Source: a virus
Reading direction: 5' to 3' (one strand)
IMG/VR virus record: IMGVR_UViG_3300025864_000001
Location: 14,469-78,468 of that record
DNA length: 64,000 bases
Part shown: positions 1 to 64,000 of the stretch, piece after piece
How the letters are laid out: each line of letters opens with the position of its first letter
Position numbering within the stretch: position 1 is the first letter of the stretch
Position numbers and translations under genes: made by a program
The notes under the pieces: model-generated
Database searches by the model: none
What the model was told of the DNA's origin: nothing
The model's input: the letters and a program-made list of their open reading frames with translations, nothing else

Positions 1-275
1 ATTCATCGTAAATGCAGGAATAGAAGCAAACCGATTACCTGATGAATTGGTCTGATTTAATAAGTCTTTTTTTAGATTTTTATAATCTGCCTTATAAAGC
101 GGGATACCTTCATGCTCCTGTTCCCATTTTAAAAGCAATTCGTAATATACGAGTGTTCTTGTTTTTTCTCCTCCGGTATCTGAAAATACTGCATAGTCAC
201 ATCTCTCTACCTCACCAAGAGAACTCATGTAATATAATGCTGAACTTTGCACACCAACTCCCAAACTAATTATTT

Positions 276-632
276 TCATTTTGCCTCCTTTGCCTTATCT
301 GCACGTCTCTGATAGTCTAAATTATTAACGCATATCAACTGTCCCTCTACCTCAACAAACTTCACCAATCCCTCTCTTTCAAATTTAGCAAATTTTAGCA
401 TGGTGATGCGTTTGTCTTTTCTGGATGATAGTTTCCATGCAGGATACTCTATTGCACGAGTGAGATTTATTCTCTGCTTGTGGTAGGTGATCACAATGTA
501 GTCTTTCGCAACATCGGTAGCCATAGTGCGTAATGGTAGTGTTTTTGGTGGCTTTGCTGTGGGTTTCGTCCATATCCAGAGTTTAATCCACTTTAAGAAA
601 TTTTTTATTGCCTGTATTATCTGCTTTTTCAT
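276..632 (-). CDS. hypothetical protein
   Basis: 118-aa ORF in the minus-strand gene run; no recognisable motif. Confidence 0.65.
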   Translation of the reverse strand: MKKQIIQAIKNFLKWIKLWIWTKPTAKPPKTLPLRTMATDVAKDYIVITYHKQRINLTRAIEYPAWKLSSRKDKRITMLKFAKFEREGLVKFVEVEGQLICVNNLDYQRRADKAKEAK

Positions 633-642
633 TGTGTCAAAA

Positions 643-1068
643 TTAAGAAATTTTCTTTAATACCTCAAAATCTATAATATCCATAATGCCTTTATTCTCA
701 GGATGTGGATCATGTACTAATCCATTTTTCCAAACTACATAATGATTTATTATATCAACTCCACATGGACTTGACTCATTTCTACCTATAAATCTAGGAC
801 TCTTACCAAGTGCCAACACATAACCATTAGTATCAGGAGAAGATAACATCCCTTCAGTAATACACCTAACTGGATATTGAATGTTTTCCCATCCCATTTC
901 TGCCAGTTTGTTATCCATTTTAAGACAATATTCGCTCCATGATTCTCTAATAATGGGTATCGGCAAGTCTTCAATATCACACTCAATTACCGAAGCAATA
1001 GCAGCCCTCCAACAATCACCGTTTTGTTTCCCCGGTATATGAAAATATTTTTGATAAACTTTTTTCAT
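643..1068 (-). CDS. putative papain-like (Cys-His-Asp) peptidase-fold protein
   Basis: Q..NGDCWRAAIAS ... HYVVW ... HDPHP pattern resembles small phage C39-like proteins. Confidence 0.5.
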   Translation of the reverse strand: MKKVYQKYFHIPGKQNGDCWRAAIASVIECDIEDLPIPIIRESWSEYCLKMDNKLAEMGWENIQYPVRCITEGMLSSPDTNGYVLALGKSPRFIGRNESSPCGVDIINHYVVWKNGLVHDPHPENKGIMDIIDFEVLKKIS

Positions 1069-1069
1069 G

Positions 1070-1185
1070 CTATAAATGGATTAGAGAGGAGATGCCAAAC
1101 CCTCCTAAGTACTCGACAAAGGAGGGCATGCTATGAAAAAAGAAAAGCAGAATTGTGCAATCGGCATTTGCACCCGCCAAAGATA
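1070..1185 (-). ncRNA. structured leader / candidate antisense RNA
   Basis: TATCTTTG box at 1178-1185, hairpins GTGCAA/TTGCAC and CCCTCCT/AGGAGGG, and an anti-start-codon tract CTTTTTTCATAGC. Confidence 0.4.
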
Positions 1186-1212
1186 GTCTATTTTTATTTT
1201 CTGCTTTCATTT

Positions 1213-1461
1213 TTAATATTTTGGTGTATATCCGGTAATTGATAATTCAATGGTTCTGAGTTGAGGCAGGCTACATTTTAAAAACAATATACTATCGGGA
1301 GTGTTAATTGCAAATTCCCCAACATTTCTTTCATTTGTTACAATAAGAGATATTTCATCCCCATCGGCTTCCATTATTTTTTTAGCAAAAGGAATAACGG
1401 GTTCATCTGTTTCAATAAATCCATATTCCAATAATTCTTTTGATGTAATTGATTTGTCCAT
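1213..1461 (-). CDS. hypothetical protein
   Basis: 82-aa ORF, co-oriented, A-rich upstream region. Confidence 0.65.
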   Translation of the reverse strand: MDKSITSKELLEYGFIETDEPVIPFAKKIMEADGDEISLIVTNERNVGEFAINTPDSILFLKCSLPQLRTIELSITGYTPKY

Positions 1462-1484
1462 TGTTTTTTAAGTTAGGTTGGTTA

Positions 1485-1781
1485 TTATTCTTTGCTTTCA
1501 AATTCGCCGGCTAACATCCGTTTATTCCAATCATCTTGGCTTACCTGAACTTCCTTTTCTTTTTTTTCTCTTATCCTTTTTTCTTCGGCAAGAATTTTTG
1601 GGTCAATAGGCTTTTCGGGTGGCACTATTCGTTCTAATTCAGATATGAAGGTGCGATAACAACCTCGCTTAATTGTCAACCGGGATATTTTAGAAACATC
1701 ATGTGCCTCGTCAATGGTAATTTTCAATTCTTCATTAACTGTTTTAAGTCTTCTTTTGTAATCTTCTAATAATTGTCTCAT
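1485..1781 (-). CDS. hypothetical protein
   Basis: 98-aa ORF, co-oriented. Confidence 0.65.
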   Translation of the reverse strand: MRQLLEDYKRRLKTVNEELKITIDEAHDVSKISRLTIKRGCYRTFISELERIVPPEKPIDPKILAEEKRIREKKEKEVQVSQDDWNKRMLAGEFESKE

Positions 1782-1837
1782 GGTTTTTGTTTTTACCTAT
1801 TTTCTTAATTTAAAAAATAAAAAATCATCTTCTTTTG

Positions 1838-1897
1838 CTACTTTACTTTTCTCTACTCTCCTATACTCTACTTTACTATACTCTACTCTACTCTACT
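1838..1897 (-). repeat. degenerate (AGTAG)x12 pentamer tract
   Basis: AGTAG AGTAG AGTAG AGTAT AGTAA AGTAG AGTAT AGGAG AGTAG AGAAA AGTAA AGTAG on the minus strand. Confidence 0.9.
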
Positions 1898-2359
1898 ATG
1901 TGTATTTTCTCCGTCAGAAATGCCATTTATTCCGTCAGAAATGCCATTTATTCCGTATTTCTTCCGGCAATTGACGGAAAGTAGTTGACATATTTGATTA
2001 AAATTCATACATTTTCTATCTCGACGACGGTAAACGTCCGTCAATCCTTTAACAAAATTTAATGACCAAATGATTCTATTTTCCCATAATTCGGGATGAA
2101 TTGCATCAAGGGTTGCGCATGTATTATATATGGCAATTAATTCCTCATCCGTTACCTTCATTAAGGCCGTGAGATATTCCATGTCTTCCGGTTTTCTACA
2201 ATCGAAATAATGATTATCTGTTCGTCCTAATAGTTCAAGGGTTTTAAACCAGACTGTATATCCTTTATGACCATATTTGCTTTCCAAAATGAACATGGTT
2301 TTACCAGATTCACATTGGTGTGAAAAAAAATTCACTACGTTTTTGTCTTTTCGTCCCAT
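1883..2359 (-). CDS. DUF4373/Lin1244-like phage replication initiator (N-terminal wHTH type), C-terminus short or frameshifted
   Basis: MGRKDKNVVNFFSHQC..GKTMFILESKYGHKGYTVWFKTLELLG motif; internal direct repeats; SRVE-type tail; probable start is ATG 2359 rather than 2455. Confidence 0.7.
   Translation of the reverse strand: MGRKDKNVVNFFSHQCESGKTMFILESKYGHKGYTVWFKTLELLGRTDNHYFDCRKPEDMEYLTALMKVTDEELIAIYNTCATLDAIHPELWENRIIWSLNFVKGLTDVYRRRDRKCMNFNQICQLLSVNCRKKYGINGISDGINGISDGENTHSRVE
1910..1956. repeat. 21-bp tandem direct repeat, iteron-like (candidate origin)
   Basis: TCCGTCAGAAATGCCATTTAT x2 plus TCCGT inside the initiator gene, near an AT-rich tract. Confidence 0.6.
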
Positions 2360-2517
2360 TATGCCACGCTTTAAGTAAAAAAAGCCCCCGGACAAAAGAA
2401 AACCATAATTAGGAAGCGTGACCGACCCATTATGGTATCTGATGCCCGGAGGCAATATTTTAATGAAATAACTTTATTGGTTTTCATACGTCACGCTTTA
2501 AATACCCTACAAATATA
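2360..2517 (-). promoter_or_regulatory. promoter plus C4/CI-like attenuator leader upstream of the initiator
   Basis: TATATTTG box 2510-2517; non-nested complementary segments A/A', B/B'; GC stem followed by U7. Confidence 0.55.
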
Positions 2518-2565
2518 TGTTAATTTTTAATATAAAAATAAAAGAAGCAGTCTTTTGGTTAATAA

Positions 2566-2907
2566 TTAACAAATGATTTTATCAATCGTCTGCCCGTCTT
2601 GCATGATGTAAATCATAGCGTGTTGGGCAAACAAAAATCGACCTTCGTTTTCTTCATCAATAAAATTAATGCGAACGAATTGTGTTTTGTCACCGGCAAG
2701 ACAGTCACCTACTGGTTCGCCACTTTTAAAAGACTCATCGTCTGGCGGAAACATCATAAGCAATTCTATTTCCCTTCCCGGTGCTTTGTATTCCTTAACA
2801 AAATCCTGCGTACAGGTATAACCACGCCATTCATACTGCAACCATTTCGCAGCGTAAATGCTGGTTTTCTCGTTTCGATCTCCTTGAATAATTTTAATTG
2901 TCATCAT
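2566..2907 (-). CDS. hypothetical protein
   Basis: 113-aa ORF. Confidence 0.65.
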   Translation of the reverse strand: MMTIKIIQGDRNEKTSIYAAKWLQYEWRGYTCTQDFVKEYKAPGREIELLMMFPPDDESFKSGEPVGDCLAGDKTQFVRINFIDEENEGRFLFAQHAMIYIMQDGQTIDKIIC

Positions 2908-2964
2908 AATTTTTACCTCCTATTTCTAATTTTTACTTCTAATTCTGACTGCTTCTATTATTTC

Positions 2965-3237
2965 TTAAAGCTTACTTGACCAAAGAACCCATCCATATAA
3001 CCATAGCATCTCGGCCAATACACAAACCCACATTAATATATTTTTGTGTCTGCGAAGCATAGGCAATATAATCGAACTTGGTTTATGGTTACTCATTATA
3101 AAGATTATATCCATAGAATCAATGCCTCCTGTTTTGGATGATATCCATTCTTTATGTTGCTCCAAATCAATCATTGTTAATTGTAATCTATTCCGATTTG
3201 GATCATCATCTGGGATAAAGGGAATATTTGTTTCCAT
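2965..3237 (-). CDS. hypothetical membrane protein
   Basis: C-terminal hydrophobic helix; likely start METNIP at 3237. Confidence 0.55.
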   Translation of the reverse strand: METNIPFIPDDDPNRNRLQLTMIDLEQHKEWISSKTGGIDSMDIIFIMSNHKPSSIILPMLRRHKNILMWVCVLAEMLWLYGWVLWSSKL

Positions 3238-3238
3238 A

Positions 3239-4105
3239 TCAGAGGTTATTTTTCTTACAAAAATCATTTATCCGGTAGAACATCTCGGGGGCATCATCAA
3301 GAAGGCGCATCCTCACACGTGCCATATTACCCCTGTCTGTCTTAGTTGTACCCCAATAATGGGTATATTTATGACGGGCATCTTGTCCGGCTTTTACAGC
3401 ATCCTTATTGATGACCTTCACCTCTGGTCTTAACCCGTGTGCTTTTATCAGCGATGCAGCAAAATACTGCTCATGGAATAGATTCTGGTGTATTACGATA
3501 TCGCCATACTTCTTGAAAAACAAGTTTTGGTTCTCCGGTGCAAAGATATACTCCGCACTACATTTTATCCACTCTTTAAAGAACTCCATGTCGTGGCCAC
3601 CACATATGCCACAGTTATAGGCGAAGTCTGTAACTTTATTATCTTTAATTATCTGAGGCTTAACAGGTGCTTTGTCAAAACACGGTCTTAACAAATCATA
3701 GTAATGGTATCCCTTTAAGTGCATTGGCTCATGCGACTGAAAACACAAACGTGCATTTAATATCCGTGGTGGTAATGGGTCAAAGAGAAACACATCATTA
3801 TCGAGATGTACAAACGGCACGGTCTGTTCGTTGTACGCGAGTAACTTACCGTATGCCCAGAAGTATTTGGACACGGATTTCATCTCATTGAGCTTATCGG
3901 AATAGCTTGTTATTGGCAATCCGAGAGGTTTTATAACATCGAGACCCCATTGAGATGAAATAAACTGCACCTCCTTAAAATGACGGGAGGCGCAGAGTAC
4001 TGAGAGTGCTGTAGTGAATAGAAAATCACTATACTTCACGAATCCACATCTATTGCCGAAGGATTCATCTGGATTGAAGTATGAGAATACTGCTTTTTTT
4101 ATCAT
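3239..4105 (-). CDS. DUF6734-like putative GT-A glycosyltransferase
   Basis: FWAYGKLLAY..Q..PFVHLDNDVFL (DxD), YNCGICGG and EQY motifs. Confidence 0.65.
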   Translation of the reverse strand: MIKKAVFSYFNPDESFGNRCGFVKYSDFLFTTALSVLCASRHFKEVQFISSQWGLDVIKPLGLPITSYSDKLNEMKSVSKYFWAYGKLLAYNEQTVPFVHLDNDVFLFDPLPPRILNARLCFQSHEPMHLKGYHYYDLLRPCFDKAPVKPQIIKDNKVTDFAYNCGICGGHDMEFFKEWIKCSAEYIFAPENQNLFFKKYGDIVIHQNLFHEQYFAASLIKAHGLRPEVKVINKDAVKAGQDARHKYTHYWGTTKTDRGNMARVRMRLLDDAPEMFYRINDFCKKNNL

Positions 4106-4126
4106 AGTCTTTGCCGGATTAGATTA

Positions 4127-4369
4127 TTACACCCATCCGTGTCCAATCGCATCACCATAACTGGTGTACGTGGTGGTACCTCCACACAGAACAGCGATAG
4201 CCTCAGCATAACGCCAGTCCCATTCACTCTTACTTACAGCGATGACGCAGTGGTGCATCTGGTGCCACTGAGCTCCTTCTTTCGGTCCATGTGTCGTATG
4301 CGCTGTAACAGTGTTTAAGACACAGACACGGGCTTTCAGGAAAATCCTTGCTTTGACATTGTAAGCCAT
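4127..4369 (-). CDS. small protein ending in a YGDAIG motif, possible virion accessory
   Basis: 80 aa; N-terminus resembles that of the upstream FN3 protein; C-terminus SYGDAIGHGWV. Confidence 0.6.
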   Translation of the reverse strand: MAYNVKARIFLKARVCVLNTVTAHTTHGPKEGAQWHQMHHCVIAVSKSEWDWRYAEAIAVLCGGTTTYTSYGDAIGHGWV

Positions 4370-4411
4370 GATTGCAAATTTTAAGTTAAAAAACTATGAT
4401 TAAGAAAAAAA

Positions 4412-4936
4412 TTACACTGCTAATGTGGTAAATGATTTGACAATACCATACTGGGTCATGTTCGCGCTGGTTACAGTCTTTACCCTGTAATAATACTTGG
4501 TGTTTGCTGTTAATCCTGCAAGCACTGCTGTCACGGGAGATAAAGTTGCAGATGTTAGTGCACTTTCACCGGCGGTGGCACTTGTTCCAAGTTCTTTTGT
4601 GGTGCCATACTCAAAGGTCACAACGGTTGATACGCTATGGGTGTTTGCAGATCCTTTCAGCGTTGCTCCAGTTGCAGTTATTGAACCCGCTTCATTGGTA
4701 ACAGCTACCGCAGGCACATCAAGATCCAGTTCATAGCCATCAGCCAGCACCAATGCTGCATTGGAAAGGCGTGTTTGCAGTTCATCCCAAGGCAACTCTA
4801 TCTCCGGCATGTCGGCAATGATCTTGCCCTGTGTGCCTTGTCTGCCAGGACGGCTACCTGATTTCGTTCTTTCCCCAACTTCTATGGTGAGAACATTTAT
4901 TCTGAGTTTTACTCTAACATCTCTTACGATACTCAT
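4412..4936 (-). CDS. fibronectin type III domain protein, probable virion decoration
   Basis: ITATGATLKG..FEYGTT..LAGLTANTKYYYRV..YG..KSFTT FN3 pattern. Confidence 0.75.
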   Translation of the reverse strand: MSIVRDVRVKLRINVLTIEVGERTKSGSRPGRQGTQGKIIADMPEIELPWDELQTRLSNAALVLADGYELDLDVPAVAVTNEAGSITATGATLKGSANTHSVSTVVTFEYGTTKELGTSATAGESALTSATLSPVTAVLAGLTANTKYYYRVKTVTSANMTQYGIVKSFTTLAV

Positions 4937-4973
4937 TTTACTTACGTATTAAATTAGACATGAATTACAGAGA

Positions 4974-4981
4974 CAAAGTTA
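4974..4981 (-). promoter_or_regulatory. Bacteroidota -7 promoter box
   Basis: TAACTTTG (TAnnTTTG) upstream of the FN3 cassette. Confidence 0.55.
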
Positions 4982-4992
4982 TACAAAATATT

Positions 4993-5625
4993 TTAATCAG
5001 CATCAAAAAGAGTTTTTTGCGTAATGACTTCTTTATTCATTGCACAATTCAAAATGTGTAACCCTAACTCCGGGTTTACACAATTTCTTAAAACCTTATC
5101 CCGCCTGGATGTAAATTTATAACCGGTAATATCAAAACCATGTAATGCCTGCCAGTCAGATATCTTGCCCCTATTAACACAGGCTTCTTTAACGTTGATT
5201 TGTTTGATATGGAAATTTGACCAAAATAAATGCCTTCCGATTTTTATTGAAGGATTTACTAACGGCTCATAAAATGGATTGACATTTTCAACAAGCCAAT
5301 TACCTTTGAAATAATGTTTTAAAAATAGAATCTCTTCATAAAGTTTCATGTCTGGGAAAATAGGCTTATATCGCTTACCACTTACAGAAGCCCAAAACCT
5401 GGCGCGTGAATGAGACGGGCAATTAATTGAGCTCCAAATAAAATCAAACTCCTGATAGTGGTTTAAAAGATATTCGTGCGCATCAGTAATAATTACAATA
5501 TCATTAGGAAAGTGATCTGAATAGAATTTCGCTATACTTGGATTTAATTCAATAGCAGTAACCTCGACATCCTTCCAGAGTTTACGATTACCACCAAGCC
5601 CCGCATAAAGATTTAACGCCTTCAT
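4993..5625 (-). CDS. DNA cytosine-C5 methyltransferase (short phage type)
   Basis: LNLYAGLGG (motif I), SINCPSHS (motif IV variant), VENV (motif VI), LRNCV. Confidence 0.8.
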   Translation of the reverse strand: MKALNLYAGLGGNRKLWKDVEVTAIELNPSIAKFYSDHFPNDIVIITDAHEYLLNHYQEFDFIWSSINCPSHSRARFWASVSGKRYKPIFPDMKLYEEILFLKHYFKGNWLVENVNPFYEPLVNPSIKIGRHLFWSNFHIKQINVKEACVNRGKISDWQALHGFDITGYKFTSRRDKVLRNCVNPELGLHILNCAMNKEVITQKTLFDAD

Positions 5626-6044
5626 TCTTTCTTCCTTAACAGTGCGTACACATCTTTATTTTTACCATCATCAAGAGGCAGTCTGGCAATCCTGAATATA
5701 ACCGAATAGGGTTTCTCCGCATTCACCGGATGAGAGACACATCTCTCCCATGTGGCATCAATTATAAACCGTGCCAGACCGACATTATTAAAAATAGCCC
5801 CGCCTTCAGGTGCTCGTCTCAGTGGCCATCCCTCAATATCTTTGAAGATACCAAAGTCAGATTTAGATTTGGTGTCACGGCAGATGTTCACCGTGGCATA
5901 GACATCTTTCTTCTTGTCGTATAATCCCAGGTGTTTAACCGCTGCCTTGTTAAAGAACACCACGCCTTTGACTGTGAACCGTACCGTAGGTTCTCCACGC
6001 ATGGCATCCATAAAATCCTCTTTGCATAGCTTTTCTATTTCCAT
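5622..6044 (-). CDS. hypothetical protein
   Basis: 140-aa ORF with ATGA overlap to the next gene. Confidence 0.7.
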   Translation of the reverse strand: MEIEKLCKEDFMDAMRGEPTVRFTVKGVVFFNKAAVKHLGLYDKKKDVYATVNICRDTKSKSDFGIFKDIEGWPLRRAPEGGAIFNNVGLARFIIDATWERCVSHPVNAEKPYSVIFRIARLPLDDGKNKDVYALLRKKE

Positions 6045-6049
6045 AGCGA

Positions 6050-6526
6050 TTAGGAAATATAGTGTTTCAGCAGAACATCAATGGCCTCGATCTGGATGCT
6101 TAACCTCTGTTTCTCCTCGAGAAGAAGATCAACCATCTGTCCATTGCTTAGCCGTGGATGTGGTTTTTTTTCTTCAATAGGCATCTCTTTTCTGGGATAA
6201 GTAGCAAGATCATGCAGATTCATACCAGTTTTTAGCGGTTCTGGTATAGTTTCTTGTGTTTTTGGAACAATTTTCTCTGGTTTTTTCTTAACTAACACCC
6301 CATTCTTTTCAGCGTACTTTGTAATTGACAGTCCCGAGTTCACCCATTTCTGAAGCACCTCCCATGCCGCATCAGGACATTTGTTTAGTTTCTCAGGGAC
6401 TACCACACAACTCAGATAAGAAGGATGTATCCCTATCATTGGCCCTGCCATATTTTTAGACAGTAGTTCTTTACCAAGGGCTTCAATAACCCTTTCGCTG
6501 ATTCTTTGTTTTGCAATCTCGTTCAT
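6050..6526 (-). CDS. hypothetical protein, possible HTH
   Basis: LSKNMAGPMIGIHPSYLS resembles a helix-turn-helix. Confidence 0.55.
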   Translation of the reverse strand: MNEIAKQRISERVIEALGKELLSKNMAGPMIGIHPSYLSCVVVPEKLNKCPDAAWEVLQKWVNSGLSITKYAEKNGVLVKKKPEKIVPKTQETIPEPLKTGMNLHDLATYPRKEMPIEEKKPHPRLSNGQMVDLLLEEKQRLSIQIEAIDVLLKHYIS

Positions 6527-6537
6527 AGCCGTAATTA

Positions 6538-6768
6538 TTATTTTAGTAACTCCATTAGTTTTTCTTCAAGCCACTTCACGTAATCTGTGTCAGGTTTATT
6601 AAATATGATTGTACCCCGATTCCCTGCCAGATCAAATTTCTCTGCATCCGACATATCGAGTATCCACTGTCCTTTTGACCGCCACACCTCAAACTCAACT
6701 TCTTCTTCGTCAAAAGCAATATTACTCGTTTCTGCCTTGTATTTCATCTGCAGCTCGAGTCTGTTCAT
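6538..6768 (-). CDS. hypothetical protein
   Basis: 76-aa ORF coupled to the upstream gene. Confidence 0.6.
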   Translation of the reverse strand: MNRLELQMKYKAETSNIAFDEEEVEFEVWRSKGQWILDMSDAEKFDLAGNRGTIIFNKPDTDYVKWLEEKLMELLK

Positions 6769-7019
6769 TTGCCGTCCTCCATATCAGGTAGCAGAACATC
6801 ATCATCTGCGGGTTTCTCTTTTGCACCGAACTCACACCGTTGTCGGCAGAACTCTGAATTGTAATCCGGGCAATCACGATACTTAATCGGTTCCTCACTC
6901 TCACACAACTTTTCATTCGGTGCCACGTTTTCAGAGGACACGTTCTCCACAGTAGGCTGCATTACCGTCAGTTTTGCGCCATAACGTCCTTCCTCTTCTG
7001 CTTTATAACTCTTCTTCAT
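6765..7019 (-). CDS. hypothetical protein
   Basis: 84-aa ORF with a Cys cluster. Confidence 0.55.
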   Translation of the reverse strand: MKKSYKAEEEGRYGAKLTVMQPTVENVSSENVAPNEKLCESEEPIKYRDCPDYNSEFCRQRCEFGAKEKPADDDVLLPDMEDGK

Positions 7020-7037
7020 AGTATTTCAGGTATAAAA

Positions 7038-7367
7038 TTAATATTCAGTACTCTTCTTTATTGTATATCGCTCAATGAACTTCTCCATACCTCCCTTGCC
7101 CTTTCTTACTATGCTCTGCCTTCCTTTCTCTATCGAAGCAGTACTAACCTTCATTATTACCACATCTTCATCATCATAATAGCTAAACCTCTTTCTCGTG
7201 AAGATATCCACTAATACCCCTTCAGAAAGACCCGTACGCTTACTCAGTATCCTCTTATTTGTACAACCACCACACTTAATACTCTTGTCCCCTATCCCTA
7301 ATTTTTTATAATAGTAAACAAACAGTTCTTTCCCCGTTAATCGTATGTCTATCCCCCTTACTCCCAT
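7038..7367 (-). CDS. hypothetical protein
   Basis: 109-aa ORF, first gene of the leftward run. Confidence 0.6.
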   Translation of the reverse strand: MGVRGIDIRLTGKELFVYYYKKLGIGDKSIKCGGCTNKRILSKRTGLSEGVLVDIFTRKRFSYYDDEDVVIMKVSTASIEKGRQSIVRKGKGGMEKFIERYTIKKSTEY

Positions 7368-7743
7368 GTCTTTTTTCTTCTAAAAACTATTCTATGTGAT
7401 ACCAGTAGTTATTTCAAATTACTAATCGGTGTTCTATGTGGTGTAAATTAACAACCTTATTTTGAATCTACCAAATAAAATACCACAATTCTGCACTTTA
7501 CCCTAAGTGTGCGTGTCCTTGCAGTCTATATACATGTTTTCGGTTGGTCGCGTATTTCCAAAATCGAAAACGCGAACCCACCAGCCCCCTTCTGGGACTC
7601 CGGCAACTTTACCGGACCATATAAAGCGCGTTATTGTCTCCTGATCAGCAAATAAAGCGGTTTGTAATACTATTCAATAGGGTAGGGGAGGGCATTACAT
7701 TAGCACAATGCCGATGCCTGTCTGATCAATGCAAATACATTCT

Positions 7744-7771
7744 ATTTGACATAATAATTATTATAGGCTTT
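7744..7771 (-). other. dif-like XerC/D recombination site
   Basis: AAAGCCTATAA-TAATTA-TTATGTCAAAT: 11-6-11 layout, XerD arm 10/11 identical to TTATGTTAAAT, intergenic. Confidence 0.5.
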
Positions 7772-7953
7772 ATATGATAGGGGTCTGCATGCGTGCGTTT
7801 AGCTGTGTGCTGTGCGTTCTGATTGCCTCATTAATTGTGCCTTTGCGTGTGCTTTTATCTGTTTGCATGTTAATTATATGCTTTAATATTATGTAAAATA
7901 GCACAGTAAACGGGCTAAAAGTGTGTAATATTGTGGTTTTAAGTGGCTGACGA

Positions 7954-8571
7954 TTGAATACTCACACAAATAACGGACCAATGGCAGGACAAACGCGACC
8001 AAATGAGGCAAACGACCTGAATAACGGTCATTCTCTTTCTTCTCTTCCTTCCTTACCTGTAAGTCTGAATGGTTTATATCAGGTGTTAAATGATGATATG
8101 AAGAGGCTATTTATTAAGATGTACAATTATTTATGGGGTGTTGTTAATGGTTATTCGGTGCGGTCCTGTGGCGTTGTGTCATATTATTGGCTATTGTCCC
8201 GTGTTGCTGCCTCTTCTTCTCTTGCTCCTTCTTCTCTGGTCCTGCTGTCATATCTTTATATGATGACAAGTAAAGGAACTAAGTTAATACATTCTAATAT
8301 TGTACATAATAGTGGGGTGTTGCCTGGTGCGCTGCCGATTACTGTCCAGCGTGTAACATGGGACCTTAAACATGCCGGATACATTACCAGACATACAAAA
8401 GATCCCGGCCAACCTTACAGCCAAAGGGCACAACATAACAAACAGCCGGTTTATATTCGCCTTACTCCTTTGGGCTTGCGTGTCATTGAAGATATGACAA
8501 AGGACATTAACAAACTATTGCTTAATACTTCGCTTAATGATCTTACAGGGGTGAACATAAAAAAACCCTGA
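7954..8571 (+). CDS. winged-helix (MarR-like) DNA-binding protein
   Basis: LVLLSYLY..TVQRVTWDLKHAGYITR..YIRLTPLG wHTH pattern; start may be ATG 7981. Confidence 0.55.
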   Translation: MNTHTNNGPMAGQTRPNEANDLNNGHSLSSLPSLPVSLNGLYQVLNDDMKRLFIKMYNYLWGVVNGYSVRSCGVVSYYWLLSRVAASSSLAPSSLVLLSYLYMMTSKGTKLIHSNIVHNSGVLPGALPITVQRVTWDLKHAGYITRHTKDPGQPYSQRAQHNKQPVYIRLTPLGLRVIEDMTKDINKLLLNTSLNDLTGVNIKKP

Positions 8572-8594
8572 TAGTATTGATTTATCAGGGTGTT
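8560..8594. terminator. intrinsic terminator between convergent genes
   Basis: CCCTGATA/TATCAGGG stem with a flanking A-run. Confidence 0.65.
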
Positions 8595-8612
8595 AACTCG
8601 TTTAGGCTGCGT

Positions 8613-9119
8613 TTATTCGCTTGTTAACGTGCCATCATCAGTAAAATAATACTCATTCGCTTCAATGGTATCAATTATTGCCTCCTCGCTGGTCCTGTAC
8701 TCGTACTCCTTTGTTAATATTATCCTGTAATCCTCACAAAGAGACTTTAAAAATTCATCTTCTAACTCTTCTATCTCTTCCTCTACTGATTGTTCTATCC
8801 TTCCATTTTCTCCGGTCAATGCTTCAAGGTCATTTAAAAACTCTTTTGCTGTGTCAAATGTATCACATTCATTGCCGTGACTTACTTTTATTAGTTCGGC
8901 TGTGTCTGCTGCTGATACGATAAAATTACCTTTTACATAACTTGCTCTATCAATGTCAAAGCCTGTTATCTTAAAGTTGATATTTTCTGCATCCTCATAT
9001 GTTGATTCAAACCAGTTAGAAAATTCCACATTAATAGCTGATAGTTTATTTATTGCGTTCTTTTTTGCCTCTTCTGATAGTTCGCTGAACTGATACAGGT
9101 TAATAGTTTTTGTTTTCAT
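8613..9119 (-). CDS. acidic early phage protein
   Basis: LYQFSELSEEAK...YEYRTSEEAI...ANEYYFTDDG family pattern; strongly acidic. Confidence 0.7.
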   Translation of the reverse strand: MKTKTINLYQFSELSEEAKKNAINKLSAINVEFSNWFESTYEDAENINFKITGFDIDRASYVKGNFIVSAADTAELIKVSHGNECDTFDTAKEFLNDLEALTGENGRIEQSVEEEIEELEDEFLKSLCEDYRIILTKEYEYRTSEEAIIDTIEANEYYFTDDGTLTSE

Positions 9120-9143
9120 CTTATTTTGTGTTTTTGGTGCCGG

Positions 9144-9416
9144 TTAATATTGTTCTGTAACATCATATACAAGCTGTTCCCATCTATCTAAACCGTTCGG
9201 GCGTCCTCCTTCTTTTAATTTGGGGCACAGTTTAATAAACTTAATAGCATATTGTAAGGCCTTTAATAGGTCCGGGGCTGCTGCAAGTAGTCGCGCGTTG
9301 GCTTCCTGTTCTTCGTTATCCTTATCAAAATAAGGAATAAGGGCAAGCGTTTTCCCTGTCTCTTGTGGGTAAATTTGTCCGTCCTTAGTTATCCATGTTC
9401 CTTCTGTGTGTTTCAT
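9144..9416 (-). CDS. early protein, MKHT.G.W / ANARLIAAAPDLL family
   Basis: MKHTEGTW...EANARLLAAAPDLL. Confidence 0.75.
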   Translation of the reverse strand: MKHTEGTWITKDGQIYPQETGKTLALIPYFDKDNEEQEANARLLAAAPDLLKALQYAIKFIKLCPKLKEGGRPNGLDRWEQLVYDVTEQY

Positions 9417-9458
9417 CGTCTTGTGTGTTTAATGGTTAATACTCTGGTTTACTGTTTA

Positions 9459-9641
9459 TTATAGTCCGCAATCTGCATCAGACTGCATTTCATACTCTAA
9501 TTCGTAGAGTTCACTGGCTCTGTCTGCGCAATCCTCGCAGATATTGACATCAAGAGGGCTAATTTCCCCGTTCTCTATCATATCAACCTCTGTTTTAGAT
9601 AGTTGAAATTTCTCTTTACATATAATACAGGTGCGTTTCAT
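9459..9641 (-). CDS. small zinc-ribbon protein
   Basis: CIIC...CEDC. Confidence 0.65.
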   Translation of the reverse strand: MKRTCIICKEKFQLSKTEVDMIENGEISPLDVNICEDCADRASELYELEYEMQSDADCGL

Positions 9642-9652
9642 AGTGTTGTGTT

Positions 9653-9745
9653 TTAAAGGTTTTCAACTATTGTTTCTATTTCTTCATCCGTAGACCCTTG
9701 GGCCCTGAGGTCCTTTACAAATTCAATTAATTCACTGGTTTTCAT
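9653..9745 (-). CDS. 30-aa early peptide (not in the ORF track)
   Basis: MKTSELIEFVKDLRAQGSTDEEIETIVENL, preceded by the AAAAACACAAAC motif seen before neighbouring genes. Confidence 0.55.
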   Translation of the reverse strand: MKTSELIEFVKDLRAQGSTDEEIETIVENL

Positions 9746-9778
9746 TGGTTTGTGTTTTTAATTAATACTAATCAGATG

Positions 9779-9893
9779 TAAATGTAATACATATATATCA
9801 TATAAACAAATCTTTTTACATATTTATTTTGCATTATTATATTATTATTATTGCTTTTTACTTGTTTATATGATATTTATAGTTTTACTTTGT
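9779..9893. promoter_or_regulatory. divergent early promoters sharing a 15-bp inverted repeat
   Basis: ATATCATATAAACAA (9795-9809) and TTGTTTATATGATAT (9862-9876), each followed by a near-consensus -7 box. Confidence 0.65.
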
Positions 9894-9919
9894 ACTGTTA
9901 ACCAATAAAAACACACACA

Positions 9920-10300
9920 ATGAAAATTAAAAGCAGTAACGCAAGTAGTTTTTTAAATCATCTCAAAACATTGGCCTATCTTGGTAATGTTGATGAGTGG
10001 AAAGCAGAGAACCTTTACAAGAAATTAAAAAGGATCGAATCAAGAATGAACCGTTTAATGTGCGATGAGTGCAACGGGACCAGACCAGGCACCGAAGAAG
10101 AGAACGAAAAGAAAGACGAAAAAGTAATTGATCGAGTTAAAAAGCTCCTTCCGGTTGCTACTGGCGTATTCCTTAACGGGGACCCTCGCGGCTATACTCT
10201 TAAAATCAAGAGCGAAGATGTTAAAACTTTGAACGAGGCCGGCAAAATCAATATTTATCAGGATTGGGGCGGCTATGGTATTTTGGCCCCTGAATTTTAA
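9920..10300 (+). CDS. early hypothetical protein (NGDPRGY family)
   Basis: 126 aa with LNGDPRGYTLKI; first gene after the rightward promoter. Confidence 0.75.
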   Translation: MKIKSSNASSFLNHLKTLAYLGNVDEWKAENLYKKLKRIESRMNRLMCDECNGTRPGTEEENEKKDEKVIDRVKKLLPVATGVFLNGDPRGYTLKIKSEDVKTLNEAGKINIYQDWGGYGILAPEF

Positions 10301-10301
10301 A

Positions 10302-10356
10302 GGTTTGCTGATGATTGTTAAATACATGAAAGCGGGCTAATTACCCGCTACAAACC
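10302..10356 (+). ncRNA. hammerhead ribozyme (type I)
   Basis: stem I GGTTTG/CAAACC, CTGATGA core, short stem II, GAAA, stem III GCGGG/CCCGC, CUA cleavage triplet. Confidence 0.85.
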
Positions 10357-10373
10357 AATAAAAACACAAAGAA

Positions 10374-10637
10374 ATGACAAACACACTAATTAACACAGAT
10401 TACCGGACCTATTTAGTAAGGTTCAAATTTCAATCAACATACTGCCGTTTTATCGTGCAGGGTTCCGGGCTTATGGACTGCTTAAAACAGTATGATCAGA
10501 ACGGGGTGGAATCCATTAAAGAATTTGACCCGCTCAAAAGTACATTTAAACGCATTTCCCGGGCTGATCTCCTGAAGGCGTTCAAATGGGAAACAGAAAC
10601 GTATGAGTATTTAAAAAATCATTACTTTTTCAAATAG
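10374..10637 (+). CDS. early hypothetical protein
   Basis: 87 aa; upstream 16-mer identical to that before gene 9920. Confidence 0.75.
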   Translation: MTNTLINTDYRTYLVRFKFQSTYCRFIVQGSGLMDCLKQYDQNGVESIKEFDPLKSTFKRISRADLLKAFKWETETYEYLKNHYFFK

Positions 10638-10708
10638 TTTTTATTGGTTGCTTGGTTAATACTTTGCGCCTGGGGTGTGTTCCTGGGCGCAATTAACCAC
10701 GCTTAACC
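10637..10708 (+). ncRNA. long hairpin with segments antisense to early-gene start regions
   Basis: GTTTTTATTGGTT, TGGTTAATACT and GTGTGTT complementary to early start regions; long imperfect stem. Confidence 0.55.
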
Positions 10709-10723
10709 GTAAATATTAATATT

Positions 10724-10924
10724 ATGGCACGAAAAAAATGTACTTTGGAATCTATCGCGCTGACTACTTTAAAGCCTGGTGCGTTCCTTTACTCTCATAA
10801 GGCCGATAAAGATTTAACGGCTATATCTCATTATTATCGGGTGCGGATAGCTACTGAGCGTTTAATATTGATCAATCCGCAGACCTGTAAAGCTCAAAAA
10901 ATTACAAAAGTTACTTTACTCTAA
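10724..10924 (+). CDS. early hypothetical protein
   Basis: 66-aa ORF. Confidence 0.6.
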   Translation: MARKKCTLESIALTTLKPGAFLYSHKADKDLTAISHYYRVRIATERLILINPQTCKAQKITKVTLL

Positions 10925-11384
10925 TACCTTATATTATGGAATATCTTTATTTATTAATTCCTGGTGTTCTGATCCTGATGATCTTCTTACCCTCTATTAA
11001 ACCCTTTAATACTGTGAAAAAATGACAATAGAACGCACCGCAACCAATTTAATGACCGGACAAATAAGAACGGTTATTTTTACACGTGTTGAGGATCATA
11101 ATTTTAATATTGCCAATCTCTGGCGGTCCTCTGATGGTGGTTATTATACCTTTGGGATCCTCGGATGGTTTAACGTTGATAAATACCTGAAACATGATTA
11201 AGCGCGTTTTAAGGCATCAATTTGCCCCGTTCCTACTTATCCCCCTGTCTTGTATCTATTGGGGTGTGTTCTGGGCCCTGGGGGTCCTGCTGGGCTTAAT
11301 GTAGCCGGGAGAATGCAGGGCCAAAGGTTTTAATATTACAATCAAATAGTATCACAATTTTTTAATTTATAAAAACACAGAAAA

Positions 11385-11597
11385 ATGAAAGAAATTAAAT
11401 TTAACAGAAATACGTCATTTTTAGGGCGTAACGGCATGTTTAAACAATCCGGTATCCGAATAAATGAGATTACTGGCGCAATAGCTTTGTACCCGATCAC
11501 CAGTAAAGGACAAATCGGACGAGCATGTTTAACTATTCCAAAAGATAAGTTACAGGAATTTATGAATGCACTATTATTAACCCCTCTCACAGATTAA
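11385..11597 (+). CDS. early hypothetical protein
   Basis: 70 aa; AAAAACACAG upstream motif. Confidence 0.65.
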   Translation: MKEIKFNRNTSFLGRNGMFKQSGIRINEITGAIALYPITSKGQIGRACLTIPKDKLQEFMNALLLTPLTD

Positions 11598-11668
11598 GTT
11601 TTTGCCCGTTACAAGTCGGGAATAATACAGAGTACAGGGGCGCAAGCCTCTGAAATGTAACCAAAAAC
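11598..11668 (+). ncRNA. twister ribozyme (type P3)
   Basis: P3 GTTTTTG/CAAAAAC, P4 CCCG/CGGG with loop TTACAAGT, P2 TACA/TGTA, GAGTA, P1 CAGGGGC-GCAA-GCCTCTG; both pseudoknots (UAC/GUA, GU/AC) pair. Confidence 0.88.
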
Positions 11669-11677
11669 ATAGAAATT

Positions 11678-12028
11678 ATGAAAGATCAAAAACACACAGC
11701 AGGAAATTGGACACGTGGAACTCGTACCAATACAAAAGAATGGATGCAAATAGTTAGTGATGGTATTATACCAATTGCAGAAGTAAAACCATTACATAAA
11801 ACCGGATACAGAGAAAAGGATGACTTTCAAACAGAAGAAGCAAACGCAAAATTAATTTGCGCAGCCCCAGACTTACTAAAAGTTTGCATTGACTTACTTA
11901 ACGCATTTGTCCACAAAGAGAATGACAAGAAAGGCAACCAGACAAGAACGGACATTTTTAAATACTGTCCTGAATTTGGGGAAATAGCAGTAGCAGCAAG
12001 ACACGCAATCGAAAAAGCAACGGAATAA
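11678..12028 (+). CDS. early protein, ANAKLIAAAPDLL family
   Basis: KHTAGNW...EANAKLICAAPDLL...KATE. Confidence 0.75.
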   Translation: MKDQKHTAGNWTRGTRTNTKEWMQIVSDGIIPIAEVKPLHKTGYREKDDFQTEEANAKLICAAPDLLKVCIDLLNAFVHKENDKKGNQTRTDIFKYCPEFGEIAVAARHAIEKATE

Positions 12029-12149
12029 TGAAAACAATTTGTACACATTGCGGGAAAAAACAAACCGCAAAAGAAAAAGAGTATTCTTTAAATAGCGCAA
12101 AATGTAAGTTTTGTAAAAAAGAAGGTACGTTAATAGAAATAACAAAGCA

Positions 12150-12392
12150 ATGAATAAACCAACCTACACACCGGAACAGATGAACGGCAAATATATTGCC
12201 TGTTCTGTATTACTCGATCCTCCCGGCTTGGGTGCAGTCGAATATGCCACAGGACCACGCGAGGGATTGCCCGTACTCTACAATTCCATAGCATCAGCAG
12301 AAGATGATTTGTTTTGGGATGACTTATGGGATCACATTATACCCGCAAGTGAATATTTTGAGCGGGTGGCAACAAATAATTTTAAGTTTTAA
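12150..12392 (+). CDS. hypothetical protein
   Basis: 80-aa ORF. Confidence 0.6.
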   Translation: MNKPTYTPEQMNGKYIACSVLLDPPGLGAVEYATGPREGLPVLYNSIASAEDDLFWDDLWDHIIPASEYFERVATNNFKF

Positions 12393-12413
12393 AATATATA
12401 AAAAAGCATAATT

Positions 12414-12692
12414 ATGAAACACACACAAGGAGAATGGATTATGCACAATAACGTGTTTAATTCTGTTGTAATCACAAAAATAGACAGTGGTTATAAAGTT
12501 ATCGGATCATTCACAAATGATAATAAATTGATCCCAGAAAACGAAATGAGGGCAAATGCAAAACTCTGCGCAGCAGCCCCTGACTTACTGGAGTCCTGTA
12601 TCAAATTATTTGAAATTGTTGATACAAGATCCCAATCCGATGAAGATATTTGCTTCATGGCATATAAAACCATTAAAAAAGCCACCGAATAA
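12414..12692 (+). CDS. early protein, ANAKLIAAAPDLL family
   Basis: MKHTQGEW...ANAKLCAAAPDLL...KKATE. Confidence 0.75.
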   Translation: MKHTQGEWIMHNNVFNSVVITKIDSGYKVIGSFTNDNKLIPENEMRANAKLCAAAPDLLESCIKLFEIVDTRSQSDEDICFMAYKTIKKATE

Positions 12693-12982
12693 TGCCACAA
12701 TTTAACCTCTTTGGAGAGATAGACGTACAGACCATGCCGGAGCCGGAAATGGTTTCCGAAATGCCTGAGCCTGAGATGCCGCACCCTCGCAAGTCAAAGA
12801 AGAGAAAGTCTTTTGATATTGGCATTTGTCGTGCGTGTGGTCAGTTACTACTCGATGATCCTGATAACACCAGGATTAAGATTGATGATGAGTTATGTGA
12901 GGATTGCGATGCTACATTAAGGGCAAAATACAGTCAGTATAAAAATTTTGCTCTTATACGAGCATTGAGAATGCGTAAATAA
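12692..12982 (+). CDS. zinc-ribbon protein with an MPEPEM repeat
   Basis: CRAC..CEDC; duplicated MPEPEM. Confidence 0.6.
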   Translation: MPQFNLFGEIDVQTMPEPEMVSEMPEPEMPHPRKSKKRKSFDIGICRACGQLLLDDPDNTRIKIDDELCEDCDATLRAKYSQYKNFALIRALRMRK

Positions 12983-12997
12983 CTTAAAAATAATAAC

Positions 12998-13236
12998 ATG
13001 AAAACTATTGAAGTTTCAGCCAAATCAATGACTGAATTTATTAAAAGCACAAAACTTCATTTTGATAATATTGATAAAATTATGAAGTTGCCGGAATCTA
13101 ATGAAAGAGGCAGGATGATAGCCAAAGAAATGAAATGAATCGGATTAATTTCGATTATGATGCTTTTCTTCATTTTGCGCTTAATATCCCAATGGACAAA
13201 CTCCAATCGGTGAGAAATAAAAGTTTCAAATTATAA
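12998..13236 (+). pseudogene. 77-aa gene interrupted by a 5-bp duplication
   Basis: GAAAT GAAAT at 13127-13136; removing one copy gives one open frame from ATG 12998 to TAA 13236. Confidence 0.55.
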
Positions 13237-13246
13237 AAACAATATT

Positions 13247-13477
13247 ATGAAAACAAATCCAAATAATCCAATTAATGCAATAGTAGGAGACAGTACAAAA
13301 TTTGCCGGACTTACCAAGCGTGAATACTTTGCAGCAATGGCAATGCAGGGACTTCTTGCAGGACATTACGAATACTTTACAGGTAATGCAGATGTTTCTG
13401 TACCAATGGAAATTGCTAAATATGCAGTTTATAATGCAGATGCTTTAATTGAAGAACTTAATAAATCAGAATTATGA
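13247..13477 (+). CDS. conserved phage protein (GLTKREYFAAMAMQG family)
   Basis: GLTKREYFAAMAMQGLL...AV..ADALIEELN. Confidence 0.8.
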   Translation: MKTNPNNPINAIVGDSTKFAGLTKREYFAAMAMQGLLAGHYEYFTGNADVSVPMEIAKYAVYNADALIEELNKSEL

Positions 13478-13974
13478 AAAAACTATTTTTTTTACTTTTG
13501 ATCAGCGTGTCATTCTCAGCAATGGCACAGCGTTATCCCTTTGCCCTCTATGTATCACACCAGCCGGTTGACTTTGGTATTGGTGTGCGTGGTGACTATT
13601 ATATACATGGCTTAGGCTTGTATAGCTCTGTGTCTTATGGCAATTGGGGACTTTACAGACAGTATGATATAAAACACCATGTAAAGCTATCAACGGGTGT
13701 GTTATTGCCTCTGCCAGATTATAATGGTGCTTCATTTGATGTTACTGCCGGCATTAATTATCATCTTTTAGGATCTGTTATGCTCGATAACTCCCCTCTT
13801 GACCCTAAAATCTTTAACCCTTGGAGTTTTGAGTTAGGGATTACAGCTAAATTAAAGCGTTTTTCATTAGGTTTGCGCACTGACATTTTGCGTTGGGAAC
13901 CATGCGTGGACGTAGGTTTTAAACTATTTAAAGGACAATATTATGACAAAGCAAAAAGTAAATCCTGTAAGTAA
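13474..13974 (+). CDS. secreted, probable outer-membrane beta-barrel protein
   Basis: Sec signal MKKLFFLLLISVSFSAMA; alternating aromatic/Gly beta-strands. Confidence 0.55.
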   Translation: MKKLFFLLLISVSFSAMAQRYPFALYVSHQPVDFGIGVRGDYYIHGLGLYSSVSYGNWGLYRQYDIKHHVKLSTGVLLPLPDYNGASFDVTAGINYHLLGSVMLDNSPLDPKIFNPWSFELGITAKLKRFSLGLRTDILRWEPCVDVGFKLFKGQYYDKAKSKSCK

Positions 13975-14167
13975 TCGTAAAATGTGGTGCTATTATGCGC
14001 CCGATGGGTGGCCACAAGTAAGAACATTAGCTGAGTCTCGAGTTGAATGTAGGCTGATGCTTAATAAATATGACTATCCTGCTACATGGCAGAAAGCTGA
14101 AAGTCAAGGTGCTTTTATACACAAAGTTGTTGTAACAATAATTGAACCTTTAAAATTAAGCCAATGA
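13943..14167 (+). CDS. hypothetical protein
   Basis: 74-aa ORF. Confidence 0.55.
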   Translation: MTKQKVNPVSNRKMWCYYAPDGWPQVRTLAESRVECRLMLNKYDYPATWQKAESQGAFIHKVVVTIIEPLKLSQ

Positions 14168-14517
14168 GAAAAAAGCAAATTTTCGTTCAAACGCAGGGTG
14201 TAGATAAGAACAGGGTCTCCCCCTTTAAGCCTATGGGCTTTGTTGCGCTTAATTTTGACAATATCAAAATGACTATTGATGCGTATGATTATTCAGGTGT
14301 GCTTGCTGAACCACGTGAGGACTCTCTTGTTGAGATCATGGACGAAAAAGAAGTATTTCAATTCACCCCTGCACAATTACTGCAAGCAATAAGATTTTTT
14401 CAACGCTATGCCGAAATGGGGAAGGATGTGGTGCGCTTTAAGAACATCTTCCATGTCATTATGCCAGACAGGTATAAGAATGCCTTACAAGTCACGAAAC
14501 GAGGTCTTAAATTTTGA
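14164..14517 (+). CDS. hypothetical protein
   Basis: 117-aa ORF with ATGA coupling. Confidence 0.65.
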   Translation: MRKKQIFVQTQGVDKNRVSPFKPMGFVALNFDNIKMTIDAYDYSGVLAEPREDSLVEIMDEKEVFQFTPAQLLQAIRFFQRYAEMGKDVVRFKNIFHVIMPDRYKNALQVTKRGLKF

Positions 14518-14545
14518 GTTTTAAAAATAGTTTATCTTTGTACCG

Positions 14546-14971
14546 ATGCAGACACAAGACACCATATCAAAAAAGAAGTTGGACCGGATAAAAATAATTT
14601 ATAACGGGGACGTGGAGATAATAGATTTCCTTTCCGATCTGAAAAGCAGGGATGTGATAGCCGGACTACAAGACCTCATCCATGATAATAAAGGACTGCC
14701 CTGTGCCCTCCTCTTTAATTGTGGATGTGATGATATTGTGGTAATGATACTCTATAAATCACCTTTTGCGTTCAATGATCCGGGTAATACTCTCATGCTT
14801 TATGCCGGAAATGAACTACATGAACTGATGGTGTACTTTAGACATCTTTTGGATAACACTTCAAAAGAGAAAAGCGTTATTAACCAAGCATTAACTGATA
14901 TTGTGCAACTACTGTACCAGGAATGGAACAGATTGCAAGACGATAATGTTCAGTCTGATTTTTTAGGCTGA
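14546..14971 (+). CDS. hypothetical protein, probably near-leaderless mRNA
   Basis: 141 aa; TATCTTTG box at 14533-14540 lies 5 nt before the ATG. Confidence 0.65.
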   Translation: MQTQDTISKKKLDRIKIIYNGDVEIIDFLSDLKSRDVIAGLQDLIHDNKGLPCALLFNCGCDDIVVMILYKSPFAFNDPGNTLMLYAGNELHELMVYFRHLLDNTSKEKSVINQALTDIVQLLYQEWNRLQDDNVQSDFLG

Positions 14972-14979
14972 CATAGAAC

Positions 14980-15018
14980 GGGTGCCGGTTTGTGTGTTCC
15001 GGTGCCCTTTCTTTTTTT
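14980..15018 (+). terminator. intrinsic terminator with a loop antisense to early start motifs
   Basis: GGGTGCCGG-TTTGTGTGTT-CCGGTGCCC followed by a T-tract. Confidence 0.7.
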
Positions 15019-15045
15019 CTAAACACTATAATCAAATTAATTGTA

Positions 15046-15609
15046 ATGAAGATGATCACAGGAACTTTAATAACATGGTTTTGTTTTCTCACTTGCTCGG
15101 CACCTCCTCCTTCGGTGGCGCAGCAAAAAGAAAACATTGAATGGGTTAAAATAGAGATTAATCGCATAGACTGTGAAGAGCAGCTTGCACTCTTTATTGA
15201 ACACTTGGGTATCCGTGAATCGGGTAATCGGTGGCAGATAATCAATGCAATCGGATGTATGGGTAAATTTCAATTTGCTCACAATACTCTTGAGTGTCTT
15301 GGTTACGGCTACATCACACCTCAGCAGTTCGCTCATAACCCTGAAATCTTCCCCGAAGCACTACAACGTCAGGTGTTGCTTGCCCTCTTTAAATCAAATG
15401 AAATAGCACTTAGAGACTATTTCTATTATTGCGGGCAGGAAATAGCAGGTGTGACAATAACCAGATCGGGAATGCTTGCTGCGGCTCATCTTGGAGGTGC
15501 CTATTCCGTAAAACTCTTTCTGCTTAGCATGGGGCATGTCAATAGACAAGACCTGAACCAGACATCAATAAAACACTACCTGAGCGAATTTGCCGGGTAT
15601 AATATTTAA
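15046..15609 (+). CDS. lysozyme-like / lytic transglycosylase with a signal-like N-terminus
   Basis: GIRESGN..IN.IGCMGKFQF and LAAAHLGG motifs. Confidence 0.7.
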   Translation: MKMITGTLITWFCFLTCSAPPPSVAQQKENIEWVKIEINRIDCEEQLALFIEHLGIRESGNRWQIINAIGCMGKFQFAHNTLECLGYGYITPQQFAHNPEIFPEALQRQVLLALFKSNEIALRDYFYYCGQEIAGVTITRSGMLAAAHLGGAYSVKLFLLSMGHVNRQDLNQTSIKHYLSEFAGYNI

Positions 15610-15619
15610 AAACACGACT

Positions 15620-15937
15620 ATGACAAAAGACAAGATTATTGAAAAACAGAAAGAACTGATTATCGTATTAACAACGGCCTTGGATTTCTTGGCAGATAAC
15701 AATCTGATTAAAGAAAAAAAAAATAATAACGATATTGATAATGAGCCTTTAATTGATTGCGTGAACAAGGCAGCCAAATTAAGAACTGAGGTTAAAGAAC
15801 TTGAATCAGAACTTTTTAAAGAAAAAACTCAATGCCCTTATAAAGGTGAAGAAGGTAATACATATGATCTATGTCCTTCATGGATCGCTTTTACAAATGG
15901 GTGTGCTGATTGTGTTAAATATCATAAAAATCAATAG
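15620..15937 (+). CDS. hypothetical protein
   Basis: start MTKDKII; Cys-rich C-terminus. Confidence 0.6.
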   Translation: MTKDKIIEKQKELIIVLTTALDFLADNNLIKEKKNNNDIDNEPLIDCVNKAAKLRTEVKELESELFKEKTQCPYKGEEGNTYDLCPSWIAFTNGCADCVKYHKNQ

Positions 15938-16246
15938 CTATGAAAAAAGACAAAACACCTATTGAATTTGAAGATCCTGATCCCTTTGACGGGATGAAAG
16001 CTCTTGGATGTCTGCTTATCGGCTCGGTACTGATCGCAGTAGCACTATTTCTGTTTGGAGTACTCATTAAAGTAATACAATGACTATGAAACTATTCTTA
16101 GCTATTTTAATGGGTGTCATCGCCATTATGTTCCTGTTCTTTGCCGGATTCGCAGAGGTGGTGGCAGTTGCCTTTGTTTACGTACTGCTCGCAATGTTGA
16201 GCATGCTCTTATCATTCTATTTTTACTTTGGTAATATCGAGTTTAA

Positions 16247-16510
16247 ATGAGCAGACATTACGAGCCACGCCAAAAGAAAGTCATCCCTCCTGTAAGGCGT
16301 ATGAAGATTATACGGATTGATGCCAGAACGGAAATTGAGGTACTTGCAAGCATCCCTGATGATGTGGCCAGAGAACGGTTCATCGCAAAACGAAATATGG
16401 GGCCACGTGCTCCGTTTGCCTCTCTATATCCTGCTGATGAAAAGCCGGAAGTGCCACAAGAAGAACTTGCATCAGTTGTAGATGATGAGGATTTACCTGA
16501 AACAGAATAA
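16247..16510 (+). CDS. hypothetical protein
   Basis: 87-aa ORF. Confidence 0.6.
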   Translation: MSRHYEPRQKKVIPPVRRMKIIRIDARTEIEVLASIPDDVARERFIAKRNMGPRAPFASLYPADEKPEVPQEELASVVDDEDLPETE

Positions 16511-16736
16511 CTATGGACAAAAGACTATTTGCATTTTTAAAAGATCGCAAGATATTCACAGGTGGTCATAAAACTTTGCGTGAATACATGGACAATAAAG
16601 AGCAAAACACTGAATGGAATGATCGTGCCCGGAAAGGGCACAAGAAAGCCAAGATGAAATAAATTTGGTTATTAAATCTACACTTCGTACTTTTGAAGTG
16701 TTATAACGGCAATATTGCCACAAAACAACAAAAACA

Positions 16737-17180
16737 ATGCGCATGAAAAAAATGCTTATCCTCGCACTGATCGCACTCTTTTACATAGTGTCCAGTGCGT
16801 TGACACCGCCTCAAACGGTGCCCGTTGACCAAGATGTTGGCTATTCGTTAATTGCGAATCAGAACACATCAGTAATAACAATTCTTCCAGTTCAAAGCCC
16901 GGTTATTGCCGGTGAAGTAAGTTACACAATTACCAGGGGGTCCAGTGTGATTGACAAGGGTCTGATTAATTCAGATGCCATAGTGTATAATCATCAGGAA
17001 AGTTTCACATGTAATACTTACTACACAATTGACAGGCTTGATTCAAAACTGCCGATATTAGCAGGATTTGAAAATCAAATAAAGAACCCTCCGGGTAGAA
17101 ACAGTATGAGCACAGACTTGGGAGGACTGCTAATTGAATATGATGTTCCCCGGGACGGGGCAAAGTCCAGACATATCTAA
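16737..17180 (+). CDS. secreted hypothetical protein
   Basis: signal peptide MKKMLILALIALFYIVSSA; own TACTTTTG box at 16688-16695. Confidence 0.6.
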   Translation: MRMKKMLILALIALFYIVSSALTPPQTVPVDQDVGYSLIANQNTSVITILPVQSPVIAGEVSYTITRGSSVIDKGLINSDAIVYNHQESFTCNTYYTIDRLDSKLPILAGFENQIKNPPGRNSMSTDLGGLLIEYDVPRDGAKSRHI

Positions 17181-17205
17181 GAAAAGCCAATTGGCATAAA
17201 TAATA

Positions 17206-17236
17206 AAGCACCTCGTAAATGGGGTGCTTCTTTTTT
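17206..17236. terminator. intrinsic terminator between convergent units
   Basis: AAGCACCTC/GGGGTGCTT stem plus T-tract. Confidence 0.7.
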
Positions 17237-17253
17237 ATGATGATTAGTATTAA

Positions 17254-18453
17254 TTACCTTATTTCTTCTATATTTCCGACTTGAGCCGTGAATGTTCCTG
17301 AGCTACAAATCACTGTTAGATTTATATACCAAATTCCTGATATAGTAATTGCAGGAGTAGTGGGTGCTGCCACATAAGTTGGTAATTGAACTGCTCCGGC
17401 ATAGCCAACTCCCTCTGCTTTAATTGTGGTTGCTGACCGGATAGTTATTAATACATCAAATCCCGCCCTCGCATTTGCCGCCTGTGCTGCTGACGTTACC
17501 GCCGTCCAATCAATTGTATCAGAGATTGTCCCTAAATTCCCGCATCTTACTTTAAATATCAATGTACCTGTTGACGATGAATTACCAATGATCCATGCTC
17601 GGAAAGTTGATCCTACACTTGCACGTGCTGCTGGTATTTGTAATTGAAGTAATACCTTTTCAGTTGTGCCGGAAGTAACCACCGGAGCCAATAAATTTGC
17701 AAATAGCCTTACAGGGGCGTCAGTCCCATTTTGTCCGGGAACTCCTTGATCCCCTTTATCTCCTTTTAATCCATCAAAATAGTCAATATTTTTAACAGGG
17801 GTATTACCGGGAATACCTTGTATGCCCTGATCTCCTTTAAGTCCTTGCGAACCATCATTGCCGGGCAAACCTTGATCTCCCTTGTCTCCTTTTGAACCCG
17901 GAGTCCCAGGAGCACCGTCTTCTCCATTGAAATAATCAACATTAAGCACAGGAGTACGCCCATCTTCTCCGTCCGCGCCTGCCTGCCCTGTTGCACCATC
18001 ATTACCAGGGATGCCCTGCATGCCTCGTGAACCCGACTGTCCTGCCTCCCCATTTGTACCATTTTCACCTTTAAGGGATAATAACCATTCCGATTCTATC
18101 CCCGTAAAACCATTCTCAACTGCTACCTGATATGCTGACTTACCATCAGTAGACGGAATTTGATCTGCAATAGTGGCAATCTGTTCCGGGGTCAACTCAA
18201 CTGCAGGCGGTGGTATTTGCGCAGCAATCTCCATTATCACAGCAGGCACCACGGATAATGCTATTTCTGCTATATGCCCAAGTAGATTAATAACACCCCA
18301 GCTACCACGAGGAATCTGAGCCGATGCTGTGCCAATAACAACATCTCCGAGATTAGCAAAATCAAATGAGTCTTTCTTTGTGGCATGTAGCTTAACCGGA
18401 TCACCAATTTTGATCGCACGTCCAGAAGCGTTTAGAAGTCTTTTCTGTGCCAC
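17254..18453 (-). CDS. collagen-like fibre protein
   Basis: G-X-Y repeats, DGKSAYQVAVENGF.G.E.EWL.SLKG and TPV..DYF motifs; own promoter box 18473-18480; GTG start. Confidence 0.8.
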   Translation of the reverse strand: MAQKRLLNASGRAIKIGDPVKLHATKKDSFDFANLGDVVIGTASAQIPRGSWGVINLLGHIAEIALSVVPAVIMEIAAQIPPPAVELTPEQIATIADQIPSTDGKSAYQVAVENGFTGIESEWLLSLKGENGTNGEAGQSGSRGMQGIPGNDGATGQAGADGEDGRTPVLNVDYFNGEDGAPGTPGSKGDKGDQGLPGNDGSQGLKGDQGIQGIPGNTPVKNIDYFDGLKGDKGDQGVPGQNGTDAPVRLFANLLAPVVTSGTTEKVLLQLQIPAARASVGSTFRAWIIGNSSSTGTLIFKVRCGNLGTISDTIDWTAVTSAAQAANARAGFDVLITIRSATTIKAEGVGYAGAVQLPTYVAAPTTPAITISGIWYINLTVICSSGTFTAQVGNIEEIR

Positions 18454-18485
18454 GGGAAATAGATTTATCTCCCAAAGGTATGCTT

Positions 18486-18968
18486 TTATTTTAAACTCTC
18501 AATAAATTTCTTATTGAAATGTCCAATAACCGCTTGTTGCTCGTTTAACGTAAACTTATAACCCACGATGCCCCTAACAGTGTATGGGAAGTATTTGCGG
18601 TACTCCACGAGTAGTTCTGCCTCTAAACGGCTTAAAACAGTCCAATCAGCGGTATTCTTTCCCCGTGACTTCTCCTCAAAGTCCAGAGAGTATTGTATTC
18701 GCTCTTCTGCTGTGGCTTGCATCCATAATCCTGCCTCTCCAGGTGTAACCAATGCAATAGCTTTCATATAGTATTTAAAATACGGATATCCCTTTACCGG
18801 AAGCACGTGTAGAAAACAATTAGCCCATAGCGGGGTATTGACGTATTCTCTAAGCCATAGTCCTGACACAACGGATTTATTGGAGAACTGTTGCCAGATA
18901 GTCTTGCGTATTAACGTCATAGCCACTTCCGATGCCCTGGGTGGCTCTATTTGATGGATGTTCGTCAT
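18486..18968 (-). CDS. putative degenerate HNH-like protein, paralog of 20851-21360
   Basis: NCFLHVLPVKGYPYFK shared with the paralog. Confidence 0.5.
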   Translation of the reverse strand: MTNIHQIEPPRASEVAMTLIRKTIWQQFSNKSVVSGLWLREYVNTPLWANCFLHVLPVKGYPYFKYYMKAIALVTPGEAGLWMQATAEERIQYSLDFEEKSRGKNTADWTVLSRLEAELLVEYRKYFPYTVRGIVGYKFTLNEQQAVIGHFNKKFIESLK

Positions 18969-18969
18969 A

Positions 18970-19263
18970 TTACTTACCTTTCACTTCTCTAAGCCAGTAC
19001 TTACGGATTTCATTAAGTGTCATCCAAATAGCAGGTTGATTCATATCCATTACCATATATTTTGCTTTATTTCTTGTAACGCGGTCAGTCATTGTATTGA
19101 GTGGTAGCCACTCGACAAATTCCTTCTCGACATACTCACTCTCTATTAGAGCGGTAATCTTCTGTTCTACAATCTTATAATGCGTTTCAGATAGAAATTT
19201 CTTACCATTAACCTTTGTTGCGGGGTCTGAATAACCTTTTAAAATCTTTATAATTTCTTCCAT
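18970..19263 (-). CDS. hypothetical protein
   Basis: 97-aa ORF. Confidence 0.6.
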   Translation of the reverse strand: MEEIIKILKGYSDPATKVNGKKFLSETHYKIVEQKITALIESEYVEKEFVEWLPLNTMTDRVTRNKAKYMVMDMNQPAIWMTLNEIRKYWLREVKGK

Positions 19264-19288
19264 ATTCTTGTTATTTATGTTCCATTAG

Positions 19289-19813
19289 TTATTTTGTGTA
19301 ATACATATCACTCTCCGCTTTCAGGTCTTCAGTTGTGATAGTGTCCTTTGTCCGGTCATGTTCAACTACCCCATTTCTATCAGGTTTGCCCCATTTACGT
19401 TTTTTGTTTTTCTCCATTTTCTCTTTTGCATCAAAAAATAGAGTGTTAAATTCAATCCCGTATTTTGAAGTTGCATTAAGAACAAGAATAAAACAGTCTG
19501 CAAGTTCTTCTCTGATCGGAAACAAACTACCGTCCTGCATTGCCTTAATAGCTTCGTTAACTTCTTTCTTTAAATGATAAAGCGGTGCAATTGCCGTTCT
19601 TTCTTTGCCAAAGGTGTTATCAGCCCATTCATGTACATCATTCATAAACTCTTGTATGGTCAGTTCCTCTCTTATCTTTTCCTGATGATAGGCTTCCAAA
19701 ACTTCATTAATTTGTTCTATTGTAAATACATATAAATCTGCTTCTATTCCTGTAAGAATTTTAACATTACCTTTGTCCATTTTAAAGGAATTGAAATCTT
19801 CTTTTGTTTTCAT
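19289..19813 (-). CDS. DUF550 / MazG-like dATP/dGTP pyrophosphohydrolase
   Basis: EWADNTFG..PLYHLKKEVNE..EELADC..KMEKNKKRKW..EH; likely start 19813. Confidence 0.8.
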   Translation of the reverse strand: MKTKEDFNSFKMDKGNVKILTGIEADLYVFTIEQINEVLEAYHQEKIREELTIQEFMNDVHEWADNTFGKERTAIAPLYHLKKEVNEAIKAMQDGSLFPIREELADCFILVLNATSKYGIEFNTLFFDAKEKMEKNKKRKWGKPDRNGVVEHDRTKDTITTEDLKAESDMYYTK

Positions 19814-19832
19814 TGTTACTGTTTTACGTTGG

Positions 19833-20033
19833 TTATTTAAGCATCCCCTGCTCTTCCATGTATCTATTAACATCCTGCATTCCAAGCAATACGGATAATG
19901 CAGCATCAGCCATCCTTCCTGCGAAATCATCAGGCCAGGTTATATCAAATTCATTCAATAACTCTTCATCATCCATTGCCTTTTCAATTGCATCAGATAA
20001 TTTTGCTTTGATTTTTGCTTCAATTGTTTTCAT
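19833..20033 (-). CDS. hypothetical protein
   Basis: 66-aa ORF. Confidence 0.6.
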   Translation of the reverse strand: MKTIEAKIKAKLSDAIEKAMDDEELLNEFDITWPDDFAGRMADAALSVLLGMQDVNRYMEEQGMLK

Positions 20034-20062
20034 ATCTCATTTATTAAATTAACTAACTAATT

Positions 20063-20257
20063 TCATGGCTTTTCGACTGGTTTAAATGCGAACTCTTTCT
20101 TATTGACAATATATTCCTGAAAATCATCTTCGAATAAAACAACCTTTTTTTCAACTGCTTTTATCTGACCGTAAGCCATAAGCGCACCTTTAAAACCCTT
20201 TTTTATATATTTAAAAGATGCGGTACCCCAATCACCAACTGAATAATTCTCTTCCAT
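20063..20257 (-). CDS. hypothetical protein
   Basis: 64-aa ORF. Confidence 0.6.
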   Translation of the reverse strand: MEENYSVGDWGTASFKYIKKGFKGALMAYGQIKAVEKKVVLFEDDFQEYIVNKKEFAFKPVEKP

Positions 20258-20667
20258 TACAATACCTTTTGAATTAACCGCCAGTAACTTTCACTTGCCT
20301 TTTTTGTCCCTGCTTCGCCAGAACACCACGCCCGTACAATCTTCTCATAACTCCGGCCATTTGTGTAGTACATAAACACTTCTTTTGCTCTCTCATAGTG
20401 GTACATGTCAGCCATAACGTAATGATTTCCGGTCCGCTGGTTATATTCCCGAAGCCGAACAGGCCGGATCTGAAAATAACTAACTGCAATTTCTTTTTTA
20501 TTGTAAGCTGTCTGCTCGCCTCTGCTTTCCACTGTCACTACAGCGTTAATCAGGGGCGTATAGTAATTTATCACTTCCGGTGCAAGGATTACTATGCTCG
20601 AACAGTCGGGTGCCTTTAAAGTGGCTGAAAAGAGGCTTAGTATTAAAATTAAGTTCATACGTTTCAT
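20257..20667 (-). CDS. lysozyme-like / SLT transglycosylase with a signal peptide
   Basis: AVVTVESRG..AYN..AVSYFQI motif; hydrophobic N-terminus. Confidence 0.7.
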   Translation of the reverse strand: MKRMNLILILSLFSATLKAPDCSSIVILAPEVINYYTPLINAVVTVESRGEQTAYNKKEIAVSYFQIRPVRLREYNQRTGNHYVMADMYHYERAKEVFMYYTNGRSYEKIVRAWCSGEAGTKKASESYWRLIQKVL

Positions 20668-20850
20668 TGCGATTGTTTAAATTCATACTTCAAATTATCT
20701 ATTACAAAAAATTCCGCATGGTTCTTCATATTCTTAAGATCACATATTTCGCAATCATCACATCCCGCTCCAAGCCAATATTTAAAACAAAATGACCCGC
20801 ATGGACCTTGCTTCTTGTTTTTTGATAGTGTTTTCATATCGCTTATTTGG

Positions 20851-21360
20851 TTACGCGAGTAAATTTAACTTTTTAAATGCGATGTATTCTGCTTTCATCG
20901 CTATTACAAGGGCATCCCACTCCGTAAACTTCCAATTTGGATGATTAGTCTTTTCAAGTGTGGTGCCTTGGTCAACTATCCTGTGAAACTCCGGCAATAC
21001 CACTCTGATATTCTCTGGGTTTAGTTTGAAGTAGAGATAATTCTTTTTATTCAGCACGTGCGCAAAACAGTTTACGAACATATCCGTATTATAGAAGCGG
21101 TTTAAGCGTTCTCCGGTGTACGGACACGTCACAATACCCTTTACGTCTTTTGCTTCATCCCAGAGCCAGTTAAATAGGTCTATTTGCGATTCAAAAGGGA
21201 AGTCATAGTCTCTTACACGTGTTTTTTGTGCAAATGCAGGAGTTTTCTTAGGCTTTTTGTCGGTGCGAAGATACTGATGCCGTTTACAGTAGCCATATCC
21301 GGTCTTCTTGTCAGTCCCCCAAACAGACTGAGTGCAATTATCAAATTCGCAGTATCTCAT
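20851..21360 (-). CDS. putative HNH-like nuclease with a zinc motif
   Basis: C..DNC..YCKRH; NCFAHVLNKKNY.YFK..PENI..EFH..VD. Confidence 0.55.
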   Translation of the reverse strand: MRYCEFDNCTQSVWGTDKKTGYGYCKRHQYLRTDKKPKKTPAFAQKTRVRDYDFPFESQIDLFNWLWDEAKDVKGIVTCPYTGERLNRFYNTDMFVNCFAHVLNKKNYLYFKLNPENIRVVLPEFHRIVDQGTTLEKTNHPNWKFTEWDALVIAMKAEYIAFKKLNLLA

Positions 21361-21719
21361 TCTGTGGCTTTTTTAATTTCATAAGCAAGGTGAAAAGGAC
21401 AATTAGTCCCATGATTTTCTTCGCCCCAATCATCTTTGTTGCAGAAAGGACATCCTTTATTTTCGTCTCTTTCAAGAAGTTTTTCTACTAATAGCCTCAT
21501 ATCCGGTGCAGCGGCAATTAGTTTCATGTTCGCCTCTATTTCCGCTTTCTGTTTAATATACTCTTTATCAGAATCAGGTAACATTGAATTGCAGATAAAT
21601 TCAGTATAAGTTCCACCTATTGGCAATTTAGTGTTCACCCCAACACCGAGGCATATTTTTTTAGGTTTCCTCTCGTAATATTTAAAAATAAGTTCCCATT
21701 TTCCTGCTGTGTGTTTCAT
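21357..21719 (-). CDS. ANMKLIAAAPD family protein
   Basis: MKHTAGKW...EANMKLIAAAPDM...KKATE. Confidence 0.75.
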   Translation of the reverse strand: MKHTAGKWELIFKYYERKPKKICLGVGVNTKLPIGGTYTEFICNSMLPDSDKEYIKQKAEIEANMKLIAAAPDMRLLVEKLLERDENKGCPFCNKDDWGEENHGTNCPFHLAYEIKKATE

Positions 21720-22060
21720 AATTCCTCCTGTCTAAATGCGTTTACAACTTCACAGACAAAGTTACCAGCACCAAGTCCTCCGATGACACCTATTACAGCG
21801 AATAGCCACCAAGGGGTAAATACTATTATGTAAAATAGACTCAGCAGAAACACAACCCATGGACTGACACAGAAGCAGCACCGGATAAATTTCACCAGCA
21901 TTGAATCGGATACATGGTCAATCAGATGACGGTTATTCACAACCTCAAGGTACTTGCCAAATTTGCGGAAGACCATATTTTTACGAATTATACGAGTCCA
22001 GAAGCAGGAGAATAACCCTGCAAGGATTCCGAGATACATCATGTTTACTATGTGATTCAT
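21716..22060 (-). CDS. DUF1360-like membrane protein
   Basis: TM helices with C-C-F-C-x-S-P-W; likely start 22060. Confidence 0.55.
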   Translation of the reverse strand: MNHIVNMMYLGILAGLFSCFWTRIIRKNMVFRKFGKYLEVVNNRHLIDHVSDSMLVKFIRCCFCVSPWVVFLLSLFYIIVFTPWWLFAVIGVIGGLGAGNFVCEVVNAFRQEEL

Positions 22061-22084
22061 CGTTTTTAAATTTAAGTTGTTAAT

Positions 22085-22167
22085 AAAAAAAGGAGGCACG
22101 TTATCATCTCGATATTGTAGCCTCCCTGTTTCTTTTGCAGTAATCAAAAGAAGTAGCTACAAATATA
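22085..22167 (-). promoter_or_regulatory. promoter followed by a hairpin and terminator (short RNA or attenuator)
   Basis: TATATTTG 22160-22167; TTCTTTTG/CAAAAGAA hairpin; GGAGGC/GCCTCC plus T7. Confidence 0.5.
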
Positions 22168-22338
22168 CTGCTAATTTCCTTTTACCAGATACTTTTCGAT
22201 TTCTTTTGCTAATTTCAATATTGGCTTTTTTGAGGTCGCTGATAATTGAATAGCCCTGTCAAGTGCAGTTGTCCTTCTTTGAAGTTTAATCTGTTTCTTT
22301 TCTTGTTTTGTCATAATGATAATTTTTAAAGGTTAATA

Positions 22339-23808
22339 TTAATTTGAGTTCAAAAGTTTATTGATTTCATCCACAGATGCCTGTTTAATGAAGGTTTCCT
22401 TATCGGCATATAACTTATCAATGCCTAACTTTGCGCTGAGTTCCATATATCTTGGAGTGGTAATCTGAGGTGTCACGCCCATCATCTTATTGAAAATTCC
22501 TTTGACTTCCGAAAAGTCCCTTGGTGTAGTTTCAGAGATTATCATGCCGTATTTATTGCCCGCAGGCTCTCCTTCCACTGCTTTTGCCTCTTCTTTTTTC
22601 ACAGGAGCATGAAGAAAATCATCAATCTTCTTATCCTCTTTTTCTTTATCAAACTCTTTGTTTGGCGCAATCTCACTTGCCTGAGTATTCACTGCTGATG
22701 CCTTCTCTTGCTTTTCTCTTTCCTCATTTGCCTTCAGATATGGTGCAACATGAGCATCTAATTTGCCTTCTTGGTGTGCAAATATCAGTTCACGTAATTT
22801 CTTGTTTGTGTTCTTTCCTCCAATCGTCTCGCATCCTTCCATCATGTCCATATCTTCCATGACCGCTTTCAGAAGTATTGGGGTGTCCATGCCTTCCATC
22901 TCTTTTAAAGTCCACTGCCCTACAATAACCTCTTCTTTTACATCTGGCATGACCTCTTTATTCTCATCGGAGGAATAAGAGCCTTTCTGCGGAATAAATG
23001 GGGAATCTTCCTCTTTATTTGCCGTGACGCTTTTTGTATTCTCAGGTGTCTTTTCTTCCACAACCTCTGCATCCTGAATATTGTCCTTCTTCACCTCACC
23101 AAACTTATTGTCAGGGATCTTATTCGCTACTCGCGAAGTGGTTTTTTTGGAATGTTCTTTATCCTGATCAGTAAAAGTAATCTCTTTCCCATCCTCAGTC
23201 TTCAGAGTGATCTTTTCAGGTGAACCAGGGATTAACCCGTCATAATCATTCAACTCCTCGACTGTTTTCATCCCTTTGAGAATGTCCTGATAGTAGTCAG
23301 AGGCATGGAATCCGATATCCCTCCATGCAATCATACGTTTGCCGTATTTCTTATAGATGTCCTTCTGCATCAGTCCTGCAGTATTTGCATCGAATACTGA
23401 AAACTCAGTCCTGAACTCATTTGGAAGGTCTTTTCTCTTGCTAACAGTGATATGCTTATATCCTGGCTGTGGGTATTCCCCTTCGGTATATTCAGACCAT
23501 GACTCGAGTATCCCACTTGCAAAGATCACTGCTTTCGCTGCCGTTCCCATAATGCCAATACGCCCCTTTACAGGATAGATGTCACTTAATGACTGCATCC
23601 ATGACAGTCCGAGTTTGCGCCCGGCTTCGATGCACATTATTGCGCCCACAGCATCCCTTGATGCTTTGAAGTGCTCCGGGCAAAACCCTGAGTTGATAAT
23701 CACCATCCCGACCTCTTTTACTTTTTCAAGGTCTTCGGCATGCTCAATAAGCCTTTCGATGAATGATTGCGGATTTTCTTGTCTTACTAATGATTTTTCT
23801 GTTTCCAT
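22339..23808 (-). CDS. RecT-like single-strand annealing protein with a long acidic C-terminal extension
   Basis: SGFCPEHF..IEAGRKLGLSWMQSLSDIYPVKGR..Y.KY.KRMI.WR pattern. Confidence 0.65.
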   Translation of the reverse strand: METEKSLVRQENPQSFIERLIEHAEDLEKVKEVGMVIINSGFCPEHFKASRDAVGAIMCIEAGRKLGLSWMQSLSDIYPVKGRIGIMGTAAKAVIFASGILESWSEYTEGEYPQPGYKHITVSKRKDLPNEFRTEFSVFDANTAGLMQKDIYKKYGKRMIAWRDIGFHASDYYQDILKGMKTVEELNDYDGLIPGSPEKITLKTEDGKEITFTDQDKEHSKKTTSRVANKIPDNKFGEVKKDNIQDAEVVEEKTPENTKSVTANKEEDSPFIPQKGSYSSDENKEVMPDVKEEVIVGQWTLKEMEGMDTPILLKAVMEDMDMMEGCETIGGKNTNKKLRELIFAHQEGKLDAHVAPYLKANEEREKQEKASAVNTQASEIAPNKEFDKEKEDKKIDDFLHAPVKKEEAKAVEGEPAGNKYGMIISETTPRDFSEVKGIFNKMMGVTPQITTPRYMELSAKLGIDKLYADKETFIKQASVDEINKLLNSN

Positions 23809-23820
23809 GTCGTTTTTAAT

Positions 23821-24405
23821 TTATAGTTTGTAATTATATTCTCCTTTTGTGTCAACCCATGATCTTTCTTGTGGCCGAATCCATTTTGCACCAATGAACT
23901 CGAAGAACTTTTCTTCGGTGTCGAATGCTGGTGGTAGTGTAGGGTTTGCTTTGTACTCCGGTTTGATTTTCCATGTGCTTTTCCGATCACACTCAGATTT
24001 TCTCCTTAAGCCATCAGAAGTCCCGGCCCAGCCAACCCGATTCCATTGCATAGCGAGTGCGGTGTGCGAATAAAAACTCGATCCGGTCCGAATGGCAAGT
24101 ATTCTGCCATAATCTCGTTCCGTGGTCACGTATAACTCTATCTGTATGCCCGATTCAGGATATTTGAAACGTTTTAAGCGACTGCCATTGACGACCATAC
24201 CCTTGAAGCCTTCCGGGAAAATTGCGCCTAATACGAACTCGTCACGTGGCACACAAACAACTTCGATATCTCCTACATACTCCACTTCTCTACGCACTGA
24301 TCCGGCAATAGAAATATAAAGGCATACCGTATCAATGTAAGCCATGAATCGTTTCGCCACGTTCTGTGCTACTGCTAATGGTATCTTATTCTCTGTGGTG
24401 CTCAT
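23821..24405 (-). CDS. minimal family X DNA polymerase-like nucleotidyltransferase
   Basis: IAGSVRRE..VGDIEVV, IRTGS, TEEKFFEFIG..WI.P..R. Confidence 0.8.
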   Translation of the reverse strand: MSTTENKIPLAVAQNVAKRFMAYIDTVCLYISIAGSVRREVEYVGDIEVVCVPRDEFVLGAIFPEGFKGMVVNGSRLKRFKYPESGIQIELYVTTERDYGRILAIRTGSSFYSHTALAMQWNRVGWAGTSDGLRRKSECDRKSTWKIKPEYKANPTLPPAFDTEEKFFEFIGAKWIRPQERSWVDTKGEYNYKL

Positions 24406-24406
24406 T

Positions 24407-24649
24407 TTACCAGTTTGTAAATACTTTTTCAAAAGAATAATGGAAGAATACCATCATATAAAACACCTTCCATCCTATCCAACAAAGTATTTGATAGAAG
24501 AATAATCCAAGGACAGTAAAAATAGGCTTCCATCCGAAACACCACCAATCAATCTCTGGGAACTGAGGTATAATTCTTTTTATTACCCACCATATCCCAA
24601 TAATAGGGATGCACATCTTAATGATTTCAATTTTAACTGATTTTTCCAT
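24407..24649 (-). CDS. membrane protein
   Basis: two Trp-rich hydrophobic segments. Confidence 0.55.
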   Translation of the reverse strand: MEKSVKIEIIKMCIPIIGIWWVIKRIIPQFPEIDWWCFGWKPIFTVLGLFFYQILCWIGWKVFYMMVFFHYSFEKVFTNW

Positions 24650-25041
24650 TATTTCTGTGAATTAATTGGTTTGATGTAGCAGGAATTATACTGCCATGTG
24701 CGGTTATCCTTGCCAAAATTACCCATCTCTCTTAAATCCCATGGACATTTGATCAAGCGTCCTGCCTTTGTAAGATTGGTGATGCTCCGTCTTACAGAAT
24801 TAAGCAGTATCTTCTCCCCTTCGGACGTAAGTATCTCATGTACCTTTGGTGGTGTGAACCGATATGCAAATCTCTTTTGGAAGAAATTCAAAACAATACC
24901 ATTCTGCTTTGCTGCGTTCTCCCGCGCCTGGGGAAGTTGTTCTTCTGGCAATGGCACGGTGTCGTGGAATACAAGTTCCTGTTCTTTTGCAGGCGGTAAT
25001 ACCTCTGCTTTTCTTGGTGTGCGCTGATCAAATAGTCCCAT
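24649..25041 (-). CDS. wHTH-like phage protein
   Basis: SVRRSITNLTKAG.L.K..G.FGK....W. Confidence 0.6.
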   Translation of the reverse strand: MGLFDQRTPRKAEVLPPAKEQELVFHDTVPLPEEQLPQARENAAKQNGIVLNFFQKRFAYRFTPPKVHEILTSEGEKILLNSVRRSITNLTKAGRLIKCPWDLREMGNFGKDNRTWQYNSCYIKPINSQK

Positions 25042-25065
25042 GTCTTTATGATTTTTAGGTGAATA

Positions 25066-25377
25066 TTAACCTCGCAAAACTGTTAAGCCCTCCAATCGTG
25101 GCCACCATTTAGCCTTGCCATCCTTAATAGTCTTGTTACCTTTCAGACAGAAATTTACGGTCAACCAATCACCGTCTTTCGACTGAAGTAACTGATTCAT
25201 ATTATTTTCTGCAAATTCAAACACCACTTCATTTGAGTAGGTGCCTGAGAATACCTCCAGAACCAATATCCTGGATGCCTTGGTCTGTCCATTACGATTT
25301 GTGTATTGCTCCGGCTGCCCTACATGTAAGGCTTTGCCGCTTATTTCAAAGTTATTAACCTGCGAATTGTTTCCCAT
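25066..25377 (-). CDS. DUF3127 OB-fold ssDNA-binding protein
   Basis: ISGK..LVLE..Y...V.FEF..V.F.LKG..WW..LEG. Confidence 0.75.
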   Translation of the reverse strand: MGNNSQVNNFEISGKALHVGQPEQYTNRNGQTKASRILVLEVFSGTYSNEVVFEFAENNMNQLLQSKDGDWLTVNFCLKGNKTIKDGKAKWWPRLEGLTVLRG

Positions 25378-25381
25378 GATT

Positions 25382-25666
25382 TTAGTGTCTATATAGTTTT
25401 AAAACTTCATCCGTGCAGGGTACACATCTTCTGATATGTTCCTTATTAGTTACCTTATCTCCATGTTGCCTTATCCAGTCCTCGTCATGTTCATCCCAAT
25501 GGCAGTAGATAGCCCAATCATCAATGTCACCCTTTTTAGCGACCCATCTTAATGTTCCTCCGCCACGAGTCATAAATAGTCCTTTTGGTGAATTTGGTAA
25601 TACCCCTGTGGCAAATATCTCACCTCTTGGTAATGCCTTAAATTGTTCTTCTGTTAGTTGTTTCAT
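25382..25666 (-). CDS. hypothetical protein
   Basis: 94-aa ORF. Confidence 0.65.
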   Translation of the reverse strand: MKQLTEEQFKALPRGEIFATGVLPNSPKGLFMTRGGGTLRWVAKKGDIDDWAIYCHWDEHDEDWIRQHGDKVTNKEHIRRCVPCTDEVLKLYRH

Positions 25667-25669
25667 TGA

Positions 25670-26587
25670 TTAATCTTTTAGATTATTAACAAAATCTTTT
25701 AACTCAGTTATATATTTGATTCGCTCGTTACCTTCCTGCTCAATAAGTTCTTTATGCAAGGTTTCATTAAAAATATCTTTTATGGCATCCTCACATAGTT
25801 TCATAAGTTGTTCGGGTTTTACAGCATCGAGTTCTACTTGGCCTAATCCGCTCCATTCCTTATCTCTTGAATCTCCAATATACCCGGTAGTCCCATTTTT
25901 TCTCTTTCCTATTTTATATTCTTTTGTTGGTGCAGGCGGTAAGTTCCATTCGACTACCTGCTCTTCCATTAATGCAATTCTCCTTACTTCAACATCTACC
26001 CCAAACCTTAAAAGATTAGCCTGAATACTTCGGGGGATGTCCTCACCAGAGGGATCGTAATCGCCAAAATAAAGGATTATAGGATTTTTATCTTGATAAA
26101 CAGCATTATCAAATCTCTTATAAGTATCATGTAAGAAAGTCAGAGAAGGATATCCCTTACAAGCTCCGAGGGCTATTGACCATTTACTGCACATCTTTTG
26201 AAAAACTCCTTGTAATGCTTTCTTTTCAATAAATATCTCAGGGTAATAAGGCTGATTCTCCCATCTGTTTTTATGGTAACTTGTCATCCATGCCTCAACC
26301 TGGTCGCATGCGTTCTCGATCTCTGATTCAACCACCGTTTCCCTATATTCAGTATCTCCAACCATTTCACGGTCAAGGTCAGAGAATTGATCGAACGTAA
26401 TCTTATCATCCCACCTGGCATCAATCATTGCACCCACAACCCTTTTATAATGTTGTATGTCATTTGTCATGCCTCTGCCTACGAGTTGATAATGCAATCC
26501 GCGAAGTGTTAAAATTCCCTTTTCATACTGATTGCAAATCTCAATAGAGTTTGTAATGATCCAATCTTTTGTAAAAATATCTTTCAT
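25670..26587 (-). CDS. Topo VI-A/Spo11-like wHTH-Toprim protein
   Basis: LTLRGLHYQLV, IEKKAL, KGYPS, YFGDYDPSGEDI, VELDA. Confidence 0.75.
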   Translation of the reverse strand: MKDIFTKDWIITNSIEICNQYEKGILTLRGLHYQLVGRGMTNDIQHYKRVVGAMIDARWDDKITFDQFSDLDREMVGDTEYRETVVESEIENACDQVEAWMTSYHKNRWENQPYYPEIFIEKKALQGVFQKMCSKWSIALGACKGYPSLTFLHDTYKRFDNAVYQDKNPIILYFGDYDPSGEDIPRSIQANLLRFGVDVEVRRIALMEEQVVEWNLPPAPTKEYKIGKRKNGTTGYIGDSRDKEWSGLGQVELDAVKPEQLMKLCEDAIKDIFNETLHKELIEQEGNERIKYITELKDFVNNLKD

Positions 26588-27000
26588 AGTGTCTGAATTA
26601 ATATGTATGTCCGTGGTGACTCTGAATAAAGTTTCTCTGAGAATAGTCTGCATATCTGAGAATCATCTTTGTAGAATATGTGATTCATAGAATCTGTTGC
26701 AAATTTTACACAGTTATCCAAGTCTTTCTTACAGGTATGGAACTCCGGTGCGGAATCCTTTAGCATGGAACTCTTTGCACCCGTGCCGTAATGACTATGA
26801 GGTCTGCCGAAATAGAATATGATGGTTATTCCTATAGGTCCCGTCAGTGGCTCCTTTGGTGCCTTCTCTTGAATCACTGAAAGAAAGTCATTCTTCTTAT
26901 CCATTGAGGGATCGTAATTGCCACGAAAGTTACCCTTATTCACTGTGCGGTGTCTCATCTGAGCATTTGGCTCTCCAAGCATTGTCAGTTCTATTTCCAT
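26584..27000 (-). CDS. rusA: RusA family Holliday junction resolvase
   Basis: KKDLDNCVK...DSMN..YKDDSQI. Confidence 0.85.
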   Translation of the reverse strand: MEIELTMLGEPNAQMRHRTVNKGNFRGNYDPSMDKKNDFLSVIQEKAPKEPLTGPIGITIIFYFGRPHSHYGTGAKSSMLKDSAPEFHTCKKDLDNCVKFATDSMNHIFYKDDSQICRLFSEKLYSESPRTYILIQTL

Positions 27001-27239
27001 TATTTTTTTATTTCAGTTCCTAAAATTCTGATTTGTGATGGATCGAACATTTCCAATTGTCCGGTCTTGTAGTGCTGGCAGATAGCTACACTATAATTCG
27101 CTACTGCTACCGTCCCATCGCCTCTGTCAATTATCTCATGTCGTAATCCGAAGTGAAGTAAAAAGTATTTCTCTTTTACCATAATAGGATCTTCTTCGGT
27201 GTCCTCTTTTTGCCAACTTACTTCACAGAGTTCTCTCAT
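27000..27239 (-). CDS. hypothetical protein
   Basis: 79-aa ORF. Confidence 0.6.
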   Translation of the reverse strand: MRELCEVSWQKEDTEEDPIMVKEKYFLLHFGLRHEIIDRGDGTVAVANYSVAICQHYKTGQLEMFDPSQIRILGTEIKK

Positions 27240-27490
27240 TTGATTATAATTTCATAGGTGAGTGACGTGTCCTCCGCAAGTTTCTTCAACTGCTGATACA
27301 AGGCATTACTGATAACCTTATCTTTTAACATCGTATGAAGAAACTCAGTACCAGGGAGTGGCTTAGTTGCTGATGTGTCCTTGATCTCATTCAGCGTCCT
27401 TGCACGCTTAATAAACAAGTCAATGAGTATCTTCCACTCATGCTTCATACTTGCCATTAACTTATTCTTACTGATGTTTATCGTCTCCAT
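27236..27490 (-). CDS. hypothetical protein
   Basis: 84-aa ORF. Confidence 0.6.
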   Translation of the reverse strand: METINISKNKLMASMKHEWKILIDLFIKRARTLNEIKDTSATKPLPGTEFLHTMLKDKVISNALYQQLKKLAEDTSLTYEIIIK

Positions 27491-27631
27491 TTTCTGCGTA
27501 TTTCCCGCATCTTTTTATCAATTTCCTCTGCCAGTATTGGATTAATTGCATTAAATTCCAACATCCTGGCATGCTCTTGTCTTAAATCAGGATTCATTTT
27601 CATCATATAATCCCAATCGTCTGAAGTAAAC

Positions 27632-27982
27632 TCAATCCTTTCCATTGTCTGCGTATTTCCAAATATGTCCTTCTTTTGTGTGCTTGTACCTTCCTGATAA
27701 AACATTCAGGATAGTAAGCTCTCCTCCTCTGTACTTATGTTCATAGCCAACCGCTTTCCCCGCCTCTCTGATACTGTCATACTCACCTAACTTCTTCCCC
27801 TGTAATGAATATTGAACTATCTTTGTTTTATGGTGTGCCTGTGCCTCCTTAATGGTCTGTTCCCTGCATGCTGCCCATAATTGATTCATAAACTGTTTTG
27901 TCTGCTCGGCATCAACCGGATCAATAATCTCAAAGAGTTTCATATCCCTGACAATCCTGTTTATGATCAAGTCTTTCTCCAT
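27632..27982 (-). CDS. NUMOD1-type DNA-binding domain protein
   Basis: IVQYSLQGKKLGEYDSIREAGK...GHIWKY. Confidence 0.7.
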   Translation of the reverse strand: MEKDLIINRIVRDMKLFEIIDPVDAEQTKQFMNQLWAACREQTIKEAQAHHKTKIVQYSLQGKKLGEYDSIREAGKAVGYEHKYRGGELTILNVLSGRYKHTKEGHIWKYADNGKD

Positions 27983-28303
27983 CCTATCCTTAATCAAATA
28001 AGATATTAGCACAAACCCATCCCATTAAGAATGAAAACAACCACCAGTATCCAATAAATTCTGGACAATATAAAGATACAAGAACTGCTCCCCCTATGAG
28101 CAATATTAAAAATACGAGTATCACGCTTGTCACAAAAAGTATTTTTTTGATTATACTTAAAACTCTTGTTTTTAATGGAATTTTTTCAATTCTATCCATT
28201 GAATAGCATGGCTCTATCAAAAAAGAGGATTGCGGATGGCTTACCCCGATTCTCTCGTAACGCAACTTATGTTCTTTGTACGTATCTTCCATTTTTCTTT
28301 GAT

Positions 28304-28531
28304 TTAGTTTATCTGTTTCGCAAACCAATATCTTACTTTAATCCAGAATAATCTTAATGCTGTAATAATCCAATATTTTGATACAGGGAAAAGATAAACA
28401 GTAATTTCGGCATATAGTACTCTATCTTTTCGATCAACAACAAAGACTCTTTCTCCATTGGGGAATAAAACAATATCATTCTTCTCGATACTGTCGTCGG
28501 TTTTCTTTATTTCAAAACTTATTTTTCCCAT
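28304..28531 (-). CDS. hypothetical protein
   Basis: 75 aa; KNDIVLFPNG resembles KNDVLLIPNG in 34294-34632. Confidence 0.55.
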   Translation of the reverse strand: MGKISFEIKKTDDSIEKNDIVLFPNGERVFVVDRKDRVLYAEITVYLFPVSKYWIITALRLFWIKVRYWFAKQIN

Positions 28532-28532
28532 G

Positions 28533-29636
28533 TTAGTAACATTCTAAGTTCAGTTTCTTAAACTCTGCCAGTAGTTGATCATCGCTTGGTTTCTCTTTGA
28601 TGCGGTTATTAAATGTACGTGACTTTGCACCTTTGCGCTCTGACCATGTTGCACTTCCTAATCTTCCAAAATCAATCATTTCTGCTCCGGCAACGGTAAG
28701 TTCTTTTATCAAGGTGTTTTTCAATCCGCTTCTTTTTTCTTCTATCAATCCTGATATGCCATTGAGAACTTTATCCTGCTTACAGATGTCATAAAGACGC
28801 ATATTACCCTCAATGGTGTCTCTTTCTTTAAGAAACTTTTCGCTCTGAAACTCTCGATATGCTTCCGTGGTGTCTGGCTCAGGTTCATGCTTTTGTATTT
28901 CAGCATCCCACTTCTCTACTTCAGAAATATTTCCTACCTTTTCTGCTTCGAGTTTTTTTATCTGTGCCTGTTTTCCGGGAATGACAAGTTTTTCCCAAAA
29001 TGACTGAGTTATGTTTAAGATTTTTTCACATAGACCTTCATCACGGGTATATTTTTCAACAATAAATTCTGACCCGTCCTTTAGAATAGCTATTTCAGCA
29101 TAATCACATTCGAGAATAATCATGTAAACATGTATCTGGATCAGATATGACAGGGGAATACCTCCCTCCCACATTTGCGAACTCCAATAGCTTAATGTCT
29201 TAATTTCAAGTACCGCCTCCGTCTTTAGAGGTTCCCCTGTGAGTAGGTTTATACCGCCCTTAATGTTCTGCACCCTGTCGAAAGAACCAAATAACCACGG
29301 ATATTTTGGATTGACCACAAAACCATTTACGGCACGACAATCCCTGATGATCTTTTTATTCTTGTAGTTCTCAATCCACCCATCAGTAGTCCCATCATAA
29401 TACTTCCAGAGTTCAGCAATATTGTCCTCCATGTATCTTCCGAAGAACATCTTCGCATTATCAAAATGCCGTGGTTCAGTTGCGCCTATTTTTTCATAAT
29501 AAGTTCGAGTTACGGTATCATAACGATTCAGCCCCAATACGGTTGCTGTCTCGCTTCCCCCAATACCTGATTCACGGTACTTAAACCATTCGGGGCTATG
29601 AGGAGGGATTCGTGTTATTTGTAAATCTGATCTCAT
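28533..29636 (-). CDS. YqaJ-like viral recombinase / lambda-exonuclease family
   Basis: EWFKYRESGIGGSE, GSFDR, LEIKT, YLIQIHVYM. Confidence 0.9.
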   Translation of the reverse strand: MRSDLQITRIPPHSPEWFKYRESGIGGSETATVLGLNRYDTVTRTYYEKIGATEPRHFDNAKMFFGRYMEDNIAELWKYYDGTTDGWIENYKNKKIIRDCRAVNGFVVNPKYPWLFGSFDRVQNIKGGINLLTGEPLKTEAVLEIKTLSYWSSQMWEGGIPLSYLIQIHVYMIILECDYAEIAILKDGSEFIVEKYTRDEGLCEKILNITQSFWEKLVIPGKQAQIKKLEAEKVGNISEVEKWDAEIQKHEPEPDTTEAYREFQSEKFLKERDTIEGNMRLYDICKQDKVLNGISGLIEEKRSGLKNTLIKELTVAGAEMIDFGRLGSATWSERKGAKSRTFNNRIKEKPSDDQLLAEFKKLNLECY

Positions 29637-29637
29637 A

Positions 29638-30069
29638 TTATTTCATATTAAGTGCTGCCGGCGGTTTCATCCCTTCCAACCCAAGCGGTTTCAATTCATT
29701 GAATATTTCTAAAAATATCTCATTAAGCCAATCTGCCTGACATGACATCAACTCCACTTCTTGCCTGCCTTCATTACTGATGTCTTTGTACCATTTGTCG
29801 TACACCTTTGACATCTTATCAACAAGTTGCTCATGCTGTGTGCATAGCTTCAGTCCCTCATCGTAGAAAGTCTGGTAGTACACCTGCCATGCCTTGTAAG
29901 AGTCGTACCGTGCCTGTCCAGACTTCTTCTTGTCCTCACTATCCCATGCGTAGTTTGGGTCGTGCATTATCACTCTTGCCTCCTCTGTCTTGGCAATATG
30001 GGTGTCGAGAATCTTTTCTTTGAAGCCTTGTAGCTTGTTGGCAAAGGCATAATTATTGGCGTTGCTCAT
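29638..30069 (-). CDS. hypothetical protein
   Basis: helical ORF, likely start MSNANN. Confidence 0.65.
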   Translation of the reverse strand: MSNANNYAFANKLQGFKEKILDTHIAKTEEARVIMHDPNYAWDSEDKKKSGQARYDSYKAWQVYYQTFYDEGLKLCTQHEQLVDKMSKVYDKWYKDISNEGRQEVELMSCQADWLNEIFLEIFNELKPLGLEGMKPPAALNMK

Positions 30070-30071
30070 AA

Positions 30072-30302
30072 TTAAAATCCCCATCTTTTAAGGTTACGAT
30101 CTTTTTCATCCTGTGTTAATTCTCTTCCGAAAAGCAATGCGAGATTTATTTCCTCCTGCATTGCATATTCCTGTCTTGCCAATTTAAAAAATTCAAGCGT
30201 CATCTCTTTGGCCTTTTCACGGATACGTGTGTTATAACTTGCTTCAGGAAAATGTTCATCAAGCAAATCGTCGATAAGCGGTTTCTGTTTTTCGTTGCTC
30301 AT
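30072..30302 (-). CDS. hypothetical protein
   Basis: 76-aa ORF. Confidence 0.6.
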   Translation of the reverse strand: MSNEKQKPLIDDLLDEHFPEASYNTRIREKAKEMTLEFFKLARQEYAMQEEINLALLFGRELTQDEKDRNLKRWGF

Positions 30303-30313
30303 ATACTCCTTCT

Positions 30314-30673
30314 TTAAAATGTTATGTCAATTATGGCAGGACTGACCCATTGCTTAAATAGTTCTTCTTGTTTTTCCGCTTCCCCTACTTCTAAAGGACA
30401 AGCATCTGAACTTCTTTGCCAAAATTCATAAAGAAGCTTACGGGGGTCTGAATCAAACGCTGATAGTCCTTCTGTCGTTACCTTGTGATGCTCAAGTTTG
30501 GAATAATTATCAACAAATCTTTGGAGCAAATCAAACCACGTTTGCGCTATATTGCCGTTGTCGTTTTCCAGAAGATAATTTAAGGCATCAATAACGGTTT
30601 CCTGTTCAGCCAATGATAATGGCATTACCTTCATCCTTCGATCACTTGCATCATTAAATTTAATTTTATTCAT
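30314..30673 (-). CDS. hypothetical protein
   Basis: 119-aa ORF. Confidence 0.6.
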   Translation of the reverse strand: MNKIKFNDASDRRMKVMPLSLAEQETVIDALNYLLENDNGNIAQTWFDLLQRFVDNYSKLEHHKVTTEGLSAFDSDPRKLLYEFWQRSSDACPLEVGEAEKQEELFKQWVSPAIIDITF

Positions 30674-30936
30674 ATCTTTTCTTTTATGTAAAACAATCGG
30701 TGTTCATTGGTGATGAAAAAATCCTCGCCATCTATCGTGATGACATTGGCACTCCTGCGAGGGAAGTGTATTCTCTCCCCTACCTTCACGGTGTCACACT
30801 CACTGCCACAATCCTGCACTACACCCCATTCCGGTAACATCTCTACGGAGTTCTCTGGTATGATGAGCGTTCCTGTTTTTGTCCTCTCAGGTAGTTTGTC
30901 TGGCTTTATTAATACTGCGCTTCCGAGTACAATCAT
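30670..30936 (-). CDS. groES: GroES/Cpn10 co-chaperonin
   Basis: VLIKP...ERTKTGTLIIP...GVV..CG...VKVGE.I.F...IDGE.F. Confidence 0.85.
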   Translation of the reverse strand: MIVLGSAVLIKPDKLPERTKTGTLIIPENSVEMLPEWGVVQDCGSECDTVKVGERIHFPRRSANVITIDGEDFFITNEHRLFYIKEKI

Positions 30937-31329
30937 GGTTTAGAATTTATATAAAGTAAATAAAATATGCGACCCAAAAGAGCACTGACTATAATTGCAC
31001 CCAATACATAAGAATAAACTGATGCTATCATATTAGAAATAGGCGGATTATAATTACTTTGAACAACACAGAATATCATAGGTGATATTAGTGTTAAGCA
31101 CAAAACAATATACATGAAAATCTTCATTACTTCTTATTTATCAAATAATTATATGCCTTAATAATATGGTCAGGAATTTCTTTTTTTAAATCCATTGCTT
31201 CCTGAATAGTAAGAATAAGACAATCAAGATTAATAATAATATCTTCACCCTTTGGCAAATATTTTGATTTTTCTACATCAGAAAGTTTCTGCCATTCTTC
31301 AAATGACATTGGCTGAACAACGCTGTTTT

Positions 31330-31914
31330 TCATTTTTTGCCTCCTTTCTTTTCTTCTTTTGGTGCAAAGGTTTTATCAATGAACTCTTCATTAGCACCCA
31401 TTTGACTCCAAATTTCCGTTTTTTCGGAATCAACGATCTCCCTGATAAGGCAAAGCCTCAATGAACCATCAATGTAGGTGTAGAAATAGAATCTGCCCTG
31501 ATATGGAATCCTATACGTGTACTTCTCATCCAGAATCATGTCTTTTAAGCCTCTTTTAGCCTCAGCTGCGAGATTCTTGGCACGGTTAATAGTGAAGTCG
31601 TATGCCTCCTGTGAGTTCTTTAAAGTGGCCTTTGCGTTCGCCAGAGCAAGTTCTGCTGCTGATAGTTCCTTCTCATACACCGGCACAAGGTTTTCAAGGA
31701 CATCCTGGTAGTCATCCCTGCATGTTTTCTTTTCAAAGGCATCCATATGGCGTGACACCGTCACTCCACGATTCAATGCTGTGAGATTTGAGCCAATAAA
31801 TTTACCGGCTTCTTCAGGTGTTGCAAATTCACCAAGGCTTTCTGGGATGTTTGTTCCGTCTTTACTGACGTTAAATTCGATGTTGTCTGGTCTGTAATCT
31901 TCGTTGTTTGTCAT
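31330..31914 (-). CDS. conserved Bacteroidota phage protein with a coiled coil
   Basis: 194 aa; central coiled coil; YRIPYQGRFYFYTY. Confidence 0.65.
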   Translation of the reverse strand: MTNNEDYRPDNIEFNVSKDGTNIPESLGEFATPEEAGKFIGSNLTALNRGVTVSRHMDAFEKKTCRDDYQDVLENLVPVYEKELSAAELALANAKATLKNSQEAYDFTINRAKNLAAEAKRGLKDMILDEKYTYRIPYQGRFYFYTYIDGSLRLCLIREIVDSEKTEIWSQMGANEEFIDKTFAPKEEKKGGKK

Positions 31915-31937
31915 GTCAAATAGTTTTATAGTTTATA

Positions 31938-32273
31938 TTAAAATGAGGTTACGCAAAATAAATCATAATGAGGAAGCATCTCTGTTTCTATGTCATACCG
32001 ATCAGTCTTATTATTGTACCGGATAACCTTTCCGTTCTTAACCTTAAAAAGATGATGTACGTTTTTTGTTTTAAGTTTCAAACTACGTCCTTTGTTTAAA
32101 TCATCCTGCGTTGCGTCAATATATCCTTTACGCCTGCCCCAAGGTAACTGTTTCTCGATACTCCGCTTATAATGATAAGCACATAGTCCGTCTTTATATT
32201 CAGGCTTCTGGCATTGCTCTGTTCCTACAACTCCCCAATTAGCCATTGATATTTTATTCTGTTTTGTACACAT
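31938..32273 (-). CDS. hypothetical protein
   Basis: C..C...GLCAYH motif. Confidence 0.55.
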   Translation of the reverse strand: MCTKQNKISMANWGVVGTEQCQKPEYKDGLCAYHYKRSIEKQLPWGRRKGYIDATQDDLNKGRSLKLKTKNVHHLFKVKNGKVIRYNNKTDRYDIETEMLPHYDLFCVTSF

Positions 32274-32284
32274 ATTATTATATT

Positions 32285-34297
32285 TTAGAAAGGCAGGTCG
32301 CTTAGTTCATCCTTGCCGTTATCGAATACTTCGTCTTTATCCTGTTTGGGATTGAGTTTTCCGTCAATGGGTTTTACTTCGGTTTTCTTCTTCTCGTCCT
32401 CCACGACAAAGAATCTTCCTCCCTTTGCAAAGTCCATGCGCATCTTAACCTTCCCCATCCTACCAATCTCCTCAAATCTTATCTTTTCAATATTCACAAT
32501 AGTCGGTGCGTCTTTGTCAATGATTATCTTATCATCATCAGTAGCATCATCGGGTATCTCATCTGCCGGACGTTTTCTATTAATATAGCGGTGAAGTATT
32601 ATTCCAATATCCGGTTTTTCCTTCCATGCTGAACTCCCTTTTATGTCATATAAGCAGGGCATCCGATAATTTATCCCTACCTTCTCAATCTTTGTCGGAT
32701 GTGCTACAAGGATACAATGAACATCATAAACATCGCAGAAATTTATAAGAAAATCCAATTGTTTGCTTATGAACGTGGTCTCAGTCTGGTTCTTTGGTTG
32801 CTCATGCTCGATCTTATTCCACGCATCAATGACAAACCCAAAGATATTCTCAGTCTTTTTTAGATAGATAAGATACTGTAATAGTGACTCCATGCTATTC
32901 ACATGATCTGAATCTACCTTTCCCATCCATGTCTCAAAACTAAGTTTATTTGGTGAGATGAAGAAGAAATGCTTCTGAATATAACGCATGGTCTTATTCC
33001 TCAATTCCTCTGACATTGAGTTTCGATAACCTCTCTTGAATGACTGACCTGTTATTACCTCTGCTATCTTTGCCTGTTCTCTTGATACTGGACGATTCTC
33101 AGGAGTGAATAGTGCCCATTTGATAGTCTCCTCGGTGTTATGCCGTACAAACTCAGACAGATACCACCGTACCCATACCGATTTCCCTGCGCTCGGTAGT
33201 CCCGTAACTACTGTAAACTGCTTTCTTTTGAGTGTAAACAACTCATCTATTGAGGGTACCCCTATTCCAAGACCTGGAGTGAACCCATCGGCTGCGATCA
33301 ACTCCAATTCTTCCCTGACATCCTGCGGTCTTACTATACCCTTTACCGGGAATGATGATAGATTCTGATAACACTCATCAACACCTGCTTTACCAAGTGC
33401 CGGAAGTAATACCTCAGTCTTATTATTGCCCTTAAATACGTCATTGATGTCCTTATAGCCTCCCGGATATTGGATGTACTTACACCTCTCTTTCCCAAAG
33501 ATAAGGGCTAATTGGTTGCGTAATACATGTCCGGGCTTATCATTATCGGTGCTGAAGATGATGCTGTCAATGCCTATGTAACCCTTTTGTGGATCAGATG
33601 GAGCAAAGAAACTCTGCACGTATTTATCATTGGCATAATCAAACTCATGTTCAAACTCCTTTGCATTGGGATTCGGTGCTCCCATAGGCACGCTCACCAC
33701 ATTCTTATAACCACATTGTTTCCATGTCAGCCAGTCCCATTCACCTTCTGTTATAATGACCTCTTTCTTTTCATCCACATCAAAGGATAAGTTCTGCATA
33801 CCAAGGAATATTGCCTTTGTGCCAAGGTCTCTTTTCATCTGCCACCACTTTGGACCATCCTGACCTGCCTTCCATCTCATATCAAAGTATTTTACATTGA
33901 CAAGCGTCATGTTGATATAAAATGGAAATCCCATTATTGGTTTTGAACCATTAGGGATTCGCATAGCGAACTCGTAAATCTTCTCTTTGAGTGCGGTCTT
34001 CTGATCTATGCCTCGCTTCTCCAAGTACTCCCTGACCTCTTTTGAATATGTCTCAGCGATTTGTTTTGGCATACGAGACTTTTCTGCAACCTTATCATAC
34101 TTATCCATCAAATCAAGATTGCCTGAGTATCCACAAGTCGGATGGTTACAATGGAACCACCTGTTATCCGGTTCATTATTAACAGTAAGACATGGGACGT
34201 TCTTATGCTTCTGACGGGTGTCATTACACTTCGGGCACGTGGTGCTATAACGCACCTTGCCACTCTTTACCTCAATATTTAGTTCCTCAAAGGTCAT
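32285..34297 (-). CDS. T7 gp4/Twinkle-like DNA primase-helicase
   Basis: CPKC..CNHPTC zinc finger, Toprim ITEGEWD and DND, Walker A GLPSAGKS, VAHPTK, DIKGS. Confidence 0.92.
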   Translation of the reverse strand: MTFEELNIEVKSGKVRYSTTCPKCNDTRQKHKNVPCLTVNNEPDNRWFHCNHPTCGYSGNLDLMDKYDKVAEKSRMPKQIAETYSKEVREYLEKRGIDQKTALKEKIYEFAMRIPNGSKPIMGFPFYINMTLVNVKYFDMRWKAGQDGPKWWQMKRDLGTKAIFLGMQNLSFDVDEKKEVIITEGEWDWLTWKQCGYKNVVSVPMGAPNPNAKEFEHEFDYANDKYVQSFFAPSDPQKGYIGIDSIIFSTDNDKPGHVLRNQLALIFGKERCKYIQYPGGYKDINDVFKGNNKTEVLLPALGKAGVDECYQNLSSFPVKGIVRPQDVREELELIAADGFTPGLGIGVPSIDELFTLKRKQFTVVTGLPSAGKSVWVRWYLSEFVRHNTEETIKWALFTPENRPVSREQAKIAEVITGQSFKRGYRNSMSEELRNKTMRYIQKHFFFISPNKLSFETWMGKVDSDHVNSMESLLQYLIYLKKTENIFGFVIDAWNKIEHEQPKNQTETTFISKQLDFLINFCDVYDVHCILVAHPTKIEKVGINYRMPCLYDIKGSSAWKEKPDIGIILHRYINRKRPADEIPDDATDDDKIIIDKDAPTIVNIEKIRFEEIGRMGKVKMRMDFAKGGRFFVVEDEKKKTEVKPIDGKLNPKQDKDEVFDNGKDELSDLPF

Positions 34298-34632
34298 ACA
34301 GATTCTCTTTCAGCAAATGCACTTGCTATAACACAAGTATCTCCTGCGTATTTTGGGTCTTCCGCAAGAGCATCTAAACTTGAGATTACAAAAAAAGGAT
34401 AATATTCATTTGAAATTACCATCCAGCATCCATTCCCATTAGGAATAAGGAGTACGTCATTTTTTCTAACTTTTTCAGGATTACTAAAACTAACAACTGC
34501 CTCAAAAAAACATTTCTCTACTGGCAGGGGAATACTGAATGTTTTGCAGATGAATTTTTGGAATCGGCTTATTCCTTTATATTTGGTGGTATTAGTTGTT
34601 GCCCAGCTTCTTATCTGAATAGTATCGTTCAT
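34294..34632 (-). CDS. hypothetical protein
   Basis: 112-aa ORF. Confidence 0.6.
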   Translation of the reverse strand: MNDTIQIRSWATTNTTKYKGISRFQKFICKTFSIPLPVEKCFFEAVVSFSNPEKVRKNDVLLIPNGNGCWMVISNEYYPFFVISSLDALAEDPKYAGDTCVIASAFAERESV

Positions 34633-34955
34633 GCCTTCAGGTATTTTTCTGCTTTCTCATTTCTTACAATGAATTTGGGGCTATCCCCATTTATGTTTTG
34701 ATAAGGATAGCAGTAATCCAACTCCGTGCCGTACTTACCATCTATCATCAATGGACGAGTCTTGTTTGTGATAGTGGATATCGCTAATTGTGATAAATCA
34801 GCAAATTGGCTTACCGTAAACATGTTGTATCTTAACATGTGCTTCATGTGATCAATAGGAATACCTAACCTCTTAGACATTCCCTCAATGATAGTTGGGT
34901 CAGTTTTCGCAAACTTACATTCAACATCTTTTAATAATCCGTATTTCTCTTCCAT
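34629..34955 (-). CDS. putative HTH regulator
   Basis: FTVSQFADLSQLAISTITNK; first gene after the TAATTTTG box at 34978-34985. Confidence 0.55.
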   Translation of the reverse strand: MEEKYGLLKDVECKFAKTDPTIIEGMSKRLGIPIDHMKHMLRYNMFTVSQFADLSQLAISTITNKTRPLMIDGKYGTELDYCYPYQNINGDSPKFIVRNEKAEKYLKA

Positions 34956-35042
34956 GGGGATAAATAAATTTATTTGTCAAAATTAATAAACATTTTCGTT
35001 TAAACAAATAAAATAAACAAATAGTTTTAAACAATGCCCAAA

Positions 35043-35070
35043 ATAAAAGAGTCCCGTTGCTGAGACTCCC
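35043..35070 (-). terminator. terminator ending the virion gene operon
   Basis: GAGTCTC/GGGACTC stem plus T-tract after the 2619-aa gene. Confidence 0.6.
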
Positions 35071-35095
35071 ATTATACGCATAGATGATACGGTTT

Positions 35096-38000
35096 TTATT
35101 TTTTAGACCTGATTGATTCATTTGCTATGTCACGAGCTGAACTTGCAGCATCGGCAGCCATCTCCTGTAATGTTGTGGTCTTTTCTGGCACTGGACGTGT
35201 CGTGGATTCGATGATGTTGGTTATGCTCTTTTTCGCCTCATCCATCTCCTCCTGTATGGTTAGTCCCATGGAATTAAGATTCCTTAGATACTCTGACCAA
35301 TAGACATTTGAGTAGGTTTTTCTATCTTCTTCACTCAGTTGTACACCCTGCCAGTATGAGGGTATTACAGGCTTATTTAACAGGTCATTCTTTTTGAGGA
35401 TAGAATACTCGGCTGGGTACTTCTTCTGCAGGTCAACGTCATTGAGAACATTAAATCTCTGGTTTTTTCCCGACTCGAGATGTTGAAAGTTTGTGCCAAT
35501 AGATTCATCTTTCGGGTACCAACCTGCATATACCTTAGTGAGCCTTTCGAGTTCCTGCATTACCGGCACCTGCTCATCCATGGACTTCTGTAACTGTCCT
35601 GATCGCTTCTTATCTGCCACGGTGTATGCACGTGCCAGTGCCTCTGCGGATAACCCTTTTTCTTCAGCATTTTTTATTGTTTTGAGAAAATCGGAATTTG
35701 CATCTCCCATTCTCTGAGCAAGTGCGGTGTATCTGTTTGTCAGATAATCAATATTTCGTTCCACATATACCTTTAATTCGGGTTTATCGAACTCTTGAAT
35801 CTTTATAACATTATTAAGTATAGTCTGTTTCCAATCTCTTTTCCTTCCATAATAGTCCAGATTGCCACGGATGCCATCATACATGTCCTGTGCGCCTTTA
35901 AAGAATGGCACCTGACTTCTGGCAATGTATGTCATAACATTTAATATCCTTTCATCTGTGGTGATATTGGCATTATGATAGGCAGATGCGTTGGGGTTCT
36001 GAATCGAGATGCCACGATAATCCCTGTCAAACGCTACCGATCCTATCCATCCCCATGTAGCATCAGCAAAAGCCGGAAGGTTAGAAGTCTCCCCTAATAT
36101 TGGTCTGTTGACTTTTGATAATTGAATTGGAAGGAACTTACTTACCTCTGATAACTGCGTGCCTGCATCTGCATAGTTGTAGTTATATAATGGAGACAAA
36201 TATCTTGCAACATTCACCTCTGATTTACCTACTTTAAAACTCAATGGGATATTGACAAGCGGTATCTTAGCCACTCCTTTCCTGCCCTCTCTGACCTTTC
36301 TTTCTTCTTCTGTCTCACCGGATAAGGTACTTGCAAGTATCCCTCCCATTTTGATAAGCATAAGAGTGCCTATCAATGTTAGGGGTGTTGTGGTAATGTT
36401 ATTCACAAGTATCCTTTGCAAGTCTGCCTGGAACTTTGCAAATGTCGGACCAATCAATGGTATTTTTGATGTAAAGTCCCATGTCTTGCCTACCGTAGAG
36501 TAGTTCTGAAACGCATCATAAGCCCTTCTGACAGACGCATCATGGCTCATGCCCTGCTCTCTGAAAACCAAGTATGCGGAAATCTTAGCGATATTATCTG
36601 CACCTACATACGCTTTTGTAGCGAGTTCATCGGCTTTGCTTAACTTGCCTCCCTCTTTGCTTTTAATGATTGCAAGTGGCTTCATTTCTCCGGTGAAAGC
36701 TACATCGCCTATCAGTCCGGTTTTTAATAATGCCTTATATACTTCGGGACTCTTGTGATATAATTTTATTGCTTCAGGAAACTTACCTAAGAATGATACT
36801 GGATTAATGCCATTAGCCGATGCAAAGAATATATTTCCTGTGACGTTCCCAAGTTGTACCATGGGATTATAGACAGTCCTTAGTTTCTTGTAAAACTGAT
36901 TTACATTCGATCTGTCAACCTTCTTAAAAGCATTGTAAAGGTCATTAGCAACTGCATTGGAGTAATAAAACCCTGTGAAGTCCTCAACGACATGGTTTAT
37001 CACTGCCTTGTTTCGGAACGGGCCCCAACTGTATGAACTTCCAAGCTTGGTGTATCCCTTTGGCACTGCTTCACCCTTCTTAAGCGATAACACGAAGTCG
37101 GGATGTTCCTGTATCACTAAGTCCATATAACCCTTTATAGCCACATTCTGTATCGTCTGCATGACTCTTTTTGCAGTAAGATAAGTCGGGTCACGTATGG
37201 CATGTTCCTTTTTCCATTCCGTACTTTCCTCACGTGCCTTAAACATATCGGTCATCATCTTTGTAGTGATGGCACTATTTCCCCTGTTAATAAACTCCTG
37301 TATGGCAGGGTCAAGTAATGTCTCCCCTTCATATTTATCGTACATGCGGGCAATGTATTTTGAGTCACCCGTCACATCTTTGTTTTTCAGATATGTCTCG
37401 GTGTCAAGGAACCCATTGGCATAGTTTGTCTCATGTACCCATGTATTCCAGTCCCTCATCTTAAAATATAGATTCTTTTCAGCAAGTGACAAGTCACCAT
37501 AACTCAGTTTCTCTATTGCAAACTCAGGATCAGGGTCAAGCACATCAAGCACCCTGCGTAATGATTCGGGATCTGAATGAACTATATCCAACCATTTCCC
37601 TCTTAGTTCTTTCGCTTCATAAGGTGCAAATGACTTAACTGTACCTGTGAATGCAAGTTTCCCTGGTTTCCCTCCTTTGCCATGTATGTCAGCCTGTGTA
37701 CGTCCCAATCCACCCCAGAAGTTAGTAATGGCTTTGCTTGGCCATCTCAATAAGTCCATTTGACTTTTCATGCCTGCCTGTAATACATTGGCAATACGAT
37801 TATTTAAAGCATCTCTGACCTTTACCAACTGTTTGTAGAGTACGGTGTTCATCAGTGGAATAGGATCGGGTGGCAGAAACCTTATTGCTACTTTACCATT
37901 ACCTCCTTTTTTCTTACCGAATGTCTTTAGCATCTCGTCCTCGGCATCCTTGGTGTGGTTGCCCATCTTCTTATCCATGTTGGTGGAGTTATTGGTAGCC

Positions 38001-41000
38001 TGTTTGCGCAAATCATCCTCAAACTTGCCTACATCTTCACGTAACTGTTTGGATTCCTCAAAAGTGATATCCCCCTTATCAAGAGCATCTAATACCTGAT
38101 CTACTTCGGTGTATGTCTTGTCTTTGAACTTAATTCCTTGTGTTGGCGATGTTTCTATCTTAGGTGCTTTTAATCCTGCACTTTCGAGAACTGCATCTGC
38201 ATCCGCTTGTGTTATTCTACCTTCTTCTACGAATTTCTTTAGATAGCCTCTGTCAAGTTCTCTCTGGTACTGAACCCTTAAATTTTCCTTGGTTGCTTCC
38301 GTAACTTGCTTCTCCCCAAATCTCTCTTTCAACCTTTCGTTAAAAGTAAGCATAGACTCTTCTTTGGGATTGCCTAATAAATCTTTTGATATATCTTGTA
38401 CTATTTCCGGTTTTGTGTTAAAATAACTATTACCGAGTTCTTCATATCCAAGTTCCTTCTCAATCTGAAGTATTTTATCTTTCGTTTTCTGATTCGGACT
38501 CTTTTCGTATGATTCAAGTAGTCTTTGGTAATGATCAACCTTTGCGCCTCTGGATTGTAGTTCTGCAATTTTCCCCCCAACTCCTGCAATCAGTTTACCT
38601 TGCGTTGTATTTTTGAGTTCTTCAATATTCGGCTTCACCTCTTTCGCATAATACATGTCCTTCAGAAGTTTCTCCGCACTCTTTTCAAGTTGTCCTCTGC
38701 CATCCATCAGTTTTGTCCCTGACATGTCAAGGAACTTATATGTGCCTTTTTTGGTGTTCATAACTACTTTCACCACGGGTTTACCGTCTTTGTTCTGCAA
38801 CCAAAAACCTTCTGGATTCTTTACTGCACTCCATCCGTATTTTGATACTGCATCATTGAGAGTGGTGCTTACTTTTTCTCCGGTGGCTGTGATAGGTTTT
38901 ATTTGTGCTTCAATTCTTGATATTGCTTCTTTTAGGTCAGCGATATTTTGTTTCCGCAACTGATTCTCCCCTATGCCACCCTTTTCCCAATCTGCTCCCT
39001 TTTCTTCAATACTGAGATTTGTTTTTAATTTATCTAATAGATCAGTTGGGTTTTCTCCCTGTTTCACCTTATCATTAAAACTATTTAGAGTGTTTACAAC
39101 TATCTTTTCTATTGGGGTAATGGGTAATTCAGAACCTTTTTTATCAATAACAGACTTGGTGTATTGCGTCCATTCTTCGGGAGTGTATTCTGATTTATTT
39201 TTTAATATCCCATCTGTGCGTCTTGCAAATTTTATTTCTTCGGGTTTTGTGATAGGTTTTGCTTCACCTTCTGTAACAACTGGTTCCTTACCTGCCTCTG
39301 TGCCTCCTGAAACGATATTTTCTTCTCCTTTGCTAATTGGAGGATTTGCTGTGTCAATTGGTTTTTCATCTATGATGGGTTTTACTTCTTCTGGCTTTCC
39401 AGTTTCTTTTGGTCCATTTTCTCCCGCAGGAGTCTCAATTCTTCCAGATACGATGTCCCCTTTGCCTTTGCCTTCAATAACAGGAGGCTGTGCAACCCTT
39501 TCGCTAAATTCGATTTTTTCTCCATTGTTTGATAGTATTTCGTTTAACTTTTTAATCTGTTCCGGTTTTAAATCAAATAACCAGTTATTGACAAAAAATT
39601 CAGGATCGGTTTTTATCTTATCCTTTATATAATCCCAATCGAACTCGCCACTGCCTAACTCAGTCTGGAAGGCTTTTATGGCATCCTCTACGTCCTTGTC
39701 TCCCTCTGCTGCCTTTACGAGATCAGTAAATTCTCCGGTGCTTTTGACTATTTCCAGGTCATCATCCATGTCTCTCTTTGCTCTTTCTTCGGGACTGAGA
39801 ACTTCTTTATCCTGCCAGTCAATCTCTTTATGACGTTCCTTGAACTTCTGAATTATAGTCCCTTTATTTAGTTTGCCGTCAACTTTAAGTGCGTCAATAG
39901 CCTTGAGAATGTCATCTGGTGTTATCTCTCCACCATTTTTTCTACCATATTCTTCTGCTAATCTCTCATGCAACACATCAAATGCCACACCCTTCTCTTT
40001 ATTAAGGTAGAAACTCAACCCTCCACCTACAATATCCTTATTACCATAGTTTGAATGCCTGAGAAAATCAGCCCTACTTAAAGTGCCTCCACTTAAAAGA
40101 AACTGAGCCATAGAATCCGTAAAATCACTCGGGGTTGCATTGACTATCTTTCCCGACTCACTATTTGGGGATATTTTAACAGTTCTTTTCGGCTTACTTG
40201 ACTTCTCAAGTGCTGCCTGAGCTCTGTCTACTTCTGCCTGTTGTTTTTTAGTGAGTTTTTTAGGCTCAACAATAGGTTCTTCTGTCTTGGCTTTTGGCTT
40301 ATCCGGTGCGGGTTCTATTGGCTTCTCTGGCTTATTGAACGACCACGTTTTATCAGGTAACTGTACTGCCTCCCCTGCCTCAACAAGTTTCTCCCATGCC
40401 TTTTGCATATCGGATGAGTTCTTACCTTCAACATCAGACATCAATACCTTTCCTTCTTTTAATGCCTCTTTATTCAAGAGTATCATTGCATCCCTTCCTG
40501 CTCCACGAGTATCTTTATCCGGTCTGGCTGCCTCAATCCATTTGATTCTCCATCCATCGGGGGTGTCCTCAATAGTGGCTTTTCCTACTTGTTCTTTGCC
40601 CTTTAAAATAGGTATATTGAATGAACTCTCGGATTTGATCTTTAAGATGTTTTTTTCTGACTGAGTTACAATATCCCGTTCTCCGATTGATACTTTATCC
40701 GTACCCTTTTCTTTTGCTTTCTCTTTCGGTATCATTGAATAGTAGTCACCAACCATCTTACTTTCTTCGGGTGTGCGTTCCTTAACTGGCTTATCAACGG
40801 CCATTAACAACTTATCAACATCAGTTCCCTTAGATTTTAAGTCAGAGATAATCTTAACCCTGTCAACATCCGGTTCTGCGGAACGTCTTTGCATCTTATT
40901 GTCTTCCAACTGCAAACCCATTTCAAGAGATGCCTGATCTGCCTCTTGCTTTGATGCGTACTTCCTCTTATCAACTAATACGCCCTCTTTGTTATAGATA

Positions 41001-42955
41001 TCCACAAACTCCTCATTTGGGACGACTTTTTCAGCATTGATATTGACATCCTGTATCGCAACTCCTCTTGCTCCCCAGAGTAGTTTCTGCTTTAGTAATG
41101 CAGGCACTTTATCTGAATTTAAAATATCAGCAAGTACTTTATCATCTTTCGATGCGATATCCATTACTGATTTATAGTCTTTTCCTCCCATGGCATCAAC
41201 CTCCCATGGTTCAATATCGACTTCAAATTGTCCCTGTCCGGGTTTCTTTGGGTCGTATTGCAATGACCGATATAGATTAGTCAGGGTTTCTTTAGGTTTT
41301 GTAACTGCCTCTGGAATATTCCCTGCTACATTTGATACTTTCAATAGTCCGAGTAATGCCACTGTTTCGAGAAACTCTTTGCCTGTGACTTCATTTGGCG
41401 CACGTCCGTCCAATAATGCGCCTCCATAGGTGAATAATGCACTCTCGGCAGTTAATCCTCCGGTTGCAACACCAACCTTAGTTCCTATTCTTGCTGCCGC
41501 ATTTGGTATTGCAGATGCCTTAGATGCTATCGCTGCACTTCCAAGTCCTAATCCTCCGACACCAACTCCAAGAGCAAAGTTTTTTACCCCTTTTTTAAGT
41601 GACTGCCCCCATTTAATATCATCAAAGTTTGCATCCGGTACTGCCCATTGATTTAATGCGTCTGATACTGAGGTATATGAACCAAGTGCTACACCTGATG
41701 ATGTCATTCCTGCAATGCTCTGAGATACCTTTGTAGCTGCATTTAGAGTGAGCTTTTTTGCAAGGGTTTCCTCTATGCCTGCTTTCATAAGTTTCTCAAC
41801 ACCTTTAGCCATTACCCTATCCACAATAGGCTTTGCTGCAACCTTGCCTATCTCTGCACCTACCTTGCCCATGCCACCAAAGAAAGGCATATCAATCATA
41901 AACCCAAGTGCGGTGGCTGTGGCATCGGTAAGCGTCCCTGCATCATATTTAGCCAACCATTCGGGAGATGTAAGTTCGCTTCCCGTCATAATCTTATTCG
42001 CTAATCCTATAAGGGACTGACTGTATGCTTTCCCAAAGAGATACTGTGCTTTTGTAGGAGTCGTTATCGCCTCAGTCAGTTTTGTTCTTTCTTGCTGTAA
42101 TTTCAGTTTCTCATCTTCTTCGGGGGTTGATGCAAATTTAAAATCTGTACCTGCACCGACATCCCCTGTCTGCATCTGTGCCTTCGGAAGTTCCTTTAAC
42201 TTAGTATCAATCTCGCTTATTCTTTTTTCGGCTTCCGCCTTGTATTCCCTATCAGTTATTCTCTTTCCAGATACATAAGCAGCAACGGTCCCGCTTAATG
42301 TTTCAAGTTCGGGTCCTTTAAACTCTGGTGATTTTAATGATAAATTAGGGGTGTCAAATTGATGCGTTTTTGGACGAGTTCTTAATGTACTTTCTTCATC
42401 AACATATAACTCATTGCCCATTTGTTCTTCGCCTTGCAATGTTTTTTCAAAAGTGGGATGATCAGGAGATTTTAATACTTTCCCATTTAAACCTATTGAA
42501 CCAAAATGAAAATCAGGGTCTGATTTTAAATAATCCCCCATTGAAGGTTTTAATGTTCCGCTTTGCTTTTCAGCCTCGTAAAATCCACGAAAATCATATA
42601 AATCATTCTCTGGTTCTCCTGCTGTCCATTTTTCAAAATTAACTTCATCTGATGGGCTTAATGTTGTTTTATTTAGTTTTGGACGTTGACTTACCTCTTT
42701 TGAAATATTGCCAAACATCTCTGAAAAAACTTCTTTGCTTGGCAGTCCATAGTCTGCCGGAGATTCTTTTTTTTTTACATAACCCTCATAGGTCTTGTAA
42801 TCACCAAGGTCTAATTCGCTACCTGCCTGATCGAAAATAGCTTTACGAAACTTCTCATCAGTACCTATCTGCTTTTCAAAATCAGCCTGTGTTCCTAATT
42901 CAAGTTTAGAACTAAGTTGGTCATATAATGCCTTGGTGTATTTAGGATCTTCCAT
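35096..42955 (-). CDS. large polyvalent internal virion / ejection protein with a GNAT-like domain
   Basis: 2619 aa after two ejection-like genes; Gly/Ala-rich hydrophobic segments; RGAGRDAM..SD..S.DMQKAWEKL GNAT-like block. Confidence 0.7.
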   Translation of the reverse strand: MEDPKYTKALYDQLSSKLELGTQADFEKQIGTDEKFRKAIFDQAGSELDLGDYKTYEGYVKKKESPADYGLPSKEVFSEMFGNISKEVSQRPKLNKTTLSPSDEVNFEKWTAGEPENDLYDFRGFYEAEKQSGTLKPSMGDYLKSDPDFHFGSIGLNGKVLKSPDHPTFEKTLQGEEQMGNELYVDEESTLRTRPKTHQFDTPNLSLKSPEFKGPELETLSGTVAAYVSGKRITDREYKAEAEKRISEIDTKLKELPKAQMQTGDVGAGTDFKFASTPEEDEKLKLQQERTKLTEAITTPTKAQYLFGKAYSQSLIGLANKIMTGSELTSPEWLAKYDAGTLTDATATALGFMIDMPFFGGMGKVGAEIGKVAAKPIVDRVMAKGVEKLMKAGIEETLAKKLTLNAATKVSQSIAGMTSSGVALGSYTSVSDALNQWAVPDANFDDIKWGQSLKKGVKNFALGVGVGGLGLGSAAIASKASAIPNAAARIGTKVGVATGGLTAESALFTYGGALLDGRAPNEVTGKEFLETVALLGLLKVSNVAGNIPEAVTKPKETLTNLYRSLQYDPKKPGQGQFEVDIEPWEVDAMGGKDYKSVMDIASKDDKVLADILNSDKVPALLKQKLLWGARGVAIQDVNINAEKVVPNEEFVDIYNKEGVLVDKRKYASKQEADQASLEMGLQLEDNKMQRRSAEPDVDRVKIISDLKSKGTDVDKLLMAVDKPVKERTPEESKMVGDYYSMIPKEKAKEKGTDKVSIGERDIVTQSEKNILKIKSESSFNIPILKGKEQVGKATIEDTPDGWRIKWIEAARPDKDTRGAGRDAMILLNKEALKEGKVLMSDVEGKNSSDMQKAWEKLVEAGEAVQLPDKTWSFNKPEKPIEPAPDKPKAKTEEPIVEPKKLTKKQQAEVDRAQAALEKSSKPKRTVKISPNSESGKIVNATPSDFTDSMAQFLLSGGTLSRADFLRHSNYGNKDIVGGGLSFYLNKEKGVAFDVLHERLAEEYGRKNGGEITPDDILKAIDALKVDGKLNKGTIIQKFKERHKEIDWQDKEVLSPEERAKRDMDDDLEIVKSTGEFTDLVKAAEGDKDVEDAIKAFQTELGSGEFDWDYIKDKIKTDPEFFVNNWLFDLKPEQIKKLNEILSNNGEKIEFSERVAQPPVIEGKGKGDIVSGRIETPAGENGPKETGKPEEVKPIIDEKPIDTANPPISKGEENIVSGGTEAGKEPVVTEGEAKPITKPEEIKFARRTDGILKNKSEYTPEEWTQYTKSVIDKKGSELPITPIEKIVVNTLNSFNDKVKQGENPTDLLDKLKTNLSIEEKGADWEKGGIGENQLRKQNIADLKEAISRIEAQIKPITATGEKVSTTLNDAVSKYGWSAVKNPEGFWLQNKDGKPVVKVVMNTKKGTYKFLDMSGTKLMDGRGQLEKSAEKLLKDMYYAKEVKPNIEELKNTTQGKLIAGVGGKIAELQSRGAKVDHYQRLLESYEKSPNQKTKDKILQIEKELGYEELGNSYFNTKPEIVQDISKDLLGNPKEESMLTFNERLKERFGEKQVTEATKENLRVQYQRELDRGYLKKFVEEGRITQADADAVLESAGLKAPKIETSPTQGIKFKDKTYTEVDQVLDALDKGDITFEESKQLREDVGKFEDDLRKQATNNSTNMDKKMGNHTKDAEDEMLKTFGKKKGGNGKVAIRFLPPDPIPLMNTVLYKQLVKVRDALNNRIANVLQAGMKSQMDLLRWPSKAITNFWGGLGRTQADIHGKGGKPGKLAFTGTVKSFAPYEAKELRGKWLDIVHSDPESLRRVLDVLDPDPEFAIEKLSYGDLSLAEKNLYFKMRDWNTWVHETNYANGFLDTETYLKNKDVTGDSKYIARMYDKYEGETLLDPAIQEFINRGNSAITTKMMTDMFKAREESTEWKKEHAIRDPTYLTAKRVMQTIQNVAIKGYMDLVIQEHPDFVLSLKKGEAVPKGYTKLGSSYSWGPFRNKAVINHVVEDFTGFYYSNAVANDLYNAFKKVDRSNVNQFYKKLRTVYNPMVQLGNVTGNIFFASANGINPVSFLGKFPEAIKLYHKSPEVYKALLKTGLIGDVAFTGEMKPLAIIKSKEGGKLSKADELATKAYVGADNIAKISAYLVFREQGMSHDASVRRAYDAFQNYSTVGKTWDFTSKIPLIGPTFAKFQADLQRILVNNITTTPLTLIGTLMLIKMGGILASTLSGETEEERKVREGRKGVAKIPLVNIPLSFKVGKSEVNVARYLSPLYNYNYADAGTQLSEVSKFLPIQLSKVNRPILGETSNLPAFADATWGWIGSVAFDRDYRGISIQNPNASAYHNANITTDERILNVMTYIARSQVPFFKGAQDMYDGIRGNLDYYGRKRDWKQTILNNVIKIQEFDKPELKVYVERNIDYLTNRYTALAQRMGDANSDFLKTIKNAEEKGLSAEALARAYTVADKKRSGQLQKSMDEQVPVMQELERLTKVYAGWYPKDESIGTNFQHLESGKNQRFNVLNDVDLQKKYPAEYSILKKNDLLNKPVIPSYWQGVQLSEEDRKTYSNVYWSEYLRNLNSMGLTIQEEMDEAKKSITNIIESTTRPVPEKTTTLQEMAADAASSARDIANESIRSKK

Positions 42956-42957
42956 GA

Positions 42958-44289
42958 TTATTCAAATTTACCTGTTTTGGGATTATATGCCTTTTTCTTT
43001 GCGGTGGCTGCCTCTGCCGGAAGAATATCCTTTAATGTCTTTTTCTTTCCGTCAACCATTACCGGAAGGTCGTCTGCCTTGGCAAGGTTTTTACGAGGTA
43101 TTGAAATGGTGGTGTTGTTTTTTATCCACGGATAACGTGCGTCCTGAGACACCTTAAACACAACTGAATCAGTATTCGGATCGTAGAAAAGCACATTACC
43201 CTCTACTGGACCTCCTGCCTCTGGAATAGGTTTCCACTCTGTTTCCGTTGAATATTTTCCTCCTGCAGGCGGTATGAAAAATGGCTTATTGGAAGAAATA
43301 TCATATCTGTCATTAAAGTTTATGCCTCCATACACAAGATCATTTGTCTGGTGTTCTCCCGGAGTTATTTTTGCTTGCGCACCAAGGAAAGTAAAAGGAA
43401 CTCCTCCACTACCACTGGACGTTGCTGCCTTCTGACTGAATTTCTCTTTATATGCGGGTCTGGCTATTGCGAGAAAACGATCTTCATCAGTAAACCCTAC
43501 TGGCTCATTGCCCTTGTTTAACTCGCCTTGCTGTTTGATATAGTTCTTAACCTCGGTAGGTGCGTACTTATATTGAGCACGTAAATCTTTGTATATTTGC
43601 TCTTCTGTTTTAGAATCGGACACCTCAGATGTATATGTCTGAAGTACCCCATCAGCATCAGGACTTTGCCATGTCTTAACCGGAAGTTTTGTGATACGGT
43701 CTTTAATGGAACTGATGAATTTCTGCACGTCCCCAATCTGTGGATTCAACACCAATGCGTTATTCAGGATCTCATCCCTCTCCTCAATAGTCTTACCCTT
43801 CAGTGCCAATGATAAGTTCGCTTGGGTCTTTTCCCTGTTTACCGTCTGATCTTCTGGATTCTTTACTTCATCCGCTTTTAATAAGGCATAGATGGCATCT
43901 GTTTTGACTTTCTGATTATTACGGATATCGGCCAACTCTTTGGTCTTTGCAATATAGTCCGATGCTGCCTTATAAGCGGTGACATCTTCTTTTGTTGTAG
44001 GGCTGAATATATTTACCCCCTTACCTGAGAGTTCTGTGACAAAATTCTTAGACTGCTGCAGACGTTCATTGATCTGGTCAAATCCTCCTTTGTCATTCCA
44101 TCCATCCAACTTAACTTTTAACTGATCCAATCCAATAGCAACATTTCTTTTGATTTCTTCCTGACGCTGCATTCCCCTCTGATATTTAATCATGGTCTGA
44201 CGTCTCGTAAACTCAATAGGATCATGGGATGAATCGCCAAGATAAGGTGCTGCTTGCATTGCGGGGTCTATATTGCCTTTATTTGCCAT
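42958..44289 (-). CDS. putative ejection/cargo protein
   Basis: 443 aa, helical, between the pilot-like gene and the giant protein. Confidence 0.6.
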   Translation of the reverse strand: MANKGNIDPAMQAAPYLGDSSHDPIEFTRRQTMIKYQRGMQRQEEIKRNVAIGLDQLKVKLDGWNDKGGFDQINERLQQSKNFVTELSGKGVNIFSPTTKEDVTAYKAASDYIAKTKELADIRNNQKVKTDAIYALLKADEVKNPEDQTVNREKTQANLSLALKGKTIEERDEILNNALVLNPQIGDVQKFISSIKDRITKLPVKTWQSPDADGVLQTYTSEVSDSKTEEQIYKDLRAQYKYAPTEVKNYIKQQGELNKGNEPVGFTDEDRFLAIARPAYKEKFSQKAATSSGSGGVPFTFLGAQAKITPGEHQTNDLVYGGINFNDRYDISSNKPFFIPPAGGKYSTETEWKPIPEAGGPVEGNVLFYDPNTDSVVFKVSQDARYPWIKNNTTISIPRKNLAKADDLPVMVDGKKKTLKDILPAEAATAKKKAYNPKTGKFE

Positions 44290-44294
44290 GGTGT

Positions 44295-45107
44295 TTAATT
44301 TTTACTACCACTATTAAGATACTTGCTGACTGCATTGGTAATATCATCCATACTGACATTTCCCGCAACTCCGCTATTTTTGCCCTTTCCCCATGCGAGT
44401 GAAGAATGAAAGTCATTGTTTTGATTCAGGGAACTGACATATTCTGCACCCGATCCAAGCACGTTCTTAACCCCTGAGTTAATATTCTTCAGTCCTGAGT
44501 CTCTTAACATCGCTGCTATCTGTGCTGCCTGCATATATGGTTGTGCTTTATTCCAATCCCATACACGGTTTTCTTCTCCGGCTTTTACTTCCAATGAGCG
44601 ACCATAGACATCCTTCTTTCCTGCGACATCCTGTGCTGTCATTTTTGCAAGGTCTCCAAATGAGTTTTGTTCCCTGCCAACCATTTCACCAAGCATACCA
44701 TAAGCCTCTGAACCACTACCAAGTTCCGATGCAGTTTTCATGCCTGCTGCGGTTGCTCCTTTTATCTCATTGCGGTACATCTCACCACCGGGGATATCCT
44801 GATTAAGAGTCTGTCCATACGAGTAATTGACAAGTTTTTCAATACTCGGTGCTATCGTTGCCTCCGGACGTGGACTCTGATCTTCAATCTTCTGTGCCTT
44901 CTTTAATTGTGAAGCACCTGTGATACCTTGAAATATCGAAGGAATAAGATTAAGCACCTGAGCGATGATCTCACTTGTGCCTCCTGATGCTGCACCCATT
45001 CCTATACGTGCTGCTGTACCTACTGCTGAAGACATGGCATTTCCTCCACCTCCTCCCCATTGAGATACAGGCTTAAATAAATTGGCTTTTGGTAAAGTAT
45101 AGTCCAT
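44295..45107 (-). CDS. putative DNA pilot/ejection protein
   Basis: Gly/Ala-rich N-terminus, Gln/Ala helical body. Confidence 0.6.
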   Translation of the reverse strand: MDYTLPKANLFKPVSQWGGGGGNAMSSAVGTAARIGMGAASGGTSEIIAQVLNLIPSIFQGITGASQLKKAQKIEDQSPRPEATIAPSIEKLVNYSYGQTLNQDIPGGEMYRNEIKGATAAGMKTASELGSGSEAYGMLGEMVGREQNSFGDLAKMTAQDVAGKKDVYGRSLEVKAGEENRVWDWNKAQPYMQAAQIAAMLRDSGLKNINSGVKNVLGSGAEYVSSLNQNNDFHSSLAWGKGKNSGVAGNVSMDDITNAVSKYLNSGSKN

Positions 45108-45152
45108 GACTTTAAATATTAATCAATTTTGGGGTAATTAGGTTTTTAGTTT

Positions 45153-45449
45153 TCATACCCATTCTATTTTATTGTTTGTAATATAGTAATGTGCATGATA
45201 GGGGTTTTGTCCTTTCCAATTTCCTATTGAGGGGCGCAATGTAACAGTGCCATTTATGTTTTCAGTTAAATCCCAGCCGTCCTTCCATTCGGGTTTAAGA
45301 TCACAAACAGTTAATCCTCCGCAGCCACAGGCACATAAATGAGTGGCGAAGCCTCTTATTTTTGTAATGTATAACTTACCCTCTTCAAAATCCTTAAAAG
45401 CGGGGGTTTGTTCAACAAATACGGGTATTATTTCAGCTAATTTACTCAT
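45153..45449 (-). CDS. DUF6527-like zinc-binding protein
   Basis: HLCACGCG..W..VTLRPSIGN...HYYIT...IEW. Confidence 0.75.
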   Translation of the reverse strand: MSKLAEIIPVFVEQTPAFKDFEEGKLYITKIRGFATHLCACGCGGLTVCDLKPEWKDGWDLTENINGTVTLRPSIGNWKGQNPYHAHYYITNNKIEWV

Positions 45450-45452
45450 TTT

Positions 45453-48263
45453 TTAAATATTTCGTTCGCTTGGTGTTGAAAATATTACTATCGAATCAAT
45501 TCTTACTTTCTCATCGTGTTCCTCGGTGTTCAACTTCACAAAACAGTATCTTCCTCTCATTGCCCTTCCATTCATCTTTCTGTCATTAAGACTTATAAAA
45601 CTACCCTTTGAGTTTTCATCTTTAAGTACCTCTCCAAAGAACACCCCTTCTCTCCTGTCCCAAATCGGAACATTGCTTTCCATGATGTCATTGCCTCCCG
45701 ATGCTTCTGTGGGTATGTAAACATATTTGGGTAATGAGTTCATCTCGTGATCTGCAAACAGCGCAATCGCATTATAAACCTTATTCCTGACAGGTTCTAT
45801 GTTCGACACAACCTCTATCTCTGCATAAGTAGGCACTCCGACCCATGAAAGATAATCCTGTCCCTCATCAACATTCATTATCCAAACCCTTTGATGATAC
45901 AAATGTGCGAAGAAATTTCCTAAGTGGACGTATGATTCGGTTATTTGATTGATTCGCGATATGTACCGACCCTGCTTCTCACTGAAAATAACACCCCGTA
46001 CCTCGTCTCCCATCCTGAACGTCAACCATATCTCATCATGCTCATTATTAGCACCTGTGCGTGTCTCTAAGGTCTTACCGCCACCGTTTGCCTGTATCCA
46101 CTTAATAAGGTCTTTGAACCACCGCTTCATCTTAATATCCAAGACTATCTGACCATTGGGTGCTGACCGAATAAATTTACCCTGTGAGTGATCCCAATAA
46201 TAAAGATTCCTGCCATTGACCATGATACTATCGGGGTGCTGACATCCATAATCCGATTCCATAGGTCGTTGTTCTGCAAGGAACTTATCTGTAAGGGTGA
46301 ACTGCTCCGTGCCATCAGGATTAAAAGTCTGTATGCGGTTGATGTAGATGCTCGTCTCTTTATACATCTGAATGACTTTCAGCGTGTATCCTACCTCCCT
46401 GAGTCCTGTAATATCACCGTTCCTCTTTGGTAAGTCCATAAAGTCATCAAAAGTAAAATGAGCGATGTTGTTTGTCCGCGTGCCGGTTATCAGGAATCCA
46501 CCGTGGCGTATTCTCTCATCCAACACCCTCTGTCTCTGACTGAGATCGTCAAGGAACGGAAATCCTATGGATGTTAGTCTATTTGTAACAATCTGGTCTC
46601 TCCACCAATCGCTCGGGAACATGCTCTCGGCCCAGAATGGTTGTATCTCGGTTGACTCAAACTTATAGTTTAGTCTATAATATTTCCAACTATCATTTGC
46701 AGTATTATTAACCTCGGCAGCAACAATACATACTCCATTTGCATCGAAGGACTGATCAACGTCTCCTTTATGATACCTATTGCCAAATACATCAGTTGCA
46801 ATATCAAATACCATCCCCGTGCCATAAGCAACCGTCTGAGACAGTCCTTTACGTGGTCGATAAACCTCTACAAGAATATTAGTTTCGTTGACAAATAGAT
46901 TAGGGCGGTGTGTAGCTTGAAAAATCAACCAATCACCACCAATAGGTTCTTCATCGTACTGAGTTCCTGTTGCTTCAATCTCATAATCATAAACGAACCC
47001 GCCACCAATGGCCTCTCCATAATATGTTGTCTGATTAATAATTCCCATAAGCCTTAACCGATCTCCTGCGAGCCAATCATAAGGGGGCACTCTCCACCTA
47101 TTATTTTGAGTCTGCGTCCATACAATAGTATCTGCAATATTTAATGAGAATCGGTTCACTGCGCCTGCAAGTGCGGTAATATTATTTGCCCTCATCTGCA
47201 AAAAATAATCCATAGAGACGTTACCAAAATAAACTATCTCATAAGACTCTGCCCATGAAGGAGGTTTATGATTAATCTTAAAGACCAGTTTTGCTATTGT
47301 CTCAAAAAGATTATTAGAATCTTCCGAATAGAAAGGTATATAAACTGTAAATATTGGTGTTTTAATTACGGAACAACACCTCCCTGCCCGATCTTTATAT
47401 ACTATTCCAAAAGCATGAGTAGCACCACATTTAAGAATCGGAAAAGTTACTGTATTGCCATAAGAGAGAATGTATGCGGCAAAATAAAAATCTTTAAATA
47501 CTGTGGTTACGTCTCCCGCTTCAAGTGTCGGTGTTTGCTTAAATAGTCTGTATCTTGTGTATATCCATATAGAATGCCCATCTGCGGAAACACCTACATA
47601 TTCAAATCCTCTTGCATTAAGATCGACAATAAGTCCTCCTACAACTGTTGTATAAATATCTCCGGGTGCTGCTGTATATGATGCGGTCATATTGGCAATA
47701 CCCTCCGAGTCATTCTCTACAGTGATATTATAAGATGATCCTTCTACAATTATATCAGGAATTGTCACTACGGCAACACCTACTATCTTACGAAAGGTCA
47801 TCTCCCCTACCCTACCTAACTGATACCAATAAAGATTAGCAGGGTCACCAACACCACTTGATTCAGGTATCTGCCCTATTGGAGAAGTTGCTATACAGGC
47901 ATAGTAATACGCATTATAAGTAACTACATCGCCTTTATAATACTGAGTAAAATCATTCCATACGGGTGCTACTGAATTTGCTATTGTTGTGCCAATTTGA
48001 TGAAACGTCAATGCAAGATCAGTTCTCGGAGACCGTAACGACACATTCTCATAAGAGAGTTCAACCTCTATATTCGCCTCAACAACATCATAACCCTCGG
48101 TGATCTTACCAAACACCACGGCATTGCCTCCTACAAGTTCCATGTGACCTGCTACAATAGGCACATAGGTAAATGGCTCTGCGATACTGCTTGCAGGAAT
48201 GATCTCCTTTACCCTGTCATTGTAAAAGGCTACGTCAATATCCGTGTTGTGAGAACCAATCAT
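45453..48263 (-). CDS. tail muzzle/stabilisation protein, C-terminal part (CBM5/12-like insert)
   Basis: FYND, FGIVYKDRAGR, KPPSWAESY, GDITGL, DYGCQHPDS, RREG.F, GRAMRGRY motifs of crAss-type stabilisation proteins. Confidence 0.8.
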   Translation of the reverse strand: MIGSHNTDIDVAFYNDRVKEIIPASSIAEPFTYVPIVAGHMELVGGNAVVFGKITEGYDVVEANIEVELSYENVSLRSPRTDLALTFHQIGTTIANSVAPVWNDFTQYYKGDVVTYNAYYYACIATSPIGQIPESSGVGDPANLYWYQLGRVGEMTFRKIVGVAVVTIPDIIVEGSSYNITVENDSEGIANMTASYTAAPGDIYTTVVGGLIVDLNARGFEYVGVSADGHSIWIYTRYRLFKQTPTLEAGDVTTVFKDFYFAAYILSYGNTVTFPILKCGATHAFGIVYKDRAGRCCSVIKTPIFTVYIPFYSEDSNNLFETIAKLVFKINHKPPSWAESYEIVYFGNVSMDYFLQMRANNITALAGAVNRFSLNIADTIVWTQTQNNRWRVPPYDWLAGDRLRLMGIINQTTYYGEAIGGGFVYDYEIEATGTQYDEEPIGGDWLIFQATHRPNLFVNETNILVEVYRPRKGLSQTVAYGTGMVFDIATDVFGNRYHKGDVDQSFDANGVCIVAAEVNNTANDSWKYYRLNYKFESTEIQPFWAESMFPSDWWRDQIVTNRLTSIGFPFLDDLSQRQRVLDERIRHGGFLITGTRTNNIAHFTFDDFMDLPKRNGDITGLREVGYTLKVIQMYKETSIYINRIQTFNPDGTEQFTLTDKFLAEQRPMESDYGCQHPDSIMVNGRNLYYWDHSQGKFIRSAPNGQIVLDIKMKRWFKDLIKWIQANGGGKTLETRTGANNEHDEIWLTFRMGDEVRGVIFSEKQGRYISRINQITESYVHLGNFFAHLYHQRVWIMNVDEGQDYLSWVGVPTYAEIEVVSNIEPVRNKVYNAIALFADHEMNSLPKYVYIPTEASGGNDIMESNVPIWDRREGVFFGEVLKDENSKGSFISLNDRKMNGRAMRGRYCFVKLNTEEHDEKVRIDSIVIFSTPSERNI

Positions 48264-48264
48264 T

Positions 48265-48717
48265 TTAACTTATATAAATTAGGCCAAGGGTGTTCCACTT
48301 TATTGTGCTTGTGCCATTATTGACTACTTCGTTACCGGTTATGTCTCCCGTGAACTCTATCTGGGCCCTTATTTTTGATGTTGCCTGAACACCTGTGTTC
48401 TCAAACAAAATACCAAATTTATAATTCAGCGTGGCTCCGGGACCAATAACCTTATCATCTAAGTCGAGATAATAGTTATACACTCCTGCACTCGGACTAT
48501 GCTCTACCGATATCTTGCCTGAGACAGCCACTCCACCTGTGGTGTATTTACCACCGACATCAGTAATCTCTTTTGCCACAACATCAGATACAAATTGCTG
48601 TGTGCTGGCATTGGGAACATGTGTGCTATTGAGAAGCATGAGATACAATGTCTCCGCGACAAACTTATCAGCGACTTCTTTTTTTACAAACTTTGGAATA
48701 CAACTTAAATTTGCCAT
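48265..48717 (-). CDS. small virion (minor tail-type) protein inserted in the split muzzle locus
   Basis: LMLL...VSDVVAKEI..GKYTTGG..LDLDD..GT.TIKWN..G pattern. Confidence 0.65.
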   Translation of the reverse strand: MANLSCIPKFVKKEVADKFVAETLYLMLLNSTHVPNASTQQFVSDVVAKEITDVGGKYTTGGVAVSGKISVEHSPSAGVYNYYLDLDDKVIGPGATLNYKFGILFENTGVQATSKIRAQIEFTGDITGNEVVNNGTSTIKWNTLGLIYIS

Positions 48718-48729
48718 ATCATTATATTT

Positions 48730-50373
48730 TTATGTCCATCTACCATAAAAAGTTTCATATACACGACCCTCCCCGACCCTGTCAGCATAGAAGGTAACAT
48801 AATCTCCACTGGTGTAATCTCCTGTATAATAGAGTTCAATTTCAGTAGCAGAAAGTATATTATAAACATGTATCCAGTCATTTTCAGATGGCCATAATAT
48901 ACCCCATGAGTCACCAGTTGTGGTTACTGTAATTGTTTTTCTATGACCTTCTCCTGCACCTTCGAAGTTCCATGAAGCAGGACTAATTGAAATTGACAAA
49001 GCAGTACTATAAGTGGTTGTAAGCGTTGCGGTAGTGGAATTTGCACCCGTGCCACCGGTACTATAAGCCCTTACACGATAATAGTAGAATGTATGCTCAG
49101 TTAATCCAATAACATCAGCATTTAGAACAGTGCCAAGAATCTTGCTATCATATCCTGCTACAAACGTGGCAAAATTATCAGTAGACACGTCAAGATAATA
49201 TCCTACTGCCCCTGATACTGCCTGCCATTTAGCCCTGAAACTTGTTGACAAGACATTATCTGCACCCATATTTATTGGCACACCAAAACTCACGTTCTCC
49301 ACGGTTGGAATCATCACCGCCATAGTTAAGGTTATATATCCCGGTTCAGATGTTACTGATACCTCTCCACCACGTTCCTGTTCTTCAAACTTATTGATAG
49401 TCTCAATCAGGAACCACTTGGATGGGTCTTGGCTACTCCTGCCTATGATCTCTATGGCACGTACTTCTTCTCCACCTGAGTTAACCTTTATGTTTAATTG
49501 ATTATTCAGTGAGATCATCTCATTAGCGAGTCCGGTGGCTGTTTCTTCTTCTGCCTGTGGCACGGGAACGATACTTGCAGGAGAAAAGGTACTCTTTCTC
49601 CAATCCATGTACACATAGCGATATGCCACCTGAAATAATGTCTGCCTGAGATTATTTATCTTACGTTTATCATCCGATTCATAACTCACTACTGGCGGGT
49701 GTACGGGTGGCACGGGTTCAAAGTAAAAGTTCTTAACATCCATCGAGTAATACGCATCCTCAATAAGACAAAGCCTTGTCCAATACGTGCCAACATCAAG
49801 TACAAAACTGTCTGTCCTTGGCTCATGTCCGAGATTATTATGAATACGACTCTTGTAGAAGTTATTGCCATTACTGACAATCTGATCAATGCCATAGGTG
49901 TCTATTGCACTCCACTCCACTGTCACCGGATACTGACCATAGCCAATCTTATAATAGAAGGATTTTTTGGCACGTGCGATATCCATCTGATAGATAGGAT
50001 TCAGGTTATCCGTCCACACGAGTCTGCCATGCACCACACGGGCATTGTAAATCTTATGATCTCTGTCAAAGCCAATATCATTGTACTTATCGTAGTACAC
50101 CACTACCTGTTCCCTGGTGTCAATGTTTATCTCTATTATCCATGCTCCTCCAAGTAACGTATCAATATAAAATACATATAGGCATCTCATCTCTGGGTCA
50201 ATGCAATTACCACACAGGAGAATATTTGTGATGTACGAGGGGATATTAGTAGGACTAAGGGTATTGGTGTCCTTAATAAGCCTCACCGACCTGAAATAAG
50301 TCTTTAATGCAGATGTCTTTGTGGCTGCTGCGCTTGTACTTGAAAGGGATAATATCTTTGCGTAATCACTCAT
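48730..50373 (-). CDS. tail muzzle protein, middle part, with a FISUMP C-terminal strand, CBM-like, FN3 and BACON-like domains
   Basis: LVWTDNLNP, FQVAYRYVY.D..S.FSP.S muzzle motifs; FN3 SFRAKWQAVSGA.GY.LDVS..YYYRVRAY; likely start ATG 50373. Confidence 0.75.
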   Translation of the reverse strand: MSDYAKILSLSSTSAAATKTSALKTYFRSVRLIKDTNTLSPTNIPSYITNILLCGNCIDPEMRCLYVFYIDTLLGGAWIIEINIDTREQVVVYYDKYNDIGFDRDHKIYNARVVHGRLVWTDNLNPIYQMDIARAKKSFYYKIGYGQYPVTVEWSAIDTYGIDQIVSNGNNFYKSRIHNNLGHEPRTDSFVLDVGTYWTRLCLIEDAYYSMDVKNFYFEPVPPVHPPVVSYESDDKRKINNLRQTLFQVAYRYVYMDWRKSTFSPASIVPVPQAEEETATGLANEMISLNNQLNIKVNSGGEEVRAIEIIGRSSQDPSKWFLIETINKFEEQERGGEVSVTSEPGYITLTMAVMIPTVENVSFGVPINMGADNVLSTSFRAKWQAVSGAVGYYLDVSTDNFATFVAGYDSKILGTVLNADVIGLTEHTFYYYRVRAYSTGGTGANSTTATLTTTYSTALSISISPASWNFEGAGEGHRKTITVTTTGDSWGILWPSENDWIHVYNILSATEIELYYTGDYTSGDYVTFYADRVGEGRVYETFYGRWT

Positions 50374-50375
50374 AA

Positions 50376-52175
50376 TTAAATATCTCTCATACACCTCACT
50401 GAAAATCCATTATGCTTATTATTATTGTTTTCAATGCAACTAATTAATGTTGACTGTATATCTCTGGTATATGCAGTCGTTCCTGCACTTTGAGGAGTGG
50501 TCCAGTAAGACGATAGTGTATTTATACCACTGAAAGTTCCCACGGTATTCCTCATGCCTCCCCCTACTGCCTTGAAACCAATTTCATCTGAAGCACCTGT
50601 GTTTGGCGTATTCCAATGGATTAATCCCATTTCCTTTAATTTTCCCCCTGCGACACCTGTTCCGCCTAATGCTGCTATTAAAGTATTATAGTCGGTTCTC
50701 GTACCAACTCTCCATCCATTAGATGCTATTCCTAATTGTTGGAATTGCCCATCTGCGGCTAACCCATGAGCATTATTTATTCCATACCAATCATAGAGAG
50801 CACCGTAATCCTTGTTTATTATGTCGTTATTATACCAACAATATGCTCCTATCACATCTGCGGCCCAATCGCCATTAACGTTTAGGTTTGGGACTACCGA
50901 ACCATCAGCATACTTTGTAGTCTTTAGGTTTTCCACGAGCCATTCCTGATTACCAATAATTACAGTATGGTATTCGTTGCCGTCAATATCAATAATTCCA
51001 TCCGGTGCTTCATCTGCCAGCCATAATAATCCTGTACTACCCAATAGATCATAGACAAGATCACTTCCAATAGCTGCACCGTAATAGAGAGAATTATCTA
51101 TAATTAAATCATTACAAAGTTTAGCCGCGCTGGCTGTATGTCCTACCTGATTAATTATTGCTGTGGTATTTGCTTGTCCTGTGCCTATTAAAGTGCCGGT
51201 TCCTGCAAATCCAGAAATAACATTACTCCAGTCAGAAGGAATTAAGTCGTTTAATGCAGCTTCTAAATAATCATTTCCTGATTTCCAAAAGATCAATCCT
51301 CCAGCAGGGCCTATATCTCTTAAATTATAAACAGTAGTTGAAGTAAAGGCACGACAAGGACGGAATCTGTTACTTTCGTTTTTAAATATATTTCCATATT
51401 GAACTCCATCCCCAAAAGATTGAACCCATATTATAGATTCAGATGGGTGTGTTGTTTCTGATGATGTGAGATATAATGTATTTGAATAATCACCCATTAT
51501 ATCATAAAATCCACCAATTCCATGCAAATGGAGTTCAGTATACATTGCATTTAACTCATCCTTTGAAGGAAGGAACCAATCACTATATGAAAAATAAGGT
51601 GAAATAATATCCATCCCAAAGCCTCCTCCTGGCATTGCTTTGAAGCCACTGCTGTCCGTTGCTACTGTGTGCGGATCATCCCACCAACCAATATCTTTTA
51701 GTTTGTCTCCTGCTACTGCCGCACCAAGTAGGTTTAAAATCAGCGTAGTAACTTCTGCTTCTGTCGGTACATGCCATCCCTCTGGACAAAAATCTGATGC
51801 TAAAATCTGATCATGCGTGTATAGTCCTCCAAAGACATCCCTGTTGTTCTCATCATCATTATAGACTTTGCTTCCGGGATAATTGGCATCCCAATTCTTT
51901 TTCATCCAGACTTGATTGCCAATTTTACATTCTAAAAATCCTGAATAGACGAATTGTCCACCAATGGCAGACCCGTAATAAGTTATTGCTGAATCAGGAT
52001 TTATAAGTATTTCGATTTCCGACTGGAGTGTTTCTGCAGGACCTTCGCCATGTTGCTGATCACTGCCACCCGTACGCACGTTTAACGCATCAGGATAATC
52101 CGAAGGCGGAAGATTTGCAGGATTGTCATCTGTGTTCAATCCTCCACGAAAGTCATGTAAGTCTTTCAGTTGCAT
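50376..52175 (-). CDS. muzzle N-terminus fused to FISUMP / permuted DUF1566 / FISUMP domains
   Basis: F.GGLNTDD..L...DY.DALNVR start; IGNQVWM..N, CPEGWHVP, GFSVRCMRD; DWFLPSKDEL, GPAGG. Confidence 0.8.
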   Translation of the reverse strand: MQLKDLHDFRGGLNTDDNPANLPPSDYPDALNVRTGGSDQQHGEGPAETLQSEIEILINPDSAITYYGSAIGGQFVYSGFLECKIGNQVWMKKNWDANYPGSKVYNDDENNRDVFGGLYTHDQILASDFCPEGWHVPTEAEVTTLILNLLGAAVAGDKLKDIGWWDDPHTVATDSSGFKAMPGGGFGMDIISPYFSYSDWFLPSKDELNAMYTELHLHGIGGFYDIMGDYSNTLYLTSSETTHPSESIIWVQSFGDGVQYGNIFKNESNRFRPCRAFTSTTVYNLRDIGPAGGLIFWKSGNDYLEAALNDLIPSDWSNVISGFAGTGTLIGTGQANTTAIINQVGHTASAAKLCNDLIIDNSLYYGAAIGSDLVYDLLGSTGLLWLADEAPDGIIDIDGNEYHTVIIGNQEWLVENLKTTKYADGSVVPNLNVNGDWAADVIGAYCWYNNDIINKDYGALYDWYGINNAHGLAADGQFQQLGIASNGWRVGTRTDYNTLIAALGGTGVAGGKLKEMGLIHWNTPNTGASDEIGFKAVGGGMRNTVGTFSGINTLSSYWTTPQSAGTTAYTRDIQSTLISCIENNNNKHNGFSVRCMRDI

Positions 52176-52954
52176 TAGCGTTTGGGTGCCTGATAATAAG
52201 ATCCATAAACATATTGTAAATATTCTGAAGCAGTAAACTCCTGTTGAAAGTCACGGAGTGCAGCTATTTCCTTATCGTGCTGTTCTTCCAATCTGAATTT
52301 TGCATTAAAAGCCACCCTTGGGTCATTCTCGTCTTTTTTCCACAAGACATAAGTCCTGAGTGCTGCAACACATTCACGTGGGATAAGCGAACCTCCTCCT
52401 ATGCGAAGTCCTGATGAGATGTATTCAAGTACAATTTCTGAACGTGGTGTCTCTCCTGAGAATACCAACTGGTGATTTTCTCTGTCAACTCTGAATCCGG
52501 CAACGTCAATGCCTCCGGGAAGTCCATACAGTCCACCAATAAAAGAGCCGTTACGCCAGTGATCTTGGAAATAGATTGCTCCTGCGACTGCGGTTATATC
52601 ATTGATTGTTGTATTGCCTATTGCCGTGCCATCATCATCGAAAACCCTTGGCAGTAAGATATTGTCATTGCGTGTTATCACTTTGAGACTGCCATTAATC
52701 GGATATCCTATTTTGAGATAATCCACATAATCGGCAGGTAACGCACATGTTTTTCCAAGTGACATGTGAAGATATACGACTTCGGAACCCGCATCGAGAT
52801 GAAAGAGTGATAACTCCTCTGAGAAGCCTTCAATGGCTATCTGTGTAAATCGCATATACTGCTTCATTGTATAGTCCTGCAACCTGTTTAATACAGACAT
52901 CACGACATATCTTATCGTCACAAGCCCTGCTGATTTTGGTATCGCTGTACTCAT
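52175..52954 (-). CDS. tail ring/tubular protein (P22 gp4-like)
   Basis: LPADYVDYLKIG, IVLEYISSG; directly upstream of the muzzle locus. Confidence 0.7.
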   Translation of the reverse strand: MSTAIPKSAGLVTIRYVVMSVLNRLQDYTMKQYMRFTQIAIEGFSEELSLFHLDAGSEVVYLHMSLGKTCALPADYVDYLKIGYPINGSLKVITRNDNILLPRVFDDDGTAIGNTTINDITAVAGAIYFQDHWRNGSFIGGLYGLPGGIDVAGFRVDRENHQLVFSGETPRSEIVLEYISSGLRIGGGSLIPRECVAALRTYVLWKKDENDPRVAFNAKFRLEEQHDKEIAALRDFQQEFTASEYLQYVYGSYYQAPKR

Positions 52955-52956
52955 GG

Positions 52957-53652
52957 CTATTGGTTTTGAGGTTTAATTACCATATCATTTGCGGTGTCGG
53001 GCAATGGTTTTTTACTCATCAGGTCAACTACTTGACGTATGATATTATCTTCCATGCCACTCGGAATTGCCACATCATCATAATCGTCCACAACATCAAA
53101 TGGAGTTATTAACAGGATGTCAACACTCGTTATAAGTGTATCTGGTGCGACGGGTAGTTTTTCAAGCCATAACATATGACTTGGTTCGCCTGCACCGATA
53201 TTGACATTACTCTGCTCAAGTCTAAACGTAGGATAATCATCCATAGTGCTTACTTCCAACTCATCAAAGATAGCATTTGCCGTGGCTTCAATAGGTGCAA
53301 ATAGCCACTGATCTCCAATGGCGCCACCATAATACACAGAACACTCATAATGACTCTTTATCTGACGTATGCTCATCATGTCGGGTAACTGAACCGGTGC
53401 AAATGGCAGCAAGCAATAAGCTCTTGCGCCACACTGATTAACAACTGCGCATACATAAGTCTTGCTCCACGCATCGAGCTGACTGAAGTCACTGAATTTC
53501 TTCCCATTTAGCCACGTGTTGTATATTGCCTGATTGAATACATTGTTAAGATGTTGTTTCACAATCTCAGGATGGTAGATGCCTTTTGAATCCCCGGCAT
53601 TATCCGAACTCATGAAGTCCAATATGGTGTCGACCAAATTTATCTTTTTCAT
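52957..53652 (-). CDS. tail ring protein
   Basis: 231 aa in the ring-gene run; contains YYGGAIG. Confidence 0.6.
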   Translation of the reverse strand: MKKINLVDTILDFMSSDNAGDSKGIYHPEIVKQHLNNVFNQAIYNTWLNGKKFSDFSQLDAWSKTYVCAVVNQCGARAYCLLPFAPVQLPDMMSIRQIKSHYECSVYYGGAIGDQWLFAPIEATANAIFDELEVSTMDDYPTFRLEQSNVNIGAGEPSHMLWLEKLPVAPDTLITSVDILLITPFDVVDDYDDVAIPSGMEDNIIRQVVDLMSKKPLPDTANDMVIKPQNQ

Positions 53653-54350
53653 TGTCCTGTTTGTATTTGCTGATTAGCAATCTGCACCAATTCACCTTCA
53701 CGCAAGTTCACCCCGATATATTTCAAAACCATCATGGTTAATGTAATCCATTCGTCCTGAGTCCATTCAAATGGAATCGAGTTTACTGCATCATACGTCA
53801 CAAATCCATCTCCAAGGGTATATATAAACTCTGGCTCAATTGGAAATCTGTAATAGAAAAAATCCACGGCAGTAATTGTCAGTGGCAGGATGTATATCCC
53901 TGTCCTTCTTACTACCCCGATTGGATTCTGTTCTGTTGGCCTCTTGGTGTAATTTCCATTTCTTGCAGAGAACTCAGCCTCTCGAAGTATCTCTACTGGT
54001 TTTGGAAATATCTCTGCAGCACCTTTTATCGTCTTGGTGTAGCTATAAGATATTGTGTCCCTGTGCGCATAGTCGGTAGGAAATGGCAAAACCCCTGCCG
54101 TAACAGGGGTGTTTATAAGTGCCATCTTAAACGCTTTCAGATCATCGGTGTTTTTTAAAGTAATGTCCGCATATTCATTGGGAACGGGTCGCCCTGGTTG
54201 GTATTCCTCAGGCAGTCCATATTTATTTCGGAAGAGATCAATCGACACGACCTTGATAAGTTCATTAAACCTCTCGGGTGTGATTATATTCCCCGAAAAG
54301 TCTTTATTCGTGATGAACTTTATGAGAGAAAACATATTATCTAAAGTCAT
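53649..54350 (-). CDS. tail ring/adaptor protein
   Basis: NK..SG.ITPERFN...L..Y.GVNLRE..L.Q.A pattern. Confidence 0.65.
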   Translation of the reverse strand: MTLDNMFSLIKFITNKDFSGNIITPERFNELIKVVSIDLFRNKYGLPEEYQPGRPVPNEYADITLKNTDDLKAFKMALINTPVTAGVLPFPTDYAHRDTISYSYTKTIKGAAEIFPKPVEILREAEFSARNGNYTKRPTEQNPIGVVRRTGIYILPLTITAVDFFYYRFPIEPEFIYTLGDGFVTYDAVNSIPFEWTQDEWITLTMMVLKYIGVNLREGELVQIANQQIQTGQ

Positions 54351-54369
54351 TGTCTTTCCTCCTGATTTT

Positions 54370-54858
54370 TTAAAATGTTATTCCGCCACCAAAGAAGAAT
54401 CCGAGTTTAGCAATATCTGTTGGAGGATTGAAGGTATATGTACCGCCAAACTTAAAGTATTCCCAAACATTTATAGCCAAAACAACTTTCGCCTCTGCTA
54501 ATTGTGGATTATAAATAGTCTTACCAAGAGCAAGTCCAAGACTCGCACCGTAATTTTCTACAGGAGTAGGATCAATAACTGATTTTGGAACGTAACTATG
54601 AAATCCTATGGCTGGGCCGATAGCACTAAATGGTGTCGGACTCCATGCTTTAGTGATTTTGTTTTGATTTACTTCCGCAAAAACAATAGTTGCATCAAGA
54701 CGGACAAGTATCTTATGAGTTATCGGTTCTTCACCTAATAACACTTTATAAGCATTTTCCTTCTGAGTAGGAAACAGAGGAACCGTCTTGAATAGTCCTT
54801 GTGAGAATCCTGCAAGTGTAAAACATGCGATAAAAAGAATAACAATTAATTTTTTCAT
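54370..54858 (-). CDS. probable outer-membrane beta-barrel protein
   Basis: Sec signal MKKLIVILFIACFTLAGFS; ends FFFGGGITF (terminal Phe). Confidence 0.55.
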   Translation of the reverse strand: MKKLIVILFIACFTLAGFSQGLFKTVPLFPTQKENAYKVLLGEEPITHKILVRLDATIVFAEVNQNKITKAWSPTPFSAIGPAIGFHSYVPKSVIDPTPVENYGASLGLALGKTIYNPQLAEAKVVLAINVWEYFKFGGTYTFNPPTDIAKLGFFFGGGITF

Positions 54859-54878
54859 AACTTTTTTATATTTAATGT

Positions 54879-55661
54879 TTAGAAACCAAAAATCTTTGAT
54901 AGACAACCTTTCTTCTCAGGTTCAGGTGTTGGAGGTATTGGAGGAACTGGTACTGGTGGGTCGAAAGATTTTTGATCTATCGTAGTCCACAGCTCATATT
55001 GCATACCAAAATCATCATAAGACATGATACAATGACCTGCCTTCCCCCAATCGCTTCCCCATGAGTTCCTGATAATGAATCCTTCTTTATTATAACCACA
55101 TACACAGAGTGCATGACCTCCCAATAGATATTCTCCCGGATTTTTGAACCACATTCTCTCTGTATAATTATAAACAGGGACAGCAATGATACAAGGTCCA
55201 TTACTAAAAAGAGATATTTTCAGATCGTCAATGGTATCAATCGAACCATAATTGCTGATCTTATAAAGAGATGCGTTCATCAGAACTTCAATAGCCGGTA
55301 ATCCTTTTGTTCCATATGGGAACATAGGTTCAATACAATCGCCTTTCTCTTTTAATACCTCCATTAAGTCTCTCATAAACATCCCTTCTTCTGCAGGATC
55401 ATTCCTATTGTTGTAGATGAACTGAGGACTCATGTAATCATTCATATTGACATCAATACGTTCCTGCCACTCTTTCATTGCCGATCCTGCCATAGCTGCA
55501 CAGGAACCTTGATTACCTTGATCACGAATAGGAAACATCATTGACCGGTAATCAACAATCTCCGGTAATGCTACTTTAGGATAAATAGCAGATACCTTCC
55601 AGTCCCTTTTATCTCCGGGACTTGGAAGGACATTCAATTTGTATTGTGAAAAATCTTTCAT
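54879..55661 (-). CDS. papain-family (C1) cysteine peptidase
   Basis: RDQGNQGSCAA, GGHAL, IRNSWG. Confidence 0.9.
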   Translation of the reverse strand: MKDFSQYKLNVLPSPGDKRDWKVSAIYPKVALPEIVDYRSMMFPIRDQGNQGSCAAMAGSAMKEWQERIDVNMNDYMSPQFIYNNRNDPAEEGMFMRDLMEVLKEKGDCIEPMFPYGTKGLPAIEVLMNASLYKISNYGSIDTIDDLKISLFSNGPCIIAVPVYNYTERMWFKNPGEYLLGGHALCVCGYNKEGFIIRNSWGSDWGKAGHCIMSYDDFGMQYELWTTIDQKSFDPPVPVPPIPPTPEPEKKGCLSKIFGF

Positions 55662-55686
55662 ACTGGAAGGTATTTGCCTGGTTAAT

Positions 55687-56055
55687 TTAAAGAGATAATT
55701 TTGTAATTTGTTTCGATTGAACAGCAGGTGCAGAAAGGAATGTTGTTACAATATAAGTAAGAAATATACCTCCCACGACCTTTAAAAGAACCAACCATAC
55801 TATTTTCCCTTCAATAGCAATTAGTCCAATAGAATCAACTATTCCAGCACCAAGAGCAACAAGTAATCCTGATACGATTTTTGTTATTGTAGTTGTAGCA
55901 GTAACAAAAAGAATATTCTTTCCTACATACCCTATTAATACGGATACTGCAGCAAGAAAGAAATAAGCATAATCAGGATTTGCCTGACCTAAGATTGTTA
56001 GGATTGACGAAACGAGTAGCATCACTAATCCTTTCCAAAACTGTTGACGTGACAT
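55687..56055 (-). CDS. holin-like multi-pass membrane protein
   Basis: four hydrophobic helices, adjacent to the endolysin. Confidence 0.55.
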   Translation of the reverse strand: MSRQQFWKGLVMLLVSSILTILGQANPDYAYFFLAAVSVLIGYVGKNILFVTATTTITKIVSGLLVALGAGIVDSIGLIAIEGKIVWLVLLKVVGGIFLTYIVTTFLSAPAVQSKQITKLSL

Positions 56056-56103
56056 AATTTTACGTTTTAGTTAATAATTACAAAGATACTAAATATCATA
56101 ATA

Positions 56104-56619
56104 TTAAAATTTAGTGTTTTCAATTCTATCTAACCATCCGACAAGAAAAATCTGCATGTGAGGTTTCGTTTTCGCAAGAGCACAGTAATATTTTTTACGT
56201 TCTCGTTTGTAAAGATCAACAAGTTCTTCAGGTTCAGGATAATTATTAATTAATTTTCTGGTGATAGGTCCTATAATTCCATCAGCTTCAGCTTTTACAA
56301 GTCTCTGAATCATCCTTAATGCGGTACGAAACTCCCATTTAATATGACGGGTGTTTACTCCCATATCAAATATCTGAAGTACTAAGGTTTCATCATGAAT
56401 ACCAAGTAGGTTCATTTTATTCCAGTAGTCTTCATGATAAATCTCAATTGCCTGATTACGTGTTAAGTTCTTAATATCAAGATCCGGATAAAACAATCGG
56501 GCTATTCCCATGTTGGTTTCACCACCCGGATCATCTTTATTCCAAACATATCCGCCTTCATTTTTCAGAATGACTTCGATACATTTCATGAATATCTGTA
56601 TGGTACTGAATTTACTCAT
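56104..56619 (-). CDS. GH108 endolysin (lysozyme)
   Basis: EGGYV..KDDPGGETNMGI, FDMGVN, DGIIGP.T, GWLDR. Confidence 0.92.
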   Translation of the reverse strand: MSKFSTIQIFMKCIEVILKNEGGYVWNKDDPGGETNMGIARLFYPDLDIKNLTRNQAIEIYHEDYWNKMNLLGIHDETLVLQIFDMGVNTRHIKWEFRTALRMIQRLVKAEADGIIGPITRKLINNYPEPEELVDLYKRERKKYYCALAKTKPHMQIFLVGWLDRIENTKF

Positions 56620-57251
56620 TTAGTCTTTTTTATAGTATACCTCAGACTGTCATTAGTAGAAAAATATCTTATTATAGTTGAGTCTGGAAGTGCGATAAAT
56701 TCACCACGACTATTCATAACAAATGGAATACCTTGATTGTCTACTTTAGTTTCAATGTTAACTTGCTTCTCATTGATTTTTGTAAATCCAAAATATAACC
56801 CTCCCCATAATGATACTACTGCAATCACAGCCATTACAATCCATATTACACGTTGCCAATTATCACTTTTTTTCCTTGCTTTCAGATTATATAAAACCAA
56901 TTCTCTATCTTCGCCTTCCCTTTTTATCCTTGCTTTAAGATCATCAGCTATCAGTTGCTTTTGCACAGCTTCCTCATGACCCGCTTCTTCTGCTTTAAAT
57001 ATTTCAATCGCATGTGTTGCGGTACCGGCGGATTCAATAGCTTTTTTAATATCTGTTTTTATATCTGAAATGTCACTAACAACACTTTTATGGTCCTTCA
57101 TAAATTCATTGAATCGAAAGGCAAGCCCATCTTCCGGGTGACCATTACCAATAAGTATTAAAGTCATTCGATCAATAGCTTTTTTCTGTGAACACTTATG
57201 AATATATACAGGCTTCCGACCCGGTTTCTTTGCTATTACCATATCATCCAA
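56616..57251 (-). CDS. membrane-anchored coiled-coil protein (holin/antiholin candidate)
   Basis: single TM helix, coupled to the endolysin start. Confidence 0.5.
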   Translation of the reverse strand: MDDMVIAKKPGRKPVYIHKCSQKKAIDRMTLILIGNGHPEDGLAFRFNEFMKDHKSVVSDISDIKTDIKKAIESAGTATHAIEIFKAEEAGHEEAVQKQLIADDLKARIKREGEDRELVLYNLKARKKSDNWQRVIWIVMAVIAVVSLWGGLYFGFTKINEKQVNIETKVDNQGIPFVMNSRGEFIALPDSTIIRYFSTNDSLRYTIKKTK

Positions 57252-57288
57252 ATTTTATTACTATCCATATTTTGTTGGAGTAGGTCAT

Positions 57289-59151
57289 TTATACTGCATC
57301 AGGTACTATTGCTGTTATCACTGCTCCAAGTGCCGTTTTTGCTGTAAGTATCCAATGAGTAGCATCAACTTGTATTACTTCAAAACTACAACCTGCCGGA
57401 AGAGCAGCCTCCACGTTATCCGTAGTTACTCCATTGATAAATACTGAAGCATGTTGTGCTGCCTGTACTCTTAACTCACAAATCTTAGCACCAACTAAAA
57501 GACCTGTTATCTTTGTTCCGATTGTAGTTGCATTAGCGGCAGGAAGTGAAATAATATAAATATCATTTGTGTTTGACGTGACTGTAAGATTCTGACTACC
57601 TGATGCAATAATACCAGTTGTCAAGCCGTCTGCTGTTGCGGTATTTGCATTGCTCTGTAACCCGGTTTCCGGTAACCATTTTGTATCCGCTATACCATAA
57701 TTACTTCCAAATATATTGCCAGTACCAGCATTGGAAATATCTTTTGTTGCCAAATTGCCCTCACAAGTATTATTTAAAAATCTATTATAATTAGAATTAG
57801 CGTCAATAAGTATTCCGTAATTACTATGGCTAATGTTCGTAATAAAGGTATTATAAGTAGCCGAAGATGTTAAGTAAATCCCTATCCCTCCTGTTATGGT
57901 AATATCATTATTTGTAAATGTACTCTTAAAAGATGCAGAGGCGGTAATTCCGTTATTACTACCAGTGGGCATGTTATACAATTTATTATTAGCAACATAA
58001 GAACCTGTGTCAGCAACCATTTCTATTCCCCGACTGGCTGTTCCTAATATGTTAAATATAAAATTCCCCTTTACAACAATATTTTTACCGTTAGTAACTG
58101 ATATTGCCTTAGCAGAGGCCACAGACGTACCATAAATATTATTACCTTCAATAAGACAATTCCATGCTTTAAGATACACAAATATACCTTTCTTAAAACT
58201 ACCATAAATGATATTCTTTCTAACGATACTGTTACTTGTTAATGTATGTCCAAGTCCCTCAATCCCTATTCCACACTGAGAGTTAGTTGCTCCATAAGTG
58301 CCATTAATATCATAAACAATGTTTGATTCTGCGATATTATTAAGTCCGTATAGTGATACTCCGACATCACTACTTCCCGTTATGATATTGCTTATAATCT
58401 CACAAAAACTAGCCCTGTCAGAAGTTGTAACTCCGTTCCAATAATTATTTACGATGTGACAATTTTCGACCAATCCATTAAATACCGTACTAAACCAAAC
58501 ACCATGTTTTGTAAAATCATGTATATAGCAATTATTTACGGTGATTCTATCAGATGTATTTAATGCACTATACGAACTAACTAATATTCCTGCTAACACA
58601 GCCGTTGTTGTTGCTCCATTATCAATTTTTGACTGATTTACACCATTGCCATCAATCTCTAAATCCTCAAATGTAATATCATCTAAATCAGTAACATCAC
58701 CAGCACCAGGAATAGAACAGTTAAATAATCCCCTACCCCACGTCACACCGACATCAGCATTTGCTTTAAATTTTAAATGTGTTAAATAGTTTCCAGCTCC
58801 TTTAAATTTAATTTTACTATAAGGAACTGCAATTGTATCCAAATTATCATATAGACCTGCTTTAATAAAAATAACTCCTCCTGTTGTAAGTTGTCCTGCT
58901 GCTCCCCGAAATACAACTGTAGCATCTGCATTTGAATAAGCAGTATAACCCGTTCCTATTCCTGGACGTGCATAGTAAGTAGAACCTACTTTGTCAATGA
59001 CATAATCAGCAGTAGATACAACATTTGATGTTGCTCCAAGTGCTGCCTTTATTCCACCATCGGCATTTAGAACATACTTAAAAGTATTACTCTGAGCCGA
59101 TAAAGACCCGACTATTAAAAGTCCTATTAAAAAATTAATTATTCTTTTCAT
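57289..59151 (-). CDS. right-handed beta-helix (pectate-lyase-like) fibre/depolymerase
   Basis: GGVIFIKAG.Y, FEDLEIDGN, Asn/Ile ladders; signal-like N-terminus. Confidence 0.8.
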   Translation of the reverse strand: MKRIINFLIGLLIVGSLSAQSNTFKYVLNADGGIKAALGATSNVVSTADYVIDKVGSTYYARPGIGTGYTAYSNADATVVFRGAAGQLTTGGVIFIKAGLYDNLDTIAVPYSKIKFKGAGNYLTHLKFKANADVGVTWGRGLFNCSIPGAGDVTDLDDITFEDLEIDGNGVNQSKIDNGATTTAVLAGILVSSYSALNTSDRITVNNCYIHDFTKHGVWFSTVFNGLVENCHIVNNYWNGVTTSDRASFCEIISNIITGSSDVGVSLYGLNNIAESNIVYDINGTYGATNSQCGIGIEGLGHTLTSNSIVRKNIIYGSFKKGIFVYLKAWNCLIEGNNIYGTSVASAKAISVTNGKNIVVKGNFIFNILGTASRGIEMVADTGSYVANNKLYNMPTGSNNGITASASFKSTFTNNDITITGGIGIYLTSSATYNTFITNISHSNYGILIDANSNYNRFLNNTCEGNLATKDISNAGTGNIFGSNYGIADTKWLPETGLQSNANTATADGLTTGIIASGSQNLTVTSNTNDIYIISLPAANATTIGTKITGLLVGAKICELRVQAAQHASVFINGVTTDNVEAALPAGCSFEVIQVDATHWILTAKTALGAVITAIVPDAV

Positions 59152-59170
59152 CTTATTGTTTATTTGTGTT

Positions 59171-61651
59171 TTAATGTATATAAGCTCCGCAATCTTTACT
59201 TGCTCCTTGTGTCTTCGTTACTACAACTGGTAATTGTGAATCACTACCCCAATTTGTTAAAGCATCTAAGCCATCTTGATAACCTTCTCCCAAATCAGCC
59301 CACCCACCGATAGCTACACTTCCAGTTTTCAGTGTGAAATCTTCATTATCATAATCTGTAAATAATGCCCTTACTTCTGCCATTGTTGTAAGCATAATAG
59401 AATGAGCATCATGGCCAAGAGCTTTCCAATCTACCCATGAATATTCAGTATTATTGTATTTGAATGGTTTTGCCATTGGACTATAATAAATATTATAATC
59501 AAAAGTGATTACAGTTATTGCATTTTCAATAAGTACAAGATGTGATGCCGCTGAATTATTTTCTGAGATAAATATGCAATTCTTTATAACATTATTTTCG
59601 ACCGTGCCTGTAACATTTATTAATATATCAATACAAGGATGATCCTGCCCTGCATGATTAACAGCTGTATTGTTTGATACATTCAGATTTTCAACTCCCT
59701 TTACTACTATCTTCCCATTAACCGCAATATTATTGTTAATAGAACTATTTGAACAATCATGCGAGTCACCTTTGAAAATATAAGGTAATGGAACTCCCTT
59801 CGCTCTGTTTTGAGATATTATAAAACCATCATGTCCATAATTCTGAATACCATGCCCATTCACAGGATTGGCTTTTTTCTGAATCATGTAATTGTTCTTG
59901 TAATATCCAGTTATTGTATTAATATTTGCACCAACACCAATGGTTAATCCAGTCGCATCCCCTGTTGCAATCAATTTATTTCCTTCAATTTCAACAACCA
60001 CAGCACCAGAAGAATCATGTAACAAAAAGGCTCCTGTAGATGAAATATTGATTATATTCTTTTTAATATATGAGTTTTTATTCCCAAGAGTAAAAAACGC
60101 ATTAGCATCACTACCAGAAACAATATTATTATCAATATTATAATTACCCGTTCCCGTCCCTCCACCACTTATATATCCCATTATCCCCACGTTACGCTTA
60201 AAGTTAAATGTGGTAATATCTACATTGTTTAACAATGTCTGCGGAATCGCAATTATATTATCAATAATATCAACCAAAGCATGATTGTTAATTGTATTTA
60301 AAAAATTTGTTCCGGTTGATATTATCTTACAATGCTTAACAACTAACTCTATGCCACCTGTTGCATAATTATCATAAAATGTTGAAAGACTTGCATCTTT
60401 TATAAGACATGTATCTACTGTTAAGTATTTTTTAGCACATGCAAATGTATTTGCCGTTGTTGCTCTTGATAATATAACGCAATTTGTAAAATTTCCACCA
60501 GTTGCACCAGTTACTAAATTGGATGCATATTGATAATTCAGTATTGCAACTTTATCAAATGTAGGTGTATATGTACCATGAACATACAAAGGGTAAGTAC
60601 CTAAAACATTATCAATTATCCATCCCTTAATCGTTATATTCCCCGAAACAAGTGCCATGTATGATACACGGAGATTTGAAAATTTAACAAATCCAAGTCC
60701 TGTAATATTTTTTGCAATAGAATAGTTTGTATTATTAGCATCATGAGTCCCACTTTCCTGATAAATCAAAGCAGGTGCATGAGTAAGACCATGAGTTAAT
60801 GTAAGCAATGGAGCGGCCTTTGTTCCTGCTGCAATATCAACACCATTTACAGGATCAACCCATGTAGCAACAGCATCTTCGGCAGTCGCACCAAAATAAG
60901 TCTGAGCAGTAGTTATGTCTGCACCTGCTTTTACAGTAGAATAAACAGCCCATTCAATTACTCTTGGTTCGTATATCTCAACTGAATTAGCATCCAAAAT
61001 TTGTGCTGCATGTTTAAAGAAAAACTTATGTTCATAATCAATATCCTGAAATAGCGAAACAACAGGTATTTGATTTGGAGTTCCGTCTCCTGCATACCAG
61101 AAATTATTCAAGTCAGCAGCAATAAAATCAGCATCCCCAGTTGGAGCGGAAATAGTTGCAGCAGACTTATAGGGAAATCCCTTTGTCCATGTAGTCGGGA
61201 AATCATAACCAGTGATTAAAAGATTTTTCCCATTTTTTAAGTCTTTCAGGAAATAATCTGAACCTATAAGTAATATAGTCCCGTCACCACCTGCTAAAAT
61301 ATCTGATCGGAATGGATAATTACCAATCCATCCATTAAACACTCCTAAATTCTCCCAGTCAGTACCCTCAGTTCCTGCATAACCTGTCGGGGTCAATTTC
61401 TGATCAACATGAAGGGCATAGTCAACAATCCTGTATCGGTAAGTGGAGTTTCGTAAAATAGTATCTTCTGAAGGATCAAGTGAATCAAGATTAGTCCATG
61501 TCAATCCGCCATCTTCTGTGTAGTTAAGTACCCATTGACCTGTATTATCGTAATGTCGCCAATAACCAACAAGACCGGAGAAGATCCTGAAGGGTGAACT
61601 ACCGCCCGATGAACCAACGGCTAAACCACCTATGCGAATTGCGAGACTCAT
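59171..61651 (-). CDS. beta-helix head spike/fibre protein
   Basis: MSLAIRIGGLAVGSSGG N-terminus; WVDP.NG.D..AGTKAAP; DYNIYY; DFTL..GS.AI; DCGAY. Confidence 0.7.
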   Translation of the reverse strand: MSLAIRIGGLAVGSSGGSSPFRIFSGLVGYWRHYDNTGQWVLNYTEDGGLTWTNLDSLDPSEDTILRNSTYRYRIVDYALHVDQKLTPTGYAGTEGTDWENLGVFNGWIGNYPFRSDILAGGDGTILLIGSDYFLKDLKNGKNLLITGYDFPTTWTKGFPYKSAATISAPTGDADFIAADLNNFWYAGDGTPNQIPVVSLFQDIDYEHKFFFKHAAQILDANSVEIYEPRVIEWAVYSTVKAGADITTAQTYFGATAEDAVATWVDPVNGVDIAAGTKAAPLLTLTHGLTHAPALIYQESGTHDANNTNYSIAKNITGLGFVKFSNLRVSYMALVSGNITIKGWIIDNVLGTYPLYVHGTYTPTFDKVAILNYQYASNLVTGATGGNFTNCVILSRATTANTFACAKKYLTVDTCLIKDASLSTFYDNYATGGIELVVKHCKIISTGTNFLNTINNHALVDIIDNIIAIPQTLLNNVDITTFNFKRNVGIMGYISGGGTGTGNYNIDNNIVSGSDANAFFTLGNKNSYIKKNIINISSTGAFLLHDSSGAVVVEIEGNKLIATGDATGLTIGVGANINTITGYYKNNYMIQKKANPVNGHGIQNYGHDGFIISQNRAKGVPLPYIFKGDSHDCSNSSINNNIAVNGKIVVKGVENLNVSNNTAVNHAGQDHPCIDILINVTGTVENNVIKNCIFISENNSAASHLVLIENAITVITFDYNIYYSPMAKPFKYNNTEYSWVDWKALGHDAHSIMLTTMAEVRALFTDYDNEDFTLKTGSVAIGGWADLGEGYQDGLDALTNWGSDSQLPVVVTKTQGASKDCGAYIH

Positions 61652-61663
61652 GGTAGTTAGTTT

Positions 61664-61924
61664 TTAGACTCCAAATCCTGCACAGATGGATGTTGCTGTC
61701 GTCCCTACTTTGAATATTTTTCGGCAATATTCAGGGTCATTGAAGATGGCAGAGGGATCAAGTGTTTTTATGATAAAATGATCATCGTCATTCGAGCAGG
61801 GACAGTACTTTATAGCACCTCCTGCACCTGACCTTATAAAAAAACATCCTTGTGGTTCATAATCGGTGGTTGTTAGGTCAACTTCTATGACCCGAACAAT
61901 GTTCTCTTTTGCATTGACACCCAT
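61664..61924 (-). CDS. head spike base protein (RcGTA Rcc01079-like)
   Basis: 86 aa ending PEYCRKIFKVGTTATSICA, directly upstream of a spike gene; promoter box 61979-61986. Confidence 0.6.
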   Translation of the reverse strand: MGVNAKENIVRVIEVDLTTTDYEPQGCFFIRSGAGGAIKYCPCSNDDDHFIIKTLDPSAIFNDPEYCRKIFKVGTTATSICAGFGV

Positions 61925-61998
61925 GATTTCCTTACTTTACGTGTGAAACATTAATAATACATAACATAATTGCAATGTCAAAGTTAAACTATTTTGAT

Positions 61999-62033
61999 AA
62001 AAGAAACGCCACACTCGATTAAAATGTGGCGTC
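61999..62033 (-). terminator. intrinsic terminator after the capsid operon
   Basis: ACGCCACA/TGTGGCGT stem plus T-rich tail. Confidence 0.7.
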
Positions 62034-62064
62034 TGACATGAAAGTAGCAGAAAAATGGAAAATC

Positions 62065-62994
62065 TTATTCTTCTTTCTCCTCGAGAACTTCTTCTTTTTT
62101 ACCTTTCTTCCCTGCATTGGGATTCTTTGTTATCAACACGGCCTGCAGATCATCCCTGAACTCCTGGTTGCCAAGGTAATAATCATACAATGCCTCACTT
62201 GCGCTTTTTGTAGGTGGCACTTTACATATCTGGGTGGTGCCTTTCTCTCCTGCGGCCTGCCAGAACCATATATTTTTAAGGGCATCATGCCTTAATACAC
62301 CCATATCCATTGCCTTTGTGATAGATACACGTGTCTTTATCTCTTCTTCGGAATTGACCATTCTAAAGAACTCATCAGGACCTTCTTTCGTCTCATGTAT
62401 TCTATTGCCAAGTACAATCCTGATCTGGGATGGAGTCAAATCATCAACTCCGGGTTCCTGATAGGCTTTTAACACTGCCTTTAACTTGTCATCGGAGAGT
62501 CCAAAATCCTCACCATATAACAACCCATCAATCTTGGCTTCAATTTTTTTCTTTTCAACTTTCTTTTCAGCCTCGGTAACAAGATCCTCAAACATGAACT
62601 TCACCATTGGTCCTTGGTTCTTTCCATCCTTGCAGTACTCGGATTTATTGAGAAGAAAGAATATCAGCTCGATGTCATTTCGGGTTAAGAATTTGGCACC
62701 GCTGAACAGGAATTTCTTTGGAGTGTATTTCTTATACCCTTTCTCATCAACAATGACATTCTCCGCATATCTCCATACCTCGGTGCCATTTGGTGTCTTA
62801 ACCGTGGCTTTTAAATCAAAAGATATTGAGTTGGGTTTGTCAGGTAATAGGTTGTGCTTTAGTTTGCTTTTCACAATCCTCTCTGCTGGGTACACTACTT
62901 TGACCGGGAATTTGCCGTGGAAATACTTTTCAATTTTTTTAATCTCTTCCGGGTGCATTTCCAATTTAAACAGTTCTTCATTCTTGTATAACAT
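62065..62994 (-). CDS. conserved protein downstream of the MCP (crAss-type head module)
   Basis: 309 aa; position after the MCP; FMFED..EAEK, P.EF. Confidence 0.6.
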   Translation of the reverse strand: MLYKNEELFKLEMHPEEIKKIEKYFHGKFPVKVVYPAERIVKSKLKHNLLPDKPNSISFDLKATVKTPNGTEVWRYAENVIVDEKGYKKYTPKKFLFSGAKFLTRNDIELIFFLLNKSEYCKDGKNQGPMVKFMFEDLVTEAEKKVEKKKIEAKIDGLLYGEDFGLSDDKLKAVLKAYQEPGVDDLTPSQIRIVLGNRIHETKEGPDEFFRMVNSEEEIKTRVSITKAMDMGVLRHDALKNIWFWQAAGEKGTTQICKVPPTKSASEALYDYYLGNQEFRDDLQAVLITKNPNAGKKGKKEEVLEEKEE

Positions 62995-63059
62995 AGCATA
63001 TTTAGTTTTAAAGGAAATGAGAGGCAGAATTTCTCCACCTCTCTATCCTGTGATTACAT

Positions 63060-64000
63060 TTAGACTGCTTCCATGATGACCATCTGGTTGCCCCCTCTGA
63101 AGTGAGCTCCAATGTTGCATCTCTGGTAAGTGTTCCTTGCATCAATATCGGTGACTTTCAAGCCTTCACCAGCACCACCTACCTGCCAAACTTCCATTCT
63201 CCGGGAATATTTGCCAAGGGCTTTATAACGGGTGCCGAATGAATCAACCATATTACTGGTGACTGGATCTTTTTTCTTGTTGATTGGAAGGAATACTCCC
63301 ATCTTACGTGCTCCGTAACCGTCTGCTCCTGCGAGTTTCTTGTTGTTGAACGAACCCATTCTCTTGAACAGGAATGTCCTTTCCGATTTCGTCAGGTAAG
63401 TGAAGTTTACAGATGCGCTAAGGGCCTCATTACTGTTGAACAAAGCATCATTAGTATCCTGTTTCGCAAACGAGATGTTAGTGTTTTTGAAATAGGCCAC
63501 CAATGCGTTTTCAATGTCCTGATGAAGCGAAATTCCTAACAGTCCAAGGATGCGATTACCTGCAAACTCCCTATCAAGGGTATTGTCCATTTCATCAAAT
63601 TCATCTACTGCGAAAGCACCATCAACACTTGTCTGTTCGTTCCCTACTCGTCTGACATAAGGAATAAGGCCTTCGGTTGTATAGATTGGCCGTCCGGTAA
63701 TAGGGTCAGTGATGACGTTTGTGGATTGCTTGCCCCAAAGGAGAGCGCCGTCAATTTTAAGTGCCATACGATAATCAATGTCAATCTGACCTTTGAAATA
63801 GTATGCAGGTATTGACTGCCCTGCACTGGTTATTGTTACCCATGACTGATTGGTCATCTCTGATCCGGTAACACCCATAGATTCCTTTATGATCTGTGTG
63901 TGATTGGAATATTCCCATGTTCCTGATACTGCACCTGTTGGCTGTCCTGATCCTTCAGAGAAGGCACTGGATATAATCACAATTTCTTCTCCTGCGGTGA
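63060..64000 (-). CDS. major capsid protein, crAss-related HK97 fold (5' end outside the window)
   Basis: EGS.QP, N.TQIIKES..VTGSE, ALLWGK, TTEGLIP; frame stays open to the window edge. Confidence 0.85.
   Translation of the reverse strand, partial: TAGEEIVIISSAFSEGSGQPTGAVSGTWEYSNHTQIIKESMGVTGSEMTNQSWVTITSAGQSIPAYYFKGQIDIDYRMALKIDGALLWGKQSTNVITDPITGRPIYTTEGLIPYVRRVGNEQTSVDGAFAVDEFDEMDNTLDREFAGNRILGLLGISLHQDIENALVAYFKNTNISFAKQDTNDALFNSNEALSASVNFTYLTKSERTFLFKRMGSFNNKKLAGADGYGARKMGVFLPINKKKDPVTSNMVDSFGTRYKALGKYSRRMEVWQVGGAGEGLKVTDIDARNTYQRCNIGAHFRGGNQMVIMEAV

Follow-up and report, generated by a model that had tools for sequence, protein, structure and literature searches.

Two ribozyme families and a long hairpin at gene boundaries in the early region of an uncultured peat phage

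The early gene block and its intergenic elements

The DNA analyzed here (the window, 64,000 nt of virus record IMGVR_UViG_3300025864_000001) comes from an uncultured peat phage that probably belongs to a Bacteroidota-infecting lineage with no close cultured relative; the closest cultured relatives of its primase infect Bacteroidota, at an identity of 29% or less. The intergenic region between the minus- and plus-strand early blocks holds a 19-nt inverted repeat (9791-9809 and 9862-9880), and within 1.4 kb three gaps between small early genes are occupied by a hammerhead, a long hairpin, and a twister (Table 1). In the ORF map these gaps measure 73 nt behind the 126-aa ORF, 86 nt behind the 87-aa ORF, and 80 nt between the 70-aa and 116-aa ORFs. 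The first-pass annotation had placed a structured RNA at the stop codon in each of the three gaps, and this placement holds throughout.

A PHROG search returned no match for the 126-aa ORF, and scans of IMG/VR with the single 126-aa and 116-aa proteins found no relatives; a 126-aa homologue with the same C-terminal peptide lies upstream of an 87-aa homologue in L075. BLASTN of positions 9000-13000 against the phage collection gave no match. In metagenome variants of the 70-aa ORF nearly all differences fall on the third base of a codon (11 of the 11 sites listed, 11474 to 11540), and we therefore regard it as a real coding gene. Folding of the other plus-block gaps (10922-11024, 11302-11387, 13136-13249, and 13972-14166) detected no significant structure, and the rest of the genome (L001) had no Rfam match at an E value of ≤1. 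Terminators with a U-run occur in the same plus block, at 14980-15030 and 17206-17229. Short repeats are common, with 26 direct and 38 inverted families of 11 to 14 nt in 9 kb.

The early genes on both strands have a leader motif in common, as had been noted before: AAAAACAC occurs 14 times against 4.6 expected, a count reached in none of 100 shuffles, and looser forms of the type AACC..AAACAC lie ahead of about nine genes to the left and right of the divergent region. The claim that both ribozymes use part of this leader as a stem strand is likewise confirmed, since it is overlapped by CAAACC, the 3' strand of stem I in the hammerhead, and by CAAAAAC, the 3' strand of the outer stem in the twister.

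Table 1. Positions of genes and RNA features at the locus, numbered from the first letter of the window
Feature	Coordinates	Strand	Context	Basis
Divergent intergenic region	9746-9919	.	Between minus- and plus-strand early blocks; presumed promoter/control region	ORF map
126-aa ORF, no family	9920-10300	+	First gene of plus block	ORF list
Type I hammerhead	10302-10356	+	1 nt after TAA; predicted cut 10350/10351	Descriptor and covariance model R1
A/C-rich leader (AACCAATAAAAACAC...) of 87-aa gene	10353-10373	+	Overlaps 3' strand of hammerhead stem I	Repeat family D1
87-aa ORF, conserved hypothetical protein	10374-10637	+		Homologues at 52-75% identity
Long imperfect hairpin, ~34 bp	10635-10718	+	Begins on stop codon; ends 5 nt before ATG at 10724; no U-tract	
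66-aa ORF	10724-10924	+	G001 homologue lies downstream of G001 twister	
70-aa ORF	11385-11597	+	Upstream of twister	
Twister ribozyme, type P3	11598-11668	+	First base directly after TAA	RF03154
116-aa ORF, phrog_1273 family (unknown function)	11678-12028	+	Downstream of twister	PHROG match, 2.2e-13
Canonical intrinsic terminator	14980-15030	+	GC stem and U-run; ends first plus-strand unit	Fold

Identity and distribution of the elements

The assignment of the two ribozymes, also proposed in the first-pass annotation, stands with different degrees of assurance. We regard the twister as a certain member of its family, on the strength of its score and of compensatory changes: it reaches 59.6 bits against Rfam RF03154 (gathering score, 39.9; model positions 1-73), and in the G001 copy, which scores 51 bits, three pairs of P1 are changed on both sides (A-U to U-A, G-C to C-G, and G-U to C-G), while a third P1 variant is present in metagenome loose ends at 11631. 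[quoted passage not shown] Position N-1 is A in the window and U in both the consensus and G001; twisters can tolerate substitution at this position.

The hammerhead is very probably a genuine type I ribozyme. Its core is complete at 10308-10350 (CUGAUGA, GAAA, A15.1-U16.1, and A as H17), with C3 U4 G5 A6 N7 G8 A9 and G12 A13 A14 all present, and both stem I (6 bp) and stem III (5 bp plus A-U) are perfect; a loose hammerhead descriptor finds a match in 2 of 1,000 dinucleotide shuffles of the whole window. Covariance model R1, built from eight other phage hammerheads with the window copy left out, recovers it at 43.7 bits (E value of 2e-8 in 606 kb) and detects no second hammerhead in the window. 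In the joint alignment 93.7% of cells are paired, and 15 of the 17 pairs show double changes. The Rfam hammerhead models gave no match in 9400-12200 even at an E value of ≤10; about 13 canonical phage type I copies are likewise missed by Rfam, with subthreshold matches only. [quoted passage not shown]

The hairpin has a minimum free energy (MFE) of -35.3 kcal/mol (z score, -5.25), unequaled in 200 shuffles, and its stacked part consists of 8 bp, a 4-nt bulge, and 11 bp. We considered an intrinsic terminator and rejected it: the hairpin is absent from the terminator scan, and its tail, AACCGUAAAUAUUAAU, has no U-run. As canonical terminators with a U-run are found in the same block, the hairpin is of another kind. 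Pistol, hatchet, twister-sister, hairpin, and HDV-like ribozymes were rejected as well, given that no Rfam match was obtained in 9400-12200 at an E value of ≤10. Hairpins unrelated in sequence occupy the same place behind the 87-aa homologue in L076, L077, and L078; the sequences do not align, and RNAalifold found no common structure for those of the window, L077, and L078. Because the hairpin has no alignable homologue, its function has to be read from its position, and it is most likely a processing site for a host nuclease (RNase III-like), a 3' stability element, or a stem for translational coupling of the next gene.

The distribution of the ribozymes is sporadic. Among 10 primase relatives that are at least 76% complete (G001 to G005, G008 to G011, and others), a twister is found only in G001, a hammerhead only in G011, and both in none. 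G001, the closest relative, keeps the twister between genes other than those of the window, and in L075 the 126-aa and 87-aa genes form a pair ~30 nt apart with no hammerhead. BLASTN with the hammerhead and the hairpin against five related genomes returned only the short leader motif. The window holds a ribozyme-punctuated gene block, with two ribozymes on the coding strand whose neighbors differ in G001, G011, and L075. A similar layout is seen in G007 (the record of L093), where 10 type I hammerheads stand between consecutive small genes, each followed by a AAACAAAACAAAAC-type leader. A tRNA-like stretch in L079, which also carries hammerheads, was not a tRNA by ARAGORN.

Placement was compared for 21 ribozymes, comprising 19 phage hammerheads and 2 twisters: 13 of the 21 begin at -6 to +6 nt relative to the preceding stop codon, and where a next ORF was called (19 ribozymes), 18 end 9 to 38 nt before its ATG. 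The G011 hammerhead is flush with a stop codon and lies 15 nt before the ATG of a phrog_1273 gene, which shares 35% identity with the gene that follows the window twister and 74% with window positions 9144-9416. Both classes occupy the same kind of position, and this one pair, a twister in the window and a hammerhead in G011 before paralogous phrog_1273 genes, suggests that they may be interchangeable.

Possible roles of the gene-boundary elements

The reading that we favor, with a probability of roughly 0.6, is that these are modular gene-boundary elements that cut polycistronic early RNA. The plus-strand early block would be transcribed from the divergent region as one polycistronic RNA, in which independent and interchangeable RNA elements mark the gene boundaries; the hammerhead and the twister would cut themselves. 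Because their topology puts the cut near the 3' end, the folded ribozyme body would remain attached to the upstream message and cap its 3' end, which would carry a 2',3'-cyclic phosphate, and the downstream gene would begin with a 5'-OH and an unstructured, A/C-rich leader of 23 to 24 nt, the kind preferred by Bacteroidota-type translation. To this extent the earlier proposal that cleavage exposes the next message survives, as the prediction of a short unstructured leader, an idea that has already been published (PMC3088659, PMC6765202), while the joint circuit to which it was attached does not. We infer that cleavage takes place in vivo, that the two products meet these fates, and that the hairpin acts in one of the ways listed above. 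Conservation between about 11322 and 11400 may mark an internal promoter, in which case the twister would lie in a second transcript. The intergenic elements and leaders also look like linkers for the exchange of gene cassettes.

That likeness could be the main explanation, with the elements being chiefly recombination linkers or selfish passengers whose modules provide short homologies for cassette swaps and whose RNA cleavage is incidental; a similar cassette-swap proposal exists for the PeSL cassettes of T4-type phages. The depth of soil and peat metagenome contigs fits such a role, as it peaks on 10293-10369 and 10601-10754 and is zero or near zero on the flanking genes, so that the intergenic elements are common to more contigs than the genes between them. 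Contig joints (10362 to 10607 and 10708 to 10978) lie within the leader motif or beside it at 10362 and 10708, the window and G001 differ in the order of the genes near the twister, and 100 nt of the divergent region (9792-9893) are 96% identical to G004 positions 6295-6396, versus 60% for the primases. However, the joints may reflect diverged homologous genes under the 80% mapping threshold rather than replacements, and the strong covariation of the hammerhead family together with the compensatory changes in twister P1 indicates selection on the RNA fold and not on DNA homology alone. We consider this explanation unlikely.

The elements might also be unequal in standing, with the twister alone functional, the hammerhead a decaying relic, and the hairpin a general attenuating or stabilizing structure with no connection to the ribozymes. 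Stem II of the hammerhead is weak, with a U10.1.U11.1 closing pair followed by 3 bp of which one is G-C, and the MFE fold favors an alternative pairing that engages core bases A6 to A9; the activity of the hammerhead is for this reason not assured, and the ribozyme may be slow or dead. Its R1 score stands at the low end of the range of ten L093/L079 copies (41.9 to 76.4 bits; median, ~67), and no copy was found at the same place in the relatives. The U.U pair is also a mispair next to the core, and the published screen rejects a 10.1-11.1 mispair until tested (PMC3088659). Against decay, the core has no altered position and stems I and III contain no mispair; three further complete phage hammerheads (two in L080, one in L082) have U10.1.U11.1 as well, and in both L080 copies the inner pairs of stem II differ on both sides with pairing kept. 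The mismatch may thus be a tolerated variant. In two soil runs of one sample, moreover, other contigs cover the bin 10293-10369 and give little or no depth on the flanking genes. Taken as a whole, a lone functional twister beside a relic seems quite unlikely to us.

A functional role for the start flush with the stop codon is improbable. Under such a role a terminating ribosome would cover the 5' strands of stem I, the outer twister stem, and the hairpin, and the tract at 10637-10649 would toggle between its own leader and that of the next gene; whether the RNA folds, and with it whether cleavage occurs or the next leader is freed, would then reflect translation of the upstream ORF, and the locus would act in cis as a ribozyme-based RNA switch gated by translation. 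Starts flush with the stop codon are, however, general among phage ribozymes in tightly packed genomes and so are not specific evidence for gating. The tract at 10637-10649 is an exact 13-nt complement of the leader and is predicted to form a 13-bp 5'-3' panhandle with its own leader in the cleaved 87-aa mRNA; no such complementarity was found in L077 or L078, and we therefore give the panhandle little weight. Complementarity of the hairpin to leaders over 12 to 13 nt departs only modestly from chance (P of about 0.01 to 0.02; among 2,000 shuffles, 2.1% reach 12 nt or more and 0.7% reach 13 nt or more) and is more simply explained in cis, as a stem strand facing leader-like sequence.

Highly improbable, finally, is the protein-independent timing circuit of the first-pass annotation, in which ribosome-gated folding and cleavage activate the next message and a released, trans-acting hairpin RNA later silences the common leaders of both strands: although all three elements begin 0 to 1 nt after a stop codon, the extended stem I of the hammerhead takes in that codon, and the 13-nt leader complement is exact, the synteny survey set beforehand as the test of this idea found that the elements are not inherited together, the G001 neighbors being different and the hammerhead missing from L075. 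Each element appears to come and go independently in relatives, which argues against a coevolved circuit. Nor is a role of the hairpin as a trans-acting silencer supported, because the order of the two tracts that match the leader of minus-strand gene 9416 does not allow one antiparallel duplex, and repeats of such lengths are common; no boundaries of a separate hairpin RNA were found, the next ATG lying 5 nt behind the stem.

Relation to known systems

Ribozymes placed at gene boundaries are an established feature of phages, described since 2011. In prophages and phages, hammerheads occur in clusters around single genes or short gene blocks, and the prophage clusters cleave polycistronic transcripts of ~2 kb in vitro (PMC3088659); the arrays of Perreault et al. 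(2011) come from Clostridium scindens, Azorhizobium caulinodans, and Agrobacterium tumefaciens, and a hammerhead of haloviruses HF1/HF2 lies 13 nt before the start of an early gene (PMC3088659). The locus resembles these clusters in that its self-cleaving ribozymes lie on the coding strand, between small phage genes that vary in identity, in a predicted cut a few to ~25 nt before the next start codon, and in the proposed role, the division of a long transcript into single-gene mRNAs. It differs from them in alternating a type I hammerhead, a twister-P3, and a nonribozyme hairpin within 1.4 kb, and in the U.U pair at 10.1/11.1, which the filter of that study sets aside for testing. This variant recurs in phages.

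The early genes of phage T7 are separated by intergenic RNase III processing hairpins (R0.3, R0.5, R1.1, and others); sites of this type offer about two turns of double-stranded RNA with internal loops. The hairpin described here is similarly long and imperfect, lacks a U-tract, and stands between early cistrons of what is predicted to be one transcript; in contrast to the T7 hairpins, it abuts the stop codon and the next leader and is conserved in position only.

A fixed 5' end or leader of the downstream ORF set by self-cleavage, as predicted here, is also a feature of RiboJ insulators and of the ribozymes of RNA viruses; RiboJ, however, is engineered (synthetic biology), and ribozyme-dependent translation in RNA viruses (PMC13725137) concerns eukaryotic viruses. 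What self-cleaving ribozymes do for phages and bacteria has yet to be settled (PMC6765202).

The genomic association of twisters with hammerheads (Roth et al. 2014, cited by Weinberg, Weinberg and Hammann 2019, PMC6765202) provided the starting point for the discovery of twister-sister, pistol, and hatchet (PMC6765202). Our locus matches it, with two unrelated classes in the same neighborhood, separated by at most a few kilobases and near phage genes, and goes beyond it in one case of a swap, the twister of the window against the hammerhead of G011. A hammerhead and a twister before paralogous genes in two relatives support the view that what counts is the cut and not the motif that makes it; both ribozymes have the permutation that would leave the body on the upstream message and give a short A/C-rich leader to the next gene. 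These two points, together with the recurring U.U variant, could guide experiments. The known picture is unchanged, and the locus adds a compact environmental example to it.

Hammerhead and twister elements of the early block

All three intergenic gaps and their contents match the first-pass annotation's description of a hammerhead, a hairpin and a twister in the early plus-strand block (see table). The twister-P3 scored 59.6 bits against an Rfam gathering score of 39.9; its first base directly follows the upstream TAA, and it has an A at N-1. A twister-P3 was also found, at 51 bits and with three compensatory P1 pairs, in G001, a related virus record whose primase is 79% identical. It again lies 1 nt past a stop codon and 9 nt ahead of an ATG. 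On its two sides are a gene for a RadC-like protein of 151 aa and one for a 33-aa membrane peptide, neighbors unlike those in the window.

The window hammerhead has complete core nucleotides. Its stem I is 6 bp long, and its stem III comprises A15.1-U16.1 and five G-C-rich pairs; stem II consists of U.U and three pairs only, and a predicted misfold using core bases competes with this weak stem. Rfam gave no hammerhead match here, which says little, since its models also missed about 13 canonical type I copies elsewhere in phage contigs. Three sequence-based tests support the assignment: a loose type I descriptor matched in 2 of 1,000 whole-window dinucleotide shuffles; a covariance model derived from eight further phage hammerheads, with the window copy left out, scored it at 43.7 bits (E ~2e-8 in 606 kb); and the resulting 15-member alignment had 93.7% paired cells, with double changes in 15 of 17 pairs. 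The U10.1.U11.1 mispair closing stem II, also seen in three other complete type I phage hammerheads, looks like a recurrent natural variant of a kind that standard screens would reject.

Placement and inheritance of the elements

Structured RNA elements of the window and hammerheads of other phage contigs (L and G handles)
Feature	Location	Strand	Remark
Hammerhead	window 10302-10356		
Hairpin	window 10635-10718		
Twister-P3	window 11598-11668		
U10.1.U11.1 hammerhead	L080 2392-2451	-	inner stem II pairs covary with other L080 copy
U10.1.U11.1 hammerhead	L080 2710-2770	-	inner stem II pairs covary with other L080 copy
U10.1.U11.1 hammerhead	L082 121-167	-	complete type I
Ten-hammerhead row	L093 2808-6441 and G007:C1:7515-7574		
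Hammerhead	L105 1501-1556 = G011:C1:40828-40883	-	flush with stop, 15 nt before phrog_1273 gene

In a 32-kb viral contig (G007, also L093), ten type I hammerheads occupy successive gaps in a run of small genes, and a AAACAAAACAAAAC-type leader comes after every one of them; Rfam hammerhead models at gathering scores found 0 of these 10 copies. Of 21 phage ribozymes compared (19 hammerheads and two twisters), 13 have their first base at -6 to +6 nt relative to the upstream stop, and flush placement is therefore a general trait of the class in tightly packed phage genomes. The ribozyme ends 9 to 38 nt ahead of the next ATG in all but one of the 19 (of 21) with a callable next ORF. The phrog_1273 gene of the related record G011 shares 74% identity with window gene 9144-9416 and 35% with the one behind the window twister; the window orthologue has a plain 42-nt gap, the twister being found at its paralogue (11678). 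Phrog_1273 genes are thus preceded by a hammerhead in G011 and a twister in the window, and both classes fill the same kind of position.

A primase search yielded 43 related loci, and five large relatives were taken as whole genomes. No twister was found in G002 to G005 or in 16 further primase-related records (four unrelated pattern-hit records were searched alongside). G011 and G006 have hammerheads, the latter being the record of L079, where the 87-aa gene has a homologue at 52%; none was found in G001 to G005. In contig L075, the counterparts of the 126-aa gene and the 87-aa gene lie about 30 nt apart without a hammerhead between them. The first-pass annotation had proposed that the three elements form a joint RNA-only timing circuit. 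No relative keeps the trio, or even the ribozyme pair, the outcome that it had itself named as refuting.

The hairpin, the gene map and candidate control regions

The hairpin (-35.3 kcal/mol, z -5.25) includes the stop codon within its fold. It matches no known ribozyme class and was rejected as one; it was also rejected as a canonical terminator, being without a U-run, unlike 14980-15030. Its proposed role as an antisense silencer of early leaders is not supported: the order of the two tracts said to match minus gene 9416 does not suit a single duplex, and repeats of such size are common in the region. Complementarity to other leaders (12 to 13 nt, only modestly beyond chance) is naturally explained by the hairpin strand facing a leader-like strand; the leader of the 66-aa gene forms the 3' arm. 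In the hammerhead-cleaved 87-aa mRNA (10351-10726), both the MFE and the centroid fold predict a 13-bp panhandle between the leader (10353-10365) and 10637-10649; its complementarity has no counterpart in contig L077 or L078, and for this reason we keep a 5'-3' panhandle as a speculative reading. In L076, L077 and L078, too, a hairpin directly follows the stop of the gene homologous to the 87-aa one, but these hairpins could not be aligned with that of the window. We read the window hairpin as serving in RNA processing or stability, or as a stem for translational coupling.

The window (bases 14469-78468 of a 78.5-kb virus record) includes a primase-helicase gene, RecE/RecT-like genes, tail and muzzle-like genes and an ORF of 2619 aa. 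Judged by the primase, the phage has its nearest cultured relatives (<=29% identity) among phages infecting Flavobacterium, Tenacibaculum, Cellulophaga and Riemerella, and its DNA is present in peat and soil metagenomes. Genes point left from 9745 and right from 9920, which marks 9746-9919 as a divergent control region; around it the enriched leader motif precedes about nine genes. Canonical terminators near 15020 and at 17206-17229 close the plus block. Within the divergent region, 9792-9893 (about 100 nt, noncoding) is 96% identical to G004:6295-6396 (L063), from a relative whose primase is only 60% identical, and could be either a promoter, operator or origin module common to both or the result of recent exchange. 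A 19-nt inverted repeat lies at 9791-9809 and 9862-9880. A 16-nt perfect inverted repeat, TAATTAATACTAATCA and its complement, sits at both strand-switch points bounding the entire plus-strand block (9759-9774 and 17241-17256) and might reflect an inversion of this 7.5-kb block, either ancestral or programmed.

Metagenome contig depth has its maxima on the intergenic elements and drops to zero, or nearly so, across the genes that separate them; joints at 10362->10607 and 10708->10978 adjoin the leader motif. Either the elements are better conserved than the genes, or they serve as linkers between swapped cassettes. Metagenome contigs of other phages start matching at about 11319-11322 and cover 11322-11400, a noncoding stretch plus the start of the 70-aa gene; this may be a conserved internal promoter ahead of the unit that bears the twister. 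Two tiny hydrophobic ORFs lie inside gaps, at 10937-11017 (26 aa) and 11194-11304 (36 aa); the former is likely a real membrane peptide gene, since its 33-aa homologue directly follows the G001 twister (L057 17058-17159). Elsewhere, G003 has a DUF805b RNA motif near its early region (L070 3582-3616; Rfam RF02914, 41.8 bits versus 35.6), and a tRNA lies at L069 16423-16495.

Proposed transcript processing and known arrangements

Self-cleavage would take place during or shortly after transcription, 6 nt (type I hammerhead) or 15 nt (P3 twister) from the ribozyme's own 3' end. With the cuts so close to the 3' ends, the ribozyme body would stay on the upstream message as a structured 3' end, and the next gene would start at C10351 or A11654 with a 23- to 24-nt A/C-rich leader. 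For both ribozymes, we infer cleavage, product stability and translation effects. Our results support the transcript-processing part of the earlier interpretation and not its circuit or its antisense silencer.

The arrangement matches published accounts: single prophage genes flanked by multiple hammerheads, with transcripts of about 2 kb cut in vitro (PMC3088659), and shared neighborhoods of twister and hammerhead, which implies that cleavage itself is needed, irrespective of the motif (PMC6765202). The window locus is a further example of this already known kind of arrangement.

Follow-up and report, generated by a model that had tools for sequence, protein, structure and literature searches.

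Intergenic type I hammerhead ribozymes of phages and prophages are well established and have been known since 2011 (PMC3088659; reviewed in PMC6155905). We asked whether positions 10302–10356 of a phage genome hold such a ribozyme when a highly conserved base pair next to the catalytic core is replaced by two uridines, and what such an element would do for the genes around it. The window, by which we mean the whole 64-kb stretch of DNA analysed, makes up the final 64 kb of an IMG/VR virus record that is 78,468 bp long, complete and has direct terminal repeats. Small genes form a rightward operon here, and the element is on their coding (+) strand, between a gene for a 126-aa protein (9920–10300, + strand) and a gene for an 87-aa protein (10374–10637, + strand), both taken from the list of open reading frames and both without a family match. 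In agreement with the initial annotation, a 1-nt gap (base 10301) separates it from the stop codon of the upstream gene, which ends at 10300. When ten proteins of the operon were searched against Pfam and PHROGs, the only family found was phrog_1273 (function not known), in two downstream genes.

The hammerhead consensus comprises C3U4G5A6NG8A9 and G12A13A14, an A15–U16 pair and a nucleotide other than G at position 17 (H17) (PMC7151607). Reading the sequence of 9800–10700, we recovered the hammerhead proposed in the initial annotation base for base on the + strand. The 5′ strand of helix I (GGUUUG, 10302–10307) pairs with its 3′ strand (CAAACC, 10351–10356) and leads into the core strand C3 U4 G5 A6 U7 G8 A9 (CUGAUGA, 10308–10314). 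Helix II and loop II, TTGTTAAATACAT (10315–10327), read UUGU-UAAAU-ACAU, that is, U10.1·U11.1 followed by U–A, G–C and U–A pairs and a UAAAU loop. The second core strand (GAAA, 10328–10331) supplies G12, A13 and A14 (GAA, 10328–10330) and A15.1; A10331 pairs with U10349, which is U16.1, and between them lies the helix III hairpin GCGGG-CUAAUUA-CCCGC (10332–10348), which is present in the minimum-free-energy fold. A10350 occupies position 17. The cut predicted from the hammerhead consensus falls between A10350 and C10351, the bond named in the initial annotation, and the RNA downstream of such a cut would begin with the 3′ strand of helix I. With helix I open and helices II and III capped by loops, the topology is that of type I. 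The 55-mer folds into helices I and III as drawn, with z = −2.9 relative to shuffled sequences. With a view to a tertiary contact between loop II and helix I or its extension, we noted that helix I of the element can also be extended by UUUUA/UAAAA beyond an AA/AA internal loop; because this extension is not conserved in the closest relative, L127 (we designate loci outside the window by L numbers), where it cannot form, we do not claim it. The initial annotation had counted only 3 bp in stem II; the count is correct, yet a helix II of 3–4 bp is normal for the family described below, and stem II in bacterial hammerheads is commonly as short as two pairs (PMC3088659).

A search with the Rfam type I model, the check proposed in the initial annotation, returned no match to 10302–10356. 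At Rfam gathering scores, a twister ribozyme and no hammerhead was found in the whole window; the Rfam hammerhead models reported nothing in the 251 bases of 10200–10450 at E values up to 10, RF00163 run over the whole 78-kb genome gave nothing at 10302–10356, and Rfam at E values up to 5 yielded no additional ribozyme candidates in 9400–17400. The lack of an Rfam match could be taken to mean that the element resembles a hammerhead by chance, in an AT-rich intergenic gap, and the motif CTGATGA(N)GAAA alone does occur three times in the window against 2.3 expected. The Rfam negative is uninformative here, however, because it extends to canonical G–C-closed relatives in the same family; the U·U-closed copies in L002 and L004 are missed too. 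For the canonical copy in L148, the best Rfam models were RAGATH-1-hammerhead (23.2 bits, gathering score 56.3) and Hammerhead_3 (20.4 bits, gathering score 48.5), and none of about 30 family copies examined reached any Rfam hammerhead threshold. These thresholds are thus a practical blind spot for the phage family.

We built two covariance models of our own: R1 from five equal-length family copies, and R2 from 44 realigned viral-contig copies, all of which have G–C or A·C at 10.1/11.1 and none of which comes from the window's group. With filters off and both strands of the 64-kb window searched, R2 scored 10302–10356 at 50.4 bits (E = 1.3e-11), and its next-best match in the window had an E value of 0.88. 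The sole non-standard pair that R2 marked in the element was 10.1/11.1. R1 found no further hammerhead copies in the genome of the window phage and none among the 150 other Bacteroidia genomes searched.

To define the family, we searched viral contigs for the pattern CTGATGA N6–24 GAAA N8–36 AACCAATAAAA, which matched 82 loci against a rough chance expectation of about 4. Family members have helix I GGUUAA/UUAACC with AAUAAAA following the ribozyme, a helix II of 3–4 pairs with a U-UNAAU-A loop, a variable, covarying helix III hairpin, and a cleavage site of UA or UC. The CUGAUGA strand is invariant except at the free position 7, the UNAAU-type loop II is conserved across the family, and helix II of the window (10315–10327) aligns column by column with the canonical G–C-closed helix II of the other members. 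R1 found 55 copies in 96 loci, often 2–4 per locus (L181, L147, L134 and L152). In these four loci, arrays of three or four hammerheads stand between successive small genes (L181, 673–1558; L147, 4166–5627; L134, 852–1661; L152, 3502–5677), with helix I GGUUAA/UUAACC throughout and no copy at any Rfam hammerhead gathering score. Judged from the viral contigs, the family is widespread in uncultured phages.

All three helices of the family are supported by covariation. In the 36 distinct copies aligned, standard pairs fill 98.2% of the helix cells, compared with 27–40% when the partners are slid, and double-sided changes occur in 14 of 16 pairs; none of 500 shuffles reached the observed values. 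Five of the six helix III pairs show double-sided changes, and helix I pairs covary too. Fitting the alignment of these copies to the model favours pairing, but the covariation in helices II and III far exceeds such a bias. The A15.1–U16.1 pair is A–U in every one of the 36. Placement is conserved as well: among 37 distinct copies with a downstream open reading frame, 32 have the ATG 13–18 nt past helix I. In 13 copies the upstream stop codon ends 0–4 nt ahead of helix I, and in 10 the UAA within GGUUAA serves as that stop codon. The search pattern had constrained neither of these distances. The window copy shares this layout, with the stop 1 nt before helix I and an A-rich leader, AAUAAAAACACAAAGAA (10357–10373, + strand), that spans the 17 nt to the ATG. 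Together, the intact core, the open helix I, the capped helices II and III and the covariation-backed family membership bear out the type I assignment.

The closest relatives show how this element has changed over shorter distances. L127 is an 8-kb piece of JAENXA010000001.1 (G001:C255; 72,687 bp), a contig binned in a Prolixibacteraceae metagenome-assembled genome; 17 or more of its genes are syntenic with the early region of the window, their proteins being 36–89% identical. About the size of a phage genome, the contig is probably a related phage rather than host DNA and is therefore weak evidence about the host. Across the hammerhead and leader, the sequences of the window and L127 agree at about 95% of positions, and the four differences in 55 nt form two paired sets: G6:C50 of helix I is A:U in L127, and the C·A at the top of helix III is U·G. 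The L020 hammerhead differs from that of the window in two loop bases and in nothing else. Chance resemblance is thus refuted by the covariation in the family, the match to an independently built model and the comparison with L127 and L020, with the compensatory changes in relatives and the family-wide placement pointing the same way; we regard its probability as negligible. It is close to certain that 10302–10356 is a hammerhead-family element under selection.

The stretch with the promoter and leader before the first gene (9840–9925) is 92% identical in L127, whereas no similarity was detected between the first and second operon genes of the window and those of L127. The exact reverse complement of the leader motif, which we call the anti-leader (TAGTTTTTATTGGTTG), follows the second operon gene in L127, as it does in the window, and the L127 gene is non-homologous. 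Between 9840–10720 of the window and 696–1500 of L127, the modules are 92–95% identical and the two intervening genes unrelated. Three other soil or peat studies contributed contigs whose alignment with the window is confined to about 10298–10364 and whose flanks are unrelated. No RNA run was among the sequencing runs listed as containing the element. A blastn search of 9000–13000 against a phage collection gave no match, and a search for related loci with the two flanking proteins found no relatives. To judge from these alignments, the arrangement looks like gene-cassette exchange at conserved non-coding joints.

Retention of a module while neighbouring genes are exchanged supports a function, but it also allows the module to be a recombination joint. 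The element might then be a catalytically dead relic kept as a linker for recombination between early genes, or a structured 3′ end or spacer of the upstream message. The near-identity of the modules around unrelated genes, the soil contigs that have the modules alone in common and the absence of the highly conserved G10.1–C11.1 pair (PMC4209133) all fit such a relic, and a recent recombination event at a conserved linker, instead of selection for catalysis, could explain why the element is so similar in L127. A linker, however, needs no intact 11-nt core, no A15.1–U16.1 pair, no non-G nucleotide at position 17 and no compensatory changes in its helices. U·U copies in unrelated groups (see below) also keep full helices I and III and the UH site, none of which their search pattern demanded, and a linker role and catalysis can coexist. 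We consider a dead relic distinctly improbable, and an element retained as a ribozyme the better account of its conservation.

The feature that sets this copy apart is the pair closing helix II. The U-U at 10.1/11.1 that the initial annotation had singled out is real (U10315 and U10327) and is conserved in the relatives L020 and L127. The G10.1–C11.1 pair closing helix II is highly conserved in hammerheads (PMC4209133), and a divalent ion such as Mn2+ is bound by the A9 phosphate and N7 of G10.1 (PMC7151607, PMC5408937). The pair is a highly conserved metal-binding position, not an absolute requirement for a hammerhead; because N7 of G10.1 is a core metal ligand, U10.1 could impair catalysis. 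Among the 36 distinct family copies, the 10.1/11.1 identities are G–C in 27, U·U in 8 and A·C in 1 (L210), although the eight U·U copies came mostly via a pattern demanding that helix II. Members of the family depart from the consensus at this level in one further way, an extra U after A9 (L147 and L191).

To find further U·U copies, we searched three collections with the pattern CTGATGA-TTGT-N3–9-ACAT-GAAA, which gave 101 distinct matches. Eight of these passed a strict hammerhead filter (4 or more pairs in helix III, 5 or more in helix I and a UH site), compared with a mean of 0.2, and 2 at most, when the flanks were shuffled. Because CTGATGA and GAAA were required by the pattern, there is some circularity in the conserved core of these copies. 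Strict and weaker matches together form at least six groups that differ in helices I and III: the window with L020 and L127; L023, L040 and L045; L012; L095; L002 with L003 and L011; and L004. Two observations are free of the bias of the search pattern. The second copy in L002 (L002b, TTAGC...GCTAT) retains U·U while its inner helix II pairs covary, and the L023 locus has both a U·U copy and a G–C copy (3420–3481 and 4509–4570), with related helix III sequences. Among the viral-contig copies with the AACCAATAAAA leader, the window copy is the sole U·U example, so the form is rare. We found no description of a natural U10.1·U11.1 hammerhead in the open-access literature, and nothing specific there on hammerheads in crAss-like phages.

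We also observed U·U-closed hammerheads with a 2-bp helix III and a 3–4-nt loop in L016, L021, L037, L070, L078, L091 and L128, all on metagenome contigs or contigs of metagenome-assembled genomes; some of them may be chance passes of a loose filter. A 2-bp helix III with a small loop is the layout of the dimer-acting type I hammerheads in animal repeats (PMC4209133), and because this set shows that layout, the U·U form may not be confined to phages.

How might a hammerhead work with U·U at this position? Our reading of the comparisons is that U·U is probably a tolerated, selected variant of G–C, one that would lower or retune the rate or the metal dependence of cleavage and leave activity in place. 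A rival reading holds that the ribozyme is tuned or conditional: by removing the N7 ligand of G10.1 and weakening helix II, U·U would make cleavage slow, partial or ion dependent, and so set the ratio of joined to separated messages at one junction rather than cut constitutively. The Mn2+ site described above speaks for this rival, as does the Bcep176 ribozyme, a phage intergenic hammerhead that is likewise off consensus at a metal-linked position; this A6C core variant is still active, cleaving poorly with Mg2+ and well with Mn2+ (PMC7151607), but its change lies inside the core at A6 and that of the window at the helix II closing pair 10.1/11.1. The retention of U·U in L002b while the inner pairs covary is in keeping with tuning, and the presence of U·U and G–C copies together in L023 would fit tuning specific to a junction. 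Coexisting forms fit a neutral, tolerated substitution equally well, however, and ion specificity is nowhere shown in the sequence. We consider such tuning unlikely, and favour a tolerated and selected U·U in a ribozyme that cuts. Hammerheads with an extra nucleotide between A9 and G10.1 are already known (De la Pena and Flores 2001, as cited in PMC4209133); these too depart at the junction of core and helix II, and L147 and L191 have exactly such an extra U, but they keep G10.1–C11.1, whereas the window copy has an unpaired U on both strands.

Twister ribozymes are said to have been seen near hammerheads in bacteria and phages, in work by Roth et al. in 2014 and Weinberg et al. in 2015. Neighbourhoods of the two classes are established (PMC5408937, PMC6765202). 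The same operon of the window phage contains, 1.2 kb downstream of the hammerhead and in an equivalent slot, a type-P3 twister ribozyme at 11598–11668 on the + strand (Rfam RF03154; 59.6 bits, gathering score 39.9). The twister begins 1 nt beyond the stop of the open reading frame at 11385–11597, and its end lies 9 nt ahead of the ATG at 11678. As in the known neighbourhoods, then, twister-P3 and hammerhead occur together, here each 1 nt past a stop codon and 9–17 nt before a start codon; unlike in those neighbourhoods, both classes here precede near-identical AACCAA(U)AAAAC leaders. The 3′ end of the twister with its leader, GUAACCAAAAAC AUAGAAAUU AUG, is much like the leader that follows one of the L134 hammerheads, UUAACCAAUAAAAAC CUAGAAAUU AUG, and the twister 3′ strand and leader also resemble the AACCAAUAAAAAC leader of the hammerhead family. 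From the Rfam alignment and the U–A cleavage rule (PMC5408937), the twister would be cut near 11653/11654. The resulting leader would measure about 24 nt; that of the hammerhead would be 23 nt long. Neither L127 nor L020 has a twister at the Rfam gathering score. The presence of a bona fide twister in the same operon and the same kind of slot supports a cleavage role for the hammerhead.

The leader itself recurs within the operon. The leader motif AACCAAUAAAAAC stands before the first gene of the rightward early operon (9900–9912, + strand, 7 nt before ATG 9920), and the identical 13-mer, AACCAATAAAAAC, occurs at 10353–10365 (+ strand), where it ends 8 nt before ATG 10374. The initial annotation had remarked that the 3′ strand of helix I overlaps a motif in the start region of gene 10374, and this 13-mer is that overlap. 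R1, run with filters off, found no hammerhead at the 9900–9912 leader; a 13-mer before the first gene without a ribozyme fits a model in which cleavage gives internal cistrons the promoter-derived leader of the first. No + strand match to the Bacteroidetes-type −7 box TANNTTTG was found in 9640–9920, and the box is not enriched in the window. The anti-leader of the window, the exact reverse complement of the 13-nt motif, lies at 10637–10649, its first base being the final one of the gene 10374–10637 stop codon, so that in a message cut by the hammerhead the newly formed 5′ leader could base-pair with the 3′ end of that message. L127 preserves this arrangement of leader motif and anti-leader (747–763 and 1486–1500), around a non-homologous gene.

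GC-rich hairpins with GGGGTGTGTTC(C)TGGGC lie in two other gaps of the operon, at 10650–10700 and about 11255–11300 (+ strand), and match no Rfam family; the one other weak match of R2, with the E value of 0.88 given above, is the minus strand of the first. A hydrophobic open reading frame of 29 aa at 10937–11026 (+ strand), MEYLYLLIPGVLILMIFLPSIKPFNTVKK, is below the size of default open reading frame lists and has a homologue, MENLFLLIPCALIALILLPSVKPFKAVKR, in L020, directly behind the U·U hammerhead. A second CTGATGA...GAAA in the window (10975–11019) lies inside this reading frame and has neither helix I nor helix III, and we rejected it as a ribozyme.

Family membership, structure and covariation, conserved placement and the conserved U·U are shown by these comparisons; cleavage and its effect on expression are inferred. 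The element is likely to be an active ribozyme that cleaves itself and so divides the early transcript at 10350/10351. Its role is most likely the cutting of early polycistronic RNA, in line with the transcript processing proposed for clustered hammerheads of phages and prophages (PMC3088659, PMC6765202). While the polycistronic RNA is being made, the element would fold into three helices around the intact core and cut itself between A10350 and C10351. The upstream message, carrying gene 9920–10300, would then end in the folded ribozyme body with a 2′,3′-cyclic phosphate, and the downstream message, carrying gene 10374–10637, would begin with a 5′-hydroxyl on a free, A-rich 23-nt leader, CAAACCAAUAAAAACACAAAGAA. 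The two cistrons would thereby be uncoupled in stability and translation, and the twister 1.2 kb downstream would do the same job at the next such junction.

Known phage and prophage type I hammerheads of the RF00163 clan have the same core, three-helix junction, open helix I and short helix II as the window copy, and they too lie between small phage genes, with several ribozymes per operon. They differ in having G–C at 10.1/11.1, where the window copy has U·U. The family to which the window copy belongs differs from the clan in two further respects: its members, canonical ones included, score below every Rfam hammerhead gathering score, and its fixed helix I, GGUUAA/UUAACC, is fused to the AAUAAAA leader at a fixed distance from the start codon. 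The RAGATH-1 hammerhead (RF03152) resembles the L148 copy in type I topology, a GACUU start of helix II and a capped helix III, but the 5′ hairpin of RAGATH-1 is absent from the window copy, whose 5′ flank is coding sequence.

The kind of element described here is thus known, whereas the recurrent U·U form, the cassette of fixed helix I and leader, and the interchangeability with a twister were not found described in the open-access literature. A natural replacement of G10.1–C11.1 recurs in several unrelated hammerhead lineages, and comparing the native with the restored pair could show the weight of the metal site in a full-length ribozyme. We put forward one wider proposal tentatively, as a possibility against which we would still lean, and only as a whole: that U10.1·U11.1 hammerheads are a recurrent subclass without the G10.1 N7 ligand and with their own ion need or rate, and that, in this phage group, near-invariant modules (promoter and leader, hammerhead or twister and leader, anti-leader hairpin) would supply all early cistrons with one and the same processed 5′ leader, AACCAAUAAAAAC, and at the same time serve as joints where phages swap unrelated early genes. 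For the phages themselves, the finding means a regular cassette of stop codon, ribozyme, about 16 nt and start codon, in which hammerhead and twister are interchangeable before the same leader and conserved modules outlast the swapping of the genes that they separate. With such a layout, the idea that one message is cut into single-gene messages with a standard leader becomes concretely testable.

Follow-up and report, generated by a model that had tools for sequence, protein, structure and literature searches.

A stable hairpin in an early stop-to-leader gap of a phage genome, a possible non-catalytic counterpart of neighboring ribozymes

The DNA analyzed here (the window, 64,000 nucleotides) comprises bases 14469 to 78468 of a 78,468-bp IMG/VR virus record that carries direct terminal repeats. 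The best DNA match of the record among sequencing runs is a peat metagenome, no RNA run was listed among its matches, and a blastn search against INPHARED phages returned no match. Its gene leaders are A-rich (A fraction upstream of genes, 0.45 versus 0.27 genome-wide) and devoid of Shine-Dalgarno motifs, with an SD-like 4-mer in 13 of 118 crude gene calls. These leaders, together with a distant homolog of the 87-aa gene described below on an Aequorivita metagenome-assembled genome (MAG) contig, suggest that the host probably belongs to the Bacteroidota. Early genes on both strands have a common degenerate A/C-rich leader of the type AACC..AAAAACACA..ATG. The AT-rich divergent control region that separates leftward from rightward early genes contains a 19-nt inverted repeat (9791 to 9880; 95% complementary, arms 52 nt apart). 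The hairpin studied here lies in the rightward set, among the following features.

9900 to 9912, plus strand: 13-nt element in the leader of the first rightward early gene (ATG at 9920), an exact complement of the 13-mer at 10637
10301 to 10358, plus strand: hammerhead-like motif with a CUGAUGA and GAAA core and three stems (z = -3.3)
10353 to 10365, plus strand: 13-nt element in the leader of the 87-aa gene, the predicted long-range cis partner of 10637 to 10649; the pair brackets the whole cistron
10374 to 10637, plus strand: upstream cistron, an 87-aa ORFan early gene ending in TAG at 10635 to 10637
10635 to 10718, plus strand: the hairpin, between two early phage genes
10635 to 10644 with 10709 to 10718, plus strand: outer helix of the fold
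10637 to 10649, plus strand: anti-leader 13-mer GTTTTTATTGGTT, 5' strand of the weak outer helix; its first base is the last of the stop codon
10637 to 10723, plus strand: hairpin gap, the third stop-to-leader gap
10646 to 10651 with 10701 to 10708, plus strand: basal helix of the fold
10653 to 10660, plus strand: 5' strand, UGGUUAAU, of the middle 8-bp helix, pairing with 10692 to 10699
10661 to 10664, plus strand: 4-nt bulge, 3' of that strand
10665 to 10691, plus strand: apical 11-bp stem-loop (stem 10665 to 10675 with 10681 to 10691; loop UGUGU, 10676 to 10680)
10692 to 10708, plus strand: 3' strands of the middle and basal helices, in which leader-like UUAACC occurs twice; 10708 is the end of the conserved core
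10709 to 10723, plus strand: leader of the next gene (ATG at 10724), also the 3' strand of the outermost helix
11598 to 11668, plus strand: twister-P3 ribozyme (59.6 bits against a gathering score of 39.9)

The 87-aa protein has few relatives, with four homologs at 66 to 100% identity, and matches nothing in Pfam or PHROG; for the 126-aa gene, no relative was found in viral contigs. A first-pass annotation had described the hairpin as a multi-target antisense RNA, and the strings and coordinates that it listed are all correct, as is the fold. Folding of 10630 to 10725 gave -35.3 kcal/mol (z = -5.19), and 0 of 200 shuffles folded as well. When 90-nt windows from both strands of the whole 78-kb genome were ranked with G+C correction, the hairpin came second in stability. 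In long-context folds, pair probabilities reach 0.99 to 1.0 in the apical stem, where 7 of the 11 pairs are G-C, and ∼0.56 in the middle helix. The 8 and 11 bp stacked across the 4-nt bulge, with 6 basal and 9 outer pairs, have the anatomy of an RNase III-type site: nearly continuous double-stranded RNA of about two turns that contains internal loops, placed between the stop codon and the next ATG. Because the apical stem contains three G.U pairs, the sense strand is the more stable by 9 kcal/mol (-35.3 versus -26.3 kcal/mol on the minus strand), a bias that points to an RNA acting in the sense orientation. The TTAACC motif is not enriched in the window.

A G+C-rich stem behind a stop codon could be a leaky factor-independent terminator or attenuator that lowers transcription beyond the 87-aa gene. 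Hairpins in the same place in two relatives (L004 and L005, below) end in U-rich tails, and the loop is in common with that of a canonical terminator. However, the 15-nt tail here holds 3 U, whereas the true terminators of this phage have 7-T runs, and the terminator scan did not call the hairpin. The 16 nt between it and the next ATG contain no promoter, and the downstream genes, which have no visible promoter, therefore need read-through. We consider attenuation improbable. The canonical terminator-like hairpin in question, at 14976 to 15026, has a tail of seven T. Its loop, UUUGUGUGUU, is complementary to the leader motif ACACAC, and GUGUGUUCC recurs in the apical part of the 10635 to 10718 hairpin.

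Could the region be translated instead, either as a 22-codon hydrophobic extension reached by TAG read-through or as a coupled mini-ORF starting at TTG 10644? The frame is open for 22 codons past the TAG, which is the rarest stop codon (9 of 118), and specifies a membrane-like peptide. The conserved core ends 2 nt beyond the TAA of the extension, and the 36-aa membrane ORF at 11194 to 11304 contains, in the same phase, a 12-nt match that encodes WGVF. Against this, the genome has no tRNA gene at all and no suppressor tRNA, an equally long open extension follows 19% of genes, other frames are equally or more open in relatives, all protein homologs are 87 aa long, and the hydrophobic codons simply reflect a G/U-rich composition. 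Translation past the TAG is, to us, the least credible of the readings considered, and it was dropped as unsupported by the tRNA, open-extension, and frame comparisons. Two further candidates were rejected. The idea of a DNA hairpin promoter of the N4 type, used by a virion RNA polymerase, found no support: the 2619-aa ORF at 35096 to 42955 of the window matches no sequence in Pfam, PHROG, or PDB and lacks a DFDxD motif. Published early transcripts of crAss-like phages have no common motif (bioRxiv 10.1101/2020.03.07.982082). For T4 gene 60-type translational bypassing, the sole matching landing codon meets a stop two codons on.

In this operon, three gaps have their first base at a stop codon or no more than one base away and extend into the following leader. 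One holds the hammerhead-like motif, which was not detected by Rfam models and whose stem I 3' strand runs into the leader. Another holds the twister, whose outer helix begins on the first base past the stop codon and reaches into the following leader. In both of these gaps, a G/U-rich strand after the stop codon pairs with the A/C-rich start of the next leader, the closing helices being GGUUUG/CAAACC (hammerhead-like motif) and GUUUUUG/CAAAAAC (twister). The hairpin occupies the third gap, and here the 5' strand is a perfect complement of the consensus leader and the 3' strand is a diverged leader. The first-pass annotation was right to liken its position to that of the two ribozymes, and the comparative data below strengthen this point.

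A gap type common to two ribozyme types invites the idea that the hairpin belongs to an undescribed self-cleaving class. Earlier ribozyme classes were discovered in just this way, as structured RNAs near twister and hammerhead genes, and the entire core is fully conserved in sequence. The approach of finding ribozymes near known ones has been reviewed (PMC6765202). We considered the hammerhead, twister, twister-sister, pistol, hatchet, HDV-like, and hairpin classes. The fold is a hairpin that does not branch; it has small bulges but neither a conserved junction nor a pseudoknot, and the hairpins at the same place in relatives have no unpaired motif in common. No Rfam family matched the hairpin at E values up to 5 (7000 to 16000) or up to 1 (whole window), and a CUGAUGA/GAAA core is absent inside 10637 to 10708. 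An unknown self-cleaving RNA, as had been proposed, finds no support in either the fold or the database search, and we regard a new ribozyme class as very unlikely.

The antisense reading was built on three matches, all of which exist. The 13-mer is the exact reverse complement of 9900 to 9912 and 10353 to 10365; TGGTTAATACT is present at 10653 to 10663 and 9433 to 9443; and GTGTGTT is present at 10675 to 10681 and 9423 to 9429. There are three exact copies of the 13-mer in 64 kb. An exact 13-nt antisense match to another early leader was reached by 11 of 1,000 dinucleotide shuffles, so that this match is only modestly unusual (p ∼0.01). The other two tracts do not go beyond chance (11-mer, one mismatch allowed, 4 matches versus 1.9 expected; 7-mer, 13 versus 7.8). 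The 13-mer is the one match that stays notable, and judged by the criterion set in the first-pass annotation itself, complementarity better than that of composition-matched shuffles, the multi-target claim largely fails. Scored as duplexes only, the hairpin was marginal, with p ∼0.09 for the best duplex energy and p ∼0.02 for the sum over all leaders. We then calculated net binding to 11 early leaders as the cofold energy minus those of the two monomers, with 250 random native 96-nt windows as the control. The best target scored -9.5 kcal/mol and the sum was -49.9 kcal/mol, values equaled or beaten by 26% and 44% of the random windows, respectively. Since the early leaders are all of the A/C-rich type, any G/U-rich RNA will match several of them.

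These numbers bear on the proposal that an antisense RNA, acting in trans or excised, represses several early leaders of the two strands. Beyond the p value of the exact 13-mer, it is favored by the low cost of opening that tract (3.0 kcal/mol, against a duplex energy of -13.0 kcal/mol) and by an unpaired 5' U-rich tract that is conserved where the outer helix is lost. The 11-mer, however, is buried (opening cost, 9.4 kcal/mol; duplex, -12.3 kcal/mol). In addition, the 7-mer precedes the 11-mer at 9423 to 9443 (plus strand) and follows it in the hairpin; because the order is not colinear, a single antiparallel duplex of both tracts with the leader of minus-strand gene 9144-9416 is impossible. 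A scan that covered sigma-70-type promoters found no promoter-like or terminator-like site framing the hairpin, which would thus lack a promoter and terminator of its own. Net binding no better than that of random native windows, with no such framing sites, speaks against a trans-acting repressor sRNA, and the multi-target version is further weakened by the chance-level tracts and their order. Partners in the same RNA would also compete strongly. The 13-mer pairs in cis with 10353 to 10365 at a probability of 0.83 to 1.0 in folds of RNAs starting at 10301 or 10351, and in a long-context fold of an RNA starting at 9900 its predicted partner is the leader at 9900 to 9912. We give repression in trans only a slim chance. 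The 5' strand is built as the complement of the consensus leader, as in the ribozyme gaps, and is for that reason complementary to other leaders. The antisense matches are thus a by-product of a cis closing-helix design, and no trans target is required.

We compared the gap after the 87-aa gene among seven members of this gene family. A long hairpin immediately follows the stop codon in four of them: the window (z = -5.2), L006 (z = -4.5), L004 (z = -4.4), and L005 (z = -2.2). L003 and L015 have no hairpin, and L007 has, in place of one, a fragment with a tRNA-like T arm; the hairpin is thus optional. The hairpins of L004, L005, and L006 show no clear homology to that of the window, and RNAalifold on the window, L005, and L006 yielded a poor alignment with 9 pairs only. 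L005 and L006 keep the middle helix despite a change of GGCA to ACCA; because the 5' partners occupy different alignment columns, this change was left out of the covariation count. The pairing between leader and post-stop sequence is absent from L004, L005, L006, L007, and L015, and the bracket is specific to this genome type.

The gap of L007 (3300 to 3372) contains a perfect tRNA-like T arm (GUUAG UUCGAUU CUAAC) and, 3' of it, an acceptor-like strand that ends in CCA. No tRNA is called there by ARAGORN, and the element may represent an RNase P/Z-type signal for processing in this gap. Farther along the same contig (3690 to 3775), a type I hammerhead-like motif stands directly before the next gene's leader, in the order GGUUAA, CUGAUGAG, stem II, GAAAC, stem III, GUC, UUAACC; Rfam at E values up to 1 does not report it. 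Stem I of this motif is the same as the middle helix, GGUUAA/UUAACC, of the window hairpin.

Downstream of the gap, the window hairpin precedes a gene pair consisting of a small membrane ORF and a 66-aa gene. The same pair is preceded by a twister-P3 ribozyme in L002, and in L005 a different hairpin precedes the small membrane ORF. From these arrangements, hairpin and ribozyme are interchangeable in the gap, and the order of the small genes is shuffled. The L002 twister (2814 to 2885, 51 bits) lies directly after a RadC/JAB-like gene. The small membrane-type ORFs of the window, at 10938 to 11027 (29 aa) and 11194 to 11304 (36 aa), have homologs in L002, L005, and L006 that stand in a different order relative to their neighbors. 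L002 also carries, at 3830 to 4090, long Ala-rich imperfect repeats (AADAAAYAA type) inside an early gene, which produced a spurious isrG Rfam match.

Contigs from three DNA metagenomes (X2, X3, and X5) were compared over 10250 to 11750. In contigs of all three whose flanks are unlike those of the window, and which belong to two other studies, the core, 10632/10638 to 10708 (71 to 77 nt), shows zero differences. Metagenomes of peat and soil thus carry an unchanged core next to other genes. The X2 contig joins 10708 to 10978, the X3 contig joins 10708 to 10990, and a depth-90 contig of X5 runs past the core into unlike DNA. On the 5' side, the joints 10362>10633 and 10381>10637 are candidate deletions that, if genuine, would create a 25-aa ORF behind a standard leader, in favor of the coding reading. 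Identical pieces and joints all end at 10708, beyond which the other contigs differ; because the conserved core ends there, the outermost helix is specific to this genome. Summed depth in X5 is 121 to 155 over the hammerhead-like motif and the hairpin, and the ORFs between them have none. The twister of the X2 relative (window 11593 to 11712) carries several substitutions and indels at 11632 to 11657, chiefly in its variable stem, with its core kept. Variation in a variable hairpin is the usual pattern of ribozymes and contrasts with the invariant hairpin core. All copies of the window-type core are identical, and covariation is therefore unmeasurable. The core is single copy in this genome; DNA-pattern scans for it found nothing in viral contigs or genome contigs, and the L005/L006-type pattern matched unrelated coding DNA only. 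Another stretch, 11321 to 11384, which is intergenic before gene 11385, resembles the RNA modules in having a depth in other metagenomes (∼100 in X5) far above that of adjacent ORFs, and may be another conserved regulatory cassette.

An identical core between different flanks in other metagenomes is also what would be expected if it were mainly a conserved linker for swapping small early genes, a recombination junction or relic with little RNA function today. Such a relic may descend from a hammerhead whose catalytic core has been lost or from a terminator hairpin no longer followed by a U tract. The shuffled gene order in L002 and L005 relative to the window fits this idea, as do the match between the middle helix and stem I of the L007 hammerhead-like motif, the resemblance of the apical loop to the true terminator loop at 14976 to 15026, and the precedent of the PeSL elements (PMC2839356, PMC4122927). 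PeSLs are repeated, however, whereas this core occurs once per genome. A relic should decay, yet the core is identical among its copies and forms the second most stable fold of the genome, and the G.U-based strand bias points to selection on RNA. We judge a junction or relic with little present function unlikely, if the most plausible of the alternatives. A caveat to the cis-acting reading preferred below is that the perfect conservation of the core could stem from recent exchange instead of selection.

Our preferred interpretation, put forward tentatively at somewhat less than an even chance, is that the hairpin is a cis-acting intercistronic processing or stability module and the non-catalytic counterpart of the neighboring ribozymes. 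The structure, its strand bias, its position, its interchange with a ribozyme, and its conservation between different flanks are observed; a cleaving or protecting role, and whatever influence leader pairing may have on translation, are the parts that we infer. The rightward early polycistronic mRNA would carry the hairpin in the gap between stop codon and leader, where the robust core (the 8-bp and 11-bp helices) would form in the sense RNA and most likely mark the cistron boundary. The core could serve as a double-stranded cleavage site for an RNase III-type host endonuclease; alternatively, it could be a barrier that shields the 3' end of the upstream cistron. An RNase III or other processing site is compatible with the anatomy and with the positional equivalence to the ribozymes, and the original suggestion of an RNase III site would be accommodated in this way. 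The G/U-rich 5' flank would act as the 5' strand of a closing helix and the leader as its 3' strand, pairing within the same molecule with the leader downstream of it or, in a more stable helix, with that of its own cistron. A protein nuclease or a decay barrier would thereby do what the neighboring ribozymes do by self-cleavage, and the cistrons would end up separated or insulated, with a standard leader presented. The conserved core also appears to be the junction at which related phages exchange small early genes. Processing of polycistronic mRNAs has been proposed for bacterial and phage ribozymes and is unproven (PMC6765202).

A bolder version, which we think has little likelihood, would make the hairpin a third kind of mRNA punctuation beside hammerhead and twister. 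The 13-mer and its own leader would form a 13-bp helix that loops the ribozyme-freed cistron and controls its translation or stability, or else the core would be a new self-cleaving class. In either version, equivalent stop-to-leader gaps of one operon hold a hammerhead-like motif, a twister, and a plain hairpin, and twister and hairpin have been exchanged between relatives. This arrangement offers a natural test of whether such ribozymes serve to separate cistrons and whether a hairpin that depends on a protein can take their place. The biological role of phage and bacterial ribozymes is still open (PMC6765202). Shuffling of small early genes also seems to take place at conserved RNA modules. 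The multi-target antisense regulator first described would have been the more unexpected result, and it is not supported.

The hairpin resembles several known systems in part. RAGATH-type structured RNAs are found near twister and hammerhead ribozymes, and here too, in DNA of phage type, a structured noncoding RNA has a twister and a hammerhead-like motif within ∼1 kb; unlike those RNAs, it is a plain hairpin, and no Rfam family, RAGATH included, matches it. The term RAGATH appears in PMC11061315. With ribozyme insulators, the hairpin has in common its placement in a gap directly upstream of a standard leader and the swap of a twister for the hairpin in a relative. RiboJ-type parts are synthetic ribozyme insulators. 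An insulator role between cistrons has also been proposed as a natural role of ribozymes (PMC6765202). The hairpin differs from these insulators in having no catalytic core, and any cleavage would for that reason need a protein nuclease.

The RNase III hairpins R0.3 to R1.3 of phage T7 lie between early genes, and the polymerase reads through them. Like these, the hairpin described here is long and imperfect, has internal loops, and stands between cistrons of an early polycistronic mRNA; the stable hairpin that T7 sites leave at the 3' end of the upstream cistron may be counted as a further likeness. It differs in that it is known from a predicted fold and that the host is probably a member of the Bacteroidota, in that its type of gap also holds self-cleaving ribozymes, and in that its flank is complementary to a common leader. 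With the T4-type PeSLs, it shares the character of a conserved intergenic stem-loop motif amid small, variable early ORFs (PMC2839356, PMC4122927), and, to judge from the unlike flanks in X2, X3, and X5, it may likewise be an exchange point between otherwise unrelated genes. In contrast to PeSLs, the module contains no recognizable early promoter and is present once per genome rather than as a repeat family. The T7 RNase III sites and the T4 PeSL cassettes are the nearest described counterparts of this hairpin.

What the first reader, a model, noticed from the sequence alone, without database searches (positions are those of the whole stretch)
11598..11668. Complete type-P3 twister ribozyme between two early genes
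Seen: every twister element can be paired. P3 is 11598-11604/11662-11668, P4 is 11605-11608/11617-11620 around loop UUACAAGU, P2 is 11626-11629/11656-11659, and P1 closes a GCAA tetraloop. The pseudoknots are UAC:GUA and GU:AC. It starts on the base after the TAA of 11385-11597, and its last strand ends 9 nt before the ATG at 11678. Known: twisters self-cleave in L1, which here predicts a cut between 11653 and 11654 (A/A rather than the more usual U/A). Inference: it processes the early mRNA and controls access to the next start site.
Basis: partly seen in the sequence, partly recalled or inferred. Interest (0 to 1): 0.8.

Follow-up and report, generated by a model that had tools for sequence, protein, structure and literature searches.

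The report
Twister self-cutting RNA between phage genes
The 71 bases are a genuine member of the known twister family of self-cutting RNAs, filling the gap between two small genes of an uncultured peat phage, where it most likely cuts the shared message just ahead of the next gene; this arrangement is already known in phages.

Summary
Observation confirmed. Rfam's type-P3 twister model (RF03154) matches window 11598-11668 (+) end to end at 59.6 bits (cut-off 39.9, E 1.6e-10). It is the only real Rfam hit in the window and the only twister in the 78-kb phage genome. The minimum-energy fold reproduces P1-P4 exactly (z -3.5). The model puts the cut at A11653/A11654.

A syntenic relative (L022) has a twister in the same slot with the same spacing. 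Its P1 stem is wholly replaced but still paired, and two pairs of pseudoknot T1 are changed compensatorily.

Function is inferred: the ribozyme cuts the operon transcript. The downstream gene would receive a 24-nt, A-rich, unstructured 5'-OH leader. Its A-tract (-15 to -11), the type of signal that stimulates translation in Bacteroidota, is the 3' strand of P3.

No RNA data exist, so neither the cut nor "early" expression is shown.

Ribozymes punctuating phage operons have been described since 2011, and bacterial twisters lie near phage genes. This scan's index lists 121 notes in at least 106 genomes that hold the words twister, ribozyme, phage and intergenic; six of the eight shown describe twister or twister-like ribozymes in phage genomes. 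This is a new member of a known kind, of modest interest.

The parts
11385..11597 (+). Upstream gene, 70 aa, no known family. Its TAA stop is the last three bases before the ribozyme.
   Evidence: ORF list. No Pfam or PHROG hit. Homologues at 97, 81 and 72% identity. In DNA contigs of other peat and soil runs, 17 of the 19 listed variant sites in this gene fall on third codon positions (my count), so it is a real gene under purifying selection.
11598..11668 (+). Type-P3 twister ribozyme, whole element.
   Evidence: RF03154, 59.6 bits, E 1.6e-10, full length. Minimum-energy fold equals the twister nested fold, z -3.53. The same slot is occupied in relative L022.
11598..11604 (+). P3 5' strand GUUUUUG. 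It pairs with 11662-11668 and so masks the next gene's A-tract.
11605..11620 (+). P4 hairpin (CCCG/CGGG) with the 8-nt loop UUACAAGU. The loop carries the T1 strand UAC (11610-12) and the T2 strand GU (11615-16).
   Evidence: The loop matches the model consensus GUUnCAAGUC.
11626..11634 (+). P2 5' strand UACA (11626-29), then the L1 strand GAGUA (11630-34). GUA at 11632-34 is the T1 partner. G11630 aligns with the conserved G of the model's GAG.
   Evidence: That this G acts as general base is taken from the literature on twister (G/A mechanism, PMC6765202). The residue mapping is my inference.
11635..11652 (+). P1 hairpin, 7 bp, with a GCAA tetraloop.
   Evidence: In L022 all of its pairs are replaced and it still pairs.
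11653..11654 (+). Predicted scissile bond, A11653/A11654. The model has U/A; the relative L022 has U/A.
   Evidence: cmscan alignment of the model's UAA to AAA. L022 alignment. No cleavage has been measured.
11656..11668 (+). P2 3' strand UGUA, T2 strand AC and P3 3' strand CAAAAAC. Together with A11654-A11655 these form the 15-nt 'scar' left on the downstream RNA. CAAAAAC lies at -16 to -10 of the next start codon.
11669..11677 (+). 9-nt spacer with no Shine-Dalgarno sequence.
11678..12028 (+). Downstream gene, 116 aa, PHROG 1273 (function unknown). A paralogue lies at 12414-12692.
   Evidence: The L022 orthologue is 61% identical. The protein atlas places it next to clusters carrying PF27050 'Phage_P22_Y8K6' (score 0.92, TM 0.72). 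That is a lead only.

Best explanation
This is a genuine type-P3 twister self-cleaving ribozyme. It is encoded on the same strand as the flanking genes and lies inside a run of small plus-strand genes (9920-17180) of a complete 78-kb phage from peat.

Inferred mechanism. When the run is transcribed as one RNA, the 71 nt fold into the double-pseudoknot twister and cut themselves between A11653 and A11654.

- The upstream piece keeps the 70-aa gene plus 56 nt of compact structure, and ends in a 2',3'-cyclic phosphate.
- The downstream piece starts with a 5'-OH. It has a 24-nt leader that is 58% A, nearly G-free and unstructured, ahead of the PHROG-1273 gene.

Only 15 nt of the ribozyme stay on the downstream RNA, and these are its translation start region. 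The P3 3' strand CAAAAAC sits at -16 to -10. That is where this phage's genes, like Bacteroidota genes, carry the A-run that stimulates Shine-Dalgarno-independent initiation. Folding therefore masks that region. Cutting followed by release of the 5' piece would expose it.

What is shown: family membership, the fold, conservation with compensatory changes, and the placement. What is inferred: co-transcription of the run, cleavage in vivo, product release, and any effect on stability or translation.
For: - **Family match.** Full-length RF03154 hit, 20 bits above the cut-off. It is the only twister in the genome.
- **Fold.** The minimum-energy fold is the nested twister fold, z -3.53.
- **Conservation in a relative.** L022 has a 97%-identical upstream gene and a 61%-identical downstream gene, with a twister in the same slot at the same 0-nt and 9-nt spacing (47.8 bits). 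The differences between the two ribozymes cluster in P1, where every pair is replaced and still pairs, and in T1, where UAC:GUA becomes UCA:UGA, two compensatory pairs.
- **Other phage twisters.** Four further phage type-P3 twisters (L005, L021 x3) keep all helices. Across the six sequences T1 covaries through four pair combinations.
- **Placement.** Where flanks are available, they start 0, 0, -1, 0 and -9 nt from the upstream stop. All six end 3-19 nt before the next ATG, leaving 18-34-nt A-rich leaders.
- **Translation signals.** The phage lacks Shine-Dalgarno motifs: 7 of 50 genes against 19% background. It has A at -13 in 68% and at -12 in 72% of genes. In Flavobacterium, A-12 and A-13 stimulate translation and structure in the start region inhibits it (PMC6847099).
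- **Leader motif.** The ribozyme's 3' tail resembles the leader motif shared by genes 9920, 10374 and 11385.
- **Downstream product.** The 3' product is unstructured. Nearest-neighbour energies hold it to the 5' product by only about -6 kcal/mol.
- **Transcription unit.** No terminator-like site lies next to the element. A strong one closes the gene run at 17206-17229.
- **The A at -1.** A high-throughput assay of natural twisters reports that deviations at the -1 position are broadly tolerated (PMC11662667).
Against: - No RNA data: no RNA run holding this sequence is on record, so neither transcription nor cleavage is shown.
- The -1 nucleotide is A instead of the usual U. One position of the model's conserved AAA linker is U.
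- More distant homologues of the upstream gene (43-55% identity, L023-L027) have no ribozyme, and their genes abut or overlap. The element is therefore dispensable for this gene family.
- In two of the six phage examples the -13/-12 adenines lie outside the ribozyme, so masking of the start region is not a general rule.
- Promoters of this phage are unknown. A start of transcription inside the 183-nt gap at 11202-11384 or elsewhere cannot be excluded, although that would still place the ribozyme inside a transcript.
Confidence: 0.85

Rival explanations
1. The twister fold is kept but this copy cuts poorly or not at all because of the A at -1 and the linker change. It would then act as a structure only: a 3' end shield for the upstream message, or a block that uncouples translation of the two genes.
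For: A replaces U at -1, whereas the close relative L022 and four other phage copies all have U. One conserved linker A is U.
Against: Deviations at -1 are reported as broadly tolerated in thousands of natural twisters (PMC11662667). The adenine 3' of the cut and the conserved GAG are intact, and both pseudoknots are perfect. The score is higher than that of the relative with U at -1 (59.6 against 47.8 bits).
Confidence: 0.07
2. The ribozyme is a passenger. It would be a small module that moves between gene junctions by recombination and persists without benefit to the phage, for example as a mark of mobile gene-cassette boundaries.
For: Presence is patchy. It is absent next to distant homologues of the upstream gene. 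In L005 a similar twister follows a homologue of a different window gene (10724-10924), whose own junction in the window has none. The flanking gene families differ between phages, as reported for prophage hammerheads (PMC3088659). The window and L022 differ by a block covering P1, L1 and T1, which looks like module exchange.
Against: Both alleles keep every pairing, including the tertiary pseudoknot, so the fold is under selection. The exact stop-to-start fit and the reuse of the P3 strand as the start-region A-tract point to integration into gene expression. Being mobile does not exclude the processing role.
Confidence: 0.07
3. Chance resemblance, or a feature of the minus strand such as the 46-aa ORF at 11609-11749.
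For: None beyond the existence of that short TTG-started ORF.
Against: E 1.6e-10. None of 200 shuffles folds as well. A relative carries compensatory changes.
Confidence: 0.01

Closest known systems
Type-P3 twister ribozyme (Rfam RF03154; class discovered in 2014 according to the review PMC6765202)
   Same: Same permuted helix order (P3 open, P1 closed by a loop), P4 loop motif, GAG and AA core, T1 and T2 pseudoknots, and length (71 against 73 nt). It scores 20 bits above the family cut-off.
   Different: A instead of U 5' of the scissile bond. U at one position of the AAA linker. T1 middle pair A-U instead of the consensus C-G, with a compensatory change. The source is an uncultured peat phage whose start regions are of the Bacteroidota type.
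Hammerhead ribozymes flanking genes in prophages, and 'HHphage' of haloviruses HF1/HF2 (Perreault et al. 2011, PMC3088659)
   Same: A small self-cleaving ribozyme between phage genes, proposed to process long transcripts into gene-length mRNAs. HHphage lies 13 nt upstream of the start codon of an early gene, and the mapped 5' end lies within 3 nt of its cut site. Here the ribozyme ends 9 nt before the start codon.
   Different: A different ribozyme class and fold. A single copy here rather than copies flanking a gene. No transcript mapping is available here.
Twister arrays in phage operons noted elsewhere in this scan (e1-5891544, e1-5751813, e1-5634148)
   Same: Twisters filling gene junctions in runs of small phage genes.
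   Different: Those are arrays of 3 to about 30 copies, mostly types P1 and P5. This genome has exactly one, of type P3.
Engineered ribozyme insulators placed in 5' leaders, and reporter constructs carrying twisters (twister reporters cited in PMC6765202; insulators from my own knowledge)
   Same: The cut standardises the 5' end of the downstream message, so that its start region no longer depends on what lies upstream.
   Different: Those are synthetic devices. Here the arrangement is natural and its effect is untested.

Membership tests
Twister ribozyme, type P3 (RF03154) | Covariance-model score at or above the curated gathering score, over the full model | tested here: met
   59.6 bits against 39.9, model positions 1-73 of 73, E 1.6e-10. 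The result is the same in the whole-genome search.
Twister ribozyme, type P3 (RF03154) | Helices P3, P4, P2 and P1 in the P3-permuted order, with P1 closed by a loop | tested here: met
   The cmscan structure line, the identical minimum-energy fold, and the pair-by-pair check: 7, 4, 4 and 7 standard pairs.
Twister ribozyme, type P3 (RF03154) | Two pseudoknots: T1 (P4 loop with L1) and T2 (P4 loop with the dinucleotide after P2) | tested here: met
   T1 is U-A, A-U, C-G and T2 is G-C, U-A. T1 covaries through four combinations in six phage copies, including the syntenic relative.
Twister ribozyme, type P3 (RF03154) | Conserved core nucleotides: P4 loop CAAG, the L1 strand GAG, and AA after the scissile bond | tested here: met
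   All are present in the alignment. Two deviations: A for U at -1, and U for the first A of the AAA linker. Position -1 is reported as tolerant (PMC11662667).
Twister ribozyme, type P3 (RF03154) | Site-specific self-cleavage giving 2',3'-cyclic phosphate and 5'-OH ends | not testable with these tools
Ribozyme-punctuated phage operon (arrangement of PMC3088659) | Ribozyme on the coding strand, in the gap between co-oriented phage genes, with no terminator between them | tested here: met
   Same strand as both ORFs. It starts on the first base after the stop codon and ends 9 nt before the ATG. No adjacent plus-strand terminator-like site. The genome is a complete virus record with terminal repeats.
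Ribozyme-punctuated phage operon (arrangement of PMC3088659) | Several ribozymes flanking single genes or short blocks | tested here: not met
   There is one twister in the genome. No other Rfam ribozyme appears, even at E up to 10 in 9600-11700. A hammerhead-like motif at 10302-10356 remains unconfirmed.

The most novel reading that the evidence does not exclude
The type-P3 permutation is used here as an irreversible switch or insulator for translation in a host without Shine-Dalgarno recognition. The closing helix P3 is built from the next gene's own A-rich start region, so the fold hides it. Self-cleavage then leaves a standard 24-nt 5'-OH leader.

A second, hammerhead-like motif at 10302-10356 would do the same one gene cluster upstream. 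It would leave a 23-nt leader that carries the same AACCAA(U)AAAAAC motif. Two ribozyme classes would then serve as interchangeable leader-makers in one operon.
Probability: 0.2. Interest if true: 0.55.

Novelty: new member of a known kind. Interest (0 to 1): 0.3.

Why it matters
The biological role of bacterial and phage twisters is still undetermined (PMC6765202). This copy adds a clean, single-copy case in a complete phage genome, with a natural pair of alleles: A or U at -1, and a swapped P1 and T1.

It also gives a concrete, testable link to translation. The piece of the ribozyme left on the downstream message is that gene's A-rich start region, of the kind shown to drive initiation in Bacteroidota.

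It does not change what is known about the class, and the phage and its host are uncultured.

Tried and rejected
- **RNA evidence.** The look-up of sequencing runs listed no RNA holder, so cleavage ends could not be looked for.
- **DNA contigs.** Read laying showed DNA contigs only. They show variant alleles but say nothing on expression.
- **Relatives in phage collections.** None were found. Megablast against INPHARED gave no match. Peptide-pattern scans of IMG/VR with the downstream and the upstream protein gave no match.
- **Core-pattern scan of IMG/VR.** It gave 20 hits. Two of the pattern sites passed Rfam as twister-P3 at gathering (L005 and one site in L021), and two further copies were found in the L021 locus. 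One more pattern site, in L006, is a below-cut-off type-P1 twister on the contig that also appears as L028. About 20 chance hits are expected from the pattern's information content (my estimate).
- **Scan of genomes.** The narrower pattern gave one hit, a sub-threshold type-P1 twister in a Kordia MAG contig. This is only a weak hint to a Bacteroidota host.
- **Other ribozyme classes.** Rfam found none in the window at E up to 1, nor in 9600-11700 at E up to 10.
- **Promoters.** The sigma-70-type scan was at the chance level. The Bacteroidota-type promoter pattern gave no site near the element.
- **Downstream protein.** No solved-structure relative was found.
- **Regulated (riboswitch-like) ribozyme.** I considered this and rejected it: there is no extra domain, and all 71 nt are accounted for by the minimal twister.

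Full report
**What is there**

I read window 11300-11800. The window was scanned against all 4227 Rfam families. One match reaches a gathering score: type-P3 twister (RF03154) at 11598-11668 on the plus strand. It scores 59.6 bits against a cut-off of 39.9, E 1.6e-10, covers model positions 1-73 of 73, and is not truncated.

A permissive scan at E up to 1 adds nothing real. The window is part of a 78,468-bp IMG/VR virus record with direct terminal repeats, rated 100% complete. This is the only twister in that record.

**Anatomy**

The structure line of the model, the thermodynamic fold and a pair-by-pair check agree.

| Element | Positions | Notes |
|---|---|---|
| P3 | 11598-11604 / 11662-11668 | G-C, five U-A, G-C |
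| P4 | 11605-11608 / 11617-11620 | loop UUACAAGU |
| P2 | 11626-11629 / 11656-11659 | 4 bp |
| P1 | 11635-11641 / 11646-11652 | 7 bp, GCAA loop |
| T1 | UAC 11610-12 / GUA 11632-34 | pseudoknot |
| T2 | GU 11615-16 / AC 11660-61 | pseudoknot |

- The minimum-energy structure of the 71 nt is exactly the nested part of this fold, at -22.3 kcal/mol. None of 200 shuffles folds as well (z -3.53).
- The model's U/AA cleavage triplet aligns to A11653/A11654-A11655.
- The only other deviation from a well-conserved consensus letter is U for the first A of the AAA linker.
- A high-throughput assay of natural twisters states that imperfections at the -1 position are broadly tolerated, whereas those just downstream of the cut are not (PMC11662667). 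The downstream AA is intact here.

**Surroundings**

- The ribozyme begins on the base after the stop of a 70-aa ORF (11385-11597). It ends 9 nt before the ATG of a 116-aa ORF (11678-12028).
- The upstream ORF has no family but is a real gene. It has homologues at 97, 81 and 72% identity. In DNA contigs from other peat and soil runs, 17 of the 19 variant sites listed inside it are third codon positions (my count).
- The downstream ORF belongs to PHROG 1273, of unknown function, and has a paralogue at 12414-12692. The protein atlas puts it beside clusters carrying PF27050, a P22-phage domain of unknown role. This is a lead only.
- Both ORFs lie in a run of small plus-strand genes, 9920-17180. 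The run ends in a strong terminator-like hairpin at 17206-17229, and no such site lies next to the ribozyme.
- Whether these genes are "early" cannot be told from sequence.

**Relatives**

- Phage GenBank records and IMG/VR hold no close relative.
- A JGI metagenome contig, L022, is syntenic across seven genes. Its upstream gene is 97% identical, and a type-P3 twister (47.8 bits) starts on the base after its stop codon. The PHROG-1273 gene, 61% identical, starts 9 nt after the ribozyme.
- Aligned to the window, P3, P4 and the P2 5' strand are identical. The changes fall in four places:
  - In P1, all pairs are replaced and six pairs still form.
  - In T1, UAC:GUA becomes UCA:UGA, two compensatory pairs.
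  - The -1 base is U.
  - There is one extra U in the P2 3' strand.
- Contigs from other soil and peat runs show the same second allele (indels at 11634-11657 in one run, and a loose end after 11631 that continues as an L022-like P1).
- Selection is thus keeping the tertiary fold, not the sequence.
- More distant homologues of the upstream gene (43-55% identity, L023-L027) have no ribozyme at E up to 0.1. Their next gene follows after 3 or 37 nt, or overlaps by 4 nt.
- In L005 a very similar twister follows a homologue of a different window gene (10724-10924).
- The element is therefore an accessory module whose presence varies between junctions.

**A wider look at phage type-P3 twisters**

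A core-pattern scan of IMG/VR, followed by Rfam, gave four more: three within 3.6 kb in L021, the first right after a RadC-like gene, and one in L005.

- All six sequences keep P1-P4 and both pseudoknots. T1 takes four different pair combinations.
- Where flanks are available, the ribozyme starts 0, 0, -1, 0 and -9 nt from the upstream stop.
- All six end 3-19 nt before the next ATG.
- The cut would leave leaders of 18-34 nt that are 50-65% A with one or two G.

**How it most likely works**

- *Established for the class.* Twisters cut themselves to give a 2',3'-cyclic phosphate and a 5'-OH. For bacterial and phage-associated copies, processing of polycistronic RNA has been suggested but not settled (PMC6765202).
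- *The start region, shown here.* This phage's genes lack Shine-Dalgarno motifs: 7 of 50 against a 19% background. They carry A at -13 in 68% and at -12 in 72% of genes. That is the signature of Bacteroidota. In that group A-12 and A-13 stimulate translation and structure in the start region lowers it (PMC6847099).
- *Overlap with P3, shown here.* For the gene at 11678, positions -16 to -10 are CAAAAAC, the 3' strand of P3. Together with the preceding AC it resembles the leader motif AACCAATAAAAAC of genes 9920 and 10374, and the related leader of gene 11385.
- *Inference.* While the ribozyme is folded, the start region of the next gene is locked in a -22 kcal/mol structure. After the cut, the 3' piece is unstructured. 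By nearest-neighbour energies it is held to the 5' piece by only about -6 kcal/mol. It can therefore leave and present a free A-rich leader with a 5'-OH.
- *The upstream message.* It keeps a compact 56-nt 3' end.
- *Limits.* Co-transcription, cleavage in vivo, product release and any effect on stability or translation are all inferred. In two of the six phage copies the -13/-12 adenines lie just outside the ribozyme, so masking is not universal.

**Rivals**

- A structure-only role for a crippled copy is unlikely, given the tolerance at -1 and the intact core.
- A purely selfish passenger fits the patchy distribution. It does not explain the compensatory changes or the exact stop-to-start fit, and it does not exclude the processing role.
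- Chance is excluded.

**Comparison with what is known**

- *Membership.* Membership in RF03154 is met on every sequence and structure criterion that can be tested. Catalysis cannot be tested here.
- *Precedent.* The arrangement is not new. Perreault et al. 2011 described hammerheads flanking genes in prophages, with cleavage of about 2-kb polycistronic constructs in vitro. They also described a halovirus hammerhead 13 nt upstream of an early gene's start codon, with the mapped 5' end within 3 nt of the cut (PMC3088659). Bacterial twisters are known to lie near phage genes (PMC6765202).
- *This scan.* Its index lists 121 notes in at least 106 genomes that hold the words twister, ribozyme, phage and intergenic. 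Six of the eight shown describe twister or twister-like ribozymes in phage genomes, three of them arrays of up to about 30 copies.
- *What is particular here.* There is a single copy of the P3 type. There is a natural A/U pair at -1 with a swapped P1 and T1. And the P3 strand coincides with the A-rich start region.

**Verdict**

The identification is right. The functional reading is reasonable but unproven. This is a new member of a known kind, and I score its interest at 0.3.

Noticed in passing
window 10302-10356 (+): A hammerhead-like motif fills most of the gap after the stop of 9920-10300. Read: GGUUUG, then CUGAUGA, a weak 3-bp stem II with a U-U where G-C is usual, GAAA, a 6-bp stem III, UA, and CAAACC pairing back to the start. 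A cut after the UA would leave a 23-nt leader with the same AACCAAUAAAAAC motif as the twister's leader. Rfam reports no hammerhead even at E up to 10. Perreault et al. rejected candidates mispaired at 10.1-11.1 (PMC3088659). Its status is open.
   Followed up: partly
window 10637-10708 (+): Starting on the last base of the stop codon of 10374-10637, GUUUUUAUUGGUU is the complement of the shared leader motif AACCAAUAAAAAC. It is followed by a long GC-rich hairpin. It resembles the twister's P3 5' strand GUUUUUG in sequence and in its position at a stop codon. There is no Rfam family.
   Followed up: no
window 10937-11026 (+): The 97-nt 'gap' between genes 10724-10924 and 11022-11201 reads as a 29-codon hydrophobic mini-ORF whose stop overlaps the next ATG (read). 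It is probably a small membrane peptide gene rather than non-coding RNA.
   Followed up: no
window, all genes of at least 120 aa: Start regions lack Shine-Dalgarno motifs and have A peaks at -13/-12, -6 and -3. This is the Bacteroidota pattern of PMC6847099 and points to a Bacteroidota host for this peat phage.
   Followed up: partly
L021 66-3629 (IMG/VR UViG_3300017716_002569): Three type-P3 twisters lie within 3.6 kb, at successive gene junctions: after a RadC-like JAB gene, then after a 247-aa gene, and a third further on. The 247-aa gene is flanked by ribozymes on both sides, so it would be released as a single-gene RNA with 5'-OH and cyclic-phosphate ends.
   Followed up: partly
L028 2426-2477 (-), Kordia sp. 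MAG contig NVVR01000069.1; also in IMG/VR as L006: A minimal type-P1 twister without P3 has the same UAC:GUA T1 as the window's copy. It scores 40.2 bits, below the RF03160 cut-off of 67.2 (E 1.9e-7 in 501 nt), and lies 26 nt upstream of an ATG. Rfam's cut-off misses such short forms.
   Followed up: partly
L003 8757-9351, L018 3238-3829 and L018 5985-6109: Large phage contigs picked up by chance matches to the pattern carry ROOL RNAs (303 and 285 bits) and a RAGATH-33 RNA among tRNA clusters.
   Followed up: no
window 11262-11280, 10675-10688, 14992-15005: A GC-rich motif GUGUGUUC(C)(U)GGGC recurs three times in an otherwise AT-rich gene run. One copy lies in the 183-nt gap upstream of gene 11385 (families D6 and D18). 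It is unexplained.
   Followed up: no
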